Positions 1-64,000 of a stretch of DNA of 64,000 bases are shown here, one piece after another (positions within the stretch are counted from its first letter, which is position 1; each line of letters begins with the position of its first letter). The position numbers and the translations under genes are program-made. The notes beneath the pieces were generated by a model that ran no database searches, was not told the DNA's origin, and saw only the letters and a program-made list of their open reading frames with translations. Source of the DNA: Phoronis australis (lineage: Eukaryota > Animalia > Phoronida); contig NMRA01000286.1 in assembly GCA_002633005.1 (NCBI GenBank), positions 360,503 to 424,502 of the forward strand. The letters are read 5' to 3'.

Positions 1-2583
1 AAATGAATAAGGTAGTCTGGACAATTAGGGGAGTCATTTTTAAAAAACAAAATTATATCATAGGCTCGCTTACAGGTACATAAATAGCAACTTAGTTGAA
101 AAGCACAACATATAAATTCAATCTTGGGAAACCAGTTCGTTCTGTTGCAAGTGAATACAAAACACATAGATAATGGTTGACCTAAAGATATGTACAGAGG
201 AAATATGACCAAATAGTAACGGACAAAAGAAGGTGAAAAATAAGAGTTTGAACACTCAAATTCACTGAAGAAAACACAAAAAGATGTATTGAAGATCTCT
301 CACTATGGATAACTTAGCTGTAACACGTTTTAGAATTGATAAAAGGCTACGAGTTCTTACCACTATAGGCCACCCAGTAATGACTGATCAGCTCATGTGT
401 TCGGTGGTGTCTTCTGAATTGAAGTAAACTTTCTCACAGATTGAAACACCAGTTTTCACAGGGATTATTTCAACTTGAAACTCATTATAAACTAAATTAT
501 GGTGACAGACAGTGCTCAACGTGATTTTTTCACGGGCAAGCAGACATTGATAGACGGGTTTTCTCTTGCGTGCCGTATTAGGATTAGGTGTTCATTGTCA
601 TGCACAGAGCTACACCTTCCGCCATACTGTAGCTACTGTACATGTGTGTGTGTGGACGCTCCACTTCAAGGTGGGGTAAGTTGCTCTAGTGCAAGTTGAT
701 ATAGGGTAGGCTGTGTGTGGGCTGTACTTTAGACAAGAAATGTATAGATATACATATTTGGATCACTTTCAACTACTAATTGAGATTTCCAGGTATCTGC
801 AAAATTGTAATTTGTTTTTTATCTGTCTACTTTTGGCTGTGGGTTACTCCACAAGGACGGTTTGTAGCACTGAGCAGCACTGAGGGTATTTCCAGTAGGT
901 TATAAATGCTTCAGGTATTATCGTTGGCATTGTCTCAGGGGTTTGGGGGAGGGGTATGGCCCAATCTCCCATGATAATTGGTTGGAGTTCAGACTTCTCA
1001 GACATGCATCTCTGTGTGTGGTCTTCATGTAGAACCCTCCTAGTAGGCAAGAATTAAGGACTTGCAGAGAAGGTTATGTTGGTATAATCTCAGCCAGTGT
1101 CTCATACATGAACTTCTGATTGAAGTGTCTACTCACTGCTAGGAGATATTGACCATGGTTGTACAACAGACTGCGCGTTATTGGAAGTCCCTGGTTTCCC
1201 ACCGTTAAGCGGTTGGAATTCAGAACTGAGGTTCTTTCACAGATACAGGTTTTGAATGAAATTCACAATTTGGATATCATATTTAGTTACTAAAATTTAA
1301 GAATGCAATCCACCAAATTCGTTACTCAAGACTGATTCTGGTCACAAGCCAATCAATGGTTTTTTATAGTAGACATTAAAGTAGTTACATTCTTTTTCAA
1401 AAGGTGGTATTGTTCTTTTTCCTGTTCTGAGAATCGATCAGCAAGTCATCAGTATAACAAATGTAGCGGAAATAGTACTTAAACCGATTCCATTCTCCAA
1501 GTACGACCAAATTTACTGTTTGTTCTTGTAATCAGGTCTTTAAAAGTCCACTGGTGCCGCAGAAGCATTGCAAACATGTATGAATTTATCAAAGTAATTA
1601 ATAGATCTTAAAATAACTGCAAAATGCCCACTTGTGTTTGGTTGCGTGTGATTATATAACTTTCCTGCTTTCCTGCCAGTATTCTCATCGGCTTCTAAGC
1701 TTCTGTTTTGTTACAACTCATTGGAAATCTCCTCCCTTACATACAGTCTTTGGTGCGTTTGATTGATCAGTGAATGTAATATCCCATAGCTAGGTGCTTA
1801 ATTAAGATAGGTATCCGGATCTTTCACAGGTAAACTTGAAAGCACTCATGAACAGAGTTCTGATCAATAACTGGCCACCTGACACTCGGTTTATCTTACA
1901 CTCACCAGGTGTCACTACATGGCTAAGAAATTCTGATTGATTTTGGAAGTACATTCTGCTCTTGAGTAATTTTTCAACTAGATTGAACATTTTCATTGTG
2001 TTGCTGGCTTTAAGCTTGGTTTGCAAAGTTGCTCTTGGGAGTCGTTGGCCAAAATTCGAAGCATAAACTAGCCCATCATGTCATGCATAAAATTCCAGTG
2101 GTCCAACTTGTCTGAGATTGTAATGTACAGGCTAATTAACTTCAATCTGAACCTCTTGATTTATAACCAATTAACAACTGCAGTACCTCATTAACTACCA
2201 AACTTCCAAATGATGTCTTCACAGTGGCATTTGCCAGCATCAGGATTGGGGAAATTAATCGATTGCTAAATAACAAGGGTTGGAGATTTAAATGTTATCC
2301 CCTGTAAGTAATGGTTGGAGAGTGTGGCGTTGTCTGTCAGTCGCGGTGTTCTAATTCGCAAACCAGGTGTTTTTTCATTCCTATAATCATTTGTCAAGGT
2401 TTGGTTTCCTTCAGAGTAGACTTCTCATTAAGAGCCTGGTGACAAATATAATATATGGTTGTTTTTGTGCGATGGGCCCCACCTTGTGACCTGACCAGGT
2501 CTAATGCGCTGCTTAAGTTATCAGACCACCTCTACCCTTTTCTGTTACCACAGCAGTGTATCTTGTATTGCTATCTGAATACA

Positions 2584-2820
2584 GTTAAATATCACCAATT
2601 TAGTACAAATATAATCGCCCAAATTGCCGCACTTTCATTTTTCAAGGGCTTCCAACATGGCTGTGGGTGCCCACAAGTTTTGTTGCGAAATATTTTCTGA
2701 TGGTAGCTTTGGTACAGAACTTGAACATACGATAGTTTTAATTTGGAGCTGTATATCTTTCATAGAAGAATTTCAATTGGAAATAAAATTTCGCTTGTCA
2801 GCCATGTTGTGTCCTAAATT
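2584..2820 (+). repeat. Dispersed repeat family A, copy 1 (about 230 nt, diverged)
   Basis: Shares aaat(a/c)tcacca...caagg(g/t)cttc(c/t)aac...tggtagct..ggtaca...cagccat(g/a)ttgtgtcctaa with copies near 3721, 18336 (-), 19915 and 31025 (-). Confidence 0.7.
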
Positions 2821-2852
2821 GAGGAGATTTTAAGGTAAAAAGTCAGAAATTT

Positions 2853-3503
2853 CAGTGCTCGACACTTAGCTTAATGCTAATGCACATTTGGCAACCTGGC
2901 AAATATCTGAGTTTGCCAAATGAAATCTGTGGTCACTGGTCGCCAAAGCTGAAAATCCCAGGTTGCTAAATGAAATCTGGGGTTGCCGTAAAAATCATTG
3001 ACAAGAAGGTTGTATGGCCGTATCATGCCCTGTTCGCAGTATCTTACGCGTACCTCTCCAGTTTCTCCGGTAAATATGCGTAAATATTCTCTAACTCAAT
3101 TCCTCCAGCCAACAAACATGGAACACAAACAATTGCATGCACTGCTGGGACGTATTTCACTGACCTTGCGTGAATTTTCCCGAACAATTCCGACTTCCAT
3201 CTGTTCCCTTCCTGTTGCAATTTAAGCGCATGTTTGATGTGTGCTGACTGCTGTAGTGGCAAATACATTGATTTCACAAAATAAAGGAAATAATTATGAA
3301 TCAAATGTATGAAATCAAAGAAAACTGTTAGTAATTTAAAGTTTGGAAGTCAACACAAACTTTGAAATAAAAATTTAGAGGAAATTATTGTCTGACTTCG
3401 ATAATCGCATTGGCAATTTTGTGGCGACTTCAGATTTTTCCCAAGTTACCAAACACAATCTGAGGCCGCATTGGCAACCTGCAAGTTGCCAAATCGAGTG
3501 CTG
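2853..3503. mobile_element. Degenerate MITE-like element, possibly hAT-derived
   Basis: Imperfect TIR cagtgctcga / tcgagtgctg (8/10) with repeated subterminal ttggcaac / gttgccaa motifs at both ends; no intact TSD seen. Confidence 0.45.
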
Positions 3504-3720
3504 AATTAACATATTTCTTATTTTGACGTCATTTGCTTTCCACTCGGACATTTGTATCTGGTGAAATGCAGCACTGGTATCTAAGTAGCCTCAATAGTTC
3601 TGTGTTAGTTTGCTCTCACTATAATGACAATACCGTACTTTCTTGTAGCAGTGATGACAGGCCATCTGGTTGTGCTGGGATATATTTCAGCTTTACAGTG
3701 TCATTAGAAGAGCCATGCTT

Positions 3721-3898
3721 ATGGTCAAATCTCACCAATTTTGTGCTAAAACAACCATCAAAGTTTTTTTGTTTTTCCGTTTCCAAGGTCTTCTAACTTT
3801 GTTGTAAATACCCATTACCTTTTAAAATATTTTTCATGGTAGCCTATGGTGCACAACTTGAAAATGTTAAAACCATCAATTACCTTTTCATGTCCTGA
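3721..3898 (+). repeat. Dispersed repeat family A, copy 2 (partial)
   Basis: aaatctcaccaatttt...caaggtcttctaac...tggtagcctatggtgcacaacttgaa aligns by eye with copies 1 and 4. Confidence 0.65.
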
Positions 3899-6762
3899 CC
3901 ATAAGTCATTTAGCTCAAAATGAAGTTGCTTTATTCACCAGCTGATGGGCAGTAGAGTCCCTTTCACTTGACAATTGTCAATGATTTAGCAAAAGTCTCC
4001 TTTTGTGAAGAGGCTAACAAAGTTAAGTCTAAGTAGTTGTCAGAAGTCTGTTGTGGCTGAAAAGCAACATTGCGTACTATGATTTGGGACAGTTGGAATT
4101 CTTAAAGGGTGAAGGAATTTCAGTTGACAACTGTCATCTCTTCAGTTGTCAAGAACATCAGATCTTCAGCAAAAACCAGTTCTTACTTTTAGACAGAATA
4201 ATAAGTTTTACTGGTATTGCCATATCTTTAACAATCCATATTTTAACTCGTCGTCATAAATTGTTTCGGAACAAGAAGTTGCAGAAGTTATGATTTTGGT
4301 GTTGGATGTCTATAATTACTTGTCTGACAGATTGTTAATTGTGGTGAACCCAAACTGGCATTGTACACCACCCGTGACTAATCCCATCTCAAATTGCCAA
4401 ATACTGGCTAATTTAATTTCATGCTCTATATACTCTTTTTCTGGAATAGCCATAACTGCCTTTCACTTTGATTAATAGTCTTTTCTGACATTTGTGGGTT
4501 TGGTTTTTTTCGTTTCTGGAAACATTTTAATTTTGAGCGCATGGTTTTGTGGAGTGAGGTAGTGATGTCACAAGGTACATGGTAACATTCATAACAGGGC
4601 TCCTCCACGCTTAACACACCGTTAATTTGACAAGTGTGAGCTGAGGTTGGTAAGAACAGAAATTGAAATAGACGAGATACCTGAAGTGAAAAGCTGGTGA
4701 ACTCGGCTAATGTCCACTGGTACGCCCAAGGTCACCCAATCGGTGTTTCTTTTTTGCATGAATCGAAAATTAGGAGCATCCCACGTGCTAGTTAACAACC
4801 TATTTCCTTGGGCCTATTATCTTGCGTGTAGGTACACCTCCTGGGGCAGCCGACCACGATTGAGCCCTTTCGAGTTTTGCTAGATCATTCCTACATCCTG
4901 TAGTATTTTTGGTACATGCTTGGATGTGGCGTGGCGAATTCATGGCAATCTTGTACTTTTACTAGGTCGTCAAACAAAATCTGAGGTCACATGTGCGACC
5001 AGGTCACCAAATCAAGCCCTGCATAATATCTTGTGGGGGGAAGGTTTAGATGAAATTTTTTTGCAAAAATATCGTGTAGGTTATTTTTTCAAACTGTATT
5101 TCAAAAACATTTGGCAAAGATTAATAATTTTCATTAGAAAATCTTATACTTAATCATTCTAACTGGTGATGCTGTCCTAATCTTGTTCTTGCTCAGTAAC
5201 ACTTTTATTTTTATCAATAGGTGTCTCTGTAGTGCAACACACTTGAAAAATATTCCAAGTGAATTTGGAACTCCCTTGTCTCTACTGTTTCCCTACCACT
5301 TCATGTCTTCATCTTCACATGTTATTTTAAGGTGTCATTCAAGTTTGACCGCAGGACAGTTGCCTTTTTGCCGTCTTACAAATATCGCCTGTCATACCTA
5401 CGACATTGTCACAAACGATTTGATCACTGCACTGACAAGATTTCAATAGTGTCTCCATAGTGTTCTTTAAAGATTACACCCACTAGAAAGGCTAGTAGTA
5501 GTCACATTGGTACTCCCATTCTTCTCCAACTATGCTTTCATTAGGTTTTTGCCAGCCAATCCAAACACGCAATTGATACAATGTTGATTTAAACCTTCAT
5601 GTTCACCCAACTTCAATACACCTGTATTGCGCCCACTGCATTTGAATGCTCCACTCTTATAAAGGTGTCAGTGTAGTGTGACCTGCGGAAAGCCATAAAA
5701 CGATGATTGCTATATATCCCTCTCTATTTGAGTGTAGGACTGTTATCACATAGTAGTGATAAAGGTGAGGGGCAAGTCGGATACTTACACTGATATGACC
5801 AAGTCATCGCCATTGACCTATTGACATGTGATTTGCTGGACAGATCTTTTGTACAGTACCTGTGCCCTACGTGCGTGGAGTATATGGTTGACGCTACGTT
5901 TTGGTACCTCAGTGTTTTATCATGTAGCAATGGAATTCACTCAGTGATTGTTAGCACCCTCAGAGACTGTGTTTGGCAAAGGAATGAGAGGATGATTTGG
6001 ACTGCCACCCCTCTCTCTGCCTCTAGGAGATGAGGTTGAAGTCCTGCTGTTTTGGTGTAGGTATTCCTGACAAGACACTTCCCGCGTTTTGTATACCACC
6101 TGTGTATTGATTTGGAAACCAGACCAGTTTCACCCAAAGCCTTCACCTGTACCAAGTAGAGAAAGCATATGGAGGAAACAAGTGTTTTGAATGATCTGTT
6201 CTATGCAAATGTTATCCATTGTTTTAATAGATAGTCATCTTTTTGATAATTGTCATGGAGGATTGGTATGAAATGAGCCCTCATCATTCCTGTGTTTTGT
6301 ATATACAGCATTCTCACTCTGTTTTGCAACTTGACTTCCACAATTGCTAATGGATTTAACTTGGTTTTCATCATCAGGAAATTGAATTAGTCAAATTTTG
6401 TCTTATCCAATTTTGGATTTGCTTTAGTAAACATTTCAATCACCAATTTTGTTGGGTATTGGCTATTCAAAATTTAACATTTATTACTGTAGGCGTTATC
6501 TGTGATCATACATGACCTTATTTTCAATACCTCAGCTGAATATTTACTCCCTGACAACAGGTGGTATAAATTGATTTAACTATACCATAAACTACATCTC
6601 CTGCATACAAATGTGTTAATACATACAGTGGCCCACTTTTGAAATAAAAACTTGTGAGTTTGTTGCATACATTTGAGTTGTATCACAAACTTGCTTGTGT
6701 CAAAGGTTATTGCGGAGTAGTGTGTGAAATGGCTCATGTCTCATTTGTGCTCATCATTTGTG

Positions 6763-6783
6763 CCCCCNCCCCCCCCCCCCCCC
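6763..6783. repeat. Poly-C tract containing an ambiguous base (N at 6768)
   Basis: Read directly from the sequence; tract length is probably uncertain in the assembly. Confidence 0.9.
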
Positions 6784-8435
6784 GGTTAGGGGAGTTGATG
6801 GATTTTATGGTAATTTTCACCTATTTAGCACACAGTATTGTAGGCTGGTGAGATTTTATTTTATCAGAATTTAACAACAAAAATGCTTCATTTTGGCTTG
6901 GTTTGTACTGTGCAGATGTCATCTAGTAACATTTGGTAAATTATCTATTATTTGCAGCCGCATTATCAACCTTTGGAAAATGGAAAGTGATAATTTTAGC
7001 AATTATCTTTGTGTGAAATAAGTGAAGAATTACTTTAATATTTACAAAAATTTTATGTTGTTGTGACTCAGACATTTGGATCACGTGCTGCTGTCTACGT
7101 TTGTGAGTGGAGGCATGTCTACATATCTAGAAGTGGATTTCAATAGAGGATGAAGTGAAATTCTTGACCTGTATGTCCCTGGGTGGTGCCAGAGATGGTG
7201 ACTCTGGTCATGTAAACACCACTACACAGTCACTAGTTGCCCTTTGTGTTTGCACACCTTCAAGTTGCTTCTTGGGGCTAACATGTCGCACTTTTTTGAA
7301 TGGAACATTTGTGCTTGTAGTGTCAGCTTGTTCTGCTAAGGCTCTCATTCAGTTGAAAAGATTTATACAGTTGTGAATACATTGTACTTGATATTTGAAT
7401 TGGTTAGTCTGTCAATTCCAAGTCAGACCCTGAGGCCTACCAACTTGGGAGCAAGAAGTGAAAGATTCCTTGTCAAAACTAATTTACAGTATTCGTGCAT
7501 TGATGGCATTGACTCATGAACAAACATTAGTTTTGCCATTTAGTCACTGGTTTGAGTGAAATTTTTATTTTGTGGTCAAATCCCCATGGAGTGCACAACA
7601 ACAATTGTGTTGTTTGCTCTTGGTGGCTCTCCAGAGCAAAGATCATGAGGTTGAAAATGATGTCATAGAGATGAATCCTCATCAGTTTTAAGAAACATTG
7701 AAGCTGATTTCAGTAGAAGTCTAGTGTTCTGCGAAGTGTATGCACCTTAATATTGTTAAAGTTTGGTGGCGATCTGTGACTTACCTTTTCAGGTATTCCT
7801 TGGAAACTAGTTGGCTGAAGTTAAACTAACATTCATCATAATGCAGTCTTTATACTTCCAGAGAATTTGATGAAAACGGTTATGAATTGTGAAAAGTTGT
7901 TCTGTGAAAAATTGTTTGCAACGCAAGGCGACAGTTTAACGAACTGCATTATGCAATACCCAGTGTGATTGCATTTGAAGTTAATCTTTTTTATTGGCAG
8001 AAAGGTGCATCTTCTGCATTGCACTTGCGGCCATTTGCTGCGTGTACACATCCAGCCTCCCAGTACTAGGTCTTCCAACGATATTGAGGCAGAAATGATT
8101 GAAGGAGAGGCACGCTGCCGTCACAGGAGGAAAGTGTCCATAGCAACTAAACTGTGCTAGGACATACCTGATAATTACTTCCTTCTTCTCATGGTCTCTG
8201 TTGCACTGATACACGATGATCATCCTGGAAAAATTGGGAAAATTGTCACACCTTTGTCTAGTTCCGCCTGGCTAATTTGAATCCCAACTTGAAGTCATCT
8301 TGTAAGAAGGCAACATGTGCTGTTGCAACTCACCATCTTGACACAGCCGTAGCTACAGCCTTGCGCTCTCTTTTTCTTTAAACAAAGCTGTCCTGTCTTT
8401 TCTCTTATTAAACTTTTTTCACTTTTCTTTTGTAG

Positions 8436-8563
8436 CTCGTGGCTGCTGACAACAGCACGTCGGACAATGCGTCGTCCACGGGGGCAGAGTCGAACCAGGG
8501 TCAAGATATGCCACCCCAAGAGAGGGTGGGTGGTATAGGAGACAGTAGGCCGCCATCGTTCCA
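8436..8563 (+). CDS. dvl: Dvl exon immediately after the DIX domain (LVAADN...[15 protein letters not shown])
   Basis: Polypyrimidine tract + tgtag acceptor; CA|gtaagt donor; phase 0/2; conserved [11 protein letters not shown] motif. Confidence 0.95.
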
Positions 8564-11500
8564 GTAAGTCATGGCTGGGGTCCTGAGGTTCCGTACGAAC
8601 CAATGGTCTTAGAGAATTTTCACGTCACAGCAGAATCCTTGACCTGAGGTGTCTAGGGTTGACTATCTACTCTAGGCACTAGCATGGATGAGGAGCATTG
8701 CACAGGTTTAATTGCTTTTTTGGTGGTTTGAAAGCAGAGTGTGTCACCTGAATAAAATTGTTCACTGTACATTGGTTTCAAGTAGCATTGTTAAGGACAA
8801 AAATGTGCTACTCAGGACAGAGTATGAATAAACGCATTAGTTTTGTGCATTGGTGTAGTCAGTCCTGTATGCAGAAACATGATTATTTCTCGTGTTCTCC
8901 TTTAAAAAGTCCCTCGTTAATTTTATTAGTCTAAATATTCCATGTCGCTGTTATGATAAAGCCCCAAACCCAACGAATCTCCAAAGTTTAAACCCAACTT
9001 AGATTGAATATTCTCTGTTGTTCTTGAATACGAGTTAAAGATGAATGTTTTGGACCATTCACCGTTATGGCCATTTTCAGGATACAAACCGTATGCTTTA
9101 GAAGGAGGAGTGGGGGATTGTTGCCAATGTTGCTTTTAAGGTCTTAAAAATGGCGATGTCAAATTATAGAATTCAACGTTTTAATTACTTCTCACATCAT
9201 AAAACATGATTAAGGAACCAATAGCAATATGCCATTTGACTTTGAAGCACACGTGATATAAATACATAGACCTTGTAAAAATGTCACCATTCTTGACAAC
9301 TTTCAGGGTAAGGAGGTAGTGGGAAAAGTGTACAGTTTGTACGCTCGTGAAAATGGTGATAATTGTGAGCAGTCCCTTGTCATTTTGTGCTTGAGTACAT
9401 TACGATTTATGCAGATGATTACATAAAGCATGCTCGCACTTGTTGACCATAAAGGTGCAAATTTAAATTGGAAATGGAAATTTAGAGTCTGAACACAAGT
9501 TTGTAGACTGAATCTAGGGGTTGTCAAGTGCAAACTTTGATTATGTACTCATTTTGCATAAATCATGACATATATGAAGCCAAAGACACCTAAAGAAGAA
9601 CAGAACTTATCCAAAAAGTTGGGAGTTGGAGATAGAGATGAGAATTCAAGCACATAGGTCATTTGGTTGAACTCTGTGATATTTTTTTTGTTTGTAGGGT
9701 CTTTTGAAGTCAAAAACATTTGAGAATGTAAACTTTTATGTCAAGTTTGACAATTATTTTTGTGAAATGCTGTATTAACAATTATGTTGTTGCTGAAGTG
9801 AGAGCCGTGATATGTAGGTGGGTATCCTACTGTAAACAGACACTTGGTGATTTTTTTATTTAAAGGTCTGTCCATTTTGCCAGTCTCGTGAAAATTTTTT
9901 ACATAGTCATTTGGAATTATCAGTATGATTTCTGTTTTGTCATTATTTGGGCTTGGAAGCCCCAGGCAAAACATCAACACAATATAGAAAATCAAGAACA
10001 CGTGAAAATGTCTCGGGTCGTCTTACTACACTTAAGAGATGCTCTGACATTCAGTTAGCATTCTTTGTTTTTTTGTTTATGTGTTTAATTCGTCAGGTGT
10101 GTAGTGAATTGCCTTGGGAACTATCTGATGTGTTCTTGATAGGCATTGATGAGCTGTGCTAGTTTCCAAGAGGCCTTTACCATGTGGGAAAAATGCTCGT
10201 TGTCAGGGAAACCTATCAGTCGTAAAAAAGGGGTTATTGAGATTTTCTGTCTGGAGTGATCCTCCATGGTCAGTTAAAATTTTGAAATTTAATTTCCATG
10301 TTTTTCTTTTAGTTTTGTTTACAAACAGTAAACAAAGACTTGGCGACCAAAACAGGTCGTCAGGGGTAAAAAACGTCCTCTCTGAAGTGCGATTTACAGG
10401 GGAAGAGCTGGGGGCTCTGGCAAAGATCAAAGAAATTGCAGTATTCATGGTTCTCTGTGGGCCGAAATCCAAATATAATGCATCTTGTTTTTGTGTCCTA
10501 GTCTTCCTTTCTGTTGATACCCAGAAACAACTTAAATTTATCATTATCTCATTCGGTGATTTGCAACGAGCCTTGTCTGGGTATATTGCAAGACATTCGT
10601 TGTTAGACTGGAAGTTTGTTGAAAGAATATATATGAACTCAATTACCCCTACATCGTAGACGTTATGAGTTTATATATCTGAGTTTTTTGTGTTTCGATT
10701 CCTCGTAGCGAATATGGTTGTCAAGAAGTTGTGATCTCATTCTAGAGTTAACATCAAATTTCACTGTGCTATGTTTTAGCGCCAATGCTGGAAAAGAGTA
10801 TGACAATCTGGAAAATGACTCGGTAGGCGAGTCGTGCACAGACACAGAATCGTTGCTAAGCAACAGACGAGCACCAGGTATGTAAGTGACTGTTGTAAAC
10901 AGTTTTGTATTGCAAAAAAGCAAATTTGACATGACTTGTGCATAATATGTTATGTTGTGGTGTGGCATTGTTTGTCTGAGCTTGCTTGACACATTGCTGA
11001 ATAGGAAGATGGTGGTTCTATGGTATGGGTAAATGAATGATGTTTGTTTGATATATTATGTCTGACAGTGGGTGCTGCTTCCTGTTGGTTTGTGTTGTGA
11101 CCAATAGATGGCAGTTGAGGTCTCATTCATCTGTGCCTTGTGAACAAAGCAAGATGGACTAACGTGACCTAGTTCATCATAGCTGTTGATAACTAATTCT
11201 GTTTCTGATAACATCTGTTTTTATTGTTTAATTTTTGGCTGTAAACCTCTCAAATCTTGATGCTTTTTACAAATTTTTACATGCGATACCATTTATTTTC
11301 TTAATTATTTTAATGAAAATATTTTTAAATCGTGATTTTATTTTGTGGTTTTGCTCCTTGTGGCATTTTCTTTGTTCAGAATTCTGTCTATAAATTATTC
11401 TGTAGTAAACCCTTTTATCAAAAAAGATAGATGGTAAATGTAAAAGGTTTAGCTTCTGACTTGTTGATTCATAATAGTAACAGAAATATTGACCCCACTA

Positions 11501-14500
11501 TTGACTATGATCAAGAGGTCAACTAAAACTATAAAAGCTATAATTCTATTGTGAATTTCAGTCTTCAGCAGATGTTTTTGATAAAAATCAAATTTGTATG
11601 ACAAGCATTTGGTTTTGTTTCTTGGTGACAGTATTGTAAACACTTGACTTCACTGTTCACACGTCCTATTTGAAAATAAGACATTAAGTTTCAAATAAAG
11701 TTCCCTTCATTCGTATGATTGGCCAACAAGTACTCTTTGTGTACTGTCACGTGAAGTTATTTAAATCGTTTGATAAGCAAGATTTTTGCCATGTCCTTGG
11801 CATCATGTCTGTTTGCACATATCCTAATTAGCCCCTGGCCTTGGGACGTCTCACATCCTTATCTAGAACTATTTTAAGTAGCTGATCATCAATACTTGAG
11901 CCAAAATCTCTGTGGGTCACTTAGTCCAAGCACCTCTTCAATTACTAATTAGGTATGTCCATTCAACCATAATACTTGTCCCCTTGGATAGATTCTCCCT
12001 CATAGTATGCAGTTTTCTTTATATACCGGTTGTGGCCTTGGAATTCTATTGCACGCTACACCTTTTTGAACTCAACCACCAGGCACTTTATCTTGTTCAT
12101 GGCAAATTCACCATTAGTTGATAATTTTTGGCAACTTAAGTTGATGGCTTTCATGAGAGAAAGGGGAAATCATTCTTCATTCTGTTCTTTGTAAAGCCAT
12201 TTTAAACTGGCCGTTATGTGATTATGGGGTTGTCACAACAATGAGCCAGGCAGCAGTGATATGCTATGCACATTTTTCCTAGGGCTCTCTGGCCATTCTT
12301 CTGTGCTAGACATGAAAAGGCTGGCATTCAAACATTGTGCTTCAGTGCCTGGTCAGATCAGAAGTTAAATTAGTCTGGAATACTAAAATTCCCATTATCC
12401 AGGATTGGGTATCCAGGAATAGCCCTCGATGGCGTGGGGACTCTTTTGCTGACGTGTAGACTTGTCTTCAGGTTATGTGCAGTTCCCCATGGAGCGCTAC
12501 GAGTTGTATTGAATTTCAGATCACATTTGTCGGAAATGTTCTTGGATAATTGGATGTTGGATGAAACACGTCAACTTCAAAGATTCATGGTGTTATTGTA
12601 CTGCTGAAAATTGTGCAAACACTTTCTGATCAAATACTTCTGTCTAGGATGTGAATTAATGTCGATCCTTTTCAGGAGGTGTCAGTTTTTTGAAACTTGA
12701 CGCAAGTTGGTCTAAAATGCGCAGCTAACATGCCGTTTGTGATGGGATTAGAACTGGAAACCTGTGAAATGAGGCCTGAGGAATAAACAGGGCATTTTGT
12801 CTACAAGTCGTGAACATGTGCCGGTGAGAGGGTGGTATTTTGATCTCTGTTAATTCACGCCTCAGGCTACTTGCACAAGTGAAACCAGTGTTTTCTTGTG
12901 TAAGAGTGTTGTTTGACTCTTTGACGTTTTGCCTGAAGCCCATCTGTTGAACTGAAAAAGGCAAAGTTTGATAGACAGTTACTTCAGTCTCATGATTTGT
13001 TGGAAAGTTGATGGGCCTGTTACTCGAAGAATTTGTTGGCTTTCTTCTTTTGGCTAAAATCTGACTTCAGGTAGCTTACATGTTTCACAAAACTGGCCTA
13101 GGCTGAAGGCCAGAAAATCTGTCTACAATTCGAGATCAAAAGACAGAAAATGGCAGTGTGCTAGACAGAAGACAAAATGTTTCAAGAAGCATATAAGAGA
13201 AAAAGTGAATTTCTGGCTATTTATAGTCAAATTTGTGACGTTTGACTAAAGTCCAAAGACAAAAGCTAACACTCTCGTGGAGAAACGGACACAGGTCTTG
13301 TGAATGTTGATCCCAGCCTCCAGCTTACTTACTACTTGGATACTTAAGTTTTGGATTGGTTTCCTTAATTGGATCAGAAGGGCTCCTAAGTAATTTGAAG
13401 GAATTTGTTTGTTCACCATCTATACACTAATCCTTCAGCTGGAAATCTCCCTAGTGAATAGCTTGTGGTATGCTGTTTTGCTTGCGCCCTGTCAACCTTA
13501 TCAAAGTATTAATGTAGGACTTCCCACTCTTCCATGTATGATAGTGCACCAGGTGGGGGCCAGAGAACAACGTCTCCATTCACCAGCTCTTATTTCGTTG
13601 GTAGTCCTCAATTCAGATCACTAGCTTGAATCCTGGCTAGAGGCTGTATGACTTCTGAACTGTACATCTGTACAGTTGTTTGATGGGTTACTTACCTTTC
13701 GTAACAGTGAAAGACAGTTCTGATTTGTTGAGGGTTTTAGTGGTTGGAATTGCGATACACGTGGTGTTAGGAGGACTTGCTGGTTGCTGCAACAGTGGAT
13801 AGATGTCTCTCGCTATAGAGAAGGGCTGGCGTAATTTTGGCTTGAAAAACAACATATCTGTGGTCTTGTAATTGTTTTCTGAAAAAAGACAAGTCACTGT
13901 GTTGAGAAATAATTGTCTAAGTGCCATAATGAATATTTTTTGGTCAGTAAACTAGTACAAGATATTTGCTTGGAAATTCTTTTCAGTGACTGTTTAAATG
14001 CAAGTATTGTTAGTTGTGTCTGAGACAAATATTCTCTGTGCGGAATTCAGTTCGAATGTTTGCTGTCGTGTGTCAGCTCTTGTTTTGTCGTCGTCGTCAC
14101 TGTCCGTGTTTGGTGAGTTTCGTATAACGTTTGGATTGATCCGTGCCCCTAAGGCTAGTCTTCTTTACATAGTGTGAATGCACCTTGTTGGTGTTCTGGT
14201 TCCAGTAACAGTTCTCTCCTTTCCACTGACTGGACAACATGTGCCTGTCTTTCGATCTACAACAACAGTGAAGCCAGGAAGCACAGAAGCTGATTGTTTG
14301 TTTAAATGCCTTGACCAAACGTACTTTTGTAATCGACAGCAAACTGTTTGTATCTGTTTTGTCACACTCTGAAAATCACGTCTAGTTCTTTGTAACTAGT
14401 TTGTTGTATGTTTGCGCAGTAATTTGCCACCGATGTTTTGTGGATTGAAGAATATTTTGAGTTTTCTAATTTGTGCATACACGCGGTACATTCTTATTAG

Positions 14501-17500
14501 CTGTGATAGTCTTGGAGTATTTCATGTTGGACTGCACAAAGGAGCTTCACGTTCAGATGTCATGCATAATCGTGATATATCACATCATCATCTCAATTTA
14601 ATTGGATTTTTGCCGCCAATGTTCTGAGTGGAAAAATGTGACTCGAATACTTGAAGCGATTGTTTACCGTATTGGTTGAGGTTTTTCATTTGGCAGTGGA
14701 GAACTAACTGGGAAGTGAAACTATATGAAGGATTGACCTTCAGCTTATTTGGAAATGGACAAGTTTGAGCTGAGTTTGAATACTTATTAAACAGGAACTG
14801 CTCAAATTATTGTTCCTGAGATGGAGCTATAGATTACCATGTGTAACTGTTTTTTCGAAATGAACTCTGTGATACGAAGAAAGTTTAGAAGCGTTTGAAC
14901 CTGGGCTTATCGTCCTTTAAAAACAGCCTGTAGGACACGATATACGCAGCGAGATTTGTATGTAATAGGAAAAGAACACTCTCACCATGGTGTTGATTCA
15001 AGTTTTAGTCACTCGCAGTCCTGCTGTGCGAGACTTGGTGTGGAGTCTAGTGCAGCCGGGATATCAACCTCTTGAGGAATCAGGTAAAACTTTCTTTTTC
15101 CTGCAATTTTGTCCTCGTCCAATACCATTGATCTGTTACTTCATTTTTGTCCTGCATGCATTCATACTGTATTTCTTAATGGCTATTCAAGAATGTTGAA
15201 GAAGATGTTTCTTACATATCTTTTTCAATGTAATTTTATTAAAAAGAGTAAAAGCAGTTAACTTGACATTTATTTGTCTGCTCTTGTACGACTTGCTAAT
15301 TTCTGAAATTGTTGAAAGGTTAATCATAACTTGTAGTACATAAATGCATACACGCTGCACACAAAAGTAAATTGACAAACCTACAGCTCTTGGTTGTATT
15401 ACTTGGGACACACTACTTCATGTTTTAGATATCTTTGTCACATATTTTAATAAGCATTATGACTGTTTTTTAGCTATTAGTGGTTAGATGTCTCCTAAAT
15501 GGTTGCTCAGTCTGTGTTAAGTGGTATTCGTTTCACATGGGAAAAATCAGCAATGAGCGCGTAACGGTACTCAGTAAGTTGAACAATGTCAGCAAGAAAA
15601 TTTGAGGTCTCTTTTTAAGCTGCATTAGCCGCCCTACCTGCTAGATGTGTTGTTGGTTTTGTTCAATACTCGAGTGTTCTGAACATGGTTTGTACAGACG
15701 TGAAGTGTTTGATCAAGCAGGAGTTAACAGTAATGCCAGGTCTTGCGCCACTTTTGAGTATTACACATTTGTATGTTATCATCATACGAGGCAATTCAAT
15801 TTATAACAAACAGCAAGGATATAAAATTGGGATGTAAACCACATTCAAGGTTTCAAAAATTTATTTCATAAGCTTTGAGCTCTTATTCTTGCAGAGTGTT
15901 GCGTTATAAAAATATTGACAGTTAGTATTTATAAGCCTTCACAAGTATTTGATTTTATTTTGTAATCACACAAGTACAGCAGAGTAAGAGTTGGACAATG
16001 CAGCGCTGAAAACAGTGACAAGTTTTAACATAATTCGCAGATTTGAATTCTTTGGATATGGCATATAAGTTCATTCCATCGTAGGTAAATGAGTTCATGA
16101 AGCCACTGGATGACATAGGCAAATAACTTCATCGTGCAGTACATTCTACCTCATTTCAACTCTCATTTACGTTTATGTCCATGTTTAGCTTAACGCCCAC
16201 CTGTCAAACTTCCATATTTTCACTTGTGAAAGCTCCACGCTTGGCTTGATGCTCTCCTCTCATTCACATGATCAAGATTTCCATGAAATTGCCACTGTCA
16301 TTGTGAATGCGCGTTGCATGTTTCCCAAGACACACTCTACTCGACTGTCTTTGAATGGCCAACAGTCAATTTCAACAAATCCTTGTCATATGCGGTAGGG
16401 AAATTATGCGCTCTTTGCTGGTTGACACCTGAAATGATTCTTTTGGCTTACTCGCTTTATAATGTTATCGAACTTCTGTGTGAAAATGGTGAAGACATTC
16501 AAGATTTCATTGGAAATGTGAATTAACTGGCAATGGATGGTTTTGGTTGAAATAGACATTGCAGCTCTCTGTTTTTAATTTGAATCAAGTCACCATATAT
16601 GGACAATCTAGAGGACTTTTCTTCAATTGGATTTCAACAGCTAAGCAATAAACAAAAATAGCTTGAAATCAGGACTGCGGGATTTGGTGAAACTGTCACC
16701 CTGTTCTTTGATGTTGTCGTAAAACTGGATTTACTAGTTCAAAAATGGGCATGTATCCAAATCGCCAAACTTCATGTTTGACAGTGCATTTGAAAATTGC
16801 CATATGGCACACTTGGCAGTAAAAAAGTTCAGAACCAACCGACACGCTTTCATTTGTAAGCCATACTCCGAAACATTTAACAACTTTATCAATGAATATC
16901 AAACCAAATAAGTTTAAGGATGGAGATAATATGCCAGTGTGGCAATAGAACAAAGTGTCTATCTGCATCAATATACCAGATAGTTTGGTCGTGGGGAAAC
17001 ACAAAACTTTGAGCCTCCCTCGGTGTAGGTTGGCATTCAAGTTCTCACTTTGTCCGTGTCTTCCCGCTGTTCATGTGTTAAGCTAAACTTAATGTTTTTC
17101 ACGCTCTGTGATACCTGTGGTTGTATAAGATTACAAATGTGCTGATACATGCCTATGCTGTCAGGTTTTTATGTCATTTTCGACACTACGCTACAGCCAT
17201 TATGAATACTTTGACTACATTAGGGTTGTGACACTGCCCCGCCACGTGGTGTGTTTTTGTACTAGTAGAACACAAATGAGTCATGACCATAGTGAATGCA
17301 GACTTTGTTTGCCAAAAGTTCTGGATGTGTTATAATAACTGCTATTTTAGCTTGTACTTGTTGGAACACTACGGTAATTGTTCTGTCGCCGTTAAGGTGA
17401 GCCAACCAACAATGAGAGTTGAAACAACTTTCTTTAAGGGTGTGCCTCTTGTAAGTGTTAGTTAGCGACTATTTACTTATTTGTTTCAAGTAATAATGCT

Positions 17501-20500
17501 GTGCTCGGCTTTTGTTTTGTCTGGTAGTTGTACAAAGATTACACTTCTTGTAAGAGTACAAACTGTTATCTATGTACTGTGCTGATCTGGTGCTTAGTCA
17601 AGATGGTATTTTGTGTTCTTTTGAGAATACCTGTACTCTGTATTGAACACGATATGTTATCTCTTTTTCTATGTGACAAAAAAGGTTCTGGATGTCATTG
17701 TGTTTGACACATTTAAAAATGATGTGGAAACTCATTGCATTTGTGAATAAACAATGTTTGTGTAACATAGTCAATGACTCTGGTCCTTGGTGGAATTGTT
17801 GCTCTAATTCTCAGCCTGACAAACTTGGCATGTTGGTTTAAGAAACAAATGTAAGCCATTGTGAAAAATTTCTCTTCCGAAATGATGACTGAAAAGTTAT
17901 CCGAGACTGTCTGTTTGCTCAACAAACTTTTTGATTTCATCCAGTCTCCACACTCAGTGCTCGACATTGGCTATGATCAGTTCAATACCAAACTGCTCTT
18001 GTTTGGCCGGACCAATATAAACATCTTACCTGTCCATTACTCTCGCCTTTTGGATGTTGTTTGCCAGTGACTGTATGTCATAGTAGGAATGTGTTGCAGT
18101 GAATGATAGTGTGTGCAGTCCTACCGTAGTTCTTGAAGTGAATGTGATGTTTCGTAAAACTGCTACAAGATTAGGTAAGGGTGTCTAGAACTGGATTTTT
18201 GATAATTGGGTGATGTGATGTGTGTCTTGGTGTGAATCAATGTTTTACTTCATGTGTGTTGGCCAATGGCATTGTTATTAGCCTTTGAGAAATTGACAAA
18301 TTATATTTTCGACAATGATACAGTGAAATCTCATCAGCTTAGGAGACAATATGGCAGCCAAGTAAAATTTATGTTCTTAATTTTTCGATGAAAGATAATG
18401 TGGCATCATCTTACTGCTTTTCCATGTTCAACTTCTGGACCATAGCCATCACTGCACAAAATTTTGAAAAACTGAAATGTTTGCAATTATGTTAAGAGTC
18501 GTTAAAGAAACTGAAAAAGGCAATTTTTGCAATTATTTATATTCGAAATGGATGAGATTTTACCATATGGATAAGAAATTAGTGAGGAATTTAAATTTAA
18601 TGCAAAATTCCATCAGTTTTATTTTCAGTCACAACTGTGTGACTGTTGTGGAATGGTTAATATGCTTCTAACGATGCATAGACCTAGGATCAAGGAAAAG
18701 TGTACGTTCATGCAATTGTTGTATTTTTGTATTTTGATTTTAACGTTGTCTTTGTTGGGTTATTTGTGTTTTCATCCTTTAATATCTTGCCTTATTTTTC
18801 ACAAAGGTGTTTTTAAATTCAGCTTTTGCTTTGAAACATTTTTGTTTGTACAATTATGTTTTGCAAGCATGTAACAACCTCATCTTGGTGTAAAGACTTC
18901 TACGCTTTACCTGGGAGGTGGGGATGTAGCTAGAGATTGTTCGACTGGTACACGCTGACCTGTCAAAGACAGCTTTTCTTGTCTTCATGTGCACCTCTGG
19001 GGGAACTAGACATTCAGCAAAGGTTTATGCGCAGAAATGCAGGTCATTTGCTCTCAAAAACGCCTCCATACTGGTGACAGCTTTCTCATCTTAGCCTGTG
19101 TAGGTGGACCTTTTTTAGAGGGCACTTTGCTGAAACCATGGTTGAATTGAACCATGCTGTGTCTAGTAGAATTCTGTTTACCTACATGCCAAGTGTCACA
19201 ACTAACACCAGAGGGAGTTGTTGCTTGGCTGGCTGTGCTTTGCATGTGGTCATTGGTTTGCTTTCTTTTCATTTCCGCTCAGATCGTAACCTTGGCTCAC
19301 CACGGGGCAATCATAACCATGGGTACAAGGACAACCGCTACCACTACGACAGGCATCACGGTAAGGGCGCTTGGGTATTCTTAGCAGTTCTTGGAGGTGT
19401 TGTGAGAGGCTGGTGCTAACACAATTTTTTCGCATTAACTTTGACTGTATCTATTGCTTAACATTGTCTGTTTCCATAGCAAATGTACGCTTTCCAGAAT
19501 GTATGACCATAGACGTTAAAAATTGACTTATAAGGATACAGTTACTGGTGTGAAGACGTGACTATGAGCCACACGGCGTTTTACCACCGTTTTTTTGGCT
19601 GGGGTTCTAATTTTCTCAAAAATCTTAACAAAGTTGATTGATGACGATTATCATATGCAAGTTGTACTGGTACCGTAGTATTTGTAACTGGTCTAGTGGC
19701 CCCATTGGGCCAAACTAAAAAGCAACATCGGTTTTGGTCTGTGTTTTTGAAAACTGTGTTGGTGATTGGTGCATTAAACTTTTTAGTCCGTATTTCTAAA
19801 AAAAGTCACCTGTTGCCAGTTGAAATGATATATATCTTTTTTTCCGGCGTCACCTGATGTTAGTTGTGAGGTGCAGGTTTCAAAATGAATGGCTGCAGCA
19901 GACCAGAGTGAATTGCAGTGAAATCTCACCACATTCTAAATTCTAACTATTAAATTAATTGCCAGATTGTTTTTTCTTCATGTTTCAAGGTCTTCTAACA
20001 TTGTCATGAATGACCACAATTTCTCAGAATTATTGTCTGTTGGTAGCTATGGTACACATCTTTAAAAATGACAGAGCGTTCATTTGGTGCTACTTATCTT
20101 TTATGAAACTGAAAAAATAAAATTCAGCCATATTGTGTCCTAACTTTACGTTTTTTTTCTGGTCTTAGATTAGATTATATTATATTAGTTTACTTTTTGA
20201 GACATGTTTATTTCGTCCTTAATGTAGTTTCATTCTTATTTTGATTTAATCCTCATTTTAACGTTTCGTTCATATTTTGTTTTGATGCTCAATGTGAAAT
20301 TTCATCCGATATTTTCCCCATGGTTATCGGTGTTTATCATGTGCAAGGTGTATCATCTGGATGCTATGTTGATATCATGTGAAACTCACTGGATGTAAAC
20401 TTTCTGTTGCAGATACCAATGTGTTTTTCAATGTTTTTGTACTATTTGGTGCTGATATGCATTTTTGTCTGGATTGTGCTTGTGTGGTTGATTTGATCGA

Positions 20501-23500
20501 CACCAGGTGGCAGGACAGTTGTTGGTGCATTTGTCATTTGCTCCAATAGGTGGCAGAGTGATCTTGCACAGGTGTAGCCTAAATGAATATTGATACTTGT
20601 GTTTGATATTGAGCTGCCCATGCATGCGTGTGTGTGTGTGTGTGTTTGTGTGTGTGCTCATCTTGACACTTTTGAAGTTATGCTCTCTCCTAGGATGTGT
20701 TTGTCAAATTCAATTTGACACTGCTCTGAACACATATTTTTAACTTCTTCAGAGTATGGATTGCAGATCAAATTACATGCTTCAGCCAGCTTATGGGTCT
20801 TCTACCATTGAGCATAGACAGATTTCTGTCACGCTTGTCAATAGTTTGACTGTGGTTTTGTTCAGGTCTTAACTTTTTCACTGATCCATTAGTGTCTGCA
20901 CCCCAAGATTGTTTGGTTTGCACCATGCTTGCAAAAATCTCATTAAACAGTGGCTTAGGATAGTATTTTACGAAAAGTTTAACCTACCTTAGTTTGGTTG
21001 TACTTAATTGGCATTTTTGAATTGGCTTTATGTGTCAGTCATCCATGGATCTTGTGGTTTTTGGACCTGATGGAAACCTCTAAGCTTTTTGGCCCTTTCA
21101 AAGGGTCATATTGTGGTGGTGTGTACTTGGATTTCAATGAGGTGTCAAGGACCGTCAGTTGCCTGTGTGTTCCAGTATCCATTTTGTTTCTCAAATGATT
21201 TCCGACATACCTTTATTGCTAAGAACTCCTTCATTAGGACCATTATCAAAGCATCTGATGTCTTGAAAACAAAGTAATGTGATTAAATATTGCATAATTA
21301 ACTGATGTGTGATTACTTGCAATGTCAGATGATGGTAGTCATTAGAAACTGATCATTGCACTTGTGATTGGTCAGAGTTTGACAGACTCAAGAAGACTGG
21401 TTGATATCAGATCTCAGACTACAAAACACATGGTGTTTGTTTTTTGTCAAACATTTTAAAACAGCTTTCCTGTCTGACAGGTAGCAAATTGGCAGAAATT
21501 TATTCATCGCCCTGAACCTGGATGATTAGTTGGTGGTCGTTGTGGACTGCACTCACTTCCTATCTGGTTGTTTTAACTGGATGTTTGTTGCTGAGAATGT
21601 GACATGATAATTACCATGTGAAGTGCTCTTCTTCATTGCTGACTAATTTGTTGGACTTGTTTACCACTAGGTGGTCTTTGAAACGCTCTTGCTCCAGGGA
21701 GTGCATTGGAGGGCAGGAGCTGATATTGGAACTGTATTGTTCTCTGATCCCGTCTGTTCAGGATTATGGTTTAGTGTACACACCAACAGTTCTTATCACT
21801 TGTGTACCTGGCCAAGTTTTGTTGAAACTGGTCAGATGGCTAACTTCGTTGACGTGTTTCTTGTTTTGACGTTGTTCAACATCTTGTATGGGAACAGCTG
21901 ATTCTTTATCTTGTGGTGAGCTTGGGGTACTTCCCTGTGTACTCCTGGTGGTTGGACTTTATATTTTGTGATAAGCCTTGCGTAAGCTTTTTTTCTTATG
22001 TCATACTTTCATTTGTAGGGTAAATGGAATCTTTAGTTACAACCTCAGAGTTCTAAGCCTTGCAGAAGCATTTTTGTGTTCATTCTTTAGGATAAATGTA
22101 ATCTTCATTCAAGGCCTAGGGGTTAAAGTAAGTACAGAGCCTGTGCAATTGCTAATTAGGTCAAATCAAAATCAAAAATTCAAACTGGAGTAAACCATGT
22201 TAGTGTGTGTGAATCTCCCATTGGAATAACAAGTGAACTTCATATAGTCCATGTGTTATTAGGTATGCTAAATCACATTATTATAAGCAAAACTAAGGGT
22301 TTCATCCCAAAAACGTGAACCAGAACAGTGTAAGCATCGATTTTCAAACATGGCAGCCAGGTTAGATAGGGCTTTAATAATAGAGCACAAGGTTCTTGCA
22401 TTGATTGAGTTAATTGAGTTGGTTCATTGGATTTCATGCTATTGTGGTCAACAGCTCTCTGAACATTAATATCAAAAGCCGGCTTTCTGTTAATTGTGTT
22501 ATTTTTTTCTGAAATGTTCATTAAGGGACTTGAGAATGATTTCCTTTGCTGGTTTCTAGTGGTAGTTCTTGGGAGTCCTTCAGTTCTCTGGAGTTGTCAA
22601 GCAGCTGTGTATTTAATGACAGCTGGGTATGCCAAGTATTGAGTCCCGCATTATACAGGCCAGGACCTCTGGTCAGTTTGTCTGGGTCCAGACAATCTCA
22701 GAACCAGACAAATAACCAGTGTCCAGTCACTGCTAATTAATGACAAATGTCTCTCTGGTCTATGTCGACCTGCTGTTATTTCCTGCTATGAAATGCAGAA
22801 CTTTACACAAAATTATTAGAACTTGGAGCATGATGAAGTGCAAAGCTCCTGCTTAAAGTAAGATCTGTAGGCTATTGAACTGGTTGGATTATCTGCCATC
22901 AATGTATGGCCCTTGATGGTTTTGATTCATTCCTCAATCTTATCATTGTACACCAAGACAATAGGAGACCTACCTAGAAGAGCCCACTCCAATAGAAGAC
23001 TTAATGTGCACTGGATGATACTGAGGAAGAAGTTGTCCTCTCGTTAGTGTGAAAACAAAAAGGTGATCATCCTGCATGTGGGCATTTGCAGGATAAGGGT
23101 CTCGTGTCTACCTGGATACATGCATTTTAGAGGTTGAACCTTTGTAACCTTGCTGTTGCCTCCTGGTGTACTTCAAACTATTCAGTGACTGCATTGATCA
23201 TGAATTTTTTTCGTGGCTCGAGGGGCATGTCTTGTTTGACTGCGTGATATGTTGTTTCTCATGGTGCTGAGTACATGGGCTCTGTGTGTGTGTGATCGCT
23301 GTTCTTATCCAGGTCGCATGTTCTCAGTGGTTAACCCTGGAGGTTGAACCAGTGGGGGAGAAGGCTTGATGTAGGTCAGTCCTCATACATTGTATCTTAG
23401 TGTCTGGCATTGATTTGGTTTGTGGAGTTGGTGATGCACTATTTTTTAGTTGCTAATTTTTTTTCAAAAAAGAAAATCCTTGTATGAGCAAAAATTATAC

Positions 23501-26500
23501 AAGATTTTTTACTCATCGCTTGGAAAATCTTGTCATTTCTAACCTTACTTACCCTAGCGCATGGGCCTTTGTGTAGCTTTTCAAAAAATTGAAGTTGATG
23601 CTAGTGGGACTTTTTAGTTGTTGGGTACAGGTCGCTAAATCAGTTGCGGTACACACCAGAATCAGTTGCACTTTTGGCCAGTTCTGTGATAAATTTTGAA
23701 GACTGGTCTGTCCACGTTTAGTCTTACAAAGTAAAATTGTAGGAGCGAATGCATTGGGCGGTTATCCATCCCCATTGTAATTCTGACAAAAAGTTCACAT
23801 TAATTTGTATTTGTAAGTCAATATTTTTAGTATGATTTGCATTCATCAATCTGAACAAATGATTAGTTAATGAAAGAGTCAGGTGTATCTACCGTCTCCA
23901 AACATTCAGAGTCACACTCGCAATTGTTTTCCAGGCTCCAAATTTTATGTGTTGCTCTTGTGATCAAAGTTGAGACATTTTTGACTGCAGAAGCCATAAA
24001 ATGGGCACATGTTCTTGAAAATCAGGGCTACATAAATCACAAGGTTTTATTGAAAACTGTGAGCCGTAACTTATGACTTCCCCACATAAGTTGTTTCTAT
24101 GATTTTATGGCAAACTTTTCCAGTGTGTGGCAGCCTTATTGTAAATTCCCTCTGGAAGCAGCAGTGGGCCTTGTTCATGTTATGTAAGGACATCTCTTTG
24201 ATGTCCAACTCTGTTGGGACAGCCTGCTTGATTGATTGTCGCTGATGGACATGACTTTTTGGTATGGACTTATGACTTTCAAATTTCCTCGCTGTTTGAT
24301 CGAAACATTGTTTTATTAGTGCTGTCTTCCCCTTCCGTGAACACCAGCATCTTAAGCCTTAGTTACCTATCCATGAAAGGTGACAGGTGAAAATATTGGC
24401 GATTCTTTATGTATGTGGGGAATTCCACTGGTAAAAGTGTGATGGCTGTAGTAGCTTAGTTTGTTAATTTCTCCTGTTCTGGTGTCTCACAGTCATGGCT
24501 TACAACCAAGAATGCAAGCTAAGTATCAAATTTTGTTTTTAAACATTTGTCACTTACATGTTGTGTTTGCTGAAGTTTTTCATGGGATCAAGTGTATGTA
24601 ATCACTTGTCGTTGATGGTGGTCTCTGGCCAGTAGTTTCCAATGTCTGCTTCACTGTGGAAAGTGTATGGCTCAGGTGTTACTAGAGAGACCACTATTTT
24701 GGAGGTTGTGTTACCTCCCATTTCCTTGTGCACTAAAACCTTCCAGTAATTTGTGTTTTGTTTATTTGTCTGACTGGGCCTGCTGTTGGTATCCTGTAAT
24801 CTGGGCACATCTGGCTTTATTCCACAAGTAAGTGGCTTGCCTCCAGCTCCCTCTGTCTTCTAGATGTATCTCCACAGGACCTCCAACTCTGATCCAGACC
24901 TCCCTCATTGGGACCGCCTTGATTGTTCACTGTGCCCTGAGAATGAAAACCATGGCATTATACGAGATGTTGCCCATTTTGCTGGTGCGTGTCACCTTCA
25001 CTAGGACTATTATTTCACATTACAGGTTTGAGAGGTTCTGGTCAGTAGAAGAACAATTGGAAGTGAGGATTTAGGACTGTCAATACTACGGTGGATAAAC
25101 TCTCTCCATTCTCTCTCTCGAGTGTGTGTGTGTGTGTTTCTAGTCAGCACAATTCTAAGGCTTCTTACTGCATCAGTTGTCAGTGGTGTATCCATGTCAC
25201 TGAAATTGAGCGTGGGCTGTTGCTGAGGTCTAAAATTTGTAGCTTCGAGTTGACATGTTAGATCACAGCATAATGTTTTTGGGTTGTTGATATTAGGAGG
25301 ATGCGGATACCAGCAGTAGGCGCACTGTCATTGATTATTTATTACTCAAATGTATTATTGACTTGGTATAAATAACAGGATTACCAGGGCCAAAGGGGAT
25401 TAGGAGCAGAGAGTTGGTCATGGAAACAGGAAGTAATGCAAGTCATGTGACAGGTCGTGACCTGATGACACTGGTGTCAAAGAGCTTGCATGTCATGTAA
25501 TGTCTTGAGAGGTGTCAATATTCTAAAGGGAAGACTGCAGAGGACATTTGATACTTATATTGTGGTGTTACAAGAGAAATGAGTCGATTAATCTCCATGT
25601 GCTAAACAAGTGAGACAGTGAAGGGGCAGTGTCACTCTTGCTATTGAAAGATGTTTGAAGAGTTTCATGCGCAATATTTCCGATAAGTTTGCAATTGTTG
25701 TTCCAACTGAGTATCAGGATGCCGAGTCCAACGAACATCGTGATGAAATACACCAAGAAACAGCCTGATGGTCTGAGTTGCTTTGCGTTTCTCGACAAAC
25801 TTTTCTATCGTAAGAAGTGTTACCCAAGGAATGACCACTTTCTGCCTGGCCAATTCTACACAGATGCTTTCCAGCAATTTGACGTACTAAGTATGTATTC
25901 TCAGCATCAGTTTGAATGACTACCCAAGTATTTTTGGCTACATTTAGTCCTGACTTGTGTGCTTGCCAACAATTTATGAGAAATTTTGATTTTTATCAAT
26001 TTCTACGACACATCAAAGGCTCTATTATCTTGAGAAGGGTTCTGAAACTGTTCTATGTTTTCCAAAAAGAATTTACAACTGACCATACAAAACAACAATT
26101 GTAAAACAAAAGCACTTGCTCATTGTCCAACATTATGTTTTTAATAGTCATATTTGATGCAGAATGTTGTTGAATACTGACTTTTCAAGTATCTTTTGTT
26201 TTTAAAGGAACTATAACTTCCATGTTTTTAATGCTGTATAGTGTTGGCTAGTGTGGGATGGGATAGTTATATTTGCTATATTATTGCTTTGGTTCCATCA
26301 CAAAAGTGTGATAAGTGTGATGTTTTTGGATTTATGTATGGTGTTTGTTTGTGCTGAGTTGAGTGTTTGTCATTGATGAACCTTAGAAGTCTGTGTGGCC
26401 TTATGTTAAATAAATCTTGTTTTAAAAATAGCATTACATTGACTAAAGAGAAGTCTAACCATGAAACAATTTGTAGGTGTTCAACACAGAAATGTGTTCC

Positions 26501-29500
26501 CTGTCACCACCAGTTTTCCCCTTTTAAAATGTAATACACTTATGTTTATATCTTAAACACAGAACCACCCCTAAACAAATTATATCCCAGGGGAATGTTA
26601 GCTAAAGTATTCACTTTGTTTGTATTCTAAACACCATTTGTGTTGACTAACTTCTGAAAGTCTTTTGCTAATTTGTAACCCAAAATCTTTTTTGTCTAGA
26701 TCACCTGGAGGTTTCAGGCATGTGTAGACATCACTGGGGGTACTGTCCTGTCTGTGGTTTTCTGGTTAAGTTTATGTACGTCCTCAAGATGTGTTATTAC
26801 GTGGTGTAGAGAAATGTTGAAATAATGAAAGTAAATTTCCAGGTTCCTGGTGGTACAGCTGGTGTAAAGAAATTGATTTTCAGAGTTGAGCGTGGTTTAT
26901 GAAGTGCATATTGTCTTCTACCAACACTAAAGAATGTTTCCAAATTTCCAGAATGATTGTTATTACCAAGCGCATGCATTGGCTTGCCACTAACACAGTG
27001 AAGGATACAAGTCTCCCACGATTACTAAACCACACCTTCGTCTTTTACAGGCCCACATGCCAAACAAATCAATGGACACTCGATAAGACACGAGCGGCCA
27101 ACACGTGACCGCGGACATGGCTATGAGACGGCATCGTCGTTCATGTCGAGTGACATCGACTCCACGAGCTACTTCGACTCGGAGGACGATAATGCCAGCA
27201 GGTAGATAGCTTGCATTTGTTTCTACAGCCTGTGCTTTTGTGTTCTAGCGCCCCCTCACAGAGTGAACGGACACTCGTCCGGCCGTAGCGGCTTCACTAA
27301 CTCATCATCCGTGTACAGTAGTGACATCTGCTCAACAACGAGCTACTCAGATTCGGAGAATGATGCCGCGTCGAGGTTTGTTCGTTAGCAACTTATAATC
27401 GACTTATGCACTGTGAATACATTTTCACAATTTGCATCATTAATTTCCTTAATCACTTCATTTAGGATTTTTGCTTTTGTTATGTTGGAAATTTTTGTCA
27501 ACTTGGTCACACAAAATGTTCCAAAATGTTTATAATTTTGTGAGGGTTATCAAGTGTTTGAGAACGACCAGGCCTGCCCATTCAGTTGACGAGTTGTGAT
27601 GGGGGGATGCACTAAACACTGGCTACAAGTTCAACCAAGTACTCTGTGTATAACCTATGCTGACCTCAGTATGTGCAACTGCCACTCTGCACTGGGACAA
27701 GTGTTATTTTGCTACTCATGTGTAGTAAAGTGCTATTTTTTTGAAGAAGGGATACAATGTTTGCCTGAGGCCCAAATTATATGTCATTTGACACAACTGA
27801 GCTAAAGAAGAGGCGTGTTGTTCATAAGTTTGTTTCCGTGGATACAATTTTGATGAACTGCAAGAAATAAAACTAAAGGAATAAAAAACAATAAGCTCAT
27901 TTCGTGCTTGTTTTCCTGTATTTTCTGAAAGTACCGCCAGATTCGTCTCAGTTTTTCACGTGTGTCATTCTGTGCTAGTGCAATGATTTTTGGCCTGTTT
28001 TCACTGCCCTAAAGAAATTGAAACCCAAAAATTTTGTAAGGTGTGTCCAATGGAACGGAGTGATTGGAAATATAGGGCAAACACTGTAGGATGCACGTTT
28101 TTACTGTTTTGAACAAGGAACTTTGAACTCACACAAGCCTAAGTCAAGTGCAAATGGAGAACTCCAAATTAAATAAATCAATTTAGCTGTAGTGAATGTT
28201 CCCATCGAGTGAATTAACTCTATTCCATCTATGGTACTGTCATGTATAATTAGAACTGTTAACTGGCTGTCAAAAACAACAAAGACGATGGATCGCCACC
28301 CCAAAACATGAAGCTGAGTAATGGTTTTCAAAGGTGGCGCTGCGTGTTGCTGTTGTCCGTATAACGTGTGAATTGTCGTCGTACATGAGGTTTGCTAGCA
28401 CGGCTGTAAAGTTATTTTGAATAGAAATGTTTCTGTATCAAGCTGCAAGTATTCATGGAACTGTCTACTTAGGATCCCTAATTATCACAACTAATTAATA
28501 ATGACCTCATTTGTCGATGACTGAAATTTGTTCTGGTGGAAGGACTACAGTTCTACACATTTTGTGTCGTTCTTTGACTAAAAGGATTACAACTTGCATT
28601 TTCGTTTAATGGTGCTCTGCATTTGTGTTGATTCAATTATCTTGCAGTAACCACCGTAATTCAATTATTGGCCATCTTTGGAGTAGTTTTGCAAAAATCC
28701 CCTCCGGCTAGATTTCGCTAATGAATTTTTATGGTAAAACGTCTCACTGAGGCTTCCTGCAATGTCATTGACCCATCTGCACTTTGTCGTGCTTCTGTTT
28801 TGGTAGTCAGACCCAAGTTGTACAAGAAGCATGCTAGAAGCTGCTTTAATGATATTCTGGCCAATACTGAGATTGGGTCATTTACTGACTAGTTGAGATG
28901 CATTCTAAGCTTAATGCATGGGTTTATAGCTTTAATCATCCTTTAATGTCTTCATTATGATCAGTATGGCTATAATTCCTGTGTTTATGAGCCACTGGTT
29001 TACTCACACTGTGATGTTAAAAGACTTGCCCAATGTTTTATGCTAAATTTTGAAGCATTTTATCCTGTAGAACCAGGTGACATGTACCTGCCAACAGCCA
29101 ATACGTTGTATTTTAACCAACAAAGTCACCTCTTTTTCTGAGCTCTTGCGTTGGTTTTGTGGAAACGATTAACGGAATTAACATGAACAAATGGCGCGTC
29201 TGAATCCTTCCAGAGAAATGTTTGCCGTGGAGTATCTGGAAGAACTGGCCTGGTGTAAGATATTAATGGTTCTTGTTAACTTTCCAGTGGTTATGTTTTG
29301 TTATGTTACCACTAACTTTTTTATGAAAAGTGGACTGGCATACGTAGAGTGAGTGATAGGAGAAACCAGGCAGAAATAGTATCCATGGAGATTGTAATTT
29401 ATCCTGTGGTCAATTATATTATGTGACCATTAAGTGTTTACTAGTTTTAGTTGAGAAATAATTGATAGGTACTTTTTGTTGACCACTGCCTTCTTTTTCA

Positions 29501-32500
29501 AGTCTCTGACACCTGATTAATTTTAACTCAATGTTTTCTGCAAGATTGACACGTTTGGCTGACCCCAACAAATTATAGCTATTAATTTCCCAAGCTAGTT
29601 CAGTAAAGATTTATAATTTTTCTGGCATCTGGCAGAAAGATTGTTTCTTCACAATATGCATTATTGATTCTTTAGACCTGTGAAATTTACTGGCTGATGA
29701 CTTCATAAAATCATACTTTTCCCTTCTCCTTGATGAATGTGGGTGTTATAGTTACATGCAACCAACCTTCAGTCAAGTTATACCACTTACTAGTAAAAAA
29801 CTTACTCCAACTTTTTCTTGCTCAGATGGAGCTGAATTTCTTGGCTTGCGAAAAATTGACAGTTCTTATTGCAAATCTCAAACAAGAACTAACCGTCAAT
29901 TTTTCCCAAGCTCGGAAATCGCCCAAAATCTAAATAAAGAACAAGTTGGGGTTAACTTTATAAAGGTAAGTGGTCCAAGTCAAAAGATATTTTTGAGGAG
30001 AGGCAGATTTACGGCAGCTTTGATCGGCTTTCAAATGCTCTGCATTTGTTTACACTTGAGTGTCAGGTTCATGATCCTGCTCCTTGCTACTGCTGCTTTT
30101 TCAATAATCCTATTTGTTTAATTGGCTTAGAGTCATTGTGAAAATATACTAGCAGTCTTGACAAGCCTTGCCAACAGTTTTAATTACCCTACTCCTCTCA
30201 TTTTGGTCTGCAAGACTGGCCAGTGGTTTACATTGTTTCGTAGAATCAGCGGGCTGTTTACACCGGGTAGCTCGCTTGATTTATTTATTTTTTTCATGTA
30301 GCCATTGTTTATTTGATGTAAACCAGTACAAATTGATAAAAAATGAAGCATCACTAGGGCAGACTAGGTTTTAGGTATTTCTTGGTATAAAGGTTATTCA
30401 GTTTAAGTGCTCATCACACCACAAAGACATCCGTTGAATAGTTAATGACTTTGTGGTACAACTTTCTTCATTAAACACCCTCTCTTCTCATTGGTTCTTG
30501 TCTGTGCATTTGAAAATTGGCCTGGAGGACAGAAAATAAATGATTATCTCTAAACTCGAGGAAATATTTTTGTTGAAAAACCACCTCGGAATGGTCTTAA
30601 AAAATCATTTTTATGTTATGGTTGGTATATTGAGTTTATCAGCAGTTCTATGTTTAAGAAACGTTTTCAATAAGAATAAAATCCTTTTTAGTGAAATAAG
30701 AAACGTTTTCAATAAGAATAAAATCCTTTTTAGTGAAATGGTTTTTGATTGGTCAGTGGTAAACCAGTACAATTTGTGCTTACAGATTCTCTACGGAGAC
30801 AGGCACCACAAGTAGGTCATCCAAATATGGTCGGCACAGGCGGAGACGGCGGAGACATCGACTGCCCCCTATCAGCAGAGTGAGTAGTATTGAGGTCTTG
30901 TTGTTACACGGTTGCTATGGGAGTGACCGCTTGTTTAATACTACAAATGCAGCCTGAAATATGATGAAATCTCAATGAGTTTGCCGTCAGTGCTAAATGT
31001 ATGCTTTTTCGTGTTTAAGTTTTGTACCAAGTTCACTTCCCAGACAATTGAGAAAAATTGTGGGCATTCACGTCAGAAACCTATGAAAAATTTAAGAAGG
31101 GCAATTTTGGCAATTATTTGGTGAGATTTTATCACAGGTAAAACTTGTCACCCCTGGCCACTTTAATTCTAAATACAACAATGTCACTCCGCGATGCTGC
31201 CAAATATCAAGATGCAATGTATATGTAGGGCACTACAATGTTTATCATTCCTATACATGTAAATAAATTGAATGCGCATTCTAACACTAATAAAGTTTTA
31301 CTATTGCTATATCATTTGCATTGCTTACTCCTAGACATGATGCTTCTCCCGATTTATCACATAAGTGTGAAAACTAAGTTAATCAGATAACACGTTTTCT
31401 ACCTTTGCGAGATTGGAGTGTTGAATTCATTATGCTGTTGTTGACATTCACCCACGTGTTAAGGAGAAACGCATAAAAACGTGTGGACTTGTGTGAACAT
31501 TTTTTCGCGCAGGGTTTGGTGAATTTTATAACCTTTTCTCTTTCTCTATACTGGTGTAATCTTGTCCATTTATGGTTGGAAGTGCAGAGTTTGATTGGAT
31601 GAAAGTTGCTGAATGGGATGCCTGAAATGCGTGCTGCTTTCACTGTTTGGCGTTTCTTTCATTCGTTTGGAATTCAACATTTGATGTTATTGGTCGATTA
31701 AGAGTAGCTGTGGACATTGGGTTAAATGTGTCCAGGAGCTACGTTCAGAATATGAGGAATTCAGGTAGTTGTTACACCTGTTGCATGCTACCTGGTTAAT
31801 GACTGTATCAGAACCTGCAGCTTGTGCAGTTCTTTGATTATCCTCATTAGTCACTCCTGTCTGGGGTCACGACCTCCCACCCTATGGCTCCAGGGGGGTA
31901 ATTTGCAGTCTCTAGCAGTTTGCTTCAATAACCAGTTGAGAATCTACTTGAGGTAGACTAATGAGGTGTAAACGTCGTGCCACAAAGATTTTGTTTTCTT
32001 TCTTGACATCAGCTGTGGTTAAATTCTGGTGTTTTGGTTATATTGTGAAACAGAAATCTTATAGCTGCTATAAACTGATTTCTGGTGTTAAAACATTTTT
32101 CACAGGCGTCTTATCTCCTCTAAAGCAAAGTCAATGCGTTCTTGTCCTTCATTTTAATACAATAAGTCATCTGGAATTCCCCTGCCAGCCATAATGCATA
32201 AGCAAGTGAAACTAACCCACTGTCACAAGTAAGTTCATGGCCAATTTTGTAACAATAAATGGCTTAATACCAAGCTTAAGTTTCAACAGAAGGCGCGAGT
32301 CTATTGCCCCTTTAACTGACTCAAATTTTTGCAAGAATTCTGCCTAAAAGTTAAATAAAACCGCTTTATGGTGATGTGTTATATCACTTGTGTTTATTTC
32401 TGTATTCTGCATTCTGGTAAGACGCTTTGAGCGGTTGGCCATTGCATTACAGCTTAACATTTCTGTCGTGTGAGGGTAGTTGAATTTCATTTTTCGCTGG

Positions 32501-35500
32501 CACTCTAGTATTCTAAGTTGTAATGACTGCTTTTACAATTCAAAACGCAGACATACCCTTTAGCTGTGTCTTAGAGAGGTGTTTCAGGTGCTCCTTAGTG
32601 TTGGGTTACTCTAAATTCCCACCAACTAATATGGATGTTTGCAAAATATGTGATCCCTTCCCAAATCCTAATTGTGTTTGTGACAGTTGAAGTATCAACT
32701 GTCATTAGCCATCATTTAAGGCCTCTCTGTCTCCATTCATGTCTGCACATTATCAGTTGTACATACAGGTGAGCTGTAATCACATTTGGTATGGTGGTGA
32801 CACTCGTCTGTCGGGTGATTGGTCTGACGTCTTTGCCGCACGCCGGCACCTCTAACCACCAGCTAAATGCCATTGTCATCTTATTAAGACATCAAAACTG
32901 ACACAGACACCTCTCCTACATCCTGTTGCTGATGTGGTGCATAAGGAAAGGTGCTGTTATCATGTTAGTCACACCTTTGTCTGGTTCCGGTGATGAAGTA
33001 AATGTGTTGTAAGGTTCACACAACAAATTGCTCCTTTTTTGAATGGTTGCTGAAAAATATTGTCCTGTTGGGAATTCTGCTAGATGCGTCCGCCCTGTGT
33101 GCTTAATTCCGCGCATGGCATGCGAGGAAAGGTTGCCAGCAGAGAAGAAATTACCAAGACCTGGAGCTCTCTGTGTATCGGCTTTTTTGTTTAGAGTGGC
33201 ACTGTGTACACCATTGGAGACTGAAGCTTCAATTTAGAAGATTGTGCCTGCTGCTCTAACAAGGAAATCAATCCTGTCTACACAGGGACTGTGGAGCTTG
33301 GTGTTTGGAGCCTGAGACTACAAGTAATTGGTGGCCTACCTGTTTTTTGAGTAAACCAACCCCTCTCACACTCCTTTCCATGTTTGGCTACTTGAGATGT
33401 TTACATTGATACAGTGCACAAAGTTTGTTAAAGGATTTAGCTAGTCACATCTAGTGAGGATGCTGGAACTAGAGGTCTAGCAGGGGATTTTGAGTTTCAG
33501 ACCAGGTTGGTTCAGTCTGTTCCAGATTACGCTGAAAGGATATTGGAACTCGTTGTGGGGAAGTGCGCTTACACGCAATAAAAGTGTTTCACGGCTTCGT
33601 GGAAAATCTTACATATGTAAGTGGAAATCTCGCAGTGATTTGCTGAAACTCTGTGAATCTCAGAAAAAGGACTGTTTACCAGTGGATCATGAGACAGTCT
33701 GGCATGGAATAGTGTTTGATGGGGGATTTTTGGACACAAAGAAAAATGAGGCAGCTGAATTATTGTCAGGGTTCAGGTCTTACAGACAGTACCATCAGTT
33801 TAGTAAGTAATGTTTTCTGAGTCCGACTGTTCTTCCTTGTTCTATCTGTTTTACCACCTGTTGGCTTTTGCAGTGATTCCTCAACATCGTTTGCACCACT
33901 CATCAGTGTGGATGGCTATTTAAAAATTCAAAATTCCTTTGAATCTTTTTACTAGCAATTTCTCAAATGGTATAACTTTTTTGCAGCAAATTTTCCAAGG
34001 TTTATGTCACAGTGCCTTAAATCCTTACTTACAAATCTCCTTAGCACATGTATTCATCTTTTCCTAATGTGATGTCAGAGGTTCAGCTGGCATTTTGACA
34101 CTTCCTGTCCAGTTGCCAACATTGTCAAAATTAGGTCAACTTGTTTTGGTACCATTGTGTACCTGATGGAGATTTGACACTGGGATGAAAGGTGTCTACT
34201 TACCTAGTGGGTTAACACTCTTCTTTATCTTGGTGTTAAATCTGTGCAGAGCTGTGAGGGATTTTCCATTGTGACTTGTGGTAGTGACAATAATGTTGCT
34301 TGCCTTTGAATGAGGTAATAAACATTTGTTGCAGTTTTGGATTGACTGCTTATGCCTGTGTATTTCCTGACTGTTGGTCCTGTCAGGTTATGTTGTTATG
34401 GACATCTAAGCCCTCTTCAGCACCATCCATCCCTTTTCAAGAGTCATTCAGTAGTAATTGGTTCTGACACCTGGTCAAAAGGTAGGGTGAGATTTGTTTA
34501 TAGTTGTGGTAATTAGAGACTTTGCCCTGATACTCAGTTTGACTGGCATACTGGGGATTGGCGACTGGGAAGGAAGGATGCAATGTGTTGCCAACAGTCA
34601 AATAGGATGGATGTTGGATATTTTTGGAGAATTTTGACTAGGATTTTCATGTAAGTCATACCTAGTAAAGTTTGGCACATTATGATAGTAAAGGAATGGT
34701 GCATGGGAATCCTTTTTTAGTTAGAATTACTCTCTGCATCTGACCTCATCTGCCTTAAATCAGTTCTTTTTCAACAGTTCTGGTTCATATCCTGCGCCGA
34801 TATTTTATCTGTTAATTGAATTAGGGTATCAAAATAGCCTTGCACTCAACAATCGATGTGATCTCAATGTTACAACGGAACTTGTTATTTCGTCTCACTG
34901 CTTATTTATAACTTGAAGCATTGTTTTCCATACAACGCATACATCCTTTTGGTCTCATTTTATGTCACTAATGACTACTCCTGTGTTTTCCTTAGTGGAT
35001 AGTCTCACGTGTCGTCTCTATTCCAGAAGCGCTTTTAGCTTAGCATGTAGGTAATGGGTGGTACTGTGCTATTGACGTTTTAGTTAGCTATAATTGTTGT
35101 TTTCTCACATCTTTCGTACAGTGAAATCCTTTCTAAGTTTTTGGTTGTCAAAAAAATCTGTATCGTGATATGCAAGGTTTGTAAGCGGACACTGTGATCA
35201 AATTTTCCTTTGGCGTCATGTGTTATTTTGCATCGCTGTTGCTGCATTCTTCTTGTCAAAATAGTCTCAGTTCCCAATATTCATTCAAATCCCCTGCCTT
35301 TGTTCCCCTACTAAGCTGATAAAAGGTCAAGTTGTGAATGCATTCTTTTGCACCATGATCTTGACTAATTTGCACCTTTGATGTGCGTCCAGGTGTTTCT
35401 AATTTCCATCCTTAGTATCAGGTTTGCCCACTGTGGTACAGATCTGATACTTTTTCCAGGACAGTGTACTGTTCAGCTCAGTTTTTCATGGGTTATTAAT

Positions 35501-38500
35501 TGACCTGCTGTTGTTCAGCATGTCTGTCCTTGGTGGTGGTACTAAATACCTAATGTTTTGGTGAACAATAGGATTGTGATCTAGTTTCATAGTGATCAGT
35601 GTTTACCTGTGGTCGGGTTTCAACCATAGGCAGGGATCTTAGGTAGAAACATGCAGTGTCAATCTGGTGTTATCTGTTGAATAGATGGAAGATGTGAAGT
35701 TGATGGTTTCTAATGTCGCACAGTCTGTTCCAAGTATGTATTTGCTTTTGTGTTGTACCCTGACTGTCCAGTCTGTAGTCGGTGGTCACAGCCATGTGTT
35801 TTACTTGTCTTGTTTCCAACCATGTTGCCTTTGACTTGAACTAATGGTGTTCTACATTCTTAGTGAGATATGTCTGTGTGTGGGAGGGTTATGTGTATTT
35901 GGGGGGCCTATGTGTGTGTGTATGCATTTGTGTGACTGAATGATAACCATAAGAATTTCACCTTCTTCGAGCCTAGTTGGTGTTAAACAATTAATCTGCC
36001 GGGGTCTGGTGGCTTTACGCGTTACGCTGTATGTACCAACAATGGCTGGATACTGGTAAGGTCAAGGGCCATAGTTCAAGGAGTTCATGATAGTCTCTGG
36101 TATGTATTAATCCAGGATCGTTATTTTTTACAGGCCTCGTCGTTCAGTAGTATCACAGACTCGACCATGTCGCTCAACATTATCACAGTCACACTGAACA
36201 TGGGTAGGTGTCAGCAGTAATGCCCAGAGTTTTTTCAAAGTGTCTACTGTTGTTTAGGCAACCCTGTAATCTGTTGAGAGTGAAGGCAACTGCATCAGAC
36301 CCCATGCTCCAGTAAATTAATAGTTGTAATTTGGCCAACCCTGTAATCTGTTCTGGCTGGAGACAGTGGTGTGGTTGATATATGGCGTATAAACATAAAT
36401 AGCGCCATGATGACCACAATAAACACCTTCAATCATCTTAGTCTGCTAAAGACTGACTCTTTTTGATTTCATTTAGTTATGTGGTATGCAAGAAAACACA
36501 TTATTTAGTTTTGTGACAGAATGTAGTGTAATCTTAAGCAAACCTGTGTTTGGTGGAGAATGTTAAGTTGTGCATTGTGTGTTATTCCAGACAAGGTCAA
36601 CTTCCTTGGAATCAGCATAGTGGGGCAAAGCAATAAGGGCGGTGATGGTGGTATCTATGTGGGCTCTATAATGAAAGGGTAAGTAGACAGCACTGTGTCT
36701 TTTCAGCTGTACAAGTCGATATTCTACATAGATGTGGTGTGCTGTATGTGAAATCTTATGCACGTTATGAGGTCACAAGTTAAACCAACGAGTTGATGCT
36801 TTTTGAAATGAATTGTATATTTTACGATCTACTCACTAGATTGTTTCATTGGTGAGAGATGGTGCGTTGAATCTCAGTCGTTAGTTGTAGCTGAAGTAGT
36901 GTTTACTGTGAAGCCCACCAATGTTATGGTGCTTCTTACCTGTCAACATGTCTCTTGCACTGCCCCAATAAGACTGTGCTTCTTGCAATGTGCTGTGATC
37001 TCCCCTTTTTCAGTGGTGCTGTTGCCCAAGATGGTCGCATTGAGCCTGGCGACATGATACTGGAGGTGAATGGTGTCAGCTTTGAGAACATGAGTAACGA
37101 TGACGCAGTGCGTGCATTGAGGGAAGCTGTGCAAAAACCAGGGTAGGACAATTTAAGCTTTTGTTGACAGTTGGTTCAGTTTTACGGCCATATTCTGAAG
37201 TACTCAACTTAAATGGTACAACAAAGGATCCGTTAGCATCCTGAGTGTCTATCCTTGAAGACCCTGCATTGAGTCTTAATTTCCCAGTGTCTCATTGGTT
37301 GTTATGTCTTAGTGTAAGAATTATTAGTCCTTGTTTGGCAGCTTAACAGTTTGAGGATATAAAGTTCTTTGTTAATTTGCATAACTGTTACATGTTCTAC
37401 CAAAGGTGCACCCAAGATGTTGTTCCTTGGCCAGAGCCCTCAAGTTAGCGTCATGTTGACCTATTGACCTATTGACCTATTGATCTGATGATCTCTCATC
37501 TCTTCCAGGCCCATCACATTGGTCGTGGCAAAGTGCTGGGATCCCAACCCCAAGGGCTACTTCACAATTCCTCGGCAGGAGCCGGTGCGACCCATCGACC
37601 CGTCGGCATGGGTGGCGCATACAGCGGCGATGCGGGGTGACTACCCCCGCGGGCCGGGCTCAGTCAGCACGGTGACAACTAGCACAGACTTGACAAGCTC
37701 ACTTGGGGACCCTGAAAGTAAGTAACATGGTAAATTGTTGTGTTATTAAGCATGGATTTTGTTTTGTATATTTACATTAAATCATCTTCCCTTTAGAACG
37801 CAATATGGTGAAACTTTGATGTTCTACTGAGTCAAATTTCTCATCAAAACTAAATGCGACAAAAATGTTATTGCATTGTTTAGTACAGTTCGTATTGTGC
37901 AGCTGTTGTAATTGGCCATTTGTAACTTTTGAGCATTTTAAAGCTATATTGAGTGCTGCTTTAGCCAGTCCAAAATGGCTAATATCAAAGAAAGATGAAA
38001 TAATACTGAAGTAGTTTATTAAGTCAAACATGAGGCGTATGAGCTCCATTTCGACCACAGTATAACCACAGGAAACCAAAAGACTTGATAACTTGTCTTA
38101 TTGCAAAACTCGATTTTTTTGTGACCATGACAAAATTAAATGAAAACAATAAACCATGCCTTTGTATCATATAGTAACAACTGTATTACCAAAGCAGTGC
38201 ACGATATACCTTTAACAATGCAAAATTGGAAATTGACAATTTCATCTGCAGTTGTTCTTGTTAGAATACGAAGAACCTTAACTTCACTTTGTGTATAGCT
38301 TGGGACAAAGAATGCTAATGCTGCAGATTCTTGAACGTGCAGTCCTACAGAAGTTGATAAAATGGCAATTCTTGTTTAAAAGACATTAGAAATTTAACTC
38401 CTCGTCCAGGCAGTAGGCTTCAGCATTTAACCTTTTTTTCTGTTCACCTGACCATGTTAATCAACTCAAATTGGAATAACCATTGATTTGCATTACTTAT

Positions 38501-41500
38501 GCTTGCAGGGTTCGATGAGCTGAATCTCAGTATAGAGACTGACATGCTGAGTGTGGTGCGGGCCATGGCCCAGCCAGACTCAGGACTGGAGATACGAGAT
38601 AGGATGTGGTTAAAAATACGCATACCAAATGCATTTATAGGTAATGTTACAACGTGACCGGTTAATCTCCGTAGTTCTGTCTTGTATTTAAAAACCATGC
38701 GTTACTGCTTATTGTATGTATGACGCCACTGCACAAATGCATTTTTTATAACCCAGAAGTTGCAAAATATCCATTGTTATGTTTCAATTTGAACAAAAAT
38801 GTCTAATTTTTAGTATCGTGTTTTTGTTATGAAGGTGTCCTCAGCATGAGTTGGCAAACCACTTAAATATGTTCTTGATATTTGCCTATATTTTGGAGTT
38901 GTCTCCCTCGATAGTACGTCCCATAATTCATGCATAATGGTTTTCGAATTTTAAGAGTTGTATTGATGTTGATTACTTTTGTTGCCCGTTTTATTTGCAG
39001 TAACTGTACGCTGGAGTGTGGATTTTCATAACAAATGTTTTAAATTTTATTGACCGATTAATGCGTGTATGCATGCAAGCGCAAACGCTTGAAATTCCTG
39101 GGGCGGAAGTCTGATCTCAGTACCGGAAACTCGACTCAAAAAGTTACTTACAAATTTGTACTTGAATCATGGAGCATTATTTTAAGTTTAGTTGAGTGTG
39201 CATTCTGAAGTTAGACCCCAGTTCCTGCACCAGCTATCACTTGTACTGACCTTGACCCCACATGTTGTCTTTGTTGTTCTGCAGGTTCAGACTTAGTAGA
39301 CTGGTTACACACACACGTGGAGGGCTTCCTAGACAGGCGTGATGCCAGGAAGTATGCTTGTAATTTATTGAAGGCAGGATATATCAGACACACGGTCAAC
39401 AAAATAACATTCTCCGAGCAGTGCTACTACATCTTCGGAGACCTCTATGGAGGTAAGTTAGAGCTAAACCCTCATTCCTAGGAGTATGCCTAAGGCACCT
39501 GCAAACACGCAGGGTGGAAATGCGCAATTATGAGATAACTTTTAGAACTCGGCAAACAAACTTGAGGACGGGTAGGGATTGCTATTGCACATGTTGAATG
39601 TCATAATGGCCGACCTGTCAAAGTTTTATAAATATATGTTATACAACGTATGAGGGCGAAGCCCGAGTTCAAATACTTTTGCATATCACAAATCTCGATA
39701 TAATTACTGGTACAAACACATACGTTGTATAACATATCTATCCTATGCGCTCCACTGAGGATTCTTTGAAGAAGCGGGTTTTCAATGATTGCTCCTCTTC
39801 TTTTTTTGCCGTTTGTCATCTTTTATCAATGATGATCGCAAATCGCGTGACACGTATACGTGCATGCAATATTTTTATCAATGAATTTTTGCAGCCTGCA
39901 TGACAGGGCAGTTCAAGTTGTATTTTATAGCAGCTACAGGCTTTGGGCACATATTTGTTATTTTCAGTATTTTTGTCAGTGCTTGAGGTGAAATCTATTT
40001 CTAAGTTAAAGTTTGTATACATTTCTGGCGTTTTTCTCGACTTCGTTGAGCAATATCTGTGCAGGACACCCAGACGTTGTGGCTGATGCACATTCAGACG
40101 CTTTTTAAAAATGCTCCTTGCACACGGTTATCATTTTTAGGTACAGAAATTTATCATAAAATTGACAAAAACACAGTGTTTATAGTAGTTGCAGTTTTGC
40201 TTTTGGGCTCGACGTATTTTGATTGTTTTGAGAACGAATTTAAAAATTGACTCATATTTGACCATAGAGAACCTAATCTGGTTAGTACAATAGGTGACCA
40301 AAAGGAGGCATGCATTGGTAATGTTTATTGCTTTCCTAAACCCAAATATATTGTGGCAATTTTGAGGCTTTTTATAATTTGTGTTCTGTTCAGGTGCAAA
40401 ATTTCAGGGTATATTAAGAAAAATTGTCAACAATATTTTTATTTCTTTTTTTTGTTCAGTTTTGAAAATGCATATCATAGTATTGGCATGTGAAAATATT
40501 GTGCACGGAGCTGAACCCAAAGTGAGTCTATATAATAACAATCAGGTTTCTTCGGATTGTAGTGTATTGTGTGCACAGGAGGGAATTTTGGCGAGAAAGA
40601 AGGCATCCGTATTCAAGGCGCGTTGAATACGGAAAAGTAGTTCTTCCATATCAAACATCACAATACGACCCGTATTTCATGGCCTTATTATCATGCATAT
40701 TACATAGTCAGTAATATCTTCTTTAACGTACTCTGTGAACATGTATTTGAAGTGCCATTGCACATATTTCTTTTATGTGTATCTTATGCATAAATAAGAT
40801 AAATACCAAGTTGGCTACAACAGGTAGCAGTCTACAGCGGCTGCAATTTCACATGACTTCGTCAGCTTCTTTGATTTGTTTTTAACCTTGGGAAGAGTCA
40901 TGGACAATCTTTATCCTTTTCTGAGTCCTCACAAACACTTGATTTTTGATGACAGTTCACATCAATCCTGAAATAGGATATAATTTTATTCAAATGCATT
41001 AGATTTGTCATTTCTGATGAGAGAATTTGTACCGTGAAATAAAGCAGAATTTTTTAATTGGCTTTTTCTATTCATTCTGTCTCCTAGCTGGCGAGAATGC
41101 CAAGTTCGGCATCTACGGCCTACCTGACATGGGCGGGCTTAGCCTCAACGACATCGACAGTGTTTCAGAGGCGGATCAGGACACCCTGGCACCTCTTCCC
41201 CCACCCGCCTGGAACAACTACTACCAGTACCCACCGCAGTATGTGCCCCCACCCTTCAGCTACTCACAAGATGGTGGCAGCTGTCATAGTTATCCTCTTC
41301 CAGGAGGGAATGGCAGTGCAGGAAGTCAACACAGCGGATCAGGTAGGTGTTGGCTTGGAGACACTGTGGAGGTGGTGGGCAGTTGGTATATGACTGTGTG
41401 TTGATTGATGGGCTGTTTGTCACTGGTTGCCTAAGAACTAGGAAATGGTTTTTTTTTGCAAAAGTTTTGTCTTGCTTCAGTGAAGTTATTGGGGAAAACA

Positions 41501-42491
41501 AGAAAGATAGTTGGCAAAAAGCAGGGCTAAATATCCTTTGAATATCATGATAAAAAAATTGTCCAATTTTGGGGCAGTCTCTAAAATTTGGGAAACCAAA
41601 TTTCAAGGAGAAATTGAATTTCCTTGATTGTGAAGATTGGGACATGGGTGATTTTGGTATTTGTCATATTTCTGAAATATCGAACTCTGCGTTTTGTACA
41701 GAGTCTGAGAATAGACTTGGCAATTGATTAAATAGCCACCGATGCAACATAGTGTGTAGCATTGGCTGCAGTTGATAGACTTTGTCGATTCCATAGGTTC
41801 AAGTGGCTAAGGCATCTGATTAGTCTGTAAGCCTAAACTATCGTTAGACCAGAAGTCTGAGAACTAATCTTTATGATTCCTGGGTTGTTTTATACTTTCC
41901 TGCAAGTTGACTGTGACTGCTGACGGTGTCGAGGTTCTGATGATTCAGCCGGTTGTGGTTTGTAGGTGGCGGTAAGCTGTAGTGCTCCTCTGCCGGCAAT
42001 GCTGCTGATTGAGAAGCATCTTGGTGTGGCTGAGATTGAATGCAAACTCTGTGCCAGGCTCAAAATGTATATCACTAAGATGAGCTTCCTTCCTGCAAAC
42101 CATAGTTTCCCATTCTGGTTACTTCGAATTTTAAATGGAGACTGAAGGCTTGATTTTCTAGTCCTGAATGTATTTTTCATTTGTAGGGGATATTTGTGTT
42201 ATTATTCAATTCGCTTTTAACAAAACATCTTTTTCCCTGGCCTATGGAAAAACTTATGGTGTGATTGTCTTGGGTGTTGGAGATTGACAGTTCTCTTTAT
42301 TTGAATGCGGTTCGTGTAACATCCTCTGTTAAGCAAGGTAGCGAGGGTGTTGGTATACGAATTTTTCTCTCAAGTGTGACTTTTCTCCCAACTCTATGGT
42401 GAATGTCCGACTTCTTTTGGATCCTACCATCTTATTAAATATGACTGAACGACTGAACTGTAAGTTCACCTGTTCTTGTGTCAGGGTGTTA

Positions 42492-42534
<43 letters not shown>

Positions 42535-44070
42535 CTTGTTCTAATAACGGCGGACATATGTCACTGTTACTGCAGTCCCTCGGAAACTAATTTTTTCACC
42601 TCGGCATGATTTTTAGTGTTTGGAATTGTAGCATATCTTTCAGTGTTATTCAGTTGTCTTGGTTCACAGCATCCCACCCTAGTTAGCTGTGGTTACCCAT
42701 TGATTTAGTTATCCCATTTGCATGTTGGCACAAATCCCTCGTACCCTGAACACTCGAGCGCGTGCACTCAACTTCCTTTCTATTTCACGCCGTCGTCCCG
42801 TGCAGCCGCGAGCACATTCCCTGTGAACACATGTGTATGCCTAATGCGACATGTTCGCAACTTGCGCAAGTTGTGGGAGCAGAAGGAGAAAAAAGCAGCA
42901 ACGTCGTCGTCCCACTGCAAGACGGCCAATTCCAAAATGGCCGACGGTTTCTGCACCCCACCTCCCGCATGTCCTGACAAGCCTCTTGACCAACTGCACC
43001 CATCGTGTTCTTACCGCAGCTACCAGGAACAGTTGGAAGAGCTGGATGATGATGTCAAGGGTTGGTCCGACGTATTGTCACAATTCTGTTGTTTGCTGAG
43101 CTCCTTATGATTTGCCCACATTGCAAAAAGTCCTCACTTATGCGACTAACATTTTCCCTAGGTTTCATTTCTTTTGCTTCTTGTTGTTGGTTTCGCTAAT
43201 GTCCTTAGTTGATTCTGATATACTGTTTGTTGCTTTGGTATTTTTGTTTGAACTGTGGTTGTTTCTTAGTGCGTATGTTATAATTTTCAAGTGTTTTTGT
43301 GACATGACACATTTAATTTTGAGTTAAAGTACTGAGTGGAGGGATGGCTGTTATGTTGTTATTGGCTCTATGAGCTGTTGAAAATATGGTTACATCTGGA
43401 TGTCTAGTGAAATTAGTCATTACAATCAGAAAATTTCATACAGCTGTTTTGGTAATTCACTTAAAGGAGTGCGGAGTCTTCGTTTACAGGTTTTCATACA
43501 AAACGACAAAATCTCATTCATTTTGCTCATTTCTGTAGCATTATGGTAAAAATACTGACACAAGTTAATGGGGGGTTGTCCCAATGTCAGGCTTGATGAA
43601 AAACAGCAAAAATTCTGTGGAACATTTCTGAGTCAAGAGTGAATGCCAACTGAACAGTAATTGGCAGAAAATCTTATGACAATGACAAAAATGGTTTACT
43701 CAAACACTTAATGGGGTTTTGTCATTTTTTTTTAACTGCTGCAATGCATTTCCATTGATACTAGTGAAAGGGGTTGACCATTTTGTGTCTCTCCTTTACA
43801 GGCAGCAGTCACTCAGGCAGTGGAAAGATGAAGAAAGAGAAAAATAAGGAGAAATCGGGTGGAAGTAGTTCCGGCAGCGAGACAGATGCGCACAGTGTGG
43901 CCAGTGTACGCCGTGGTGCCGCCTCGGAGCGCAGCTTTGCGCCAAGTGAGCGAAGTCTACCCCCACCACCTGTAGAACTGCTCAACGTCAACCCAGAGCT
44001 CAGTGGCAGTCGGCAGTCCTTCCGTATGGCCATGGGAAATCCTTGTGAGTTTTTTGTCGACGTCATGTGA
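8436..44070 (+). CDS. dvl: Dishevelled (Dvl/dsh), 5'-partial multi-exon gene; DIX exons lie upstream of the window
   Basis: Hand-spliced exons 8436-8563, 10780-10877, 19283-19360, 27051-27201, 30786-30879, 36134-36203, 36591-36678, 37014-37142, 37509-37717, 38509-38640, 39285-39452, 41088-41342, 43802-44070. All are GT-AG, phases match, and the total is 1869 nt with no internal stop. Hallmark motifs: [45 protein letters not shown] (PDZ), [16 protein letters not shown] (DEP), [20 protein letters not shown]. Confidence 0.98.
10780..10877 (+). CDS. dvl: Dvl linker exon ([32 protein letters not shown])
   Basis: ttttag acceptor; CAG|gtatgt donor; phase 2/1 fits neighbours; TES-hydrophobic-S-x-RR pattern as in other Dvl proteins. 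Confidence 0.88.
14987..15083 (+). CDS. Candidate alternative first coding exon of Dvl ([32 protein letters not shown])
   Basis: caccATGG start context; 32 open codons + 1 nt; CAG|gtaaaa donor in phase 1, matching the downstream exons. No homology support. Confidence 0.35.
18336..18564 (-). repeat. Dispersed repeat family A, copy 3 (inverted)
   Basis: Reverse complement reads aaaatctcatc...ggctatggtccagaagttgaacat...gccatattgtctcctaa. Confidence 0.65.
19283..19360 (+). CDS. dvl: Dvl symmetric 78-nt His/Arg/Tyr-rich exon ([26 protein letters not shown])
   Basis: ctttcttttcatttccgctcag acceptor; ACG|gtaagg donor; phase 1/1; GC-rich island in an AT-rich intron; open in the Dvl frame. Confidence 0.8.
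19915..20146 (+). repeat. Dispersed repeat family A, copy 4
   Basis: gtgaaatctcacca...caaggtcttctaac...tggtagctatggtacac...cagccatattgtgtcctaa. Confidence 0.7.
20628..20656. repeat. Interrupted (GT)n microsatellite
   Basis: Read directly from the sequence. Confidence 0.9.
27051..27201 (+). CDS. dvl: Dvl Ser/acidic exon, variant A ([11 protein letters not shown]...[27 protein letters not shown])
   Basis: cttttacag acceptor; CAG|gtagat donor; phase 1/2; matches the conserved Dvl MSS(D/E)xxSTSxxDS(D/E) segment. Confidence 0.93.
27249..27375 (+). CDS. dvl: Dvl Ser/acidic exon, variant B; duplicated paralogue of variant A ([10 protein letters not shown]...[24 protein letters not shown])
   Basis: cttttgtgttctag acceptor; GAG|gtttgt donor; same 1/2 phases as variant A; open frame; clear peptide similarity to variant A. 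Confidence 0.8.
29782..29974. repeat. Imperfect foldback (MITE-like), about 190 nt
   Basis: Nested inverted arms: accacttac/gtaagtggt, actccaactt/aagttggggt, gcttgcgaaaaattgac/gtcaatttttcccaagc, agttctt/aagaact. Confidence 0.7.
30655..30738. repeat. Perfect 42-nt tandem duplication
   Basis: taagaaacgttttcaataagaataaaatcctttttagtgaaa x2. Confidence 0.95.
30786..30879 (+). CDS. dvl: Dvl basic-region exon ([31 protein letters not shown])
   Basis: cttacag acceptor; AGA|gtgagt donor; phase 2/0; poly-Arg basic region typical of Dvl. Confidence 0.95.
31025..31135 (-). repeat. Dispersed repeat family A, copy 5 (fragment, inverted)
   Basis: gagaaaaattgtgggcattca...ggcaattttggcaattatttggtgagatttt is the reverse complement of the family's 5' half. 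Confidence 0.55.
33719..33802 (+). CDS. Candidate alternative first coding exon of Dvl ([28 protein letters not shown])
   Basis: ATG preceded by an in-frame stop; 28 codons; TTA|gtaagt donor in phase 0, matching exon 36134; ends in LTDSTISL, which resembles ITDSTMSL of the next exon. Confidence 0.3.
36134..36203 (+). CDS. dvl: Dvl exon, start of PDZ ([23 protein letters not shown])
   Basis: Near-invariant Dvl peptide; tttacag acceptor; gtaggt donor; phase 0/1. Confidence 0.98.
36591..36678 (+). CDS. dvl: Dvl PDZ exon ([30 protein letters not shown])
   Basis: Conserved carboxylate-binding loop FLGISI; ttccag acceptor; gtaagt donor; phase 1/2. Confidence 0.98.
37014..37142 (+). CDS. dvl: Dvl PDZ exon ([43 protein letters not shown])
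   Basis: Conserved PDZ sequence; tttcag acceptor; gtagga donor; phase 2/2. Confidence 0.98.
37456..37483. repeat. (ttgaccta)x3.5 mini tandem repeat just upstream of the acceptor at 37508
   Basis: Read directly from the sequence. Confidence 0.85.
37509..37717 (+). CDS. dvl: Dvl PDZ end and proline-rich exon ([12 protein letters not shown]...[14 protein letters not shown]...)
   Basis: Conserved VAKCWDP and EPVRPIDP motifs; ttccag acceptor; gtaagt donor; phase 2/1. Confidence 0.97.
38040..38214 (+). repeat. Dispersed repeat family B, copy 1
   Basis: gagctccatt...ttttgtgaccat...aattaaatgaaaa...gtaaca.ctgtat...taccttta shared with 47309-47493. Confidence 0.55.
38509..38640 (+). CDS. dvl: Dvl DEP exon 1 (...[27 protein letters not shown])
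   Basis: Conserved DEP N-terminal part; ttgcag acceptor; gtaatg donor; phase 1/1. Confidence 0.98.
39285..39452 (+). CDS. dvl: Dvl DEP exon 2 (SDLVDWL...[19 protein letters not shown])
   Basis: Conserved DEP C-terminal part; ctgcag acceptor; gtaagt donor; phase 1/1. Confidence 0.98.
39634..39737. repeat. Perfect 19-bp inverted repeat enclosing a GGGC-GAA-GCCC mini-hairpin
   Basis: atatgttatacaacgtatg (39634-39652) / catacgttgtataacatat (39719-39737); 66-nt spacer. Confidence 0.85.
41088..41342 (+). CDS. dvl: Dvl post-DEP exon (LSLND...DQDTLAPLP...PPQY...GSAGSQHS)
   Basis: Conserved DQDTLAPLP and GSAGSQHS motifs; cctag acceptor; gtaggt donor; phase 1/1. Confidence 0.95.
42494..42533. repeat. 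(TG)20 microsatellite
   Basis: Read directly from the sequence. Confidence 0.97.
42806..43110 (+). CDS. Candidate alternative terminal exon of Dvl, 101 aa ending [10 protein letters not shown]
   Basis: Pyrimidine-rich tract + tgcag; phase-1 entry puts it in a 100-codon open frame; GC/CpG-rich like the true exons. Confidence 0.55.
43802..44070 (+). CDS. dvl: Dvl canonical terminal exon (...[22 protein letters not shown])
   Basis: tttacag acceptor in phase 1; canonical Dvl C-terminal PDZ-binding tail; TGA at 44068-44070. Confidence 0.98.
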
Positions 44071-44616
44071 TTGGCATGGTGTGATGCAGAGATTGTCATG
44101 AGGACATTGTCATGTGACCACGTCTGATTGGCTGTTGCATGATCAACTTCATGAGATCACATTGTTTGATCATTGGCTTGTTGGTTGTCGCATAATTATG
44201 GCTTAGCTGGTGTTCTAATGTCGACTTGAATTTGTTACTGTGTCTGTATGCTGCCACTATTATGTAATAACTTTATGGTGCTTTTATCACGTTGGATAAA
44301 TAACAATAATAACTGTGATCAAAAAAGTTAGAGCGAGCTTCTCTTTTCATGTTTGTAACATCTAATTACAGTGTCCACTTTGTGTGATTATACTTTCATT
44401 GTTAATCTTTTTCTTATTTAGATTGCACCGAAATCTTCTAAATTGTTAATTTGTTTCACATTTGAGTTTCCTTAACTGCCAAACAAAATTAAATTTACAT
44501 GAACATGTTCCAGCATCTTTGTAAACACGGCTATTGTTTCTCTCCACTCCATCTTCAGTTGACCTATCTTGCCTTTCGTATGGCAGTCTCTAATATGTCT
44601 CTCTTCTCGTTTTTAG

Positions 44617-44648
44617 CTGAGCAACTAAACCAGCTCGACCAGCTATAA
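44617..44648 (+). CDS. Candidate alternative Dvl C-terminal mini-exon ((S)EQLNQLDQL*)
   Basis: Branch-like ctctaat at 44588, pyrimidine tract and tttttag acceptor at 44616; matching phase-1 donor T|gtgagt at 44044/44045 inside the canonical last exon. Confidence 0.5.
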
Positions 44649-45799
44649 CCCTGGTGACGGGACTCTAGTCTTGCTTCTCGCCACTTCCTAAAGCCGACTC
44701 TCACTGCACTCCTAGCTGTAGCTCGGCACCAGATGCTGCCACGCAGTTTCTAGCTACTGGCTAATTAACTTCTATGCGACTTTTCATCTACACAAATTTG
44801 GGGGAAAGCTGGATTTGGTCGGTGGTGGAAGTGCTTGGTTTGAATATCTCTGCCGTCAGATTACGCAGATCACGGCAGTTAAGATTTGCCTGGTGTGTGT
44901 ACCGTTTTGTTCGAAACGGGTTTGTGGGTTGCAAGATGCTTAGGTGCTTCTAACAAGCGTCGTATGTCTTAACGGGGTAAACTTTTGTGTAAGTAACACA
45001 TTTATGTCTGGTGCTCAGCTTTAGTCCTCCCATGATGGGTGACATATTGTAACTTGTTATGATATGAACAGAAGGGTGCATACCACGTGCCCCTTAACCA
45101 CCAAGAAACTCGCAGAAGTGATGAAATTTAAGATCATTTTATTGACTGTATGTTTGATATTATCTTTGACTGCATTTTTGTTATTGATGTATGCCACGTT
45201 TTCGTAACCTGTCTACCGAGTCTGAATCTATGAATGAGAATGGAGCAAAGTGCGGGCATCTGGCCCAACTATTGTGTAATATTATGTAATATTGCTGTTG
45301 GTGTTAATTGTGGATAATTGGTGTATTGTAATTAAAATTGAGTAGCCTTTAGCTTTTGTGTGGTTCGTTTAAATGTCCCATGTTGACTCGATTTCCGACA
45401 CGCTGGGAACATTTCCTTCATCGTTAATAGTACGAGTACAACTGACTGAATGTGACCTAACTGCTTGGACATGTTAGAGCCCTGCTGTTGTCGACTTGAT
45501 TAAATTGTCATAACTACTGTACGCTATGTGAATGTAATATTCCATGTCATGGTAGCATTTAGGGACAGTGTTAGGTTTGTACAGTATTCAAAATGTACTA
45601 CTATCATCTCTGCCAAGTGATGTTCTATGATCTGTCTGCTACAGGTCATGTTGTTAGCACTCAACCAGTGATATGGAGATACTGAGGTGTAAGCGCGTTC
45701 ATAGTCCATAGTGTTAAGTATTCTTATATACTCCTGCATGCGATGTTTGTTAATTTATACTTTTTATCTACTTACACCAGTCAAGTTTTTAGATAAATA

Positions 45800-45910
45800 T
45801 GTCTGTCAATTTTAACTGTAAGAACATGTTTTATAGTTTTCTTGTACAGTACTTCATTCTGTCTGTAAGTCATTTAACTGTAAGAACATGTTTTATAGTT
45901 TTAGTGTACA
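45800..45910. repeat. Imperfect duplication with 62-nt period in the Dvl 3' UTR, with a 30-nt identical core
   Basis: tttaactgtaagaacatgttttatagtttt at 45811-45840 and 45873-45902. Confidence 0.9.
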
Positions 45911-46691
45911 CTATCTATGATGTTCTACAAGGCATACTTGGACATCAGTGCATTTAGTTGGTCTTGTTTTAATGAATGGTTTTATGTGCAAAATGAAGTT
46001 CTTAGTTGCTTGCACAATACTTGACATAAAGCTTAAAGGTAACATTCAATCTCCAGTTTACTTCCCATAGTTTTAATTTCCTAGGTAATATTTTAAAGGA
46101 ATTCTTAAATTAGCGATTTCCTTAACCAGTTGATATTTTTCAAAATAGAAGAGCTCGTGAACAAACATAAAATCACTTATCAAAATTATGTGGAATAATG
46201 TCAGTAAAGAACACATATTGATGAAGAGCTATGTTTGAATTGACCATCTTGGTTTCTGTGTTTGCACCTATATACATGTCATACAGTTTTAATAGCTCCA
46301 CAACTGTAGTGCAGTAAAACTTGGATAAGGCAGATCAGGCTGAGAGGTTTGTTTGAGTAAGGCAAAATCTGGTTTATCTGAATTACTGAGTGTACAAACT
46401 CCAATCACACAGCAGAACATCGTCAGAGTTAAATCTAGATTTGACTTGTGCGAATTTTTCTAGTTTTATTTCTCTGCCCCTTTTGTGAACTTGTATGAAG
46501 ATGCTGAAACTAGTCTGTGTATTCTCAGTACGAACTTGAATTGTCAAGCTTGTACAAAGTAATGCTTCTATAAATGTGCAATTCCTGCTCCTTATACCAT
46601 CATATGTAAAAACCCACTCTGCATTTTATTCAGTTGACTTATTGTATGTGCAGTTGCAAGTTGTATAAACTAGCATCCAATTACTGTCAGT

Positions 46692-46697
46692 AATAAA
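46692..46697 (+). terminator. Likely Dvl polyadenylation signal (AATAAA); 3' UTR about 2.6 kb
   Basis: First canonical AATAAA I found downstream of the stop; T-rich UTR-like composition ends near here. Confidence 0.5.
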
Positions 46698-47308
46698 CAG
46701 TTGAATATTGACAACATAGTCTGTCGATTGCTGTCGGGAATAAGAAAAACACTCTAAGGATATTACATTGTTGAAAAAAGGTTCACATTAAGCCATAGCC
46801 AAGTTAGTGTGACTCTGACTGGCTTGGCTGCACCTGAGGCATAAAATGTCAGGATGTTCCCTAATTTTTTTCATTGGACTCTTTAACATAAACCTATTGT
46901 CGATTTCTACTTGTATTGTGTAGTATCACACCTTTTCCAATACAGAGTGTGCAAAGTAAGCCATTTTGTTCCAAGACTTGCATAGCGGAATTTATTTAAT
47001 GTTTCTAGACTCGCAACCCCAACACTTCACTTCAGACTTGTCTGGAAAATTTACGTGCTCGTCAGTTTTTCAGTCGAATGTCAAAGTTAGTGGTTGATCC
47101 AGAAAAAGCAAGTACAATGGGCATTATTCTCTGTAGCCACTCTATGCACTGTTCAAAAGTTGTACTCAGCGTTACGTCCCCGGATCACAAATTATTTATT
47201 AAAGCAGCAATAAATGTGCATCCCGTCCACTTACTACTAAAATAATTTCGACTCACTACAGTGGTATGAATCGAATGTTGGCCACTTTAAGCCAAGCATA
47301 ACATCTAT

Positions 47309-47493
47309 GAGCTCCATTCTGACAACGGTATGATCTTAAACGAGACACTGTTATCCTGCCTAATCTAGTGACAAGGGCTTTTGTGACCATTGTGAATTAA
47401 ATGAAAAAACTGGCAACACCTGCCATTGTGTATAAAAAACGGTACCCCAAGGTAACAGTTGTATAACATAAACAGCAAGTGGTCTACCTTTTA
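47309..47493 (+). repeat. Dispersed repeat family B, copy 2, in the intergenic gap between the two 3' ends
   Basis: Same ordered blocks as 38040-38214. Confidence 0.55.
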
Positions 47494-47522
47494 AGAAAGA
47501 AACTTTGCAATCCAATGCACTC

Positions 47523-47528
47523 TTTATT
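47523..47528 (-). terminator. Likely rootletin polyadenylation signal (AATAAA on the - strand)
   Basis: tttatt on + strand, about 760 nt past the rootletin stop; alternatives at 47804-47809 and 47195-47200. Confidence 0.4.
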
Positions 47529-48287
47529 CAATACTGTGTCCACTTACAAACAAGTTCATCATAGCACATCTAAAGATAAGTAAAACATTCTGTAAAGCAC
47601 TCTACTTCTTCACAGAACACTACGCAAAGTTGAGCTAAGACGCATAGATTAACTCGGCACTAATCAATTGCTAAAAACACTTGTGTTCTCATCTCAATTA
47701 TGGAATGTAATCATCCATTAAGTTATCAGTCAAAAATCTTCGTGTGTCGCATCATAAGACCTGTTCTAATCATTCAGCTTATCACAGCAAAACCTCCCAT
47801 AAATTTATTATAATATAAAATATATTCAAGCAACAAAAATAATACAATACCATTCATCATTTTCTATTTACTCTACAAAAATAAAAACTCAAAATATACA
47901 CAGTGCAAAAAGATTTGTCTTTGGTAAAGATAAAGGTAAAGATTAGGCCACACAGAAATATTAAAATTATATTCAATCTTCATTTGGAAACCAAACACAA
48001 ACATTGTTTTCAGCTTACAAGTGTGGTAAAGATTTTAGGAGCACAACAAACAAAATCCTTGCACACAACATGAATCATGATTGCTGTGGATTGGGCTGCT
48101 GACCAACAGAGCTCAGTCAGTGCAAACAAAAAGGAAGTCTTTACAAGCACCTCCACTACGTCAAGATAGAATCGTGCGCTAATTTGTCAAAAATAGTAGC
48201 AACTCCATGAGCAATCTCTTCAAGCAATACTTAAATAAATTCAATAGTCACAAACATGTAAAAGCTGAGGGTGGCAGTGTATCGCTT

Positions 48288-48668
48288 CTACTTCCTTCTG
48301 GATACAGGGGTTCTGGCAGATGGACTGGGACCTGTGGAGGTACGTCCTCTGCTGAGCACGCTCCGCGCGGCTGGTGTCGATGTAACGCGACCAAGTCTGA
48401 TGGGTGAAGTGCTGCGTGTGGGTGACCGTCTGTGTGGTGAGATGCGAGACATGCCTGGCCCGGAATGGAAGTCAACAGTGTCATCCAGCTTCCTGGTCTC
48501 CGCCTCCAACAGGATGGGGTCAAGTGTGGGGTCACGGGCAATGTTGGACAGAGAGTTGTCCAGCACGCTACGGATGTCTTTGATCTCGTCGCCAGCACGT
48601 GCACTACGCGAGATGTACTGCTGGCGCTTGCGGATCTCCTGGTTCAATTGGTCCTTCAATGTGGAGTT
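48288..48668 (-). CDS. CROCC: Rootletin terminal exon (NSTLKDQLNQEI...PVSRRK*)
   Basis: gttctag acceptor; phase 0; 127 codons to TAG. Confidence 0.92.
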   Translation of the reverse strand, partial: NSTLKDQLNQEIRKRQQYISRSARAGDEIKDIRSVLDNSLSNIARDPTLDPILLEAETRKLDDTVDFHSGPGMSRISPHRRSPTRSTSPIRLGRVTSTPAARSVLSRGRTSTGPSPSARTPVSRRK

Positions 48669-51600
48669 CTAGAACAGGAAATAACAATGTTCAAATATTG
48701 GAGAACATTACAGGACCTGATCTGATTTAAACACAGAGTCTACTCCCTTTACTCTAAGCTCGACTAAAAATTGACCAATTACACACCACGCTTTGAGTAA
48801 ACTAACAAATTCACACTCAAATCTTGCAGTGTTAATTGTTTAAGTGCTGGGTCTAAGTGCAACCTTAGACTGGAGATTAGACCCTGGCTCCATGTATCAC
48901 ATACATGTGCTTTCACACAAGTCTGCTCTGATGTTTGAAATGATACATAAAGAGCGCGTTCATTAATGCCCATTACTTGTGAGTGAAAGTTTAATTACTT
49001 TATACATGCTTCACTAGAACAGCATTGTAATATTTCATGAAGACTTGCTTGATTTTGCTTAGAGCCTCAAATACTAGACTCACTGAGGGCAGTCCAGGAC
49101 CAACAGTAGTAGTACATATTGCACGCCAAATAATGCAAATCTAGTCTCATACAGTTGAAAAGATCTTTTAACATGGCATTCAGCAAAGTGACACCGACAG
49201 TCTGGACAACACATGACTACAAAGTCCAGACAGTTGTACTCACCTGTTCCTCAAGTCCCTTGACGCGCTGGCGATGAGCACGCTCACGAGCTTCCAGTGT
49301 TCTCTCTGCCTGCACTTGAGCTGTACGCAGGCGGTTGGTTTCCATCTCTGTCTCCTGGCGATGGCGCGTGGTTAGGTCAATCAATCTGTCAAGAGAAAGA
49401 GGCAGAGTAATGCAGACAAAAAGTAAATTGTTTAGAGCACAACAATGTACAATACACTGTATACAAAGGTATATCCATTTACATACAATTTTATTCTCCA
49501 TTAATGCATCTGAAAAAAAAGTTAAGCCTTTTTCCTAAACATTTTCATTTGTGAGAAAGGGAACAAAGAAAACCTTGTTAGCGAACATACAGAATAAAAT
49601 ACCAAAGAAAGTCAACAGAAACTCAGATTCCTGTATTTTTAAAATTTGCATTCGATTTAGGTGGTAGTTACAATAATTTTAACGAAGACAGCTTTTTGGT
49701 AGAAGAGTGAAACACTACCTTGCAAGATGTTCATCAGCCATTTTGGTCAAGCTTGCATTGAAAAGATAGAGCAAAAAACATGTAAATTTTCTGTTTTTGA
49801 GTGAAAGGCAAGACTTGTCCATGCAATGAACAGAACAAACTACTACAATACAGACGAGGTGCAAAAACCATGCATTTTAGTGCGGGTTTGTGAGAAAGTT
49901 ATTTTTTAACTTATTGGGATGTCAACAGATACTGTTGTGTCGACTATTTCAGACAAAAACAAGAGGAACTTATTTTTCAGTTGGACAGCTTTCTACAAGA
50001 CAACGTAACAGAAAGCAGCAGCAATGAACTTTAGTGATGCAGCATGAGTACCTGTATAAGCTAGCTGTTTCATGCAAGTAAACAAGAATAGTAATAAGTA
50101 CCAAGTAGAATGGCAACAGCCAACATGCAAATGCAAAACCTCAGTGGGAAGACTAATACAAGTGACGCATGAATGAGGCAAACGTTTGTATATGCAAAAG
50201 TGAAGAGAACTGGAGGAAAAAACAAGGGACAATCATGTTTCATGCAATGACTGTGTGACTAAAGGAAAATTTCAAGAAGTCCATCTGTAAAAACTTTAAA
50301 GATAGCAAATATTCTCCCACGTCATGCAATCACAAAGAATATGAAAATGCCTTGAGCCTGCAAAATCAACAGCCTTTGAAAATTGAGAGAACGTATTGAT
50401 TTTGTGGGCAGTCATTGAAGTTGATACAGCAACTCGCAAAAACAGTATTTGTGCACCAAGTAGTGCAGTTACTAGACACAATAACAATAGCTAAATCTTA
50501 TGAATTAAAAATATCATAACAGGCCACTGTTATAAAATTCTAACACTTCCACTGAAAGTTTTATGCGACAACACACTGCAGTAAAGAGAACACCACAAAT
50601 ACCAAAACGAGACCAGACATTGTCCAAAATGAGCCACTACGTAGACGTGTCACAAGCTTAATCAGCCCTACCTCTGAGCATGCTGCTGTTCAGTCTCAGC
50701 AACCTGAGCCTCCAGCTGTTGAATCCTGCGCTGCTGCTCAACGTTCTCCTCCTCTAACTTGACCACTGACCGGTCCAGTGTGCCACGCTCGGCCAGGGAC
50801 TTGCTTGCCACTTCTTCTGTACGCAACTTCTCTCGTTCAACCTGCAACCATTAATGTGAATTAGTCCTCGCATCTGAAATATCATGCACAACCAACAACA
50901 ACCTGTGTGTTAAGAAGATTGTATTTTACTGTGTTTCAAACGAAGAATATGACCTTGATCTTTTTTAATGAACCACTTACTTTTCTACTTGCACATTTAA
51001 GACACAGTGAAGTATCCCTAACACTCACCTTATCCAGGGTCTTCTTCAGTGCTGTCTTGTCCTTCTCCAGACGCACCTGTGAGCGCTCTATCTCTCGTCT
51101 CTCTGTCTCCATGTTGGCCAGCTGCCTCTGCAGCGAGGCCACACGCTCGGCCAGGCTTTGCTTCTCTGTGGTCAGCTTCTGCACCTTCTGGTTCAACTCC
51201 TGCTCCTGCTCCTGGCGCTGGATCAGCATCTACAGGAACAAACAGCATTACCTCATAACACCACAGTTTTACATCTAATCATTATACAAGTCCAATACAA
51301 CTTCCAAAGTTGGATCAGTAGGTAGACAATCAAATGAGCATCATCATACAATGTAATACCTTCATGCAGACAATACATTAATCTTACCAGATTTGCACAT
51401 TTTGTATACATGTCAGTGTTGCATAACATTCTGATTCAGACGTGAAATAATGGTCAAACAAAACATTTGTCGAAAATAAATAAGGAAGACATTTTGGACA
51501 TTTTCATAATGTAAATAAGATCTATTCACCATTTTCACTAAAACAAGAAGTGTAACCTAACATAACTTGTCCCTTGGGAAACAACTAAAGAATCATTACC

Positions 51601-54600
51601 GATTGTTGTTTTAATGAATATTCACGCCAAATGTGTATTCAATCACAAAATGTCAAGATATCGTGCGAGAACTCACGTTTCCACTCTGCCTGATCTGGCC
51701 CTCCAGCTCATTGCGTCGCACCTCGTTGTCACCCAACTCGTTCTGAAGAGCCTGAGCACGCTCCATGAGTGCATGGTTCTGCTTCTTGGCCTCGTTATGA
51801 GCTTGTCGTGTGGCATCCAGTCGCTCCTGTAGTACACGACGGTCATGCTCGCTGCTGGTCAATGCACGCTGCAGCTGTGACACACGCTCGTTGAGGTCGT
51901 TGATGGCAGCAGAGCTGTCACTGAGAGACATGTTGAGTGCTTGAACCTATGATGGAGAGCAAGTGAATTTTGGTTAAATAAGAAGAGTGTTTATAAACAC
52001 TGACAAAGGGAGTAACTAAAACATCTTTACACAGACAGACAAATTAGTAAATTCATTGTTTCATATTCAACAAAATTTTTGAAATCCTCCATTAGCACTT
52101 CAATTGCAACAACAAAAAGTTTACTTAATAATAATGGACAGCATTATTTAACATACTCTCACTTATACTTATTTTGTAAGCCAACACTAGCGTATTATCT
52201 TACTAAGATCCAGGCAGATTATCTCCACATGTAACCAGAAGCAGTATTTTCAGACAAAAGCATGACCATTATCTTGTAAAATCAGGCATCAAAACCAATG
52301 CCAAGCGAGCATTTCTGCTTTTCAAAACTTCCTCTGCATCCCTTTCTAGTAAATTGTCTCTTTGCTGAAGTATTGTTGAGCGGACTCACGACATGTCTTC
52401 AATTGGCAGTTCTAAGTGAGCTGACTTGTGGATGAGACGGTCTCACCACCTGGTGTCTGAATGTTCACAAGCTGATATTTTTACTTAAAAAGCACCAAGA
52501 CTAAAGCTCATTCTCAATAGCTGAGATGTCGTTTCTACATAAGATAGGGATCATAGATCAACAGCCAATAGTCAGCCATACCTTGTCCTTGTGCTGAGAT
52601 CCCTCCTCCTCAGTCTTGGACAGGTGCAGGCTGAGACGGTCCACAGTCATCTGCAGTGACTGGCAGTTACCCTCCAGGTCCTGGATCTGCTTGGACAGGC
52701 TCTCCACGCGCTCCTGCAGCACCTATGGGCATATGAATAATGACAGGTTTAGTGAAGCACATAACACTGTATGGTAAAAATTCTTCAACTTGGGGCAAAA
52801 AGAATTGCTAAATTTTTTTTGCCATATTTTTATTTTTCAGAGGCTTGCCACATTGTTCCAAAAATGCTCAAAATATTACCAAATGTTGTTTGGTAATAAC
52901 TGAACCGTACAAGCCTTTAGTGATAAAAGCAAAGAAAATTTTCCTGAAAATTCATTTTTGTTGACAAATTTGACAACATGAAATTTCAACTGCTGCCATA
53001 TTGTATGGGCAGAGTTTAAAACTGCAACTTTTGCAAGGAAAAACAGTGTCAAGTGGCAATTATGAAGTGCTATAACACTATCAAAATCAAATAATTTGTT
53101 TCATAAACCAAAACTTTCAGCACAAGATAAAACGTCATCCAAGCACAGACAGTTTCTCTGCTTAAATGAGAGTTCACAGTGACCATCTGGAATTCATGTA
53201 CACAGAAGTCACCACTTCTAAACAGACACTGAGTACAAATCAAATAAGGCATAAAAATAAATTCATCCATCACTAACAACCATATAATCAAAAGTGAACA
53301 AACCACCATTTTTCTCCTTTCAGACACAATGCTATGAACTCTACGTTTTTTCTGCAGCAGAGCTCGAACATAACACCGCTCTTCACTCATACTGACAGAA
53401 GCACAACTGACTTCACTAACACCAGTGTCGATAAACTAAGGCAGCTGAAGCCTCACATTGCACAATATGAATAATGAATGAACAGATCACAATCTCAGCA
53501 TGGTCTGCACGAAGACTCATCAGCAAACCAATGTCAATTATTTAATAACATCCAACAATACAACCAAATGCATGCCTATAATAGAATCTTCTAGAACAAC
53601 TAGGCAGTTGCAGAGATTACTCGATGAGATGTTCAAAGAACTTTCAAGCCAGAATATCAAAGAACTCAGATTTCCTAAATCAAATAACGCACAGAATCAA
53701 TCATAATAAAGACTTCCGTGTAACTAAGACCACATATATCAGGCAATACCGGCTTCATTCTATAACTACCAACATGCTAACAATTTTAAATATCCAAAAT
53801 GTACACTTCCAATTCTTGAATCCTTGATGTCCCATCAATGAAAATCTTTTATGTCAACTACTCTGAGACCCACTCAATTCCTACTGTCGCCTACCTGGTT
53901 CTCCGTCTCCTTATCATTCAATGCGAGCTTGATACGCTGCATGTCTCCTTCCATGGAGCGGCGCGTCAGCTCTAGCTTGGTGCAGCGGTTCTCCGCATCC
54001 TCCAGGCTGATGCGTAAGTTCTTCTTGTCCTCCTCCAGCTTGTTCTCATTCTGCTTCATCTTCTGCAGTCGTTCCGCCTGCTGACGCTTCTCAGACTCCA
54101 TGCCAGTAATGGTGCGCTCCATGTTGGCGATGGCATCAGCCATACCCTTGCGCTCACGCTCGTTGCGCCGGATCGTCTCTTCCTGCAGCATCAGCGCCGT
54201 TTGCGCACTGGCCAGGCGACCATCAATGCCGCGTTTGTCTGTTTAACGAAAATTCACGAAATGTCAATCAACCACCATTTTGCAAAAGACATGCTGATCA
54301 TAAGTTCCAGTCATTACAGCGACATCAGCATCAAACATATTCTTGGCCAGTAATACTTCAAAGTGGAAACCCTGTTACCAACAATTATCTAAAACAGCTC
54401 ATCCATCCAACTACAGACATGCCCAAGTGACCCATAAAACGAAATCTATTGACAAGACTGTACTGAGAAGTTACTATCCAACTTTCATTATTTCAAAACA
54501 TATTTGCAAGTCACAAGCTGAAGCTGCCATCAAAATGCTGCTCATGTCTGAACTCAACACGGCTGAAACAACCTGCTGATTTATCCCAACAAATCTAAAA

Positions 54601-57600
54601 CAACTCAGTGCATCACAGTCACAACACATTACAGACCTTCCTCAACTTCTCCCAGTGACCTCTGCAAGTTCTGCAGCCTAGCCTCAGTGCGGTTACGGTC
54701 TTCCTCCATTTCCTTCAGTTGCGTGGTCAAGCTGCGAGCCTGAGAGATGGCGTCATCCTGAAGAATACAATGTTGGTTTGAAGCTACATAGCTACAAACA
54801 TTTGTGGTTTCTGATCATGGTTTGTGTTTTCAGAAGAAACATACAGTGGGGTTTAAAAAAATGACCAGACATTTCCTTTAACACAAGTTTTAAATACATG
54901 TACGCAAAACCATATTCCACTTAATTTTTTTTGATGTATTAGATGGCCCTAATGAGTGAAAAAGTCAAAGCTTTAACTTTTATCTATTGCATAACAGATA
55001 GTAGAGTAATGAAACAAGAGCAACGCGGAGCGTTGAAATGCGCCCACGAATGCATCGCAAATGGTGTGCTTTTAGGGTTGCTTATTTGTGTCATAAAAAT
55101 AGCTACTAGATAGTACAAAAATGTCCAAAAACAGGAACATGTCATTGCTTCTTTAACAGAAAGCTAAACACCAAATTTCATAGAAATCAGTCACGGAACT
55201 TCAGAGAAACAAAGGAAAACAGAATAAAATGAAATTGCCACTAGGGGGCACAGTGTTCATTGGATACGCCCAAAAGTCGTAATTGTCTGTTGTTAGCTTC
55301 ATATAAATGAACTTACAAAATTTAATAAAGATCCTGCAGTGGTTTTAGGAGAGGCAGCTATGGGCAAAACTACCACTAGGAAGCGTCATAGTAGTCAAAG
55401 TCATCATCATCAACCGTCCTCTTCACACTGAGAACATATACACCAATTTTCAAAACCTTCCTTAGAATGATTTGGTTTATAGAGAGGTAGACGCCAAAAA
55501 ACAGACTCGAAAAGAGCAAAAATGGCCACTAGGTAGTGCAAAATACCTTGATTCCATCCGAAAACGGGAGGATAGCGTCATCTCACCAATAGATGCCCGT
55601 ATTCAAAATTTTATGAAAACCTGTTGAGGACCTTTGAAGATACAAAGGTAAACGTTAAACTAAAATTGCCAACAGGGGGCATACGAGAAATCAGATCCAT
55701 CCCAAAATCATCGTCGTCTGTTGTCAACATCATATAAACACACTTCTTAAATTTTGTAAACATCCTGCATACAGTTTAGGAGATACAGCCATGGGTGCAA
55801 AAAAGAAACTGCCACTAGGAGGTGTCACAGTAGTCAGTCATCGGAAAATCATCGTCAGCGATCCACTTCATAGTAAAAACATACATGCCTATTTTCACAA
55901 TTATCCTGAAAGCAGTTTGGTTGATAGAGGATTGGATGCCAAAAAACAGACTCGAAAACAGTTAAAATGGCAACTAGGTGGCGCAAACTAGGTCGAATCC
56001 ATCTGAAAATGTAAAGATAGCGTCACCTCACTAACAGAAGTCTGAACGCCAAATTTTATGAAATTACGTTGAGGACCTTTGAAGATACAAAGGTAAACAT
56101 AAAAAAATGAAATTGCCACTAGGTAGCACACCAGTTGTCCGATCTGCCCGAAAGTCGTTGTCGTCCATTTGTCAACATCACATAAATACACTTACTAAAT
56201 TTAGTAAAGATGCTGCAAATGATTCAGGAGATATAACCATAGGCACAAAACAACAAAACTGCCACTAGGAGGCGCCACAGTAGTCGAAGTCGTCGGAAAA
56301 TCATCGTAAACCGTCCTTTTCATAGTAAGAACATACATGTCAATTTTCACAATCATACTTAGAGCAGTTTGGTTGATAGAGGGTGGACGTCAAAAAACAG
56401 ACTCGAAAACAGTAAAAATGGACACTAGGTGGCGCAAACTACGTAGAATCCACCCGAAAACGGGAGGATACTGTCGTCTTACTAATAGATGCCAATATAC
56501 CAAATTTTATGAAAATATGTTGTGGACCTTTGAAGATTCTGAGGTAAACGTAAAAAAACTAAAATTGCCACTAGGGGGCATACCAGTAGTTGGATCTGTC
56601 GTTCGCTAATGCCATCCCATCAATGAAAGGAACACATGTGCAAAATTTCATGAACATACGTCAAACGGTTTTGGAGATAGAGCAGCGGACGCTGCCCAGA
56701 CGGACGCAGATGACGGCATAATGCGTCCACATATAAATATGTGGGCGCATAAAAACACTGGAGAGCCACTTGTGTTGTCATGACTTATCCAGTAAGCAAT
56801 GATGGTACAGGTTGTTAAAACTTGCAATTCACTGAAACAACCTACCCTCTCACGTTCAGAGCTAGCAAGTTGTTGGACAAAGTCACGCAAGGCCAGACGC
56901 ACAGCCTCCGGGTCAATGTCAACACTAGCCATCATGGACTGGTCAAGCCTGGCTGCTTCCATCTGGCTGGCTTCCAAACGGGATGGAGACAGGCTGCGCA
57001 TGGGACTGCCAGGGCGCTCAGGTGAGGCCGGACGCATGATAGGGCTGCCACGGCCATCGGTGGTGGTGGCAAACGTATTGTCAAATCCTGTAGAAATAGT
57101 ACAACACAAGGTTCAATCTGTTTCACGACATGGAGTAGGTAATGCCCACAATTTCGCAAAACATCTGATGGTAGGTACATTATAGAATAATATAATTAAG
57201 CATTTGTTCGGTGCAACTTACACTTCATGAAAAGTATTTAGAAACCAAATTTCAATTGTCTGCCAAATTGCATCCGAAATTGCTTAGATTTTAACAGAAA
57301 AATAAGAACCATATAAGCCTTATCAAAATATATGTACAAAGGCGCACAAACTTTAATGCTATCTGAATAAAAAAGGGACTCTCGATCTTGTCTGGATAAC
57401 GAGCATGCAGAGTTTCCAACTACAACAGCCACAACCTACCCTTAGTGGGCGAGTTAGGTCGTCCACGTCGTGGGCTGGCGCTGCGGGCGCGCAGCGGGCT
57501 CGGAGAGCGCGGCAGTTCCTGCTTGAAGCCAATTGTGCGGCGCAGGCTTGAGTGAATGCTGTTCAACTTGAACTCAATGTCACGCTTGGCACCCTCCACA

Positions 57601-60600
57601 CGGGCCAGATGGGCCTCAAGGGCGTCGACACGGCCCTCTGCGCCGCTGAGCGCAAGCTTCAGCTCGGCGATATCACTGTTAGCCGTCTCCAGCGCAGTCT
57701 CCAGGTTGCGCCGTGTGTCGTCCAACTTCTTGTTCTCACGTCGGCTGTCCTCCAGTGCAGACTGATAGTCTTTTTCACGCACACGGGTTTCATCCTCAAA
57801 TTCAGCCATACGACGCTGAGTCATGGCAAGCTCCTTGCGCAGAGCCTCACGGCTGGCCTCGGTTTCCACAACCTGTAATCAGAGAACAGAAATGTGTGAC
57901 TGTTGCATAGCATAATTAATGAGTAAAACAATCACAAACAATACTGCCACAAACTTTGTTTAAATACGAGAGCATGCTACGTGAACATAACAAACGAAAA
58001 CAAATTATGCCACGTCTTTCATATCTTGTTCTCACACTTCCCCCACCCTTTAGAACTCTCCAAACCACATACCTTCTGCTTCAGTCCAAATGACTCACGC
58101 CTGGCCTCTTCCTCCTTCTCTTCATCATGAGCCACACGTAGCTGCAGGTCGCCGACCTCCTTGCCCAGCTTGCTGCGTTCACTGTCCAGCTGCTTGACCT
58201 GTCGTCGCAGATCCTGCAGTTCACGGCGTGCGTCCAGACGCGCCTTCTCAACTTCGCGCAGGCTTGCACGCAAATCAGATGCCTCTTTCTGGATACCCAT
58301 CTTTTGCTCTTCCAAAACTGAAGTGAGGGAAAAACAACAATGCTTAAGATGATTTAGAATACAAAAAGTAGCATGTTTCTGGGCTTATAACAAAGAACAT
58401 GTGTTCTCCTGATTTCTTAGCATGGTAACTAAGGCAATTCAAGTGCAACCCCAATCAAATCATTCTTAATGTTATCAGGCAGGAAGAATACTTGCCGGTC
58501 ATTAAGAGATCCAATAATAAATCTGCAAACTTAACATATCAAGTTCCTGGGCATGATTCATGTTTTTAAAGAAAATTATTGAGTGAATTTGTTGGGTTTT
58601 GTTTTCATTGGCTTCTGGTTTCCTGGTTCTGTTTTCAATAAAACTTATAGACAGCAGCATCATAAGCTGGCCTAGATTTCTGGGCAGAAATACGATATTT
58701 TGTATTTATCTTTACTACCGAGATAAAATTTTAAAAATCATAGGTTGGTGATCATCCACTCACTAGAGATCTTGTTACGGCTGTCCTGCAGTTGGCGACT
58801 AACTTCCACCTTCTCTGCTTCCGTCCTCTTAATTTTGCCACGCAGCTCCTCATTGGCCTTCTGGCTGGCCTCTTTCTCACGGATCTCATCATTCAGGTTG
58901 CGCTTCAGGTCTAAGTTGTCCTTACGCATGAGCTCCCGTGCCTCATCTCCCTCACGAATCTTGCGGTTAGCCTCGATCAGGTCACGCCGGATGGTGTCAC
59001 GTGTCTCTTCCACCATCTTCAGCTGCACCTTAAGTTCAGCTACCTCGCGAAGAGCGGTCTCCTTCTGACGGTTCAGGTCAATCAGCTGGTTGTTGAGGTT
59101 CTTCAGTTCCTTCTCATGAGCATCACTGAAAATGGACACTGATTGTCAATCAATCTATTCGAGCCTCACATCAACATTGTCAATTCTACAATAAGTTGTA
59201 CTAAAATGCTTACCAGGTGACTATCATAATGGTACACAAAACAGGATTATACTACATCAGAGCTCTCTTAAAGTGTCTGCTCGGAATACAAATATTGATA
59301 CGACAAAATCATCTGGCTTATTTCACAACCTATAGACAAGAGCAAAATGAAAATTACAACTATGATGATTCTGCTCAAATCAAGACTGCTTGGATGATAT
59401 TTCAACATTAACCAAGACAATTCGTTTAATTTCACTAACGTGGCCTCCTCAAACTGCTGGCGGAAGTTGCGCAACTCGGCTGAGACATTGTTAATGGTTG
59501 TCTTATCTGCCTCCTGCCGTGTGTCAGCCTCACGCTTCAGCCGCTGATTGTCCTGCGTTGCCTGGCTTAGGTCACGTGATGTATTCGCCAACTTCTCGGC
59601 TAGTGTGCTCTTCTCCTGCTCCAAGATGGACATGGCCTGCTGTTTCTCGTTTTCAGCCAACAGGAGGGAGTCGTCGCGCTCACGCTGTAGCGAGGCCAGC
59701 TCATTGTTCAGTTCCTCTTGCATACGTGCTGTGCGGACTTCCATGTCCTCCTTCTCCATGTTGAACTGGTGGATCAGCTCTTCTCGCTGCGTCTCCATTT
59801 CAACGCGCTGGTTCTCCTGAGAAAAAAAAACTTCCCATTAGTCCATACTATTACTGTTTGGAATCATTGTACAAATTGAATTCATCTGATGATAATAAAC
59901 AGGGCTTTACAGGCTATCAAATTACATAAAGTCTAATGACATTGGAAATGTTATAAATGAGTGCTGGGCATCTGATAAATCCTCACAATCTCTTGGGAGC
60001 AACAAATCACCAAAAGCAATGTAATTACATCTACAGCTCAATGCCAATACCCTTTTTAGTGTAATCACGTGTGAATCAAGCTTCTTTGAAGTCCCACGCG
60101 GCACCATCATTAAAAACCAATGTTTTTGTTCATGTTGTGCAGTGGAACTCTAGTTTTGGTTCTTTGATACAGCAAGTCAGTCGAATTATACTAGATGAAA
60201 CAATGGACTGAGCTCATTGATTGCATCAAGATTTGAGGGTCCTCACCTGACTTGATCCAGTTTGACCTATTTAGCACTGTGTCAGTCTTAATCAATGTTA
60301 ATAAGTGTTTTTCGTACTACAGTTAGGTGTTCCCAGCATTATTCATCAGTTTGACAGCCAAAGGATCTTATTTCTCAAAGTCGTATGTTCACGAAAGCAA
60401 CAAACACTTCAAATTCTCACTCTCCTTTTAGCTGTTTTCACCACCATTACGGCCAGTCAATTTCAAACACACAATTTATAATCAGAACACATGTACACAG
60501 AAGCTGAACTCACCTTCTCCTTTGTAATTCTCTCCACATCCTCCTCATGGGCCTGTTTCTCTGCCTGTAGAGCGATCTGCAGGTCCTTCTCAGTCTGAGC

Positions 60601-63600
60601 CAGACGTCCGCTGATGCCGTCCTTCTGTCTTTCCAGTTTCTCCACGCTCACCTCCATCTCCTTGTGCAAACGAGCCACATCAGCTGCAAATCAATCATAC
60701 ATGACAACTATACAATTGCTGTGAGAAAAAGTAAAGCTTAAACTGACACAAATAGTTTGGTATAATCTGCACATACAGTAATTTTCAATGGACTTTTTTA
60801 ACTGCAACAAAGTTATGGCGAAAACCGAGAAGAAAAAACACAACTGAACAGTTTGAAAATTAAGGGAAATTTCTGCTTAAAAAAATTTGTCGATTCTCCT
60901 TGATAAGAGATCTTAATAACTCTTTTATAATTCCTAGGTCACGTGATGGGACCATGCATGACACTGTAGAGGTATATACTCTATACACAAACTCATTCTA
61001 TGAAAATTTCTGCACTTTCATAGTCAACAAATCTCTCACATGGAACCCTTGATGGAGTAGACAAAGAGAAAACACCTATACACAACATTCTGCCTTCGTA
61101 AACGCCAGCAAGAAGCCTTCACGTCTGTGAAAGAAACCAACAATGGTATCCATGAAATTTACTTTTGGTTCTATCAGAACAGACCCAAATTAAAACATGG
61201 TTAACATCCAATCTTATCATTAAGCAGAAATGACTGCCGGAGTGAGTAGCGTACCTTGCAGAGCCTCCTTGCGCAAAATCAACTCCTGGTTCTCGCCCTC
61301 AAGCTGTTCCTTCCTGTTTTCAAGCTGTGCACACAGCTGCTGTGACTCATAGAGTGCCGTCTCCAGGCCATCCTTATCTGCCTTCAGGCCAGCAATCAGC
61401 TCACTCTGTTGTCGGTTCTCACGCTCTGATGCAGTCAACTGGACACCCAACTGACCCTTCTCTTTGGTCAGCTCCTCCTTCTGTTTGGCAAGACGCACAA
61501 TAGTGTCGCTCTGCTTCTCCAGCTCACGACGGGCACCCAGCAGCTCCTCGGCTAACGCACTCTTCTGACGGGCAGTGGAGTTAAGCTGCTCTGTGATTTC
61601 TGCCTTCTCGCGGTTCAGGAACCCGATCTCCTCCTGCAGTTTCTCTTGTGTCTGCTCACCCAGCTCCAATGTCTGCGACAGACCCATCTTCTCATTCTCG
61701 ACATCCATCTTTTCTTGCTCAACCCGCACCAACTCCTCGCGGATGCCAAACTTGTCCTGCTCGACTTGGTGTTTTTCACCAGCTAGCGCGTTCTTCTCAG
61801 CCTCCATCTATTAGAAAATGAAAACCAGATGGGATTGGGATAATTTTAGCAAACTTACAGCAACATCAGTCAAAAGCGTCTGTCCAAAAACATGTTCATG
61901 AAAAATTTAATTTAAGCACAATTACTGCAACATTAACGACAACAAAAATGAAGTAAAAAAACATTTGTAACAAAAATTGTTAACCACTAGCGACATACCA
62001 TTACGAGGTATCCATCGCCTCTTCCCTGGCATGAAACAGAAATTCAAAGAACAAGCTTTGATAGTTGGTGCAAACTTTTTCATCTTGGTAAGAGCATTGG
62101 TTAAAAATATGAATACAGCTGCCAGACTATAACAATTTTATCACAATCCACTCTGATTTGGTTGTATTAAGTCATTTCATTTCACCTGCATAATGATCTT
62201 GTTGAGATCAATCTTGTCTTGACCCAGACCTTCATTCAGAGCCTGCATCTTGAGCAATGCATCACGCAGACCAGCCTCCTCAGTCTTCAGCTTGTTAATG
62301 TCTAACTCAAGCTCTGCATTCGTCAGCTCAAGACGTGAAAGTGCCTCATCTGGATAATATAGAAAAAAATTAACTGATGTATTATCCTAACTTATGACTG
62401 TTATGGATGACCGTGCAAGACATAATCTGTCCTGACTTGCACAAAAACACCAAAGAAAACTTTCTCCAAACAAAATAAGTTAAAATTTGACAGCTATCTT
62501 TCCTCCAGAGAGGCATCAACGTACTTAGTGAGACTTTGTAAGACCACAAGCCAAGCAGCTCTGTAAAGTTAGGAAAATATTCAATTAAGTTTCCAGAAGA
62601 TTAGATATATATTTTTTGCAGTGAATACTTCACCTAGGTTAATAGCAATGTTCATCATCCAACCTTGAGCAACCTCACCCCAATCTGTTCTACAACTTCT
62701 ATTATCAACTCCCATTACCAAAGAACTTACTGAGCTCAGCTCTTTCCTGCTCTACAACATCCTTCTCCAACAAGGTCTGGTTCAGCGCCTCCTTGGTGGT
62801 CACAAGCTCCTCACGGAGTTTCGAGTTCTTGTCCTCCAGCTGACCTATGACCTTGTGACAGCGCTCATTCTCCTTGAGCTGTCGGTCCTTGTCCTTGATC
62901 ACATCCTCCTTCTCATCCTCAAGGTTGTCACGCTGGCGCTGCAGCTCACTGTTTGCAGCCTGCAGCTTCTCATTCTCTGTGTGGATCTCTACAGGGTGAC
63001 CAGAAAAGACCATGCTTAACTAAACATCTCAAAGGTGACAAAAAGACCAGCGTGCGTTCCGCAGACTTGCGAACCCCACAAAAACGCAAGATTTTTGGAG
63101 AGACCGTCATGTATTATAAGCAAATCACGTGATCACACTAGCTTTCTTCGTGAGATTCTTGTGTCTATGGAACTCAGCCCAGAATGCACCATACACATAT
63201 AAAACCAAATGAGCTCCCAAATTACCCATTTACTAATAATTAACTTTCTATAAGTTTAATCCAATTGCAATAAAGATAGTTTAAAATAGAATGTATTTAG
63301 GCATGTGTTTGCTGAAAAAGATATCCGATTTGCTTATTTCTAAAAAAGATTAAGCACGCACAAAAGCTGCTCACACCTGGTTTGTGTTTGTCAGAAGAAA
63401 TAAGTGGACTTAAACACTAATTTCTCATATTCATACCGTTTCAAATTTATTTTTATTTTTATTTTAGCTTGGAATTACAATTTTTTCGGTTTACAAAAGC
63501 ATGTGCATTCTTCCTTTAAAGTACTAAACTGTGGAACTTATTGATTGCATACCGTCAATCTGCTGGTTGAGAGTTGAGCGTAGAGTTTCCAACTGCGACT

Positions 63601-63674
63601 TCTCACTGCCTGTCATGTCTAGAGCGTTCTTGAAGCGTTCACGGTCACGGAATGAGTCGTCACGATCACGGTGA
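48288..63674 (-). CDS. CROCC: Rootletin (ciliary rootlet coiled-coil protein, CROCC), 5'-partial multi-exon gene
   Basis: 18 GT-AG exons, all phase-consistent, 4696 nt of continuous E/K/R/Q/L-rich coiled coil. Rootletin-type peptides: LKMQALNEGLGQDK, LREVEKARLDARRELQDLRRQVK, DPEAVRLALRDFVQQL, LELTRRSMEGDMQR, QAERTLEARERAHRQRVKGLEEQ. Confidence 0.93.
49244..49385 (-). CDS. CROCC: Rootletin exon (LIDLTTRH...RAHRQRVKGLEEQ)
   Basis: ttgacag acceptor; gtgagt donor; phase 2/0. Confidence 0.93.
50672..50841 (-). CDS. CROCC: Rootletin exon (VEREKLRTEE...EQQHAQR)
   Basis: ttgcag acceptor; gtaggg donor; phase 0/2. Confidence 0.92.
51029..51229 (-). CDS. CROCC: Rootletin exon (MLIQRQEQ...ALKKTLDK)
   Basis: ctgtag acceptor; gtgagt donor; phase 0/0. 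Confidence 0.92.
51677..51946 (-). CDS. CROCC: Rootletin exon (VQALNMSLS...EHDRRVLQERLD...QSGN)
   Basis: catag acceptor; gtgagt donor; phase 0/0. Confidence 0.92.
52582..52722 (-). CDS. CROCC: Rootletin exon (VLQERVESL...QHKDK)
   Basis: catag acceptor; gtatgg donor; phase 0/0. Confidence 0.9.
53895..54238 (-). CDS. CROCC: Rootletin exon (DKRGIDGRL...DKETENQ)
   Basis: aacag acceptor; gtaggc donor; phase 1/0. Confidence 0.92.
54637..54757 (-). CDS. CROCC: Rootletin exon (DDAISQARSL...SLGEVEE)
   Basis: cttcag acceptor; gtctgt donor; phase 0/1. Confidence 0.9.
55012..56755 (-). mobile_element. Non-autonomous Helentron/HINE (DINE-1/pearl-like) element with an internal tandem-repeat array, in a rootletin intron
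   Basis: Sub-terminal inverted repeats atgcgcccac (55038-55047) / gtgggcgcat (56741-56750); terminal hairpin atgcgtccacatat-aa-atatgtgggcgcat; palindrome caacgc-gga-gcgttg at the other end; degenerate (gacg/cgga) microsatellite near 56685-56716; A-runs at both ends; central tandem repeats. Confidence 0.75.
55230..56600. repeat. Tandem array of about 135-160-nt subunits in a three-subunit higher-order repeat of about 430-450 nt
   Basis: gccactagg-like anchors at 55237, 55372, 55525, 55668, 55811, 55970, 56115, 56261, 56421, 56567. Every third unit is most similar (aaaaaacagactcgaaaa x3; ggacctttgaagat x3). Confidence 0.9.
56846..57087 (-). CDS. CROCC: Rootletin exon (GFDNTF...DPEAVRLALRDFVQQLASSERER)
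   Basis: ctacag acceptor; gtaggt donor; phase 1/0. Confidence 0.92.
57440..57872 (-). CDS. CROCC: Rootletin exon (VVETEASRE...PNSPTK)
   Basis: ttacag acceptor; gtaggt donor; phase 0/1. Confidence 0.92.
58073..58317 (-). CDS. CROCC: Rootletin exon (LEEQK...FGLKQK)
   Basis: cttcag acceptor; gtatgt donor; phase 1/0. Confidence 0.92.
58764..59125 (-). CDS. CROCC: Rootletin exon (DAHEKELK...SRNKIS)
   Basis: tttcag acceptor; gtgagt donor; phase 2/1. Confidence 0.92.
59440..59816 (-). CDS. CROCC: Rootletin exon (ENQRVEME...QQFEEAT)
   Basis: tctcag acceptor; gttagt donor; phase 0/2. Confidence 0.92.
60514..60683 (-). CDS. CROCC: Rootletin exon (ADVARLHKE...ERITKEK)
   Basis: ttgcag acceptor; gtgagt donor; phase 1/0. 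Confidence 0.92.
61255..61807 (-). CDS. CROCC: Rootletin exon (MEAEKNAL...RKEALQ)
   Basis: taatag acceptor; gtacgc donor; phase 0/1. Confidence 0.92.
62186..62349 (-). CDS. CROCC: Rootletin exon (EALSRLE...ALNEGLGQDKIDLNKIIMQ)
   Basis: atccag acceptor; gtgaaa donor; phase 1/0. Confidence 0.92.
62731..62988 (-). CDS. CROCC: Rootletin exon (EIHTENEKLQ...ERAEL)
   Basis: ctgtag acceptor; gtaagt donor; phase 1/1. Confidence 0.92.
63553..63674 (-). CDS. CROCC: Rootletin exon (HRDRDDSFRDRE...LNQQID), most 5' exon in the window
   Basis: ttgcag acceptor; gtatgc donor; phase 2/1. Confidence 0.88.
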
Positions 63675-64000
63675 CTGCAAACAAAAATAACATTGTTACC
63701 AATAGCATTTTTGAGGCAATAAGTGCAACAATTAAAAAGAACCTCTAAATCATTGCAACAAGTGTATTTTGGCAACATGTTTCATTAAGTACAAAACTTC
63801 AGTGCACCGGGACTGGCTTCACTAATGTCAATAGACACACCGAAACAAGGTGTTTACTAAAAAAATCATTCAAATTGATCACCAGCCACTATCAACTCAT
63901 AGTGGCTAACAAACTTTAGACAAGCCTGGACTACTTTCATTCGAATTGTCCAAGTGTAACCACAATACTTTTATCTAGAACTAGGCACAGTGGTAATATA

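Follow-up and report, generated by a model that had tools for sequence, protein, structure and literature searches.

The stretch of Phoronis australis DNA analysed here (64,000 nt of contig NMRA01000286.1; hereafter the window, numbered from its first letter) carries a Dishevelled (Dvl) gene on the plus strand. The gene model was built from TBLASTN matches to amphioxus Dvl and from AG/GT exon boundaries, and comprises 14 coding exons that run from position 8436 as far as the stop codon (44070), with exons A and B both counted and the minor exon X excluded. The Dishevelled-specific region, the PDZ domain, the DEP domain and the conserved C-terminus are present in that order, PDZ and DEP with support from Pfam. 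Query residues 1-77 gave no tblastn match in the window, and the DIX exons probably lie upstream of it. The Dvl of the window grouped with the annelids Owenia and Paralvinella and one further protein in a quick tree of 30 rows (SH-aLRT 97). The parts of the gene are as follows.

8436..8563, plus strand: Dvl coding exon directly after the DIX domain (tblastn, AG/GT)
10780..10877, plus strand: upstream exon E3, with a phase-1 donor from which joints lead to U, to A and to B
19283..19360, plus strand: cassette exon U, 78 nt, in frame, His/Arg/Asn-rich
27051..27201, plus strand: exon A (151 nt, phase 1/2), encoding the acidic Ser/Thr linker in its conserved form (RNA joints, profile, Pfam)
27202..27248, plus strand: intervening intron, 47 nt, GT-AG
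27249..27375, plus strand: exon B, 127 nt, phase 1/2, by sequence a divergent duplicate, poorer in acidic and basic residues and richer in Ser/Thr
29214..29254, plus strand: minor exon X, 41 nt, frameshifting (RNA joints and frame check)
30786..30879, plus strand: downstream exon D, common to A and B, with the basic region (RNA joints, Pfam)
36134..44070, plus strand: the last eight exons of Dvl, covering PDZ, DEP and the C-terminus, placed by homology and AG/GT boundaries and open to the stop codon

The 12 other introns of the gene measure 335-8405 nt. Short interspersed repeat fragments are found in the Dvl introns at 13111-13149, 18339-18372, 18437-18564 and 19977-20124; these draw reads of other origin that have loose ends at either side. 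A perfect 42-nt tandem duplication (30655-30739) ends 47 nt before the acceptor of exon D. Convergent with Dvl, a multi-exon gene on the minus strand (~48290-63020) encodes a long coiled-coil protein, for which Pfam returned weak coiled-coil matches only and which, by resemblance, we take to be rootletin-like.

Two copies of one linker exon

A first-pass annotation of this DNA had described A and B as a tandemly duplicated exon pair; its coordinates, AG/GT ends, lengths, phases, 47-nt spacing and both peptides were re-read in the sequence and were all correct. Both lengths are of the form 3n+1 and differ by 24 nt. The two peptides aligned with a local BLOSUM62 score of 74, a value equalled in 0 of 5000 shuffles (mean 25.7, maximum 65), and global alignment of the DNA gave 82 identities in 154 columns. 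Pfam family PF02377 was matched by both exons over identical profile positions (70/71-112), with E-values of 4.8e-10 for A and 0.0027 for B, the latter falling under the curated cut-off. Judged by sequence, A and B are tandem copies of one ancestral linker exon of Dvl. A six-frame search found no third copy in the window (next best score 39-40).

That A and B are alleles, or belong to two Dvl genes merged by mis-assembly, is scarcely credible: about half of the bases differ between them, which is far above the allelic level, the spacer has a proper donor and a proper acceptor, and reads join both exons to the same E3 and the same D (see below).

The annotation had also held that inclusion of both exons, or of neither, breaks the frame, and a frame check of all combinations bore this out. 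With A alone or B alone, with or without U, the frame is open through to the stop at 44070. A and B together, or neither, lead to an early stop, which in the A+B product falls inside B. When X is added to A and B the total length is in frame, yet the stop in B remains; if the 47-nt intron is retained, the length stays in frame but an in-frame TAG stands at the donor.

Splice junctions in RNA

Three stranded raw runs from one study (X2, X3 and X4; ~18-19% of each) and a contig set (X1) were searched over the region 10840-30839. A joint was reported only if at least three reads from two starts supported it in a run; a few A-B reads could therefore stay hidden. Read counts are given below in the order X2/X3/X4, at joint positions adjusted for a shift of the cuts.

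Exon A was joined to D (27201>30786) by 6/6/8 reads and by a mismatch-free X1 contig, and exon B to D (27375>30786) by 8/5/6 reads. On the upstream side, E3 was joined to A (10877>27051; 1/4/2), to B (10877>27249; 3/1/4) and to U (10877>19283; 2/5/2, with an X1 contig), and U was joined to B (19360>27249; 3/2/0). Exon X was entered from B (27375>29214; 0/3/0) and left for D (29254>30786; 4/0/0). The first mate lay on the minus strand in all junction reads, as plus-strand RNA predicts. At the reporting threshold, the three runs gave neither a joint of A to B (27201>27249) nor a row in which the 47 nt were left out, and no joint that skips A and B together.

Exon A accounted for 20 of the 39 reads into D (95% CI 0.35-0.68) and B for the other 19, the runs being alike (p=0.73). 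Since A takes about half of these reads and no A-to-B joint was reported, B is a major exon, used about as often as A, and the choice between them is either-or; the mutually exclusive use that had been proposed is almost certain. The annotation had named a lack of reads into 27249 or out of 27375 as evidence against the pair, and B was found joined on both sides. It had also proposed four junctions for counting: 19360>27249, 27201>30786 and 27375>30786 were reported, and 19360>27051 was not. The upstream partner in that proposal, 19283-19360, is itself a cassette, and the RNA joins 10877 straight to A and to B.

No tissue bias in A/B use was seen among the three runs, for which counts are small and which come from one study of unspecified tissue. 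The counts are too small to support a coupling of B with U or with X, for which U>B and B>X were reported and U>A and A>X were not. The frameshifting joints of exon X, reported with 3 and 4 reads, mean that out-of-frame products are detectable in the same libraries; X itself may be a poison exon or may reflect splicing noise. It would stay in frame with a donor placed 2 nt earlier, which is not the joint reported.

Basis of the exclusion

The 47-nt intron has adenosines only at +3, +5, +7, +14, +24, +26 and +46, the last being that of the acceptor. The usable adenosine farthest from the A donor is therefore 26 nt away, i.e. an intronic branch point would lie no more than 26 nt from that donor. 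An internal AG (27227-27228) would shift the frame and no use of it was seen in the RNA; under the usual scanning rule for the choice of acceptor AG, this would place the branch point at +24 or +26. Between the coding frames of the neighbouring gene, all 15 gaps measure 88 nt or more (lower bounds).

The steric limit reported in human studies is a donor-to-branch-point distance of <50 nt (in the available parts of PMC5740500 and PMC7969005), and the mapped range in OGDH, as given in the latter, is 25-41 nt. Because every usable adenosine is within 26 nt of the A donor, a steric block is the probable main cause of the exclusion. The block put forward in the annotation fits the sequence, the branch point being a predicted one. 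U1 on the A donor and U2 on the branch point of B, at +24 or +26, would be unable to coexist. Use of the A donor would lead to the A>D joint, and use of the B acceptor from upstream would lead to skipping of A. The rare mRNA that includes both exons or skips both would be frameshifted and removed by nonsense-mediated decay.

Decay could also act alone, exclusivity then being only apparent: the 47-nt intron would be spliceable and the frameshifted A+B mRNA destroyed. The stop inside B would suit this reading, 60% of human clusters of mutually exclusive exons (MXEs) are frame-incompatible (PMC5740500, available text), and the median orthologous intron of Capitella is 57 nt (10.1101/2020.05.07.078311, available text), so that short introns are within reach of the spliceosome in some annelids, and the threshold found in mammals may not carry over. 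The introns of Platynereis and Owenia are of kilobase size, according to the part of PMC12257675 available. We nevertheless consider decay alone unlikely, given the short reach of the candidate branch adenosines and an intronic, pre-mRNA-like depth of ~1-2x, by which unprocessed RNA is visible in the libraries. The block is favoured over decay alone because the frameshifting joints B>X and X>D were reported from the same libraries and A>B was not.

Enforcement of the choice by RNA pairing of the docking site/selector type, or by a splicing repressor, is very improbable. The stretch 26103-26120 can pair with 27227-27244 (18 nt, 83% complementary) and would cover the pyrimidine tract of B, but this pairing is weak, six of the kind occur within 2.5 kb, and its size is what chance would give. 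The local fold of this one sequence is not significant (z=-0.41). The U2/U12-incompatibility class was also considered and rejected, as none of the donors (GTATGT, GTAAGG, GTAGAT, GTTTGT) is U12-type when set against the U12 donor consensus.

Sterically enforced exclusion is reportedly found in exons 2 and 3 of alpha-tropomyosin. Like A and B, human OGDH exons 4a and 4b are homologous and in tandem, and their donor lies less than ~50 nt from the branch point, as that of A is predicted to do; they differ in that the OGDH branch point is distant, mapped and set in a longer intron, whereas the A/B intron is 47 nt in total (PMC7969005, available text). Like other homologous MXE pairs (Hatje et al. 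2017, PMC5740500, available text), A and B agree in position, phase and reading frame, shift the frame when included jointly and arose by tandem exon duplication, for which lineage-specific gain is frequent. Unlike these, A and B encode an intrinsically disordered phosphorylated linker and have diverged very asymmetrically. The main text of that paper does not contain 'DVL'. A literature search that covered openly accessible papers, by title and abstract, turned up no account of mutually exclusive exons in Dvl, in line with what the annotation had stated; a supplement or an MXE database could list one.

A/B may not be the only swapped segment in Dvl: among the 23 amphioxus (Branchiostoma) proteins P0001-P0009 and P0301-P0314, the segment that directly follows the PDZ domain comes in two homologous versions (14 versus 9), both of them within the records of B. 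belcheri. To judge from these protein records, the post-PDZ segment is probably a separate mutually exclusive exon pair; unlike A/B it follows the PDZ domain instead of preceding it, and the A/B segment itself is present in one version in all 23 proteins. The amphioxus isoforms also have alternative C-terminal segments.

Divergence of exon B and the Dvl linker

A scan of metagenomes gave 11 Dvl loci, four of them with a best match to Paralvinella. In 10 the exon could be defined (121-148 nt, all 3n+1, same phases), and for this reason the linker exon is taken as ancestral. No second copy was found in any of the 11 loci, with the whole intron to the next exon covered in six (87-910 nt), and a separate protein search with exon B gave none of 11 candidates at E<=10, which is weak evidence. 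Two versions of the A/B segment were likewise found in none of 84 isoform proteins from 15 multi-isoform taxa, each taxon having one version. The pair does not appear to be a general invertebrate feature, and the analogy drawn to the three vertebrate paralogues went unsupported, B being a divergent copy. The A/B duplication looks lineage-restricted, as seen against a comparison set without close relatives.

A profile search of 276 proteins found the segment in 152, and twice in only one of them, P0011 (Trichuris suis). As a tandem exon pair this was rejected, since the record contains two whole Dvl units; P0010 (Penaeus vannamei, marked low quality) was rejected because several exons are repeated. 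Both are likely adjacent paralogues merged, or assembly artefacts. At the position of U, an optional segment was found among isoforms of Pecten, Haliotis, Liolophura, Owenia, Lingula and Bradybaena, and these sequences suggest an old, conserved alternative splicing event in lophotrochozoan Dvl.

Against a profile of 20 taxa A scored 65 bits and B 32 bits. In a tree of the exon peptides the branch of B was 1.75, that of A 0.34 and the median 0.22, with placement unsure; this tree was a quick one on 44 columns with one starred fork, from which L003, L009, L010 and two rows lacking the full segment were excluded, and it cannot date the duplication. B retains an ancestral-looking APP start, as in locus L004. 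Over 39 aligned codons A and B were identical at 24, 26 and 15 of positions 1, 2 and 3, respectively, with pS 0.68 and pN 0.37 (bootstrap interval of pS-pN 0.09-0.54 on these 39 codons). When B was simulated as neutral, the observed pattern without a stop arose in <=1.4% of 3000 runs at each of seven distances. The selection test compared two paralogues only, in a protein-guided alignment that inflates pN conservation. These comparisons indicate that A is the conserved copy and B a fast-evolving copy that is likely still constrained; after the duplication, the ancestral sequence would have been kept by A while B diverged. We hold the whole account (tandem copies, either-or use by way of the short gap, and two versions of the Dvl linker) to be quite probable.

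Of the 49 residues compared in A, 9 are acidic, 5 basic and 12 Ser/Thr; of the 41 in B the respective numbers are 4, 2 and 16. In B the conserved aromatic residue before the DS-acidic block is replaced and one residue is inserted in the SSDI-x-ST core. B keeps the CK2-type S-x-x-D at the position equivalent to S192, so the difference in phosphorylation between A and B may be modest. In the linker stretch as modelled, net charge hardly differs between the two, and any effect would consequently come through charge patterning and site context.

The annotation had placed the segment in the heavily phosphorylated part of Dvl, and it does correspond to the S188-S197 cluster of DVL3 and to the acidic block 210-215 of human DVL2. 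To that block align the 3' halves of A and B (DSDEED in DVL2, DSEDDN in A, DSENDA in B). The first disordered region of DVL2 (IDR1) spans residues 141-259 and includes the block; joint deletion of three charged blocks, 210-215 among them, abolished Dvl2 condensates (PMC9811998, available text), although that deletion removed 20 charged residues in three blocks and is far larger than the A/B difference. The DVL3 cluster is basally phosphorylated by an unidentified kinase, the phosphate being lost with CK1-epsilon (PMC6927192, available text). In the available parts of these two vertebrate papers (PMC9811998 and PMC6927192) this block varies by paralogue or by phosphorylation, and no exon swap is mentioned; nor does splicing figure in the accessible part of a review of this linker (PMC11592973).

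In the B protein, the linker between DIX and PDZ would carry less charge and more Ser/Thr, which could alter kinase input and charge-driven condensation. The chance that B differs functionally from A under selection seems to us a little under even. B may instead be a tolerated duplicate in a disordered region, which selection would only keep open and roughly Ser/acidic as half of the mRNAs use it, the two proteins being equivalent; this is a serious possibility, if short of an even one. The long branch of B (on a weak tree) and its low profile score agree with it, as do equal usage without bias over the three runs and the finding of a conserved B nowhere else, neither in the 11 loci nor in the protein search. 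A fully neutral B is however unlikely, identity at codon positions 1 and 2 being above that at position 3, and the change is directional: acidic residues fall from 9 to 4 and basic from 5 to 2, and Ser/Thr rise from 12 to 16. A tolerated duplicate is compatible with the splicing mechanism and contests the functional step only. As a further step from selected divergence of B, the block might have become a fixed two-state splice switch in one annelid lineage; A might act as an ancestral, condensate-prone hub and B as a less charged, Ser/Thr-rich hub with other kinase input, splicing together with U and X tuning Wnt/beta-catenin versus planar-polarity output or Dvl dose; we regard this extension as rather doubtful.

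The duplicated exons A and B are real and expressed, and Dvl transcripts use them in a mutually exclusive way. The splicing mechanism is already known in kind, and the seeming confinement of the pair to one lineage limits its general importance; the pair illustrates cleanly how exon copies from a disordered region can diverge asymmetrically once duplicated. Through the two exons Dvl likely has both an ordinary and a strongly altered version of the acidic phosphorylated linker. Wnt pathways share Dishevelled as their hub, and the swapped segment maps to a condensation-linked block and to a phospho-cluster for which kinase and function are open in human work (PMC6927192, available text). Natural, expressed variants that differ only in this block would offer a ready-made test of its role.

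Follow-up and report, generated by a model that had tools for sequence, protein, structure and literature searches.

Vertebrate Dishevelled (Dvl) binds its own PDZ domain through its last eight residues, with Met0, Asp−2, Val−3, and Phe−5 of the tail named as contacts (PMC4577825). Xenopus Dsh lacking these residues (XDsh-C-delta-8, residues 1–724 of 732) is opened, with increased JNK/convergent-extension activity and decreased canonical activity, effects that derive from overexpression in Xenopus (PMC4577825). The closed/open model is built on peptides that compete with the tail and on a construct engineered to lack eight residues, and no Dvl splice isoform was found named in that account. 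How Dishevelled chooses between β-catenin and planar-polarity signaling has been called unresolved (PMC7554312, PMC11592973). In other proteins, alternative last exons are described as switching a C-terminal PDZ ligand (PMC7094393), e.g., in the long isoform of GIV/Girdin (PMC8042451) and the alpha forms of SynGAP (PMC9064290). The Dishevelled gene of Phoronis australis examined here is switched similarly; unlike in those cases, however, the ligand is intramolecular and self-inhibitory, and the splice donor lies within the very codons that specify the motif being removed. Exactly the eight residues deleted in XDsh-C-delta-8, which in that work were cut off in an engineered construct or dislodged by ligands, are here replaced by splicing. 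The C-terminus, including its PDZ-binding end, is also replaced in DVL1/DVL3 Robinow-syndrome variants, but these are pathogenic −1 frameshifts affecting a long C-terminal stretch (PMC5445114), whereas the swap described here is natural and spans eight residues. A literature search returned no description of Dvl tail splicing among the matches listed, in which subscription papers were largely absent, and a prior mention is possible.

The window, i.e., the whole 64,000-nucleotide stretch that was analyzed, carries the Dishevelled gene on its + strand. The first Dishevelled exon detected, at 8439, encodes residues 79–122, and residues 1–78 (the N-terminal DIX part) were not found within the window and probably lie upstream. 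Three PDZ-domain exons, the predicted tail-binding site, are located at about 36131–36202, 36590–36679, and 37015–37143 (tblastn limits; span 36131–37143) and are 93–96% identical to Lingula Dvl; one of them matches Pfam PF00595 (E 7e-12), and the top PDB matches of this domain are DVL PDZ domains. A DEP-domain exon follows at 39284–39451 (tblastn limits; PF00610, E 2e-12), and full-length named matches to the gene bearing it are Dvl. The Dsh_C region (PF12316, above cut-off) is divided between two exons, one at 41088–41342, with its end found in loose-end reads and a donor GT at 41343, and the last coding exon of the unspliced form at 43802–44070, with its TGA stop at 44068–44070. The junction into this last coding exon was marked by loose ends at 43799 in four of four RNA runs, and the extreme C-terminus of the gene matches that of DVL-2.

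Within the last coding exon, the Pro-Cys-Glu-Phe codons (CCT T|GT GAG T) contain a phase-1 GTGAGT donor at 44045–44050. The corresponding acceptor AG ends at 44616, the end of a polypyrimidine tract (44597–44616), and a predicted branch-point-like CTAAT (44590–44594) lies ∼23 nt 5′ of it. These positions had been proposed in a sequence-only reading of the window and were confirmed upon re-reading, as was the proposed product, ...MAMGNP-SEQLNQLDQL. The intron so defined (44045–44616, 572 nt), which is either retained or spliced, contains the EFFVDVM codons with the canonical stop, followed by 546 nt of 3′ UTR, and its removal leads into an alternative last exon with a coding part at 44617–44648 (TAA stop, 44646–44648). 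A 3′ UTR common to both forms (44649–45200, extending past 45200) is transcribed, as seen from read depth in four of four runs and from + strand reads in X2–X4. Nonsense-mediated decay is predicted for neither form, since each stop lies in the last exon of its own transcript, as far as mapped.

Splicing of the terminal intron is real. RNA evidence came from three raw stranded runs of one study (X2–X4; low depth, tissue not given) and from contigs of a second study (X1), classed as RNA by a software guess. The 44044>44617 junction, for which the sequence-only reading had proposed a search, was observed with GT..AG ends and a skip of 572 nt in X3 (7 reads with 6 different starts) and X4 (20 reads with 17). 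It was absent from the joint table of X2, in which four loose-end reads before 44617 carry the donor-side exon end. Read depth inside the intron was low in X2 and X4, and extra coverage was present at 44414–44616. The unspliced share by depth was about 2.1/11.8 (X2), 0.2/16 (X3), and 16.5/42.8 (X4) at the acceptor and about 1.9/10.5, 0/6.7, and 2.6/43.4, respectively, at the donor; the two X4 estimates conflict (6% on the donor side versus 39% on the acceptor side), and a filter can cause depth dips. The spliced form was the majority in all three raw-read samples. In contrast, the X1 contigs showed no such joint and were unspliced over both donor (43956–44140) and acceptor (44553–44889), with the upstream junction spliced; the unspliced signal may be pre-mRNA. 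Because X2–X4 are mostly spliced and the X1 contigs solely unspliced, both isoforms exist, in ratios that vary among the three samples of one study and relative to X1 (tissues not given). A second proposed junction, skipping from 41342 to 44617, was not found: 11 loose-end reads before 44617 (4 + 3 + 4) carry the 44044 side instead, with consensus agreement of 1, 1, and 0.97, although the mapped stretch left out position 41342 and a rare skip could be missed.

Taken alone, the sequence signals for the terminal splice are weak. The + strand of the window holds nine copies of GTGAGT, and 11 sites in the 64 kb, the 44616 acceptor included, have at least 17 pyrimidines in the 20 nt before YAG. As had been noted earlier, a single frame runs beyond three codons after the acceptor (the others read LSN and a stop, or an immediate stop); as support for splicing this was discarded as weak, because within the gene span exactly one such frame follows 85 of 1046 YAG sites. 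The end of the exon resembles the 3′ end of the intron over 13 nt (FRMA, read in the frame of the new tail); this likeness was considered as a duplication relic and rejected as compatible with chance, since it was reached by 93 of 2000 shuffles as well as by 7 of 106 real windows.

To place the divergence among other animals, 589 proteins were surveyed, 279 of which contain the AM[G/T]NP anchor; 173 of these have the canonical end and 106 another, representing 29 distinct tails. Molluscs, brachiopods, nemerteans, annelids, a crinoid, and amniote DVL3 have alternative tails that begin directly after GNP, and the residues with which these start are consistent with a single phase-1 donor: 27 of 27 non-vertebrate tails start with a residue or stop obtainable from a T-first codon (22 of 64 codons encode such), and both amniote tails start with Thr, as expected from A|GT of a Ser codon. 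DVL3 isoforms in which GNP is followed by a divergent tail of 10 residues with the end FDFL, mentioned for vertebrates in the sequence-only reading, do exist in amniotes: the tail reads TKNYGVFDFL in the bustard, duck, turtle, and lizard proteins (e.g., XP_071898819.1, XP_010123154.1, CAI5776039.1) and TKNFGLFDFL in opossum. The amniote DVL3, Mytilus, Haliotis, Octopus, and Lingula isoforms, all automatic annotations and the amniote ones examined as proteins, share the divergence residue with the Phoronis australis gene, in the phase predicted from one donor; their tail sequences are unrelated, and no paper on them was among the literature matches listed. Tails are conserved within groups, namely CDSV(I/M)D(S/L) in bivalves, SL(I/L)E(A/I)ED in gastropods, CSPWGWL in cephalopods, and TKN(Y/F)G(V/L)FDFL in amniotes, but unrelated between groups, and some consist of a bare stop. 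Three proteins stop at GNP itself (Lineus X4, Terebratalia, and Anneissia X5), a natural equivalent of the engineered XDsh-C-delta-8 (PMC4577825), and two alternative tails occur within one species in Lingula, Lineus, Tubulanus, and Octopus. Among the amphioxus, hemichordate, Nematostella, and teleost proteins examined, no tail diverges after GNP. Conservation of the 10-codon frame and of the acceptor in relatives was not supported: no other protein among the 589 carries SEQLNQLDQL, and downstream tails are unrelated between groups. One long tail (P0466) still ends in DVM and is probably an artefact, and a “CR” tail (P0468) is read-through of the donor with the same sequence as locus L008, described below; both are included in the 29 distinct tails and omitted from a hand count of 21 lineage-level tails.

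Divergence at the same position is confirmed at the DNA level in a mussel-like contig (L015), where the same donor and an acceptor 370 nt on yield exactly the annotated Mytilus tail, CDSVIDS. Two other loci carry a full donor consensus at this site (T|GTAGGT in L008 and T|GTAAGT in L010), and the canonical tail is absent within the 1033 and 755 nt examined downstream, respectively. For retention of GTGAGT at the Cys-Glu codons, a check proposed in the sequence-only reading, TGT is present in 13 of 13 loci and GAG in 8 of 13 (six identical insect-like loci counted as one). However, T precedes G similarly often at two control codons (13/13 and 10/13; 23/26 together), and codon retention was dropped as proof of donor selection because this bias explains it. 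Two candidates from the DNA scan (L016 and L018) proved not to be Dvl and were removed. The same donor position is found in protostomes and deuterostomes, at the DNA level in both the window and L015 and, as suggested by first residues, in amniotes and the crinoid. Neither a homologous downstream exon nor an unbroken presence across groups was found among the proteins examined, and the data do not separate one ancient switch from a latent donor that was recruited repeatedly.

The new C-terminus, D-Q-L, fits the class III PDZ-binding pattern (D/E-x-hydrophobic; PMC4577825), an end found in 17 of 1039 null tails. Compared with the canonical tail, Asp −2 is kept, positions 0 and −3 are still hydrophobic, Phe at −5 is lost, and Gln occupies −1 and −4; in contrast to C-delta-8 (PMC4577825), the Phoronis australis end retains some ligand features. 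Pocket residues named in PMC4577825 appear conserved in the PDZ exons of the window, as judged by eye on translated open reading frames. The Dvl PDZ domain has been called promiscuous (PMC13142005) and reportedly also takes internal Asp ligands (PMC7094393). A complex prediction paired the Lingula PDZ domain (residues 268–365), as a stand-in, with a 30-residue frame from the window, of which the first 21 residues are read-through of the intron end and not real protein and the last nine belong to the new tail; its score of 0.22 lies under the mark of 0.34, and it carries no weight in either direction.

We consider it somewhat more probable than otherwise that the donor within the Cys-Glu codons allows Dvl either to keep CEFFVDVM or to be spliced to SEQLNQLDQL, with weaker self-inhibition and a more open protein in the latter case. 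Retention of the intron would give the canonical tail and removal of the 572 nt the new one, which would be expected to attach more weakly to Dvl's PDZ domain owing to the lost Phe at −5 and the Gln residues at −1 and −4. Weaker binding would shift Dvl toward the open form, and the isoform ratio would set the closed/open balance. Judging from the tail sequences, the outcome common to alternative tails is loss of the eight residues removed in C-delta-8, and since these are autoinhibitory, splicing likely shifts Dvl toward the open form. The window and amniote tails, which keep a hydrophobic-D-x-L end, may still close Dvl.

This last feature bears on an alternative that we regard as unlikely, though appreciable, in which selection has shaped the new tail as a PDZ ligand, one that either keeps Dvl closed or engages a different PDZ protein, so that affinity or partners would change and Dvl would not be opened. 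Both the window and amniote tails have 10 residues and a hydrophobic-D-x-L end (7 of 1039 null tails), and tails are conserved inside the amniote, bivalve, gastropod, and cephalopod groups. Within their last four positions, 4 of 21 lineage-level tails have D/E directly after a hydrophobic residue, versus 45 of 1039 null tails (for a motif picked after data inspection and tails counted by hand, p about 0.012). However, 17 of the 21 tails lack this motif, three proteins have a bare stop, gastropod tails end in acidic residues, and the likeness of window and amniote tails is limited to a few positions. Conservation of a hydrophobic-D-x-L end among annotated isoforms, a check proposed in the sequence-only reading, was not supported, as D/E-x-hydrophobic occurs among the 29 tails only in the two amniote ones and P0466, and D-x-L only in the Phoronis australis and amniote tails.

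Poor conservation of tails between groups could instead reflect a tolerated latent donor, whereby coding constraint and CpG avoidance yield GTGAGT, splicing to any downstream acceptor recurs among lineages, and the tail is of little consequence in the tissues involved. The control codons that equal Cys TGT, the unrelated alternative exons (two per species in four genera), and the lack of alternative tails among the amphioxus, hemichordate, and teleost proteins examined are in keeping with this account. We nonetheless judge it improbable, because the spliced form predominates in three samples, group-specific tails are maintained across genera, the canonical codons are intact within an intron that is often spliced out, and L008 and L010 combine a full-consensus donor with a missing canonical tail. 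The same between-group divergence, together with the position of the canonical form's proximal 3′ UTR inside the intron, would also accommodate removal of the 546 nt as the relevant event, affecting mRNA stability, localization, or translation with the protein change secondary. A UTR change does not need a donor within conserved codons, however, and within-group conservation is in the peptide, making this explanation highly improbable.

Extending the release of self-inhibition to a range from molluscs and brachiopods to amniote DVL3, an ancient, regulated Dvl splice switch, in which tail choice sets closed versus open conformation and canonical versus polarity signaling and the textbook tail is minor in many lophotrochozoan tissues, is a tentative proposal that we hold with less than even confidence. 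Natural isoforms without the eight residues are abundant in the RNA of Phoronis australis, and many animals have them among their annotated proteins, amniote DVL3 being one case. A single synonymous change would silence the donor and leave the canonical protein untouched, providing a clean test. Where constructs, antibodies, or C-terminal tags are used for invertebrate Dvl or DVL3, they may represent only one of two tails.

Four RNA runs were aligned over 43700–45200, with about 18–19% of each raw run used. The predicted junction 44044>44617 (572 nt, GT..AG), which exchanges the Dishevelled (Dvl) tail CEFFVDVM for SEQLNQLDQL, was present in two raw-read runs, X3 (7 reads, 6 starts) and X4 (20 reads, 17 starts); X2 had no entry in the joint table, and its four loose-end reads at the acceptor carry donor-side exon sequence. 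First mates all lie on the minus strand, as expected of plus-strand RNA in most stranded libraries. Contigs from a separate study (X1) are spliced at the upstream junction and span both intron ends unspliced, with no 44044>44617 joint. Taken together, the joint in X3 and X4, the loose ends in X2 and the unspliced X1 contigs therefore establish that both forms exist. The spliced form dominates in the three raw-read samples, the unspliced share being about 18% (X2), 1% (X3) and 39% (X4) by depth beside the acceptor and about 18%, 0% and 6% beside the donor, in low-depth samples of one study whose read filter is able to cause depth dips. A skip 41342>44617 was absent among 11 loose-end reads, donor 41342 lying outside the region aligned (43700–45200). 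In X4, depth stays at 1–4 over 44057–44413 and climbs from 7 to 19 over 44414–44616; no joints or loose ends were listed for that stretch, where the rise may come from an additional RNA start, divergence between alleles or filtering of reads.

The coordinates, intron length and translated tail proposed in the sequence-only reading were all reproduced, and the signals by themselves would be weak support for the splice. GTGAGT occurs nine times on the plus strand of the window, and the argument from a single open frame, true at this acceptor, is weak because it is also true at 85 of 1046 sites. Further acceptor-like sites at 44558 and 44421 would each yield another short tail; no joints to either were listed among those of the RNA runs. 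In the frame of the new tail, the 3′ end of the intron (44571–44594) encodes AFRMAVSN and resembles SFRMAMGN at the exon end (44017–44040), a likeness matched by about 5% of shuffles.

Homologous proteins were gathered by three homologue searches, one representative search and cluster look-ups (589 proteins when counted). The anchor AM[G/T]NP was found in 279, with 173 canonical and 106 other ends (29 distinct tails), counts which are not frequencies, the sample being similarity-ranked and redundant. Tails diverging at this point include STPPDE and SAFMSFI in Lingula, SLIEAEDLE, SLIEAEDID and SLLEIEDIPTTID in gastropods, CDSVIDS and CDSVMDL in bivalves, CSPWGWL in cephalopods, CQDTDL in a chiton and LFGE in Owenia, and a bare stop follows GNP in Lineus X4, Terebratalia and the crinoid Anneissia X5. 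The first position of all 27 non-vertebrate tails is F, L, S, C or a stop, which is what splicing at T|GT demands; 12 of them start with something other than C and so cannot have diverged at a later point. The proposed vertebrate Dvl3 tails ending FDFL were indeed found in amniote DVL3, TKNYGVFDFL in 4 among 15 listed members of a cluster and TKNFGLFDFL in a single one of 119 additional vertebrate matches, mostly fish; their initial Thr fits a putative A|GT of a Ser codon. An alternative tail occurs in 3/3 Lingula and 3/3 Littorina cluster members and in 21/21 anchor-bearing Haliotis proteins, and gene models of two other snails have the canonical end. No tail diverging after GNP was found among the amphioxus, hemichordate, Nematostella and teleost proteins compared. 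In teleost dvl3a (P0001, P0121–P0171), G replaces S/C before EFF and RMAMGNP is degenerate; the donor-carrying codon is thus altered in that paralog. Asterias isoforms P0010 and P0301 part from the canonical sequence two residues sooner, with LAQASEIARM following MAMG, which suggests a different donor with the same tail-removing effect. Some bivalve isoforms lack the GNP anchor and have an entirely different last exon (oysters P0075–P0079, P0560, P0566 and P0569; also P0026 and P0041), those of oysters ending in a hydrophobic residue.

A single scan of metagenome contigs turned up 22 loci, 20 of them Dvl, with 14 distinct canonical ends including the window. A mussel-like contig (L015) carries the donor too, which, joined to an acceptor 370 nt downstream, yields exactly the annotated Mytilus tail. 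Among the donor codons, Cys is TGT in 13/13 and Glu is GAG in 8/13, but the former does not show selection on the donor, because T is the last base of control codons preceding G equally or nearly as often (13/13 and 10/13). A vertebrate Dvl2-like locus (L013) has AGC, without GT. Two annelid-like Dvl loci carry full-consensus donors, GTAGGT in L008 (position 150; peptide identical to Paralvinella P0468) and GTAAGT in L010 (minus strand, 967). Neither has the canonical tail in the downstream sequence covered (1033 nt and 755 nt, respectively), and the donor looks constitutive in both. In L010 the exon end and donor are also repeated locally, some 90 nt further downstream.

The splice is thus real and RNA-verified, at a position shared across distant animals, and the donor position appears common to lophotrochozoans through amniotes. 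Conservation did not extend downstream, where exons are unrelated between groups and several groups are without annotated use. One ancient origin or repeated recruitment of the donor may each be compatible with the data, since constraint on the protein together with codon bias is able to generate this donor. PDZ-ligand toggling by splicing and Dvl autoinhibition are already known, and these isoforms are present in automatic annotations; in the literature searched, largely the main texts of open-access papers with Dvl reviews among them, nothing describes splicing within the Dvl tail.

According to Lee, Shi and Zheng (PMC4577825), the Dvl tail binds Dvl's own PDZ domain (KD about 7 μM) via Met0, Asp-2, Val-3 and Phe-5, and Xenopus Dsh engineered without its last eight residues shows weaker canonical signaling and stronger JNK and convergent-extension activity. 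These same eight residues are what the phoronid splice substitutes. Loss of EFFVDVM is the sole outcome common to groups, and some isoforms add no residues, which favors, as somewhat the likeliest effect, that splicing would release or weaken tail–PDZ self-inhibition.

The main rival, that the new tail serves as a replacement PDZ ligand, is a distinctly less probable reading. Of the four contact features named above, the window tail retains three, and the window and amniote tails are alike in length and in their phi-D-x-L end, found in 7 of 1039 null tails. Bivalve and gastropod tails retain a hydrophobic residue ahead of a late Asp or Glu, a motif picked post hoc that 4 of the 21 lineage tails counted by hand contain (p about 0.012). 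Acceptance of internal Asp ligands by the Dvl PDZ (PMC7094393) also counts for a ligand swap. That the site is a tolerated latent donor seems unlikely, and that the splice acts as a UTR edit more unlikely still.

The plus-strand gene is Dishevelled, with PDZ, DEP and Dsh_C exons above Pfam cut-offs and no DIX exons found within the window. Summed tblastn scores were 788 for chiton, 780 for Lingula, 777 for a nemertean and 766 for Owenia, and lower for hemichordate (670), amphioxus (629) and lizard (599), a ranking that makes the source animal a likely lophotrochozoan. Two adjacent tblastn matches at 27044–27379 cover overlapping Dvl residues (about 185–227), a sign that the exon may be duplicated or mutually exclusive, and a (TG)20 repeat occupies 42494–42533 in the intron preceding the last coding exon.

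Follow-up and report, generated by a model that had tools for sequence, protein, structure and literature searches.

Dishevelled (Dvl) is a hub of Wnt signalling. The conserved end of the protein is regarded as an invariable autoinhibitory latch; when it is lost, signalling shifts toward planar cell polarity and Robinow syndrome results. The locus described here raises the question of whether a wild-type gene removes or replaces this latch by splicing. We analyzed a 64,000-nucleotide stretch of Phoronis australis DNA (assembly GCA_002633005.1, contig NMRA01000286.1), referred to below as the window; all positions are counted from its first letter. An original prediction, made from the letters of the DNA, had proposed a terminal exon at 42806..43110 that gives Dvl a new C-terminus. 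Our results show that this Dvl gene can end in any of three ways, here called tails A, B, and C, because a further intron (44045–44616) is spliced besides the use of the alternative acceptor at 42806.

The Dvl gene and its shared exons

The + strand of the window carries an animal Dvl gene with Dishevelled-specific, PDZ, DEP, and Dsh_C regions in order, as identified through Pfam and through tblastn with a related animal protein (P0002). The tblastn search placed the PDZ region in two exons at 97–98% identity. Four DIX motifs gave no match on the + strand of the window; the corresponding exons may lie outside it or have been missed. Two exons are central to the forms discussed here:

41088..41342, + strand: shared Dvl exon, start of Dsh_C (Pfam Dsh_C E 8e-9); its donor serves both acceptors in reads
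43802..44044, + strand: canonical exon common to tails B and C (21 reads from 41342; Dsh_C E 3e-7); it would be UTR in form A

RNA reads join the shared exon to an alternative acceptor

RNA evidence came from three raw stranded runs of a single study (X2–X4, study P2), 18–19% of each run being read, and from contigs of another study (X1, study P1) that are RNA by guess. The features that concern tail A are the following:

42759..42805, + strand: alternative acceptor A, with an AG-free zone of ~47 nt, a branch-like pentamer near −22, and CAG; used in reads
42806..43110, + strand: coding sequence of the alternative exon, the 101 residues of tail A plus stop; its joint is carried by reads of X2 and X3
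43111..43801, + strand: either intron or, as presumed, the 3' UTR of form A; free of poly(A) hexamers and covered in every raw run

The donor 41342|GT is joined to the acceptor AG at 42804–42805, the frame is entered in phase 1, and the stop falls at 43108–43110. Five reads carried this 41342>42806 joint (GT..AG), in two of the three raw runs: two reads with two starts in X2 and three reads with two starts in X3. Together, they have four start sites, and their short side measures 40–41 bases. The canonical joint 41342>43802 was covered by 5 reads in X2, 2 in X3, and 14 in X4, whereas the tail A joint was absent from X4 and from the X1 contigs. Tail A accounted for 2/7 of the junction reads in X2 and 3/5 in X3. 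Compared with X4 (0/14), acceptor use in X2 and X3 combined (5/12) differed with a Fisher p of 0.012, a value that is overstated, as mates were counted as reads and the molecules are not independent. The reads lie on the Dvl strand, with a convergent neighbour gene in the opposite orientation serving as control, and the other AG sites of the intron were without listed reads. These data agree with the predicted use of an alternative 3' splice site to exchange the Dvl C-terminus, and we are highly confident that the 41342>42806 splice is a real cellular event.

The original prediction also called for read coverage over 42806–43801. Reads were present there in all three raw runs, but the depth over the tail A exon (0.8–7) was not clearly higher than that of the upstream intron (0–6), so that the junction reads carry the case for tail A. 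In X2, the depth fell from ~10 to 1–2 near 43520, a possible RNA end, though 5–6 of the molecules there have identical start and end points and could be duplicates. No variants were listed within 42806–43110, where the depth is too low for their absence to carry weight; four were found in neighbouring constitutive exons, all synonymous.

Intronic signal is high in the raw libraries, and spliced molecules may be immature.

Three other readings of the segment were rejected. No joint was listed that starts inside 42806–43801, as a cassette exon would have; GT is absent after the AG, which speaks against a recursive splice site; and a structured RNA was discarded with a z of +1.2 for 42740–42920 and 0 Rfam matches.

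A further intron begins inside the conserved C-terminus

The alternative exon had been placed within the last intron of the gene. This was incorrect, as a further spliced intron lies downstream:

44045..44616, + strand: GT..AG intron beginning inside the canonical tail (7 reads in X3, 20 reads in X4, 4 loose ends in X2)
44045..44070, + strand: tail B, the conserved PDZ-binding end (D-V-M); needs retention of the intron starting at 44045, and matches human DVL2 701–736 (PDB 8wm9)
44617..46650, + strand: true last exon; 44617–44648 encodes tail C (D-Q-L), and RNA ends near 46600–46700

The donor of the 44044>44617 joint sits within the conserved end, directly after the MGNP codons. Depth inside the intron (44145–44342) was 0, 0, and 2.9, whereas the last exon (44739–44936) reached 15, 23, and 40; such depth dips can be filter effects, but the 44044>44617 joints are independent of depth. 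The joints and the low intron depth relative to the last exon together indicate that the textbook tail B is an intron-retention product and a minor form in the three RNA samples. Contigs of X1 run unspliced through both ends of the 44045–44616 intron, with one contig (43956–44140) crossing the donor and no joint listed, and tail B therefore exists in another study.

Tail C extends 91 residues past the shared exon, dropping only the last eight residues of the conserved end; its D-Q-L ending fits the class III pattern (D/E-x-hydrophobic). The protein P0002, from a second animal, leaves the conserved end at the codon that follows MGNP and continues with Ser and an unrelated tail. This divergence suggests that the same donor is used in the second animal; on the broader three-position reading discussed below, the switch between tails B and C may be widespread.

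Tail A is an open, exon-like frame

The acceptor at 42806 opens the longest phase-1 frame of the 115 AG sites in the intron, the next being 81, and a frame as long as tail A survives in 242/20,000 base shuffles. The predicted acceptor, phase 1 entry, and 101-residue frame were thus recovered in the sequence as well as in the reads. The GC content of the segment is 52% and its CpG o/e is 0.77, compared with 55% and 0.80 for the canonical exon and with 41% and 35% GC in the flanks. The proposed GC/CpG-rich island holds in its composition, which is exon-like and not that of a CpG island. Within the window, the segment is single-copy and contains no tandem repeat.

We trained a coding model on 10 Dvl exons and compared the segment with 354 non-exon windows. 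Tail A scored −0.002 bits/nt, above every one of the 354 windows and below each of the 10 known exons read in frame (0.04–0.27). The frame preference of the segment was not significant (211/2,000 shuffles).

None of 12 poly(A) hexamers occurs within 43100–43801, in line with the claim that no poly(A) signal precedes 43802. Nonsense-mediated decay is expected of RNAs whose stop precedes an exon junction by >50 nt. With read-through to 44044, the form A stop would lie 934 nt before the junction 44044/44617. In the absence of a poly(A) signal, decay of the form A RNA is a live rival, in which the splice would be a regulated, poison one: a stop placed well ahead of the final junction would trigger decay and lower the Dvl dose, and the peptide would be incidental. 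The 3' UTR of form A, which would extend for about 3 kb, the reads over 43111–43801 in every raw run, and the precedent of mouse Dvl1 exon 14b, which adds a premature stop and whose authors presume decay (PMC11967847), are all consistent with such a role. However, a target of decay would hardly make up so large a part of the junction reads as tail A does in X2 and X3, and a poison exon needs neither 101 open codons nor the SFM match and the complete heptad pattern described below; the depth drop near 43520 in X2 could also mark an RNA end, though those molecules may be copies. We consider the poison splice unlikely, if the strongest of the rivals, and favor the view that form A RNA probably escapes decay and that a selected protein is made.

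Tail A contains two predicted helices

Two segments of the tail A peptide stand out:

42853..42879, + strand: SFM-like motif VRNLRKLWE, residues 17–25, inside predicted helix 7–33 (consensus from the available text of PMC13364712)
43021..43107, + strand: terminal amphipathic helix, residues 73–101, with Cys95-Cys96 and the ending S-S-L; hydrophobic at 9/9 heptad a/d positions

A low-confidence AlphaFold2 single-sequence model of tail A (pLDDT 54) predicts a helix at residues 7–33 (pLDDT about 70), a low-confidence linker at 34–68 (under 50, probably disordered), and a second helix at 70–100.

The predicted F-actin motif was found as a pattern, and as a pattern only. Residues 17–25 match the SFM consensus VxxLxxxFE at all four key positions (P1 Val, P4 Leu, P8 aromatic, and P9 Glu), with W at P8. 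In the accessible part of PMC13364712, W occupies P8 in 7/124 published SFM sequences, counted by eye, including that of caldesmon, which its authors list as validated by truncation. The tail A motif is identical to caldesmon VRNIKSMWE at 5/9 positions and to DENND1A VEQLRKQWE at 6/9. The pattern V..L...[FW]E, set after the motif had been seen, occurs in 0.13% of 20,000 shuffles of the tail A peptide and in 2/77,812 six-frame 9-mers, and a looser SFM pattern in 0.56% of shuffles and, among frames of comparable length in the window, in ~1.7%. The helical moment of the segment is unremarkable (710/10,000 shuffles reach its value). Matches to the pattern do not equal binders, because the first round of the published pipeline retained only 59/539 of them (PMC13364712, in the part available).

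The terminal segment gave the clearer signal. Hydrophobic residues at 73, 77, 80, 84, 87, 91, 94, 98, and 101 form a 4-3 heptad over four heptads, a stretch that is unique among the 27,400 stop-free 29-mers of the window and recurs in 1/20,000 shuffles, with the criterion set after the pattern was seen. Its helical moment was reached by 19/10,000 shuffles. Judged from the peptide sequence, the heptad helix is the best sign of selection on the frame, and tail A looks to be under selection.

The chemical features proposed for the C-terminus fared less well. S-S-L meets the class I PDZ pattern, but 137/3,868 random stops (3.5%) carry an S/T-x-V/I/L ending and Leu101 lies on the predicted helix face, in heptad register with a helix predicted to residue 100; both points weaken the PDZ-ligand reading. 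The di-cysteine is present, and S-palmitoylation of Cys95-Cys96 is possible, although CC falls within the last ten residues at 67/3,868 random stops (1.7%).

Prenylation follows the rule of a Cys within the last five residues; Cys95-Cys96 of 101 lie outside them, and CAAX or Rab-type prenylation was rejected.

These results bear on a second rival, in which tail A is made and has been selected as a protein terminus but acts through loss of autoinhibition and through the heptad helix (by dimerisation or by binding a membrane or PDZ partner), the match to the actin motif being due to chance. The greater statistical strength of the heptad helix, the frequency of the looser pattern in frames of this length, and the small fraction of matches retained in the published first round speak for it. 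Against it stand the agreement at all four key positions, the close look-alikes among published SFMs, and the location of the motif in a predicted helix followed by the low-confidence, probably disordered linker. We regard this rival as less probable again than decay; if the protein is made, the SFM-type helix would probably bind F-actin.

Homologue and literature searches

Searches with tail A gave no candidate among proteins of 55–177 aa, 0/99 candidates among longer proteins, 0 homologues among 1.84 billion representatives, nothing usable in the ESM Atlas, and 0 in the PDB, 0 in phages, and 0/6 in viral contigs. As a control, the neighbouring true Dvl exon matched 2 proteins of 89 candidates, at 40–49% identity. 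The blank tail A searches say little because even this true exon found only two distant proteins, close kin being absent from the collection. No animal Dvl contig was present in prokaryote genomes (0/599).

A Pfam PAS_4 match to tail A was rejected at E 0.26. Short prokaryotic matches (3/102 in metagenomes and 3/55 in genomes) were likewise set aside as pattern-seeded chance; in one of them, a run of 10 residues is shared with an archaeal-type ORF of 227 aa, presumably a PhoU.

The remaining rival, functionless splicing noise into a GC-rich intronic relic such as an old exon fragment or mobile-element piece, would agree with the few reads from a single study, the high intron background, the weak frame periodicity, and the lack of a homologue in protein searches that lack close kin, but is very unlikely given that the other AG sites of the intron have no listed reads, that the segment is neither repeated in the window nor tandem, and that the frame entered by the splice is the open and patterned one.

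In the literature searched, which left most subscription journals outside its scope, replacement of a Dvl tail by splicing was not reported except for mouse exon 14b. The term 'DVL' is absent from the main text of PMC13364712, and no DVL row was seen in the accessible part of its Supplementary Table 3.

A model for the three tails

According to studies of Dvl autoinhibition (PMC13142005; bioRxiv 2025.10.09.681388), the conserved Dvl end binds Dvl's own PDZ domain and keeps Dvl closed. Its loss opens Dvl, so that recruitment to the membrane and non-canonical signalling are promoted, and Ror2 is contacted by a stretch located ~43 residues before the end. De novo origin has been reported for SFMs (PMC13364712).

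The 41342 to 42806 splice likely yields a Dvl in which the last 89 residues are replaced by the 101-residue tail A. This exchange would remove both the self-inhibiting PDZ-binding end and the Ror2-contacting stretch, and would add the two predicted helices. We propose that form A is open and tethered to cortical F-actin through its SFM-type helix, which would bias its output to planar cell polarity, that the terminal heptad helix may serve as a surface for dimerisation or partner binding, and that Cys95-Cys96 are possibly lipidated. The three tails would then act as a splice-level dial on Dvl autoinhibition that differs between samples.

A regulated isoform of this kind, an open Dvl tethered to F-actin by the SFM and oligomerised or partnered via the heptad helix, is our preferred reading, held tentatively and at somewhat below an even chance. 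The broader idea that splicing acts in invertebrate Dvl as a three-position autoinhibition switch, with a newly evolved module that ties open Dvl to actin and dimerises it, is more doubtful, and we rate it as rather unlikely.

If such a switch were true, it would provide a direct link from Wnt/planar cell polarity signalling to the cytoskeleton without formins. Binding of F-actin by tail A would likewise constitute a direct Dvl–actin link and an invertebrate actin motif gained via a new exon. In the gene described here, splicing of the wild-type transcript takes the latch away or exchanges it, and the natural isoforms offer a means of testing the latch model.

Comparison with known systems

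The DVL1/DVL3 frameshifts of Robinow syndrome are reportedly dominant disease alleles in which the same exons are read in another frame into basic tails. They resemble tail A in that the conserved C-terminus is replaced by unrelated sequence, and differ from it in that tail A comes from a separate exon of the wild-type gene and is predicted to form an acidic heptad helix.

Tail B corresponds to the autoinhibitory C-terminus described in PMC13142005 and bioRxiv 2025.10.09.681388 through its match to human DVL2. The loss of all of the conserved end in tail A, or of its last part in tail C, parallels Dvl deletion constructs. Unlike those constructs, the loss here arises through natural splicing and in two ways; tail C keeps the class III-like D-Q-L, and in tail A the conserved stretch further upstream is missing as well.

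A splicing parallel is mouse Dvl1 exon 14b, which is likewise spliced alternatively, immediately ahead of the final coding exon, and brings in an early stop (PMC11967847). Exon 14b lies between exons 13/14 and 15 and is a 39-bp cassette seen on MBNL loss, whereas tail A is a 305-nt coding extension created by an alternative acceptor.

With the SFMs published in PMC13364712, tail A shares the pattern V-x-x-L-x-x-x-W-E in a predicted helix, as a putative isoform-restricted actin motif on a Wnt-pathway scaffold. Another DIX-domain protein, DIXDC1, carries an SFM according to that paper and has isoforms without N-terminal parts. By analogy, DIXDC1 is a precedent for the way in which tail A may work, rather than for its membership among SFMs.

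An intron within the conserved Dvl end

The conserved Dvl end, which carries the PDZ-binding tail, is itself interrupted by an intron, defined by the following features.

44045-44616, + strand: intron whose start falls inside the conserved Dvl end
44617-44648, + strand: short alternative tail ending D-Q-L, joined once the intron is removed

Its removal exchanges the PDZ-binding end for the short tail with the D-Q-L terminus, and this spliced form is predominant in two of the raw stranded RNA runs, X3 (7 joints) and X4 (20 joints). P0002, a related Dvl protein from another animal, departs from the conserved end at the same codon at which the intron starts.

Possible retention of the preceding intron, and a convergent neighbor

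Reads from all three raw runs cover most of intron 41343-43801, with a depth of 0-6 on the 5' side of the new acceptor at 42806, suggesting that this intron is slowly spliced or retained. If it were retained, the protein would stop at 41404 after a brief read-through. Numerous partial reads originating elsewhere in the transcriptome pile up at 41570-41660, indicating a short dispersed repeat inside the intron.

The codons of the actin-like motif contain a perfect 16-base palindrome (42858-42873), and the region around it, taken whole, folded no better than shuffles. Actin-like ORFs that lack introns and span 359-381 residues occur in nine IMG/VR contigs (L004-L012); seven of these contigs have a giant-virus MAG label, and the L008 ORF scores ~650 bits against eukaryotic actins.

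Downstream lies the end of a neighboring gene.

47500-48670, - strand: 3' end of an expressed gene convergent with Dvl

About 900 bases separate the end of its RNA from the 3' end of Dvl, and the gene appears, from its sequence judged by eye, to encode a coiled-coil protein.

Tandem Dvl exons

Two paralogous Dvl exons of identical phase are separated by 47 nt.

27051-27201, 151 nt: first exon of the tandem pair
27249-27375, 127 nt: second exon of the tandem pair

Because joint inclusion would break the frame, they are probably mutually exclusive. Each matches residues 1-21 of P0002 and Pfam Dishevelled.
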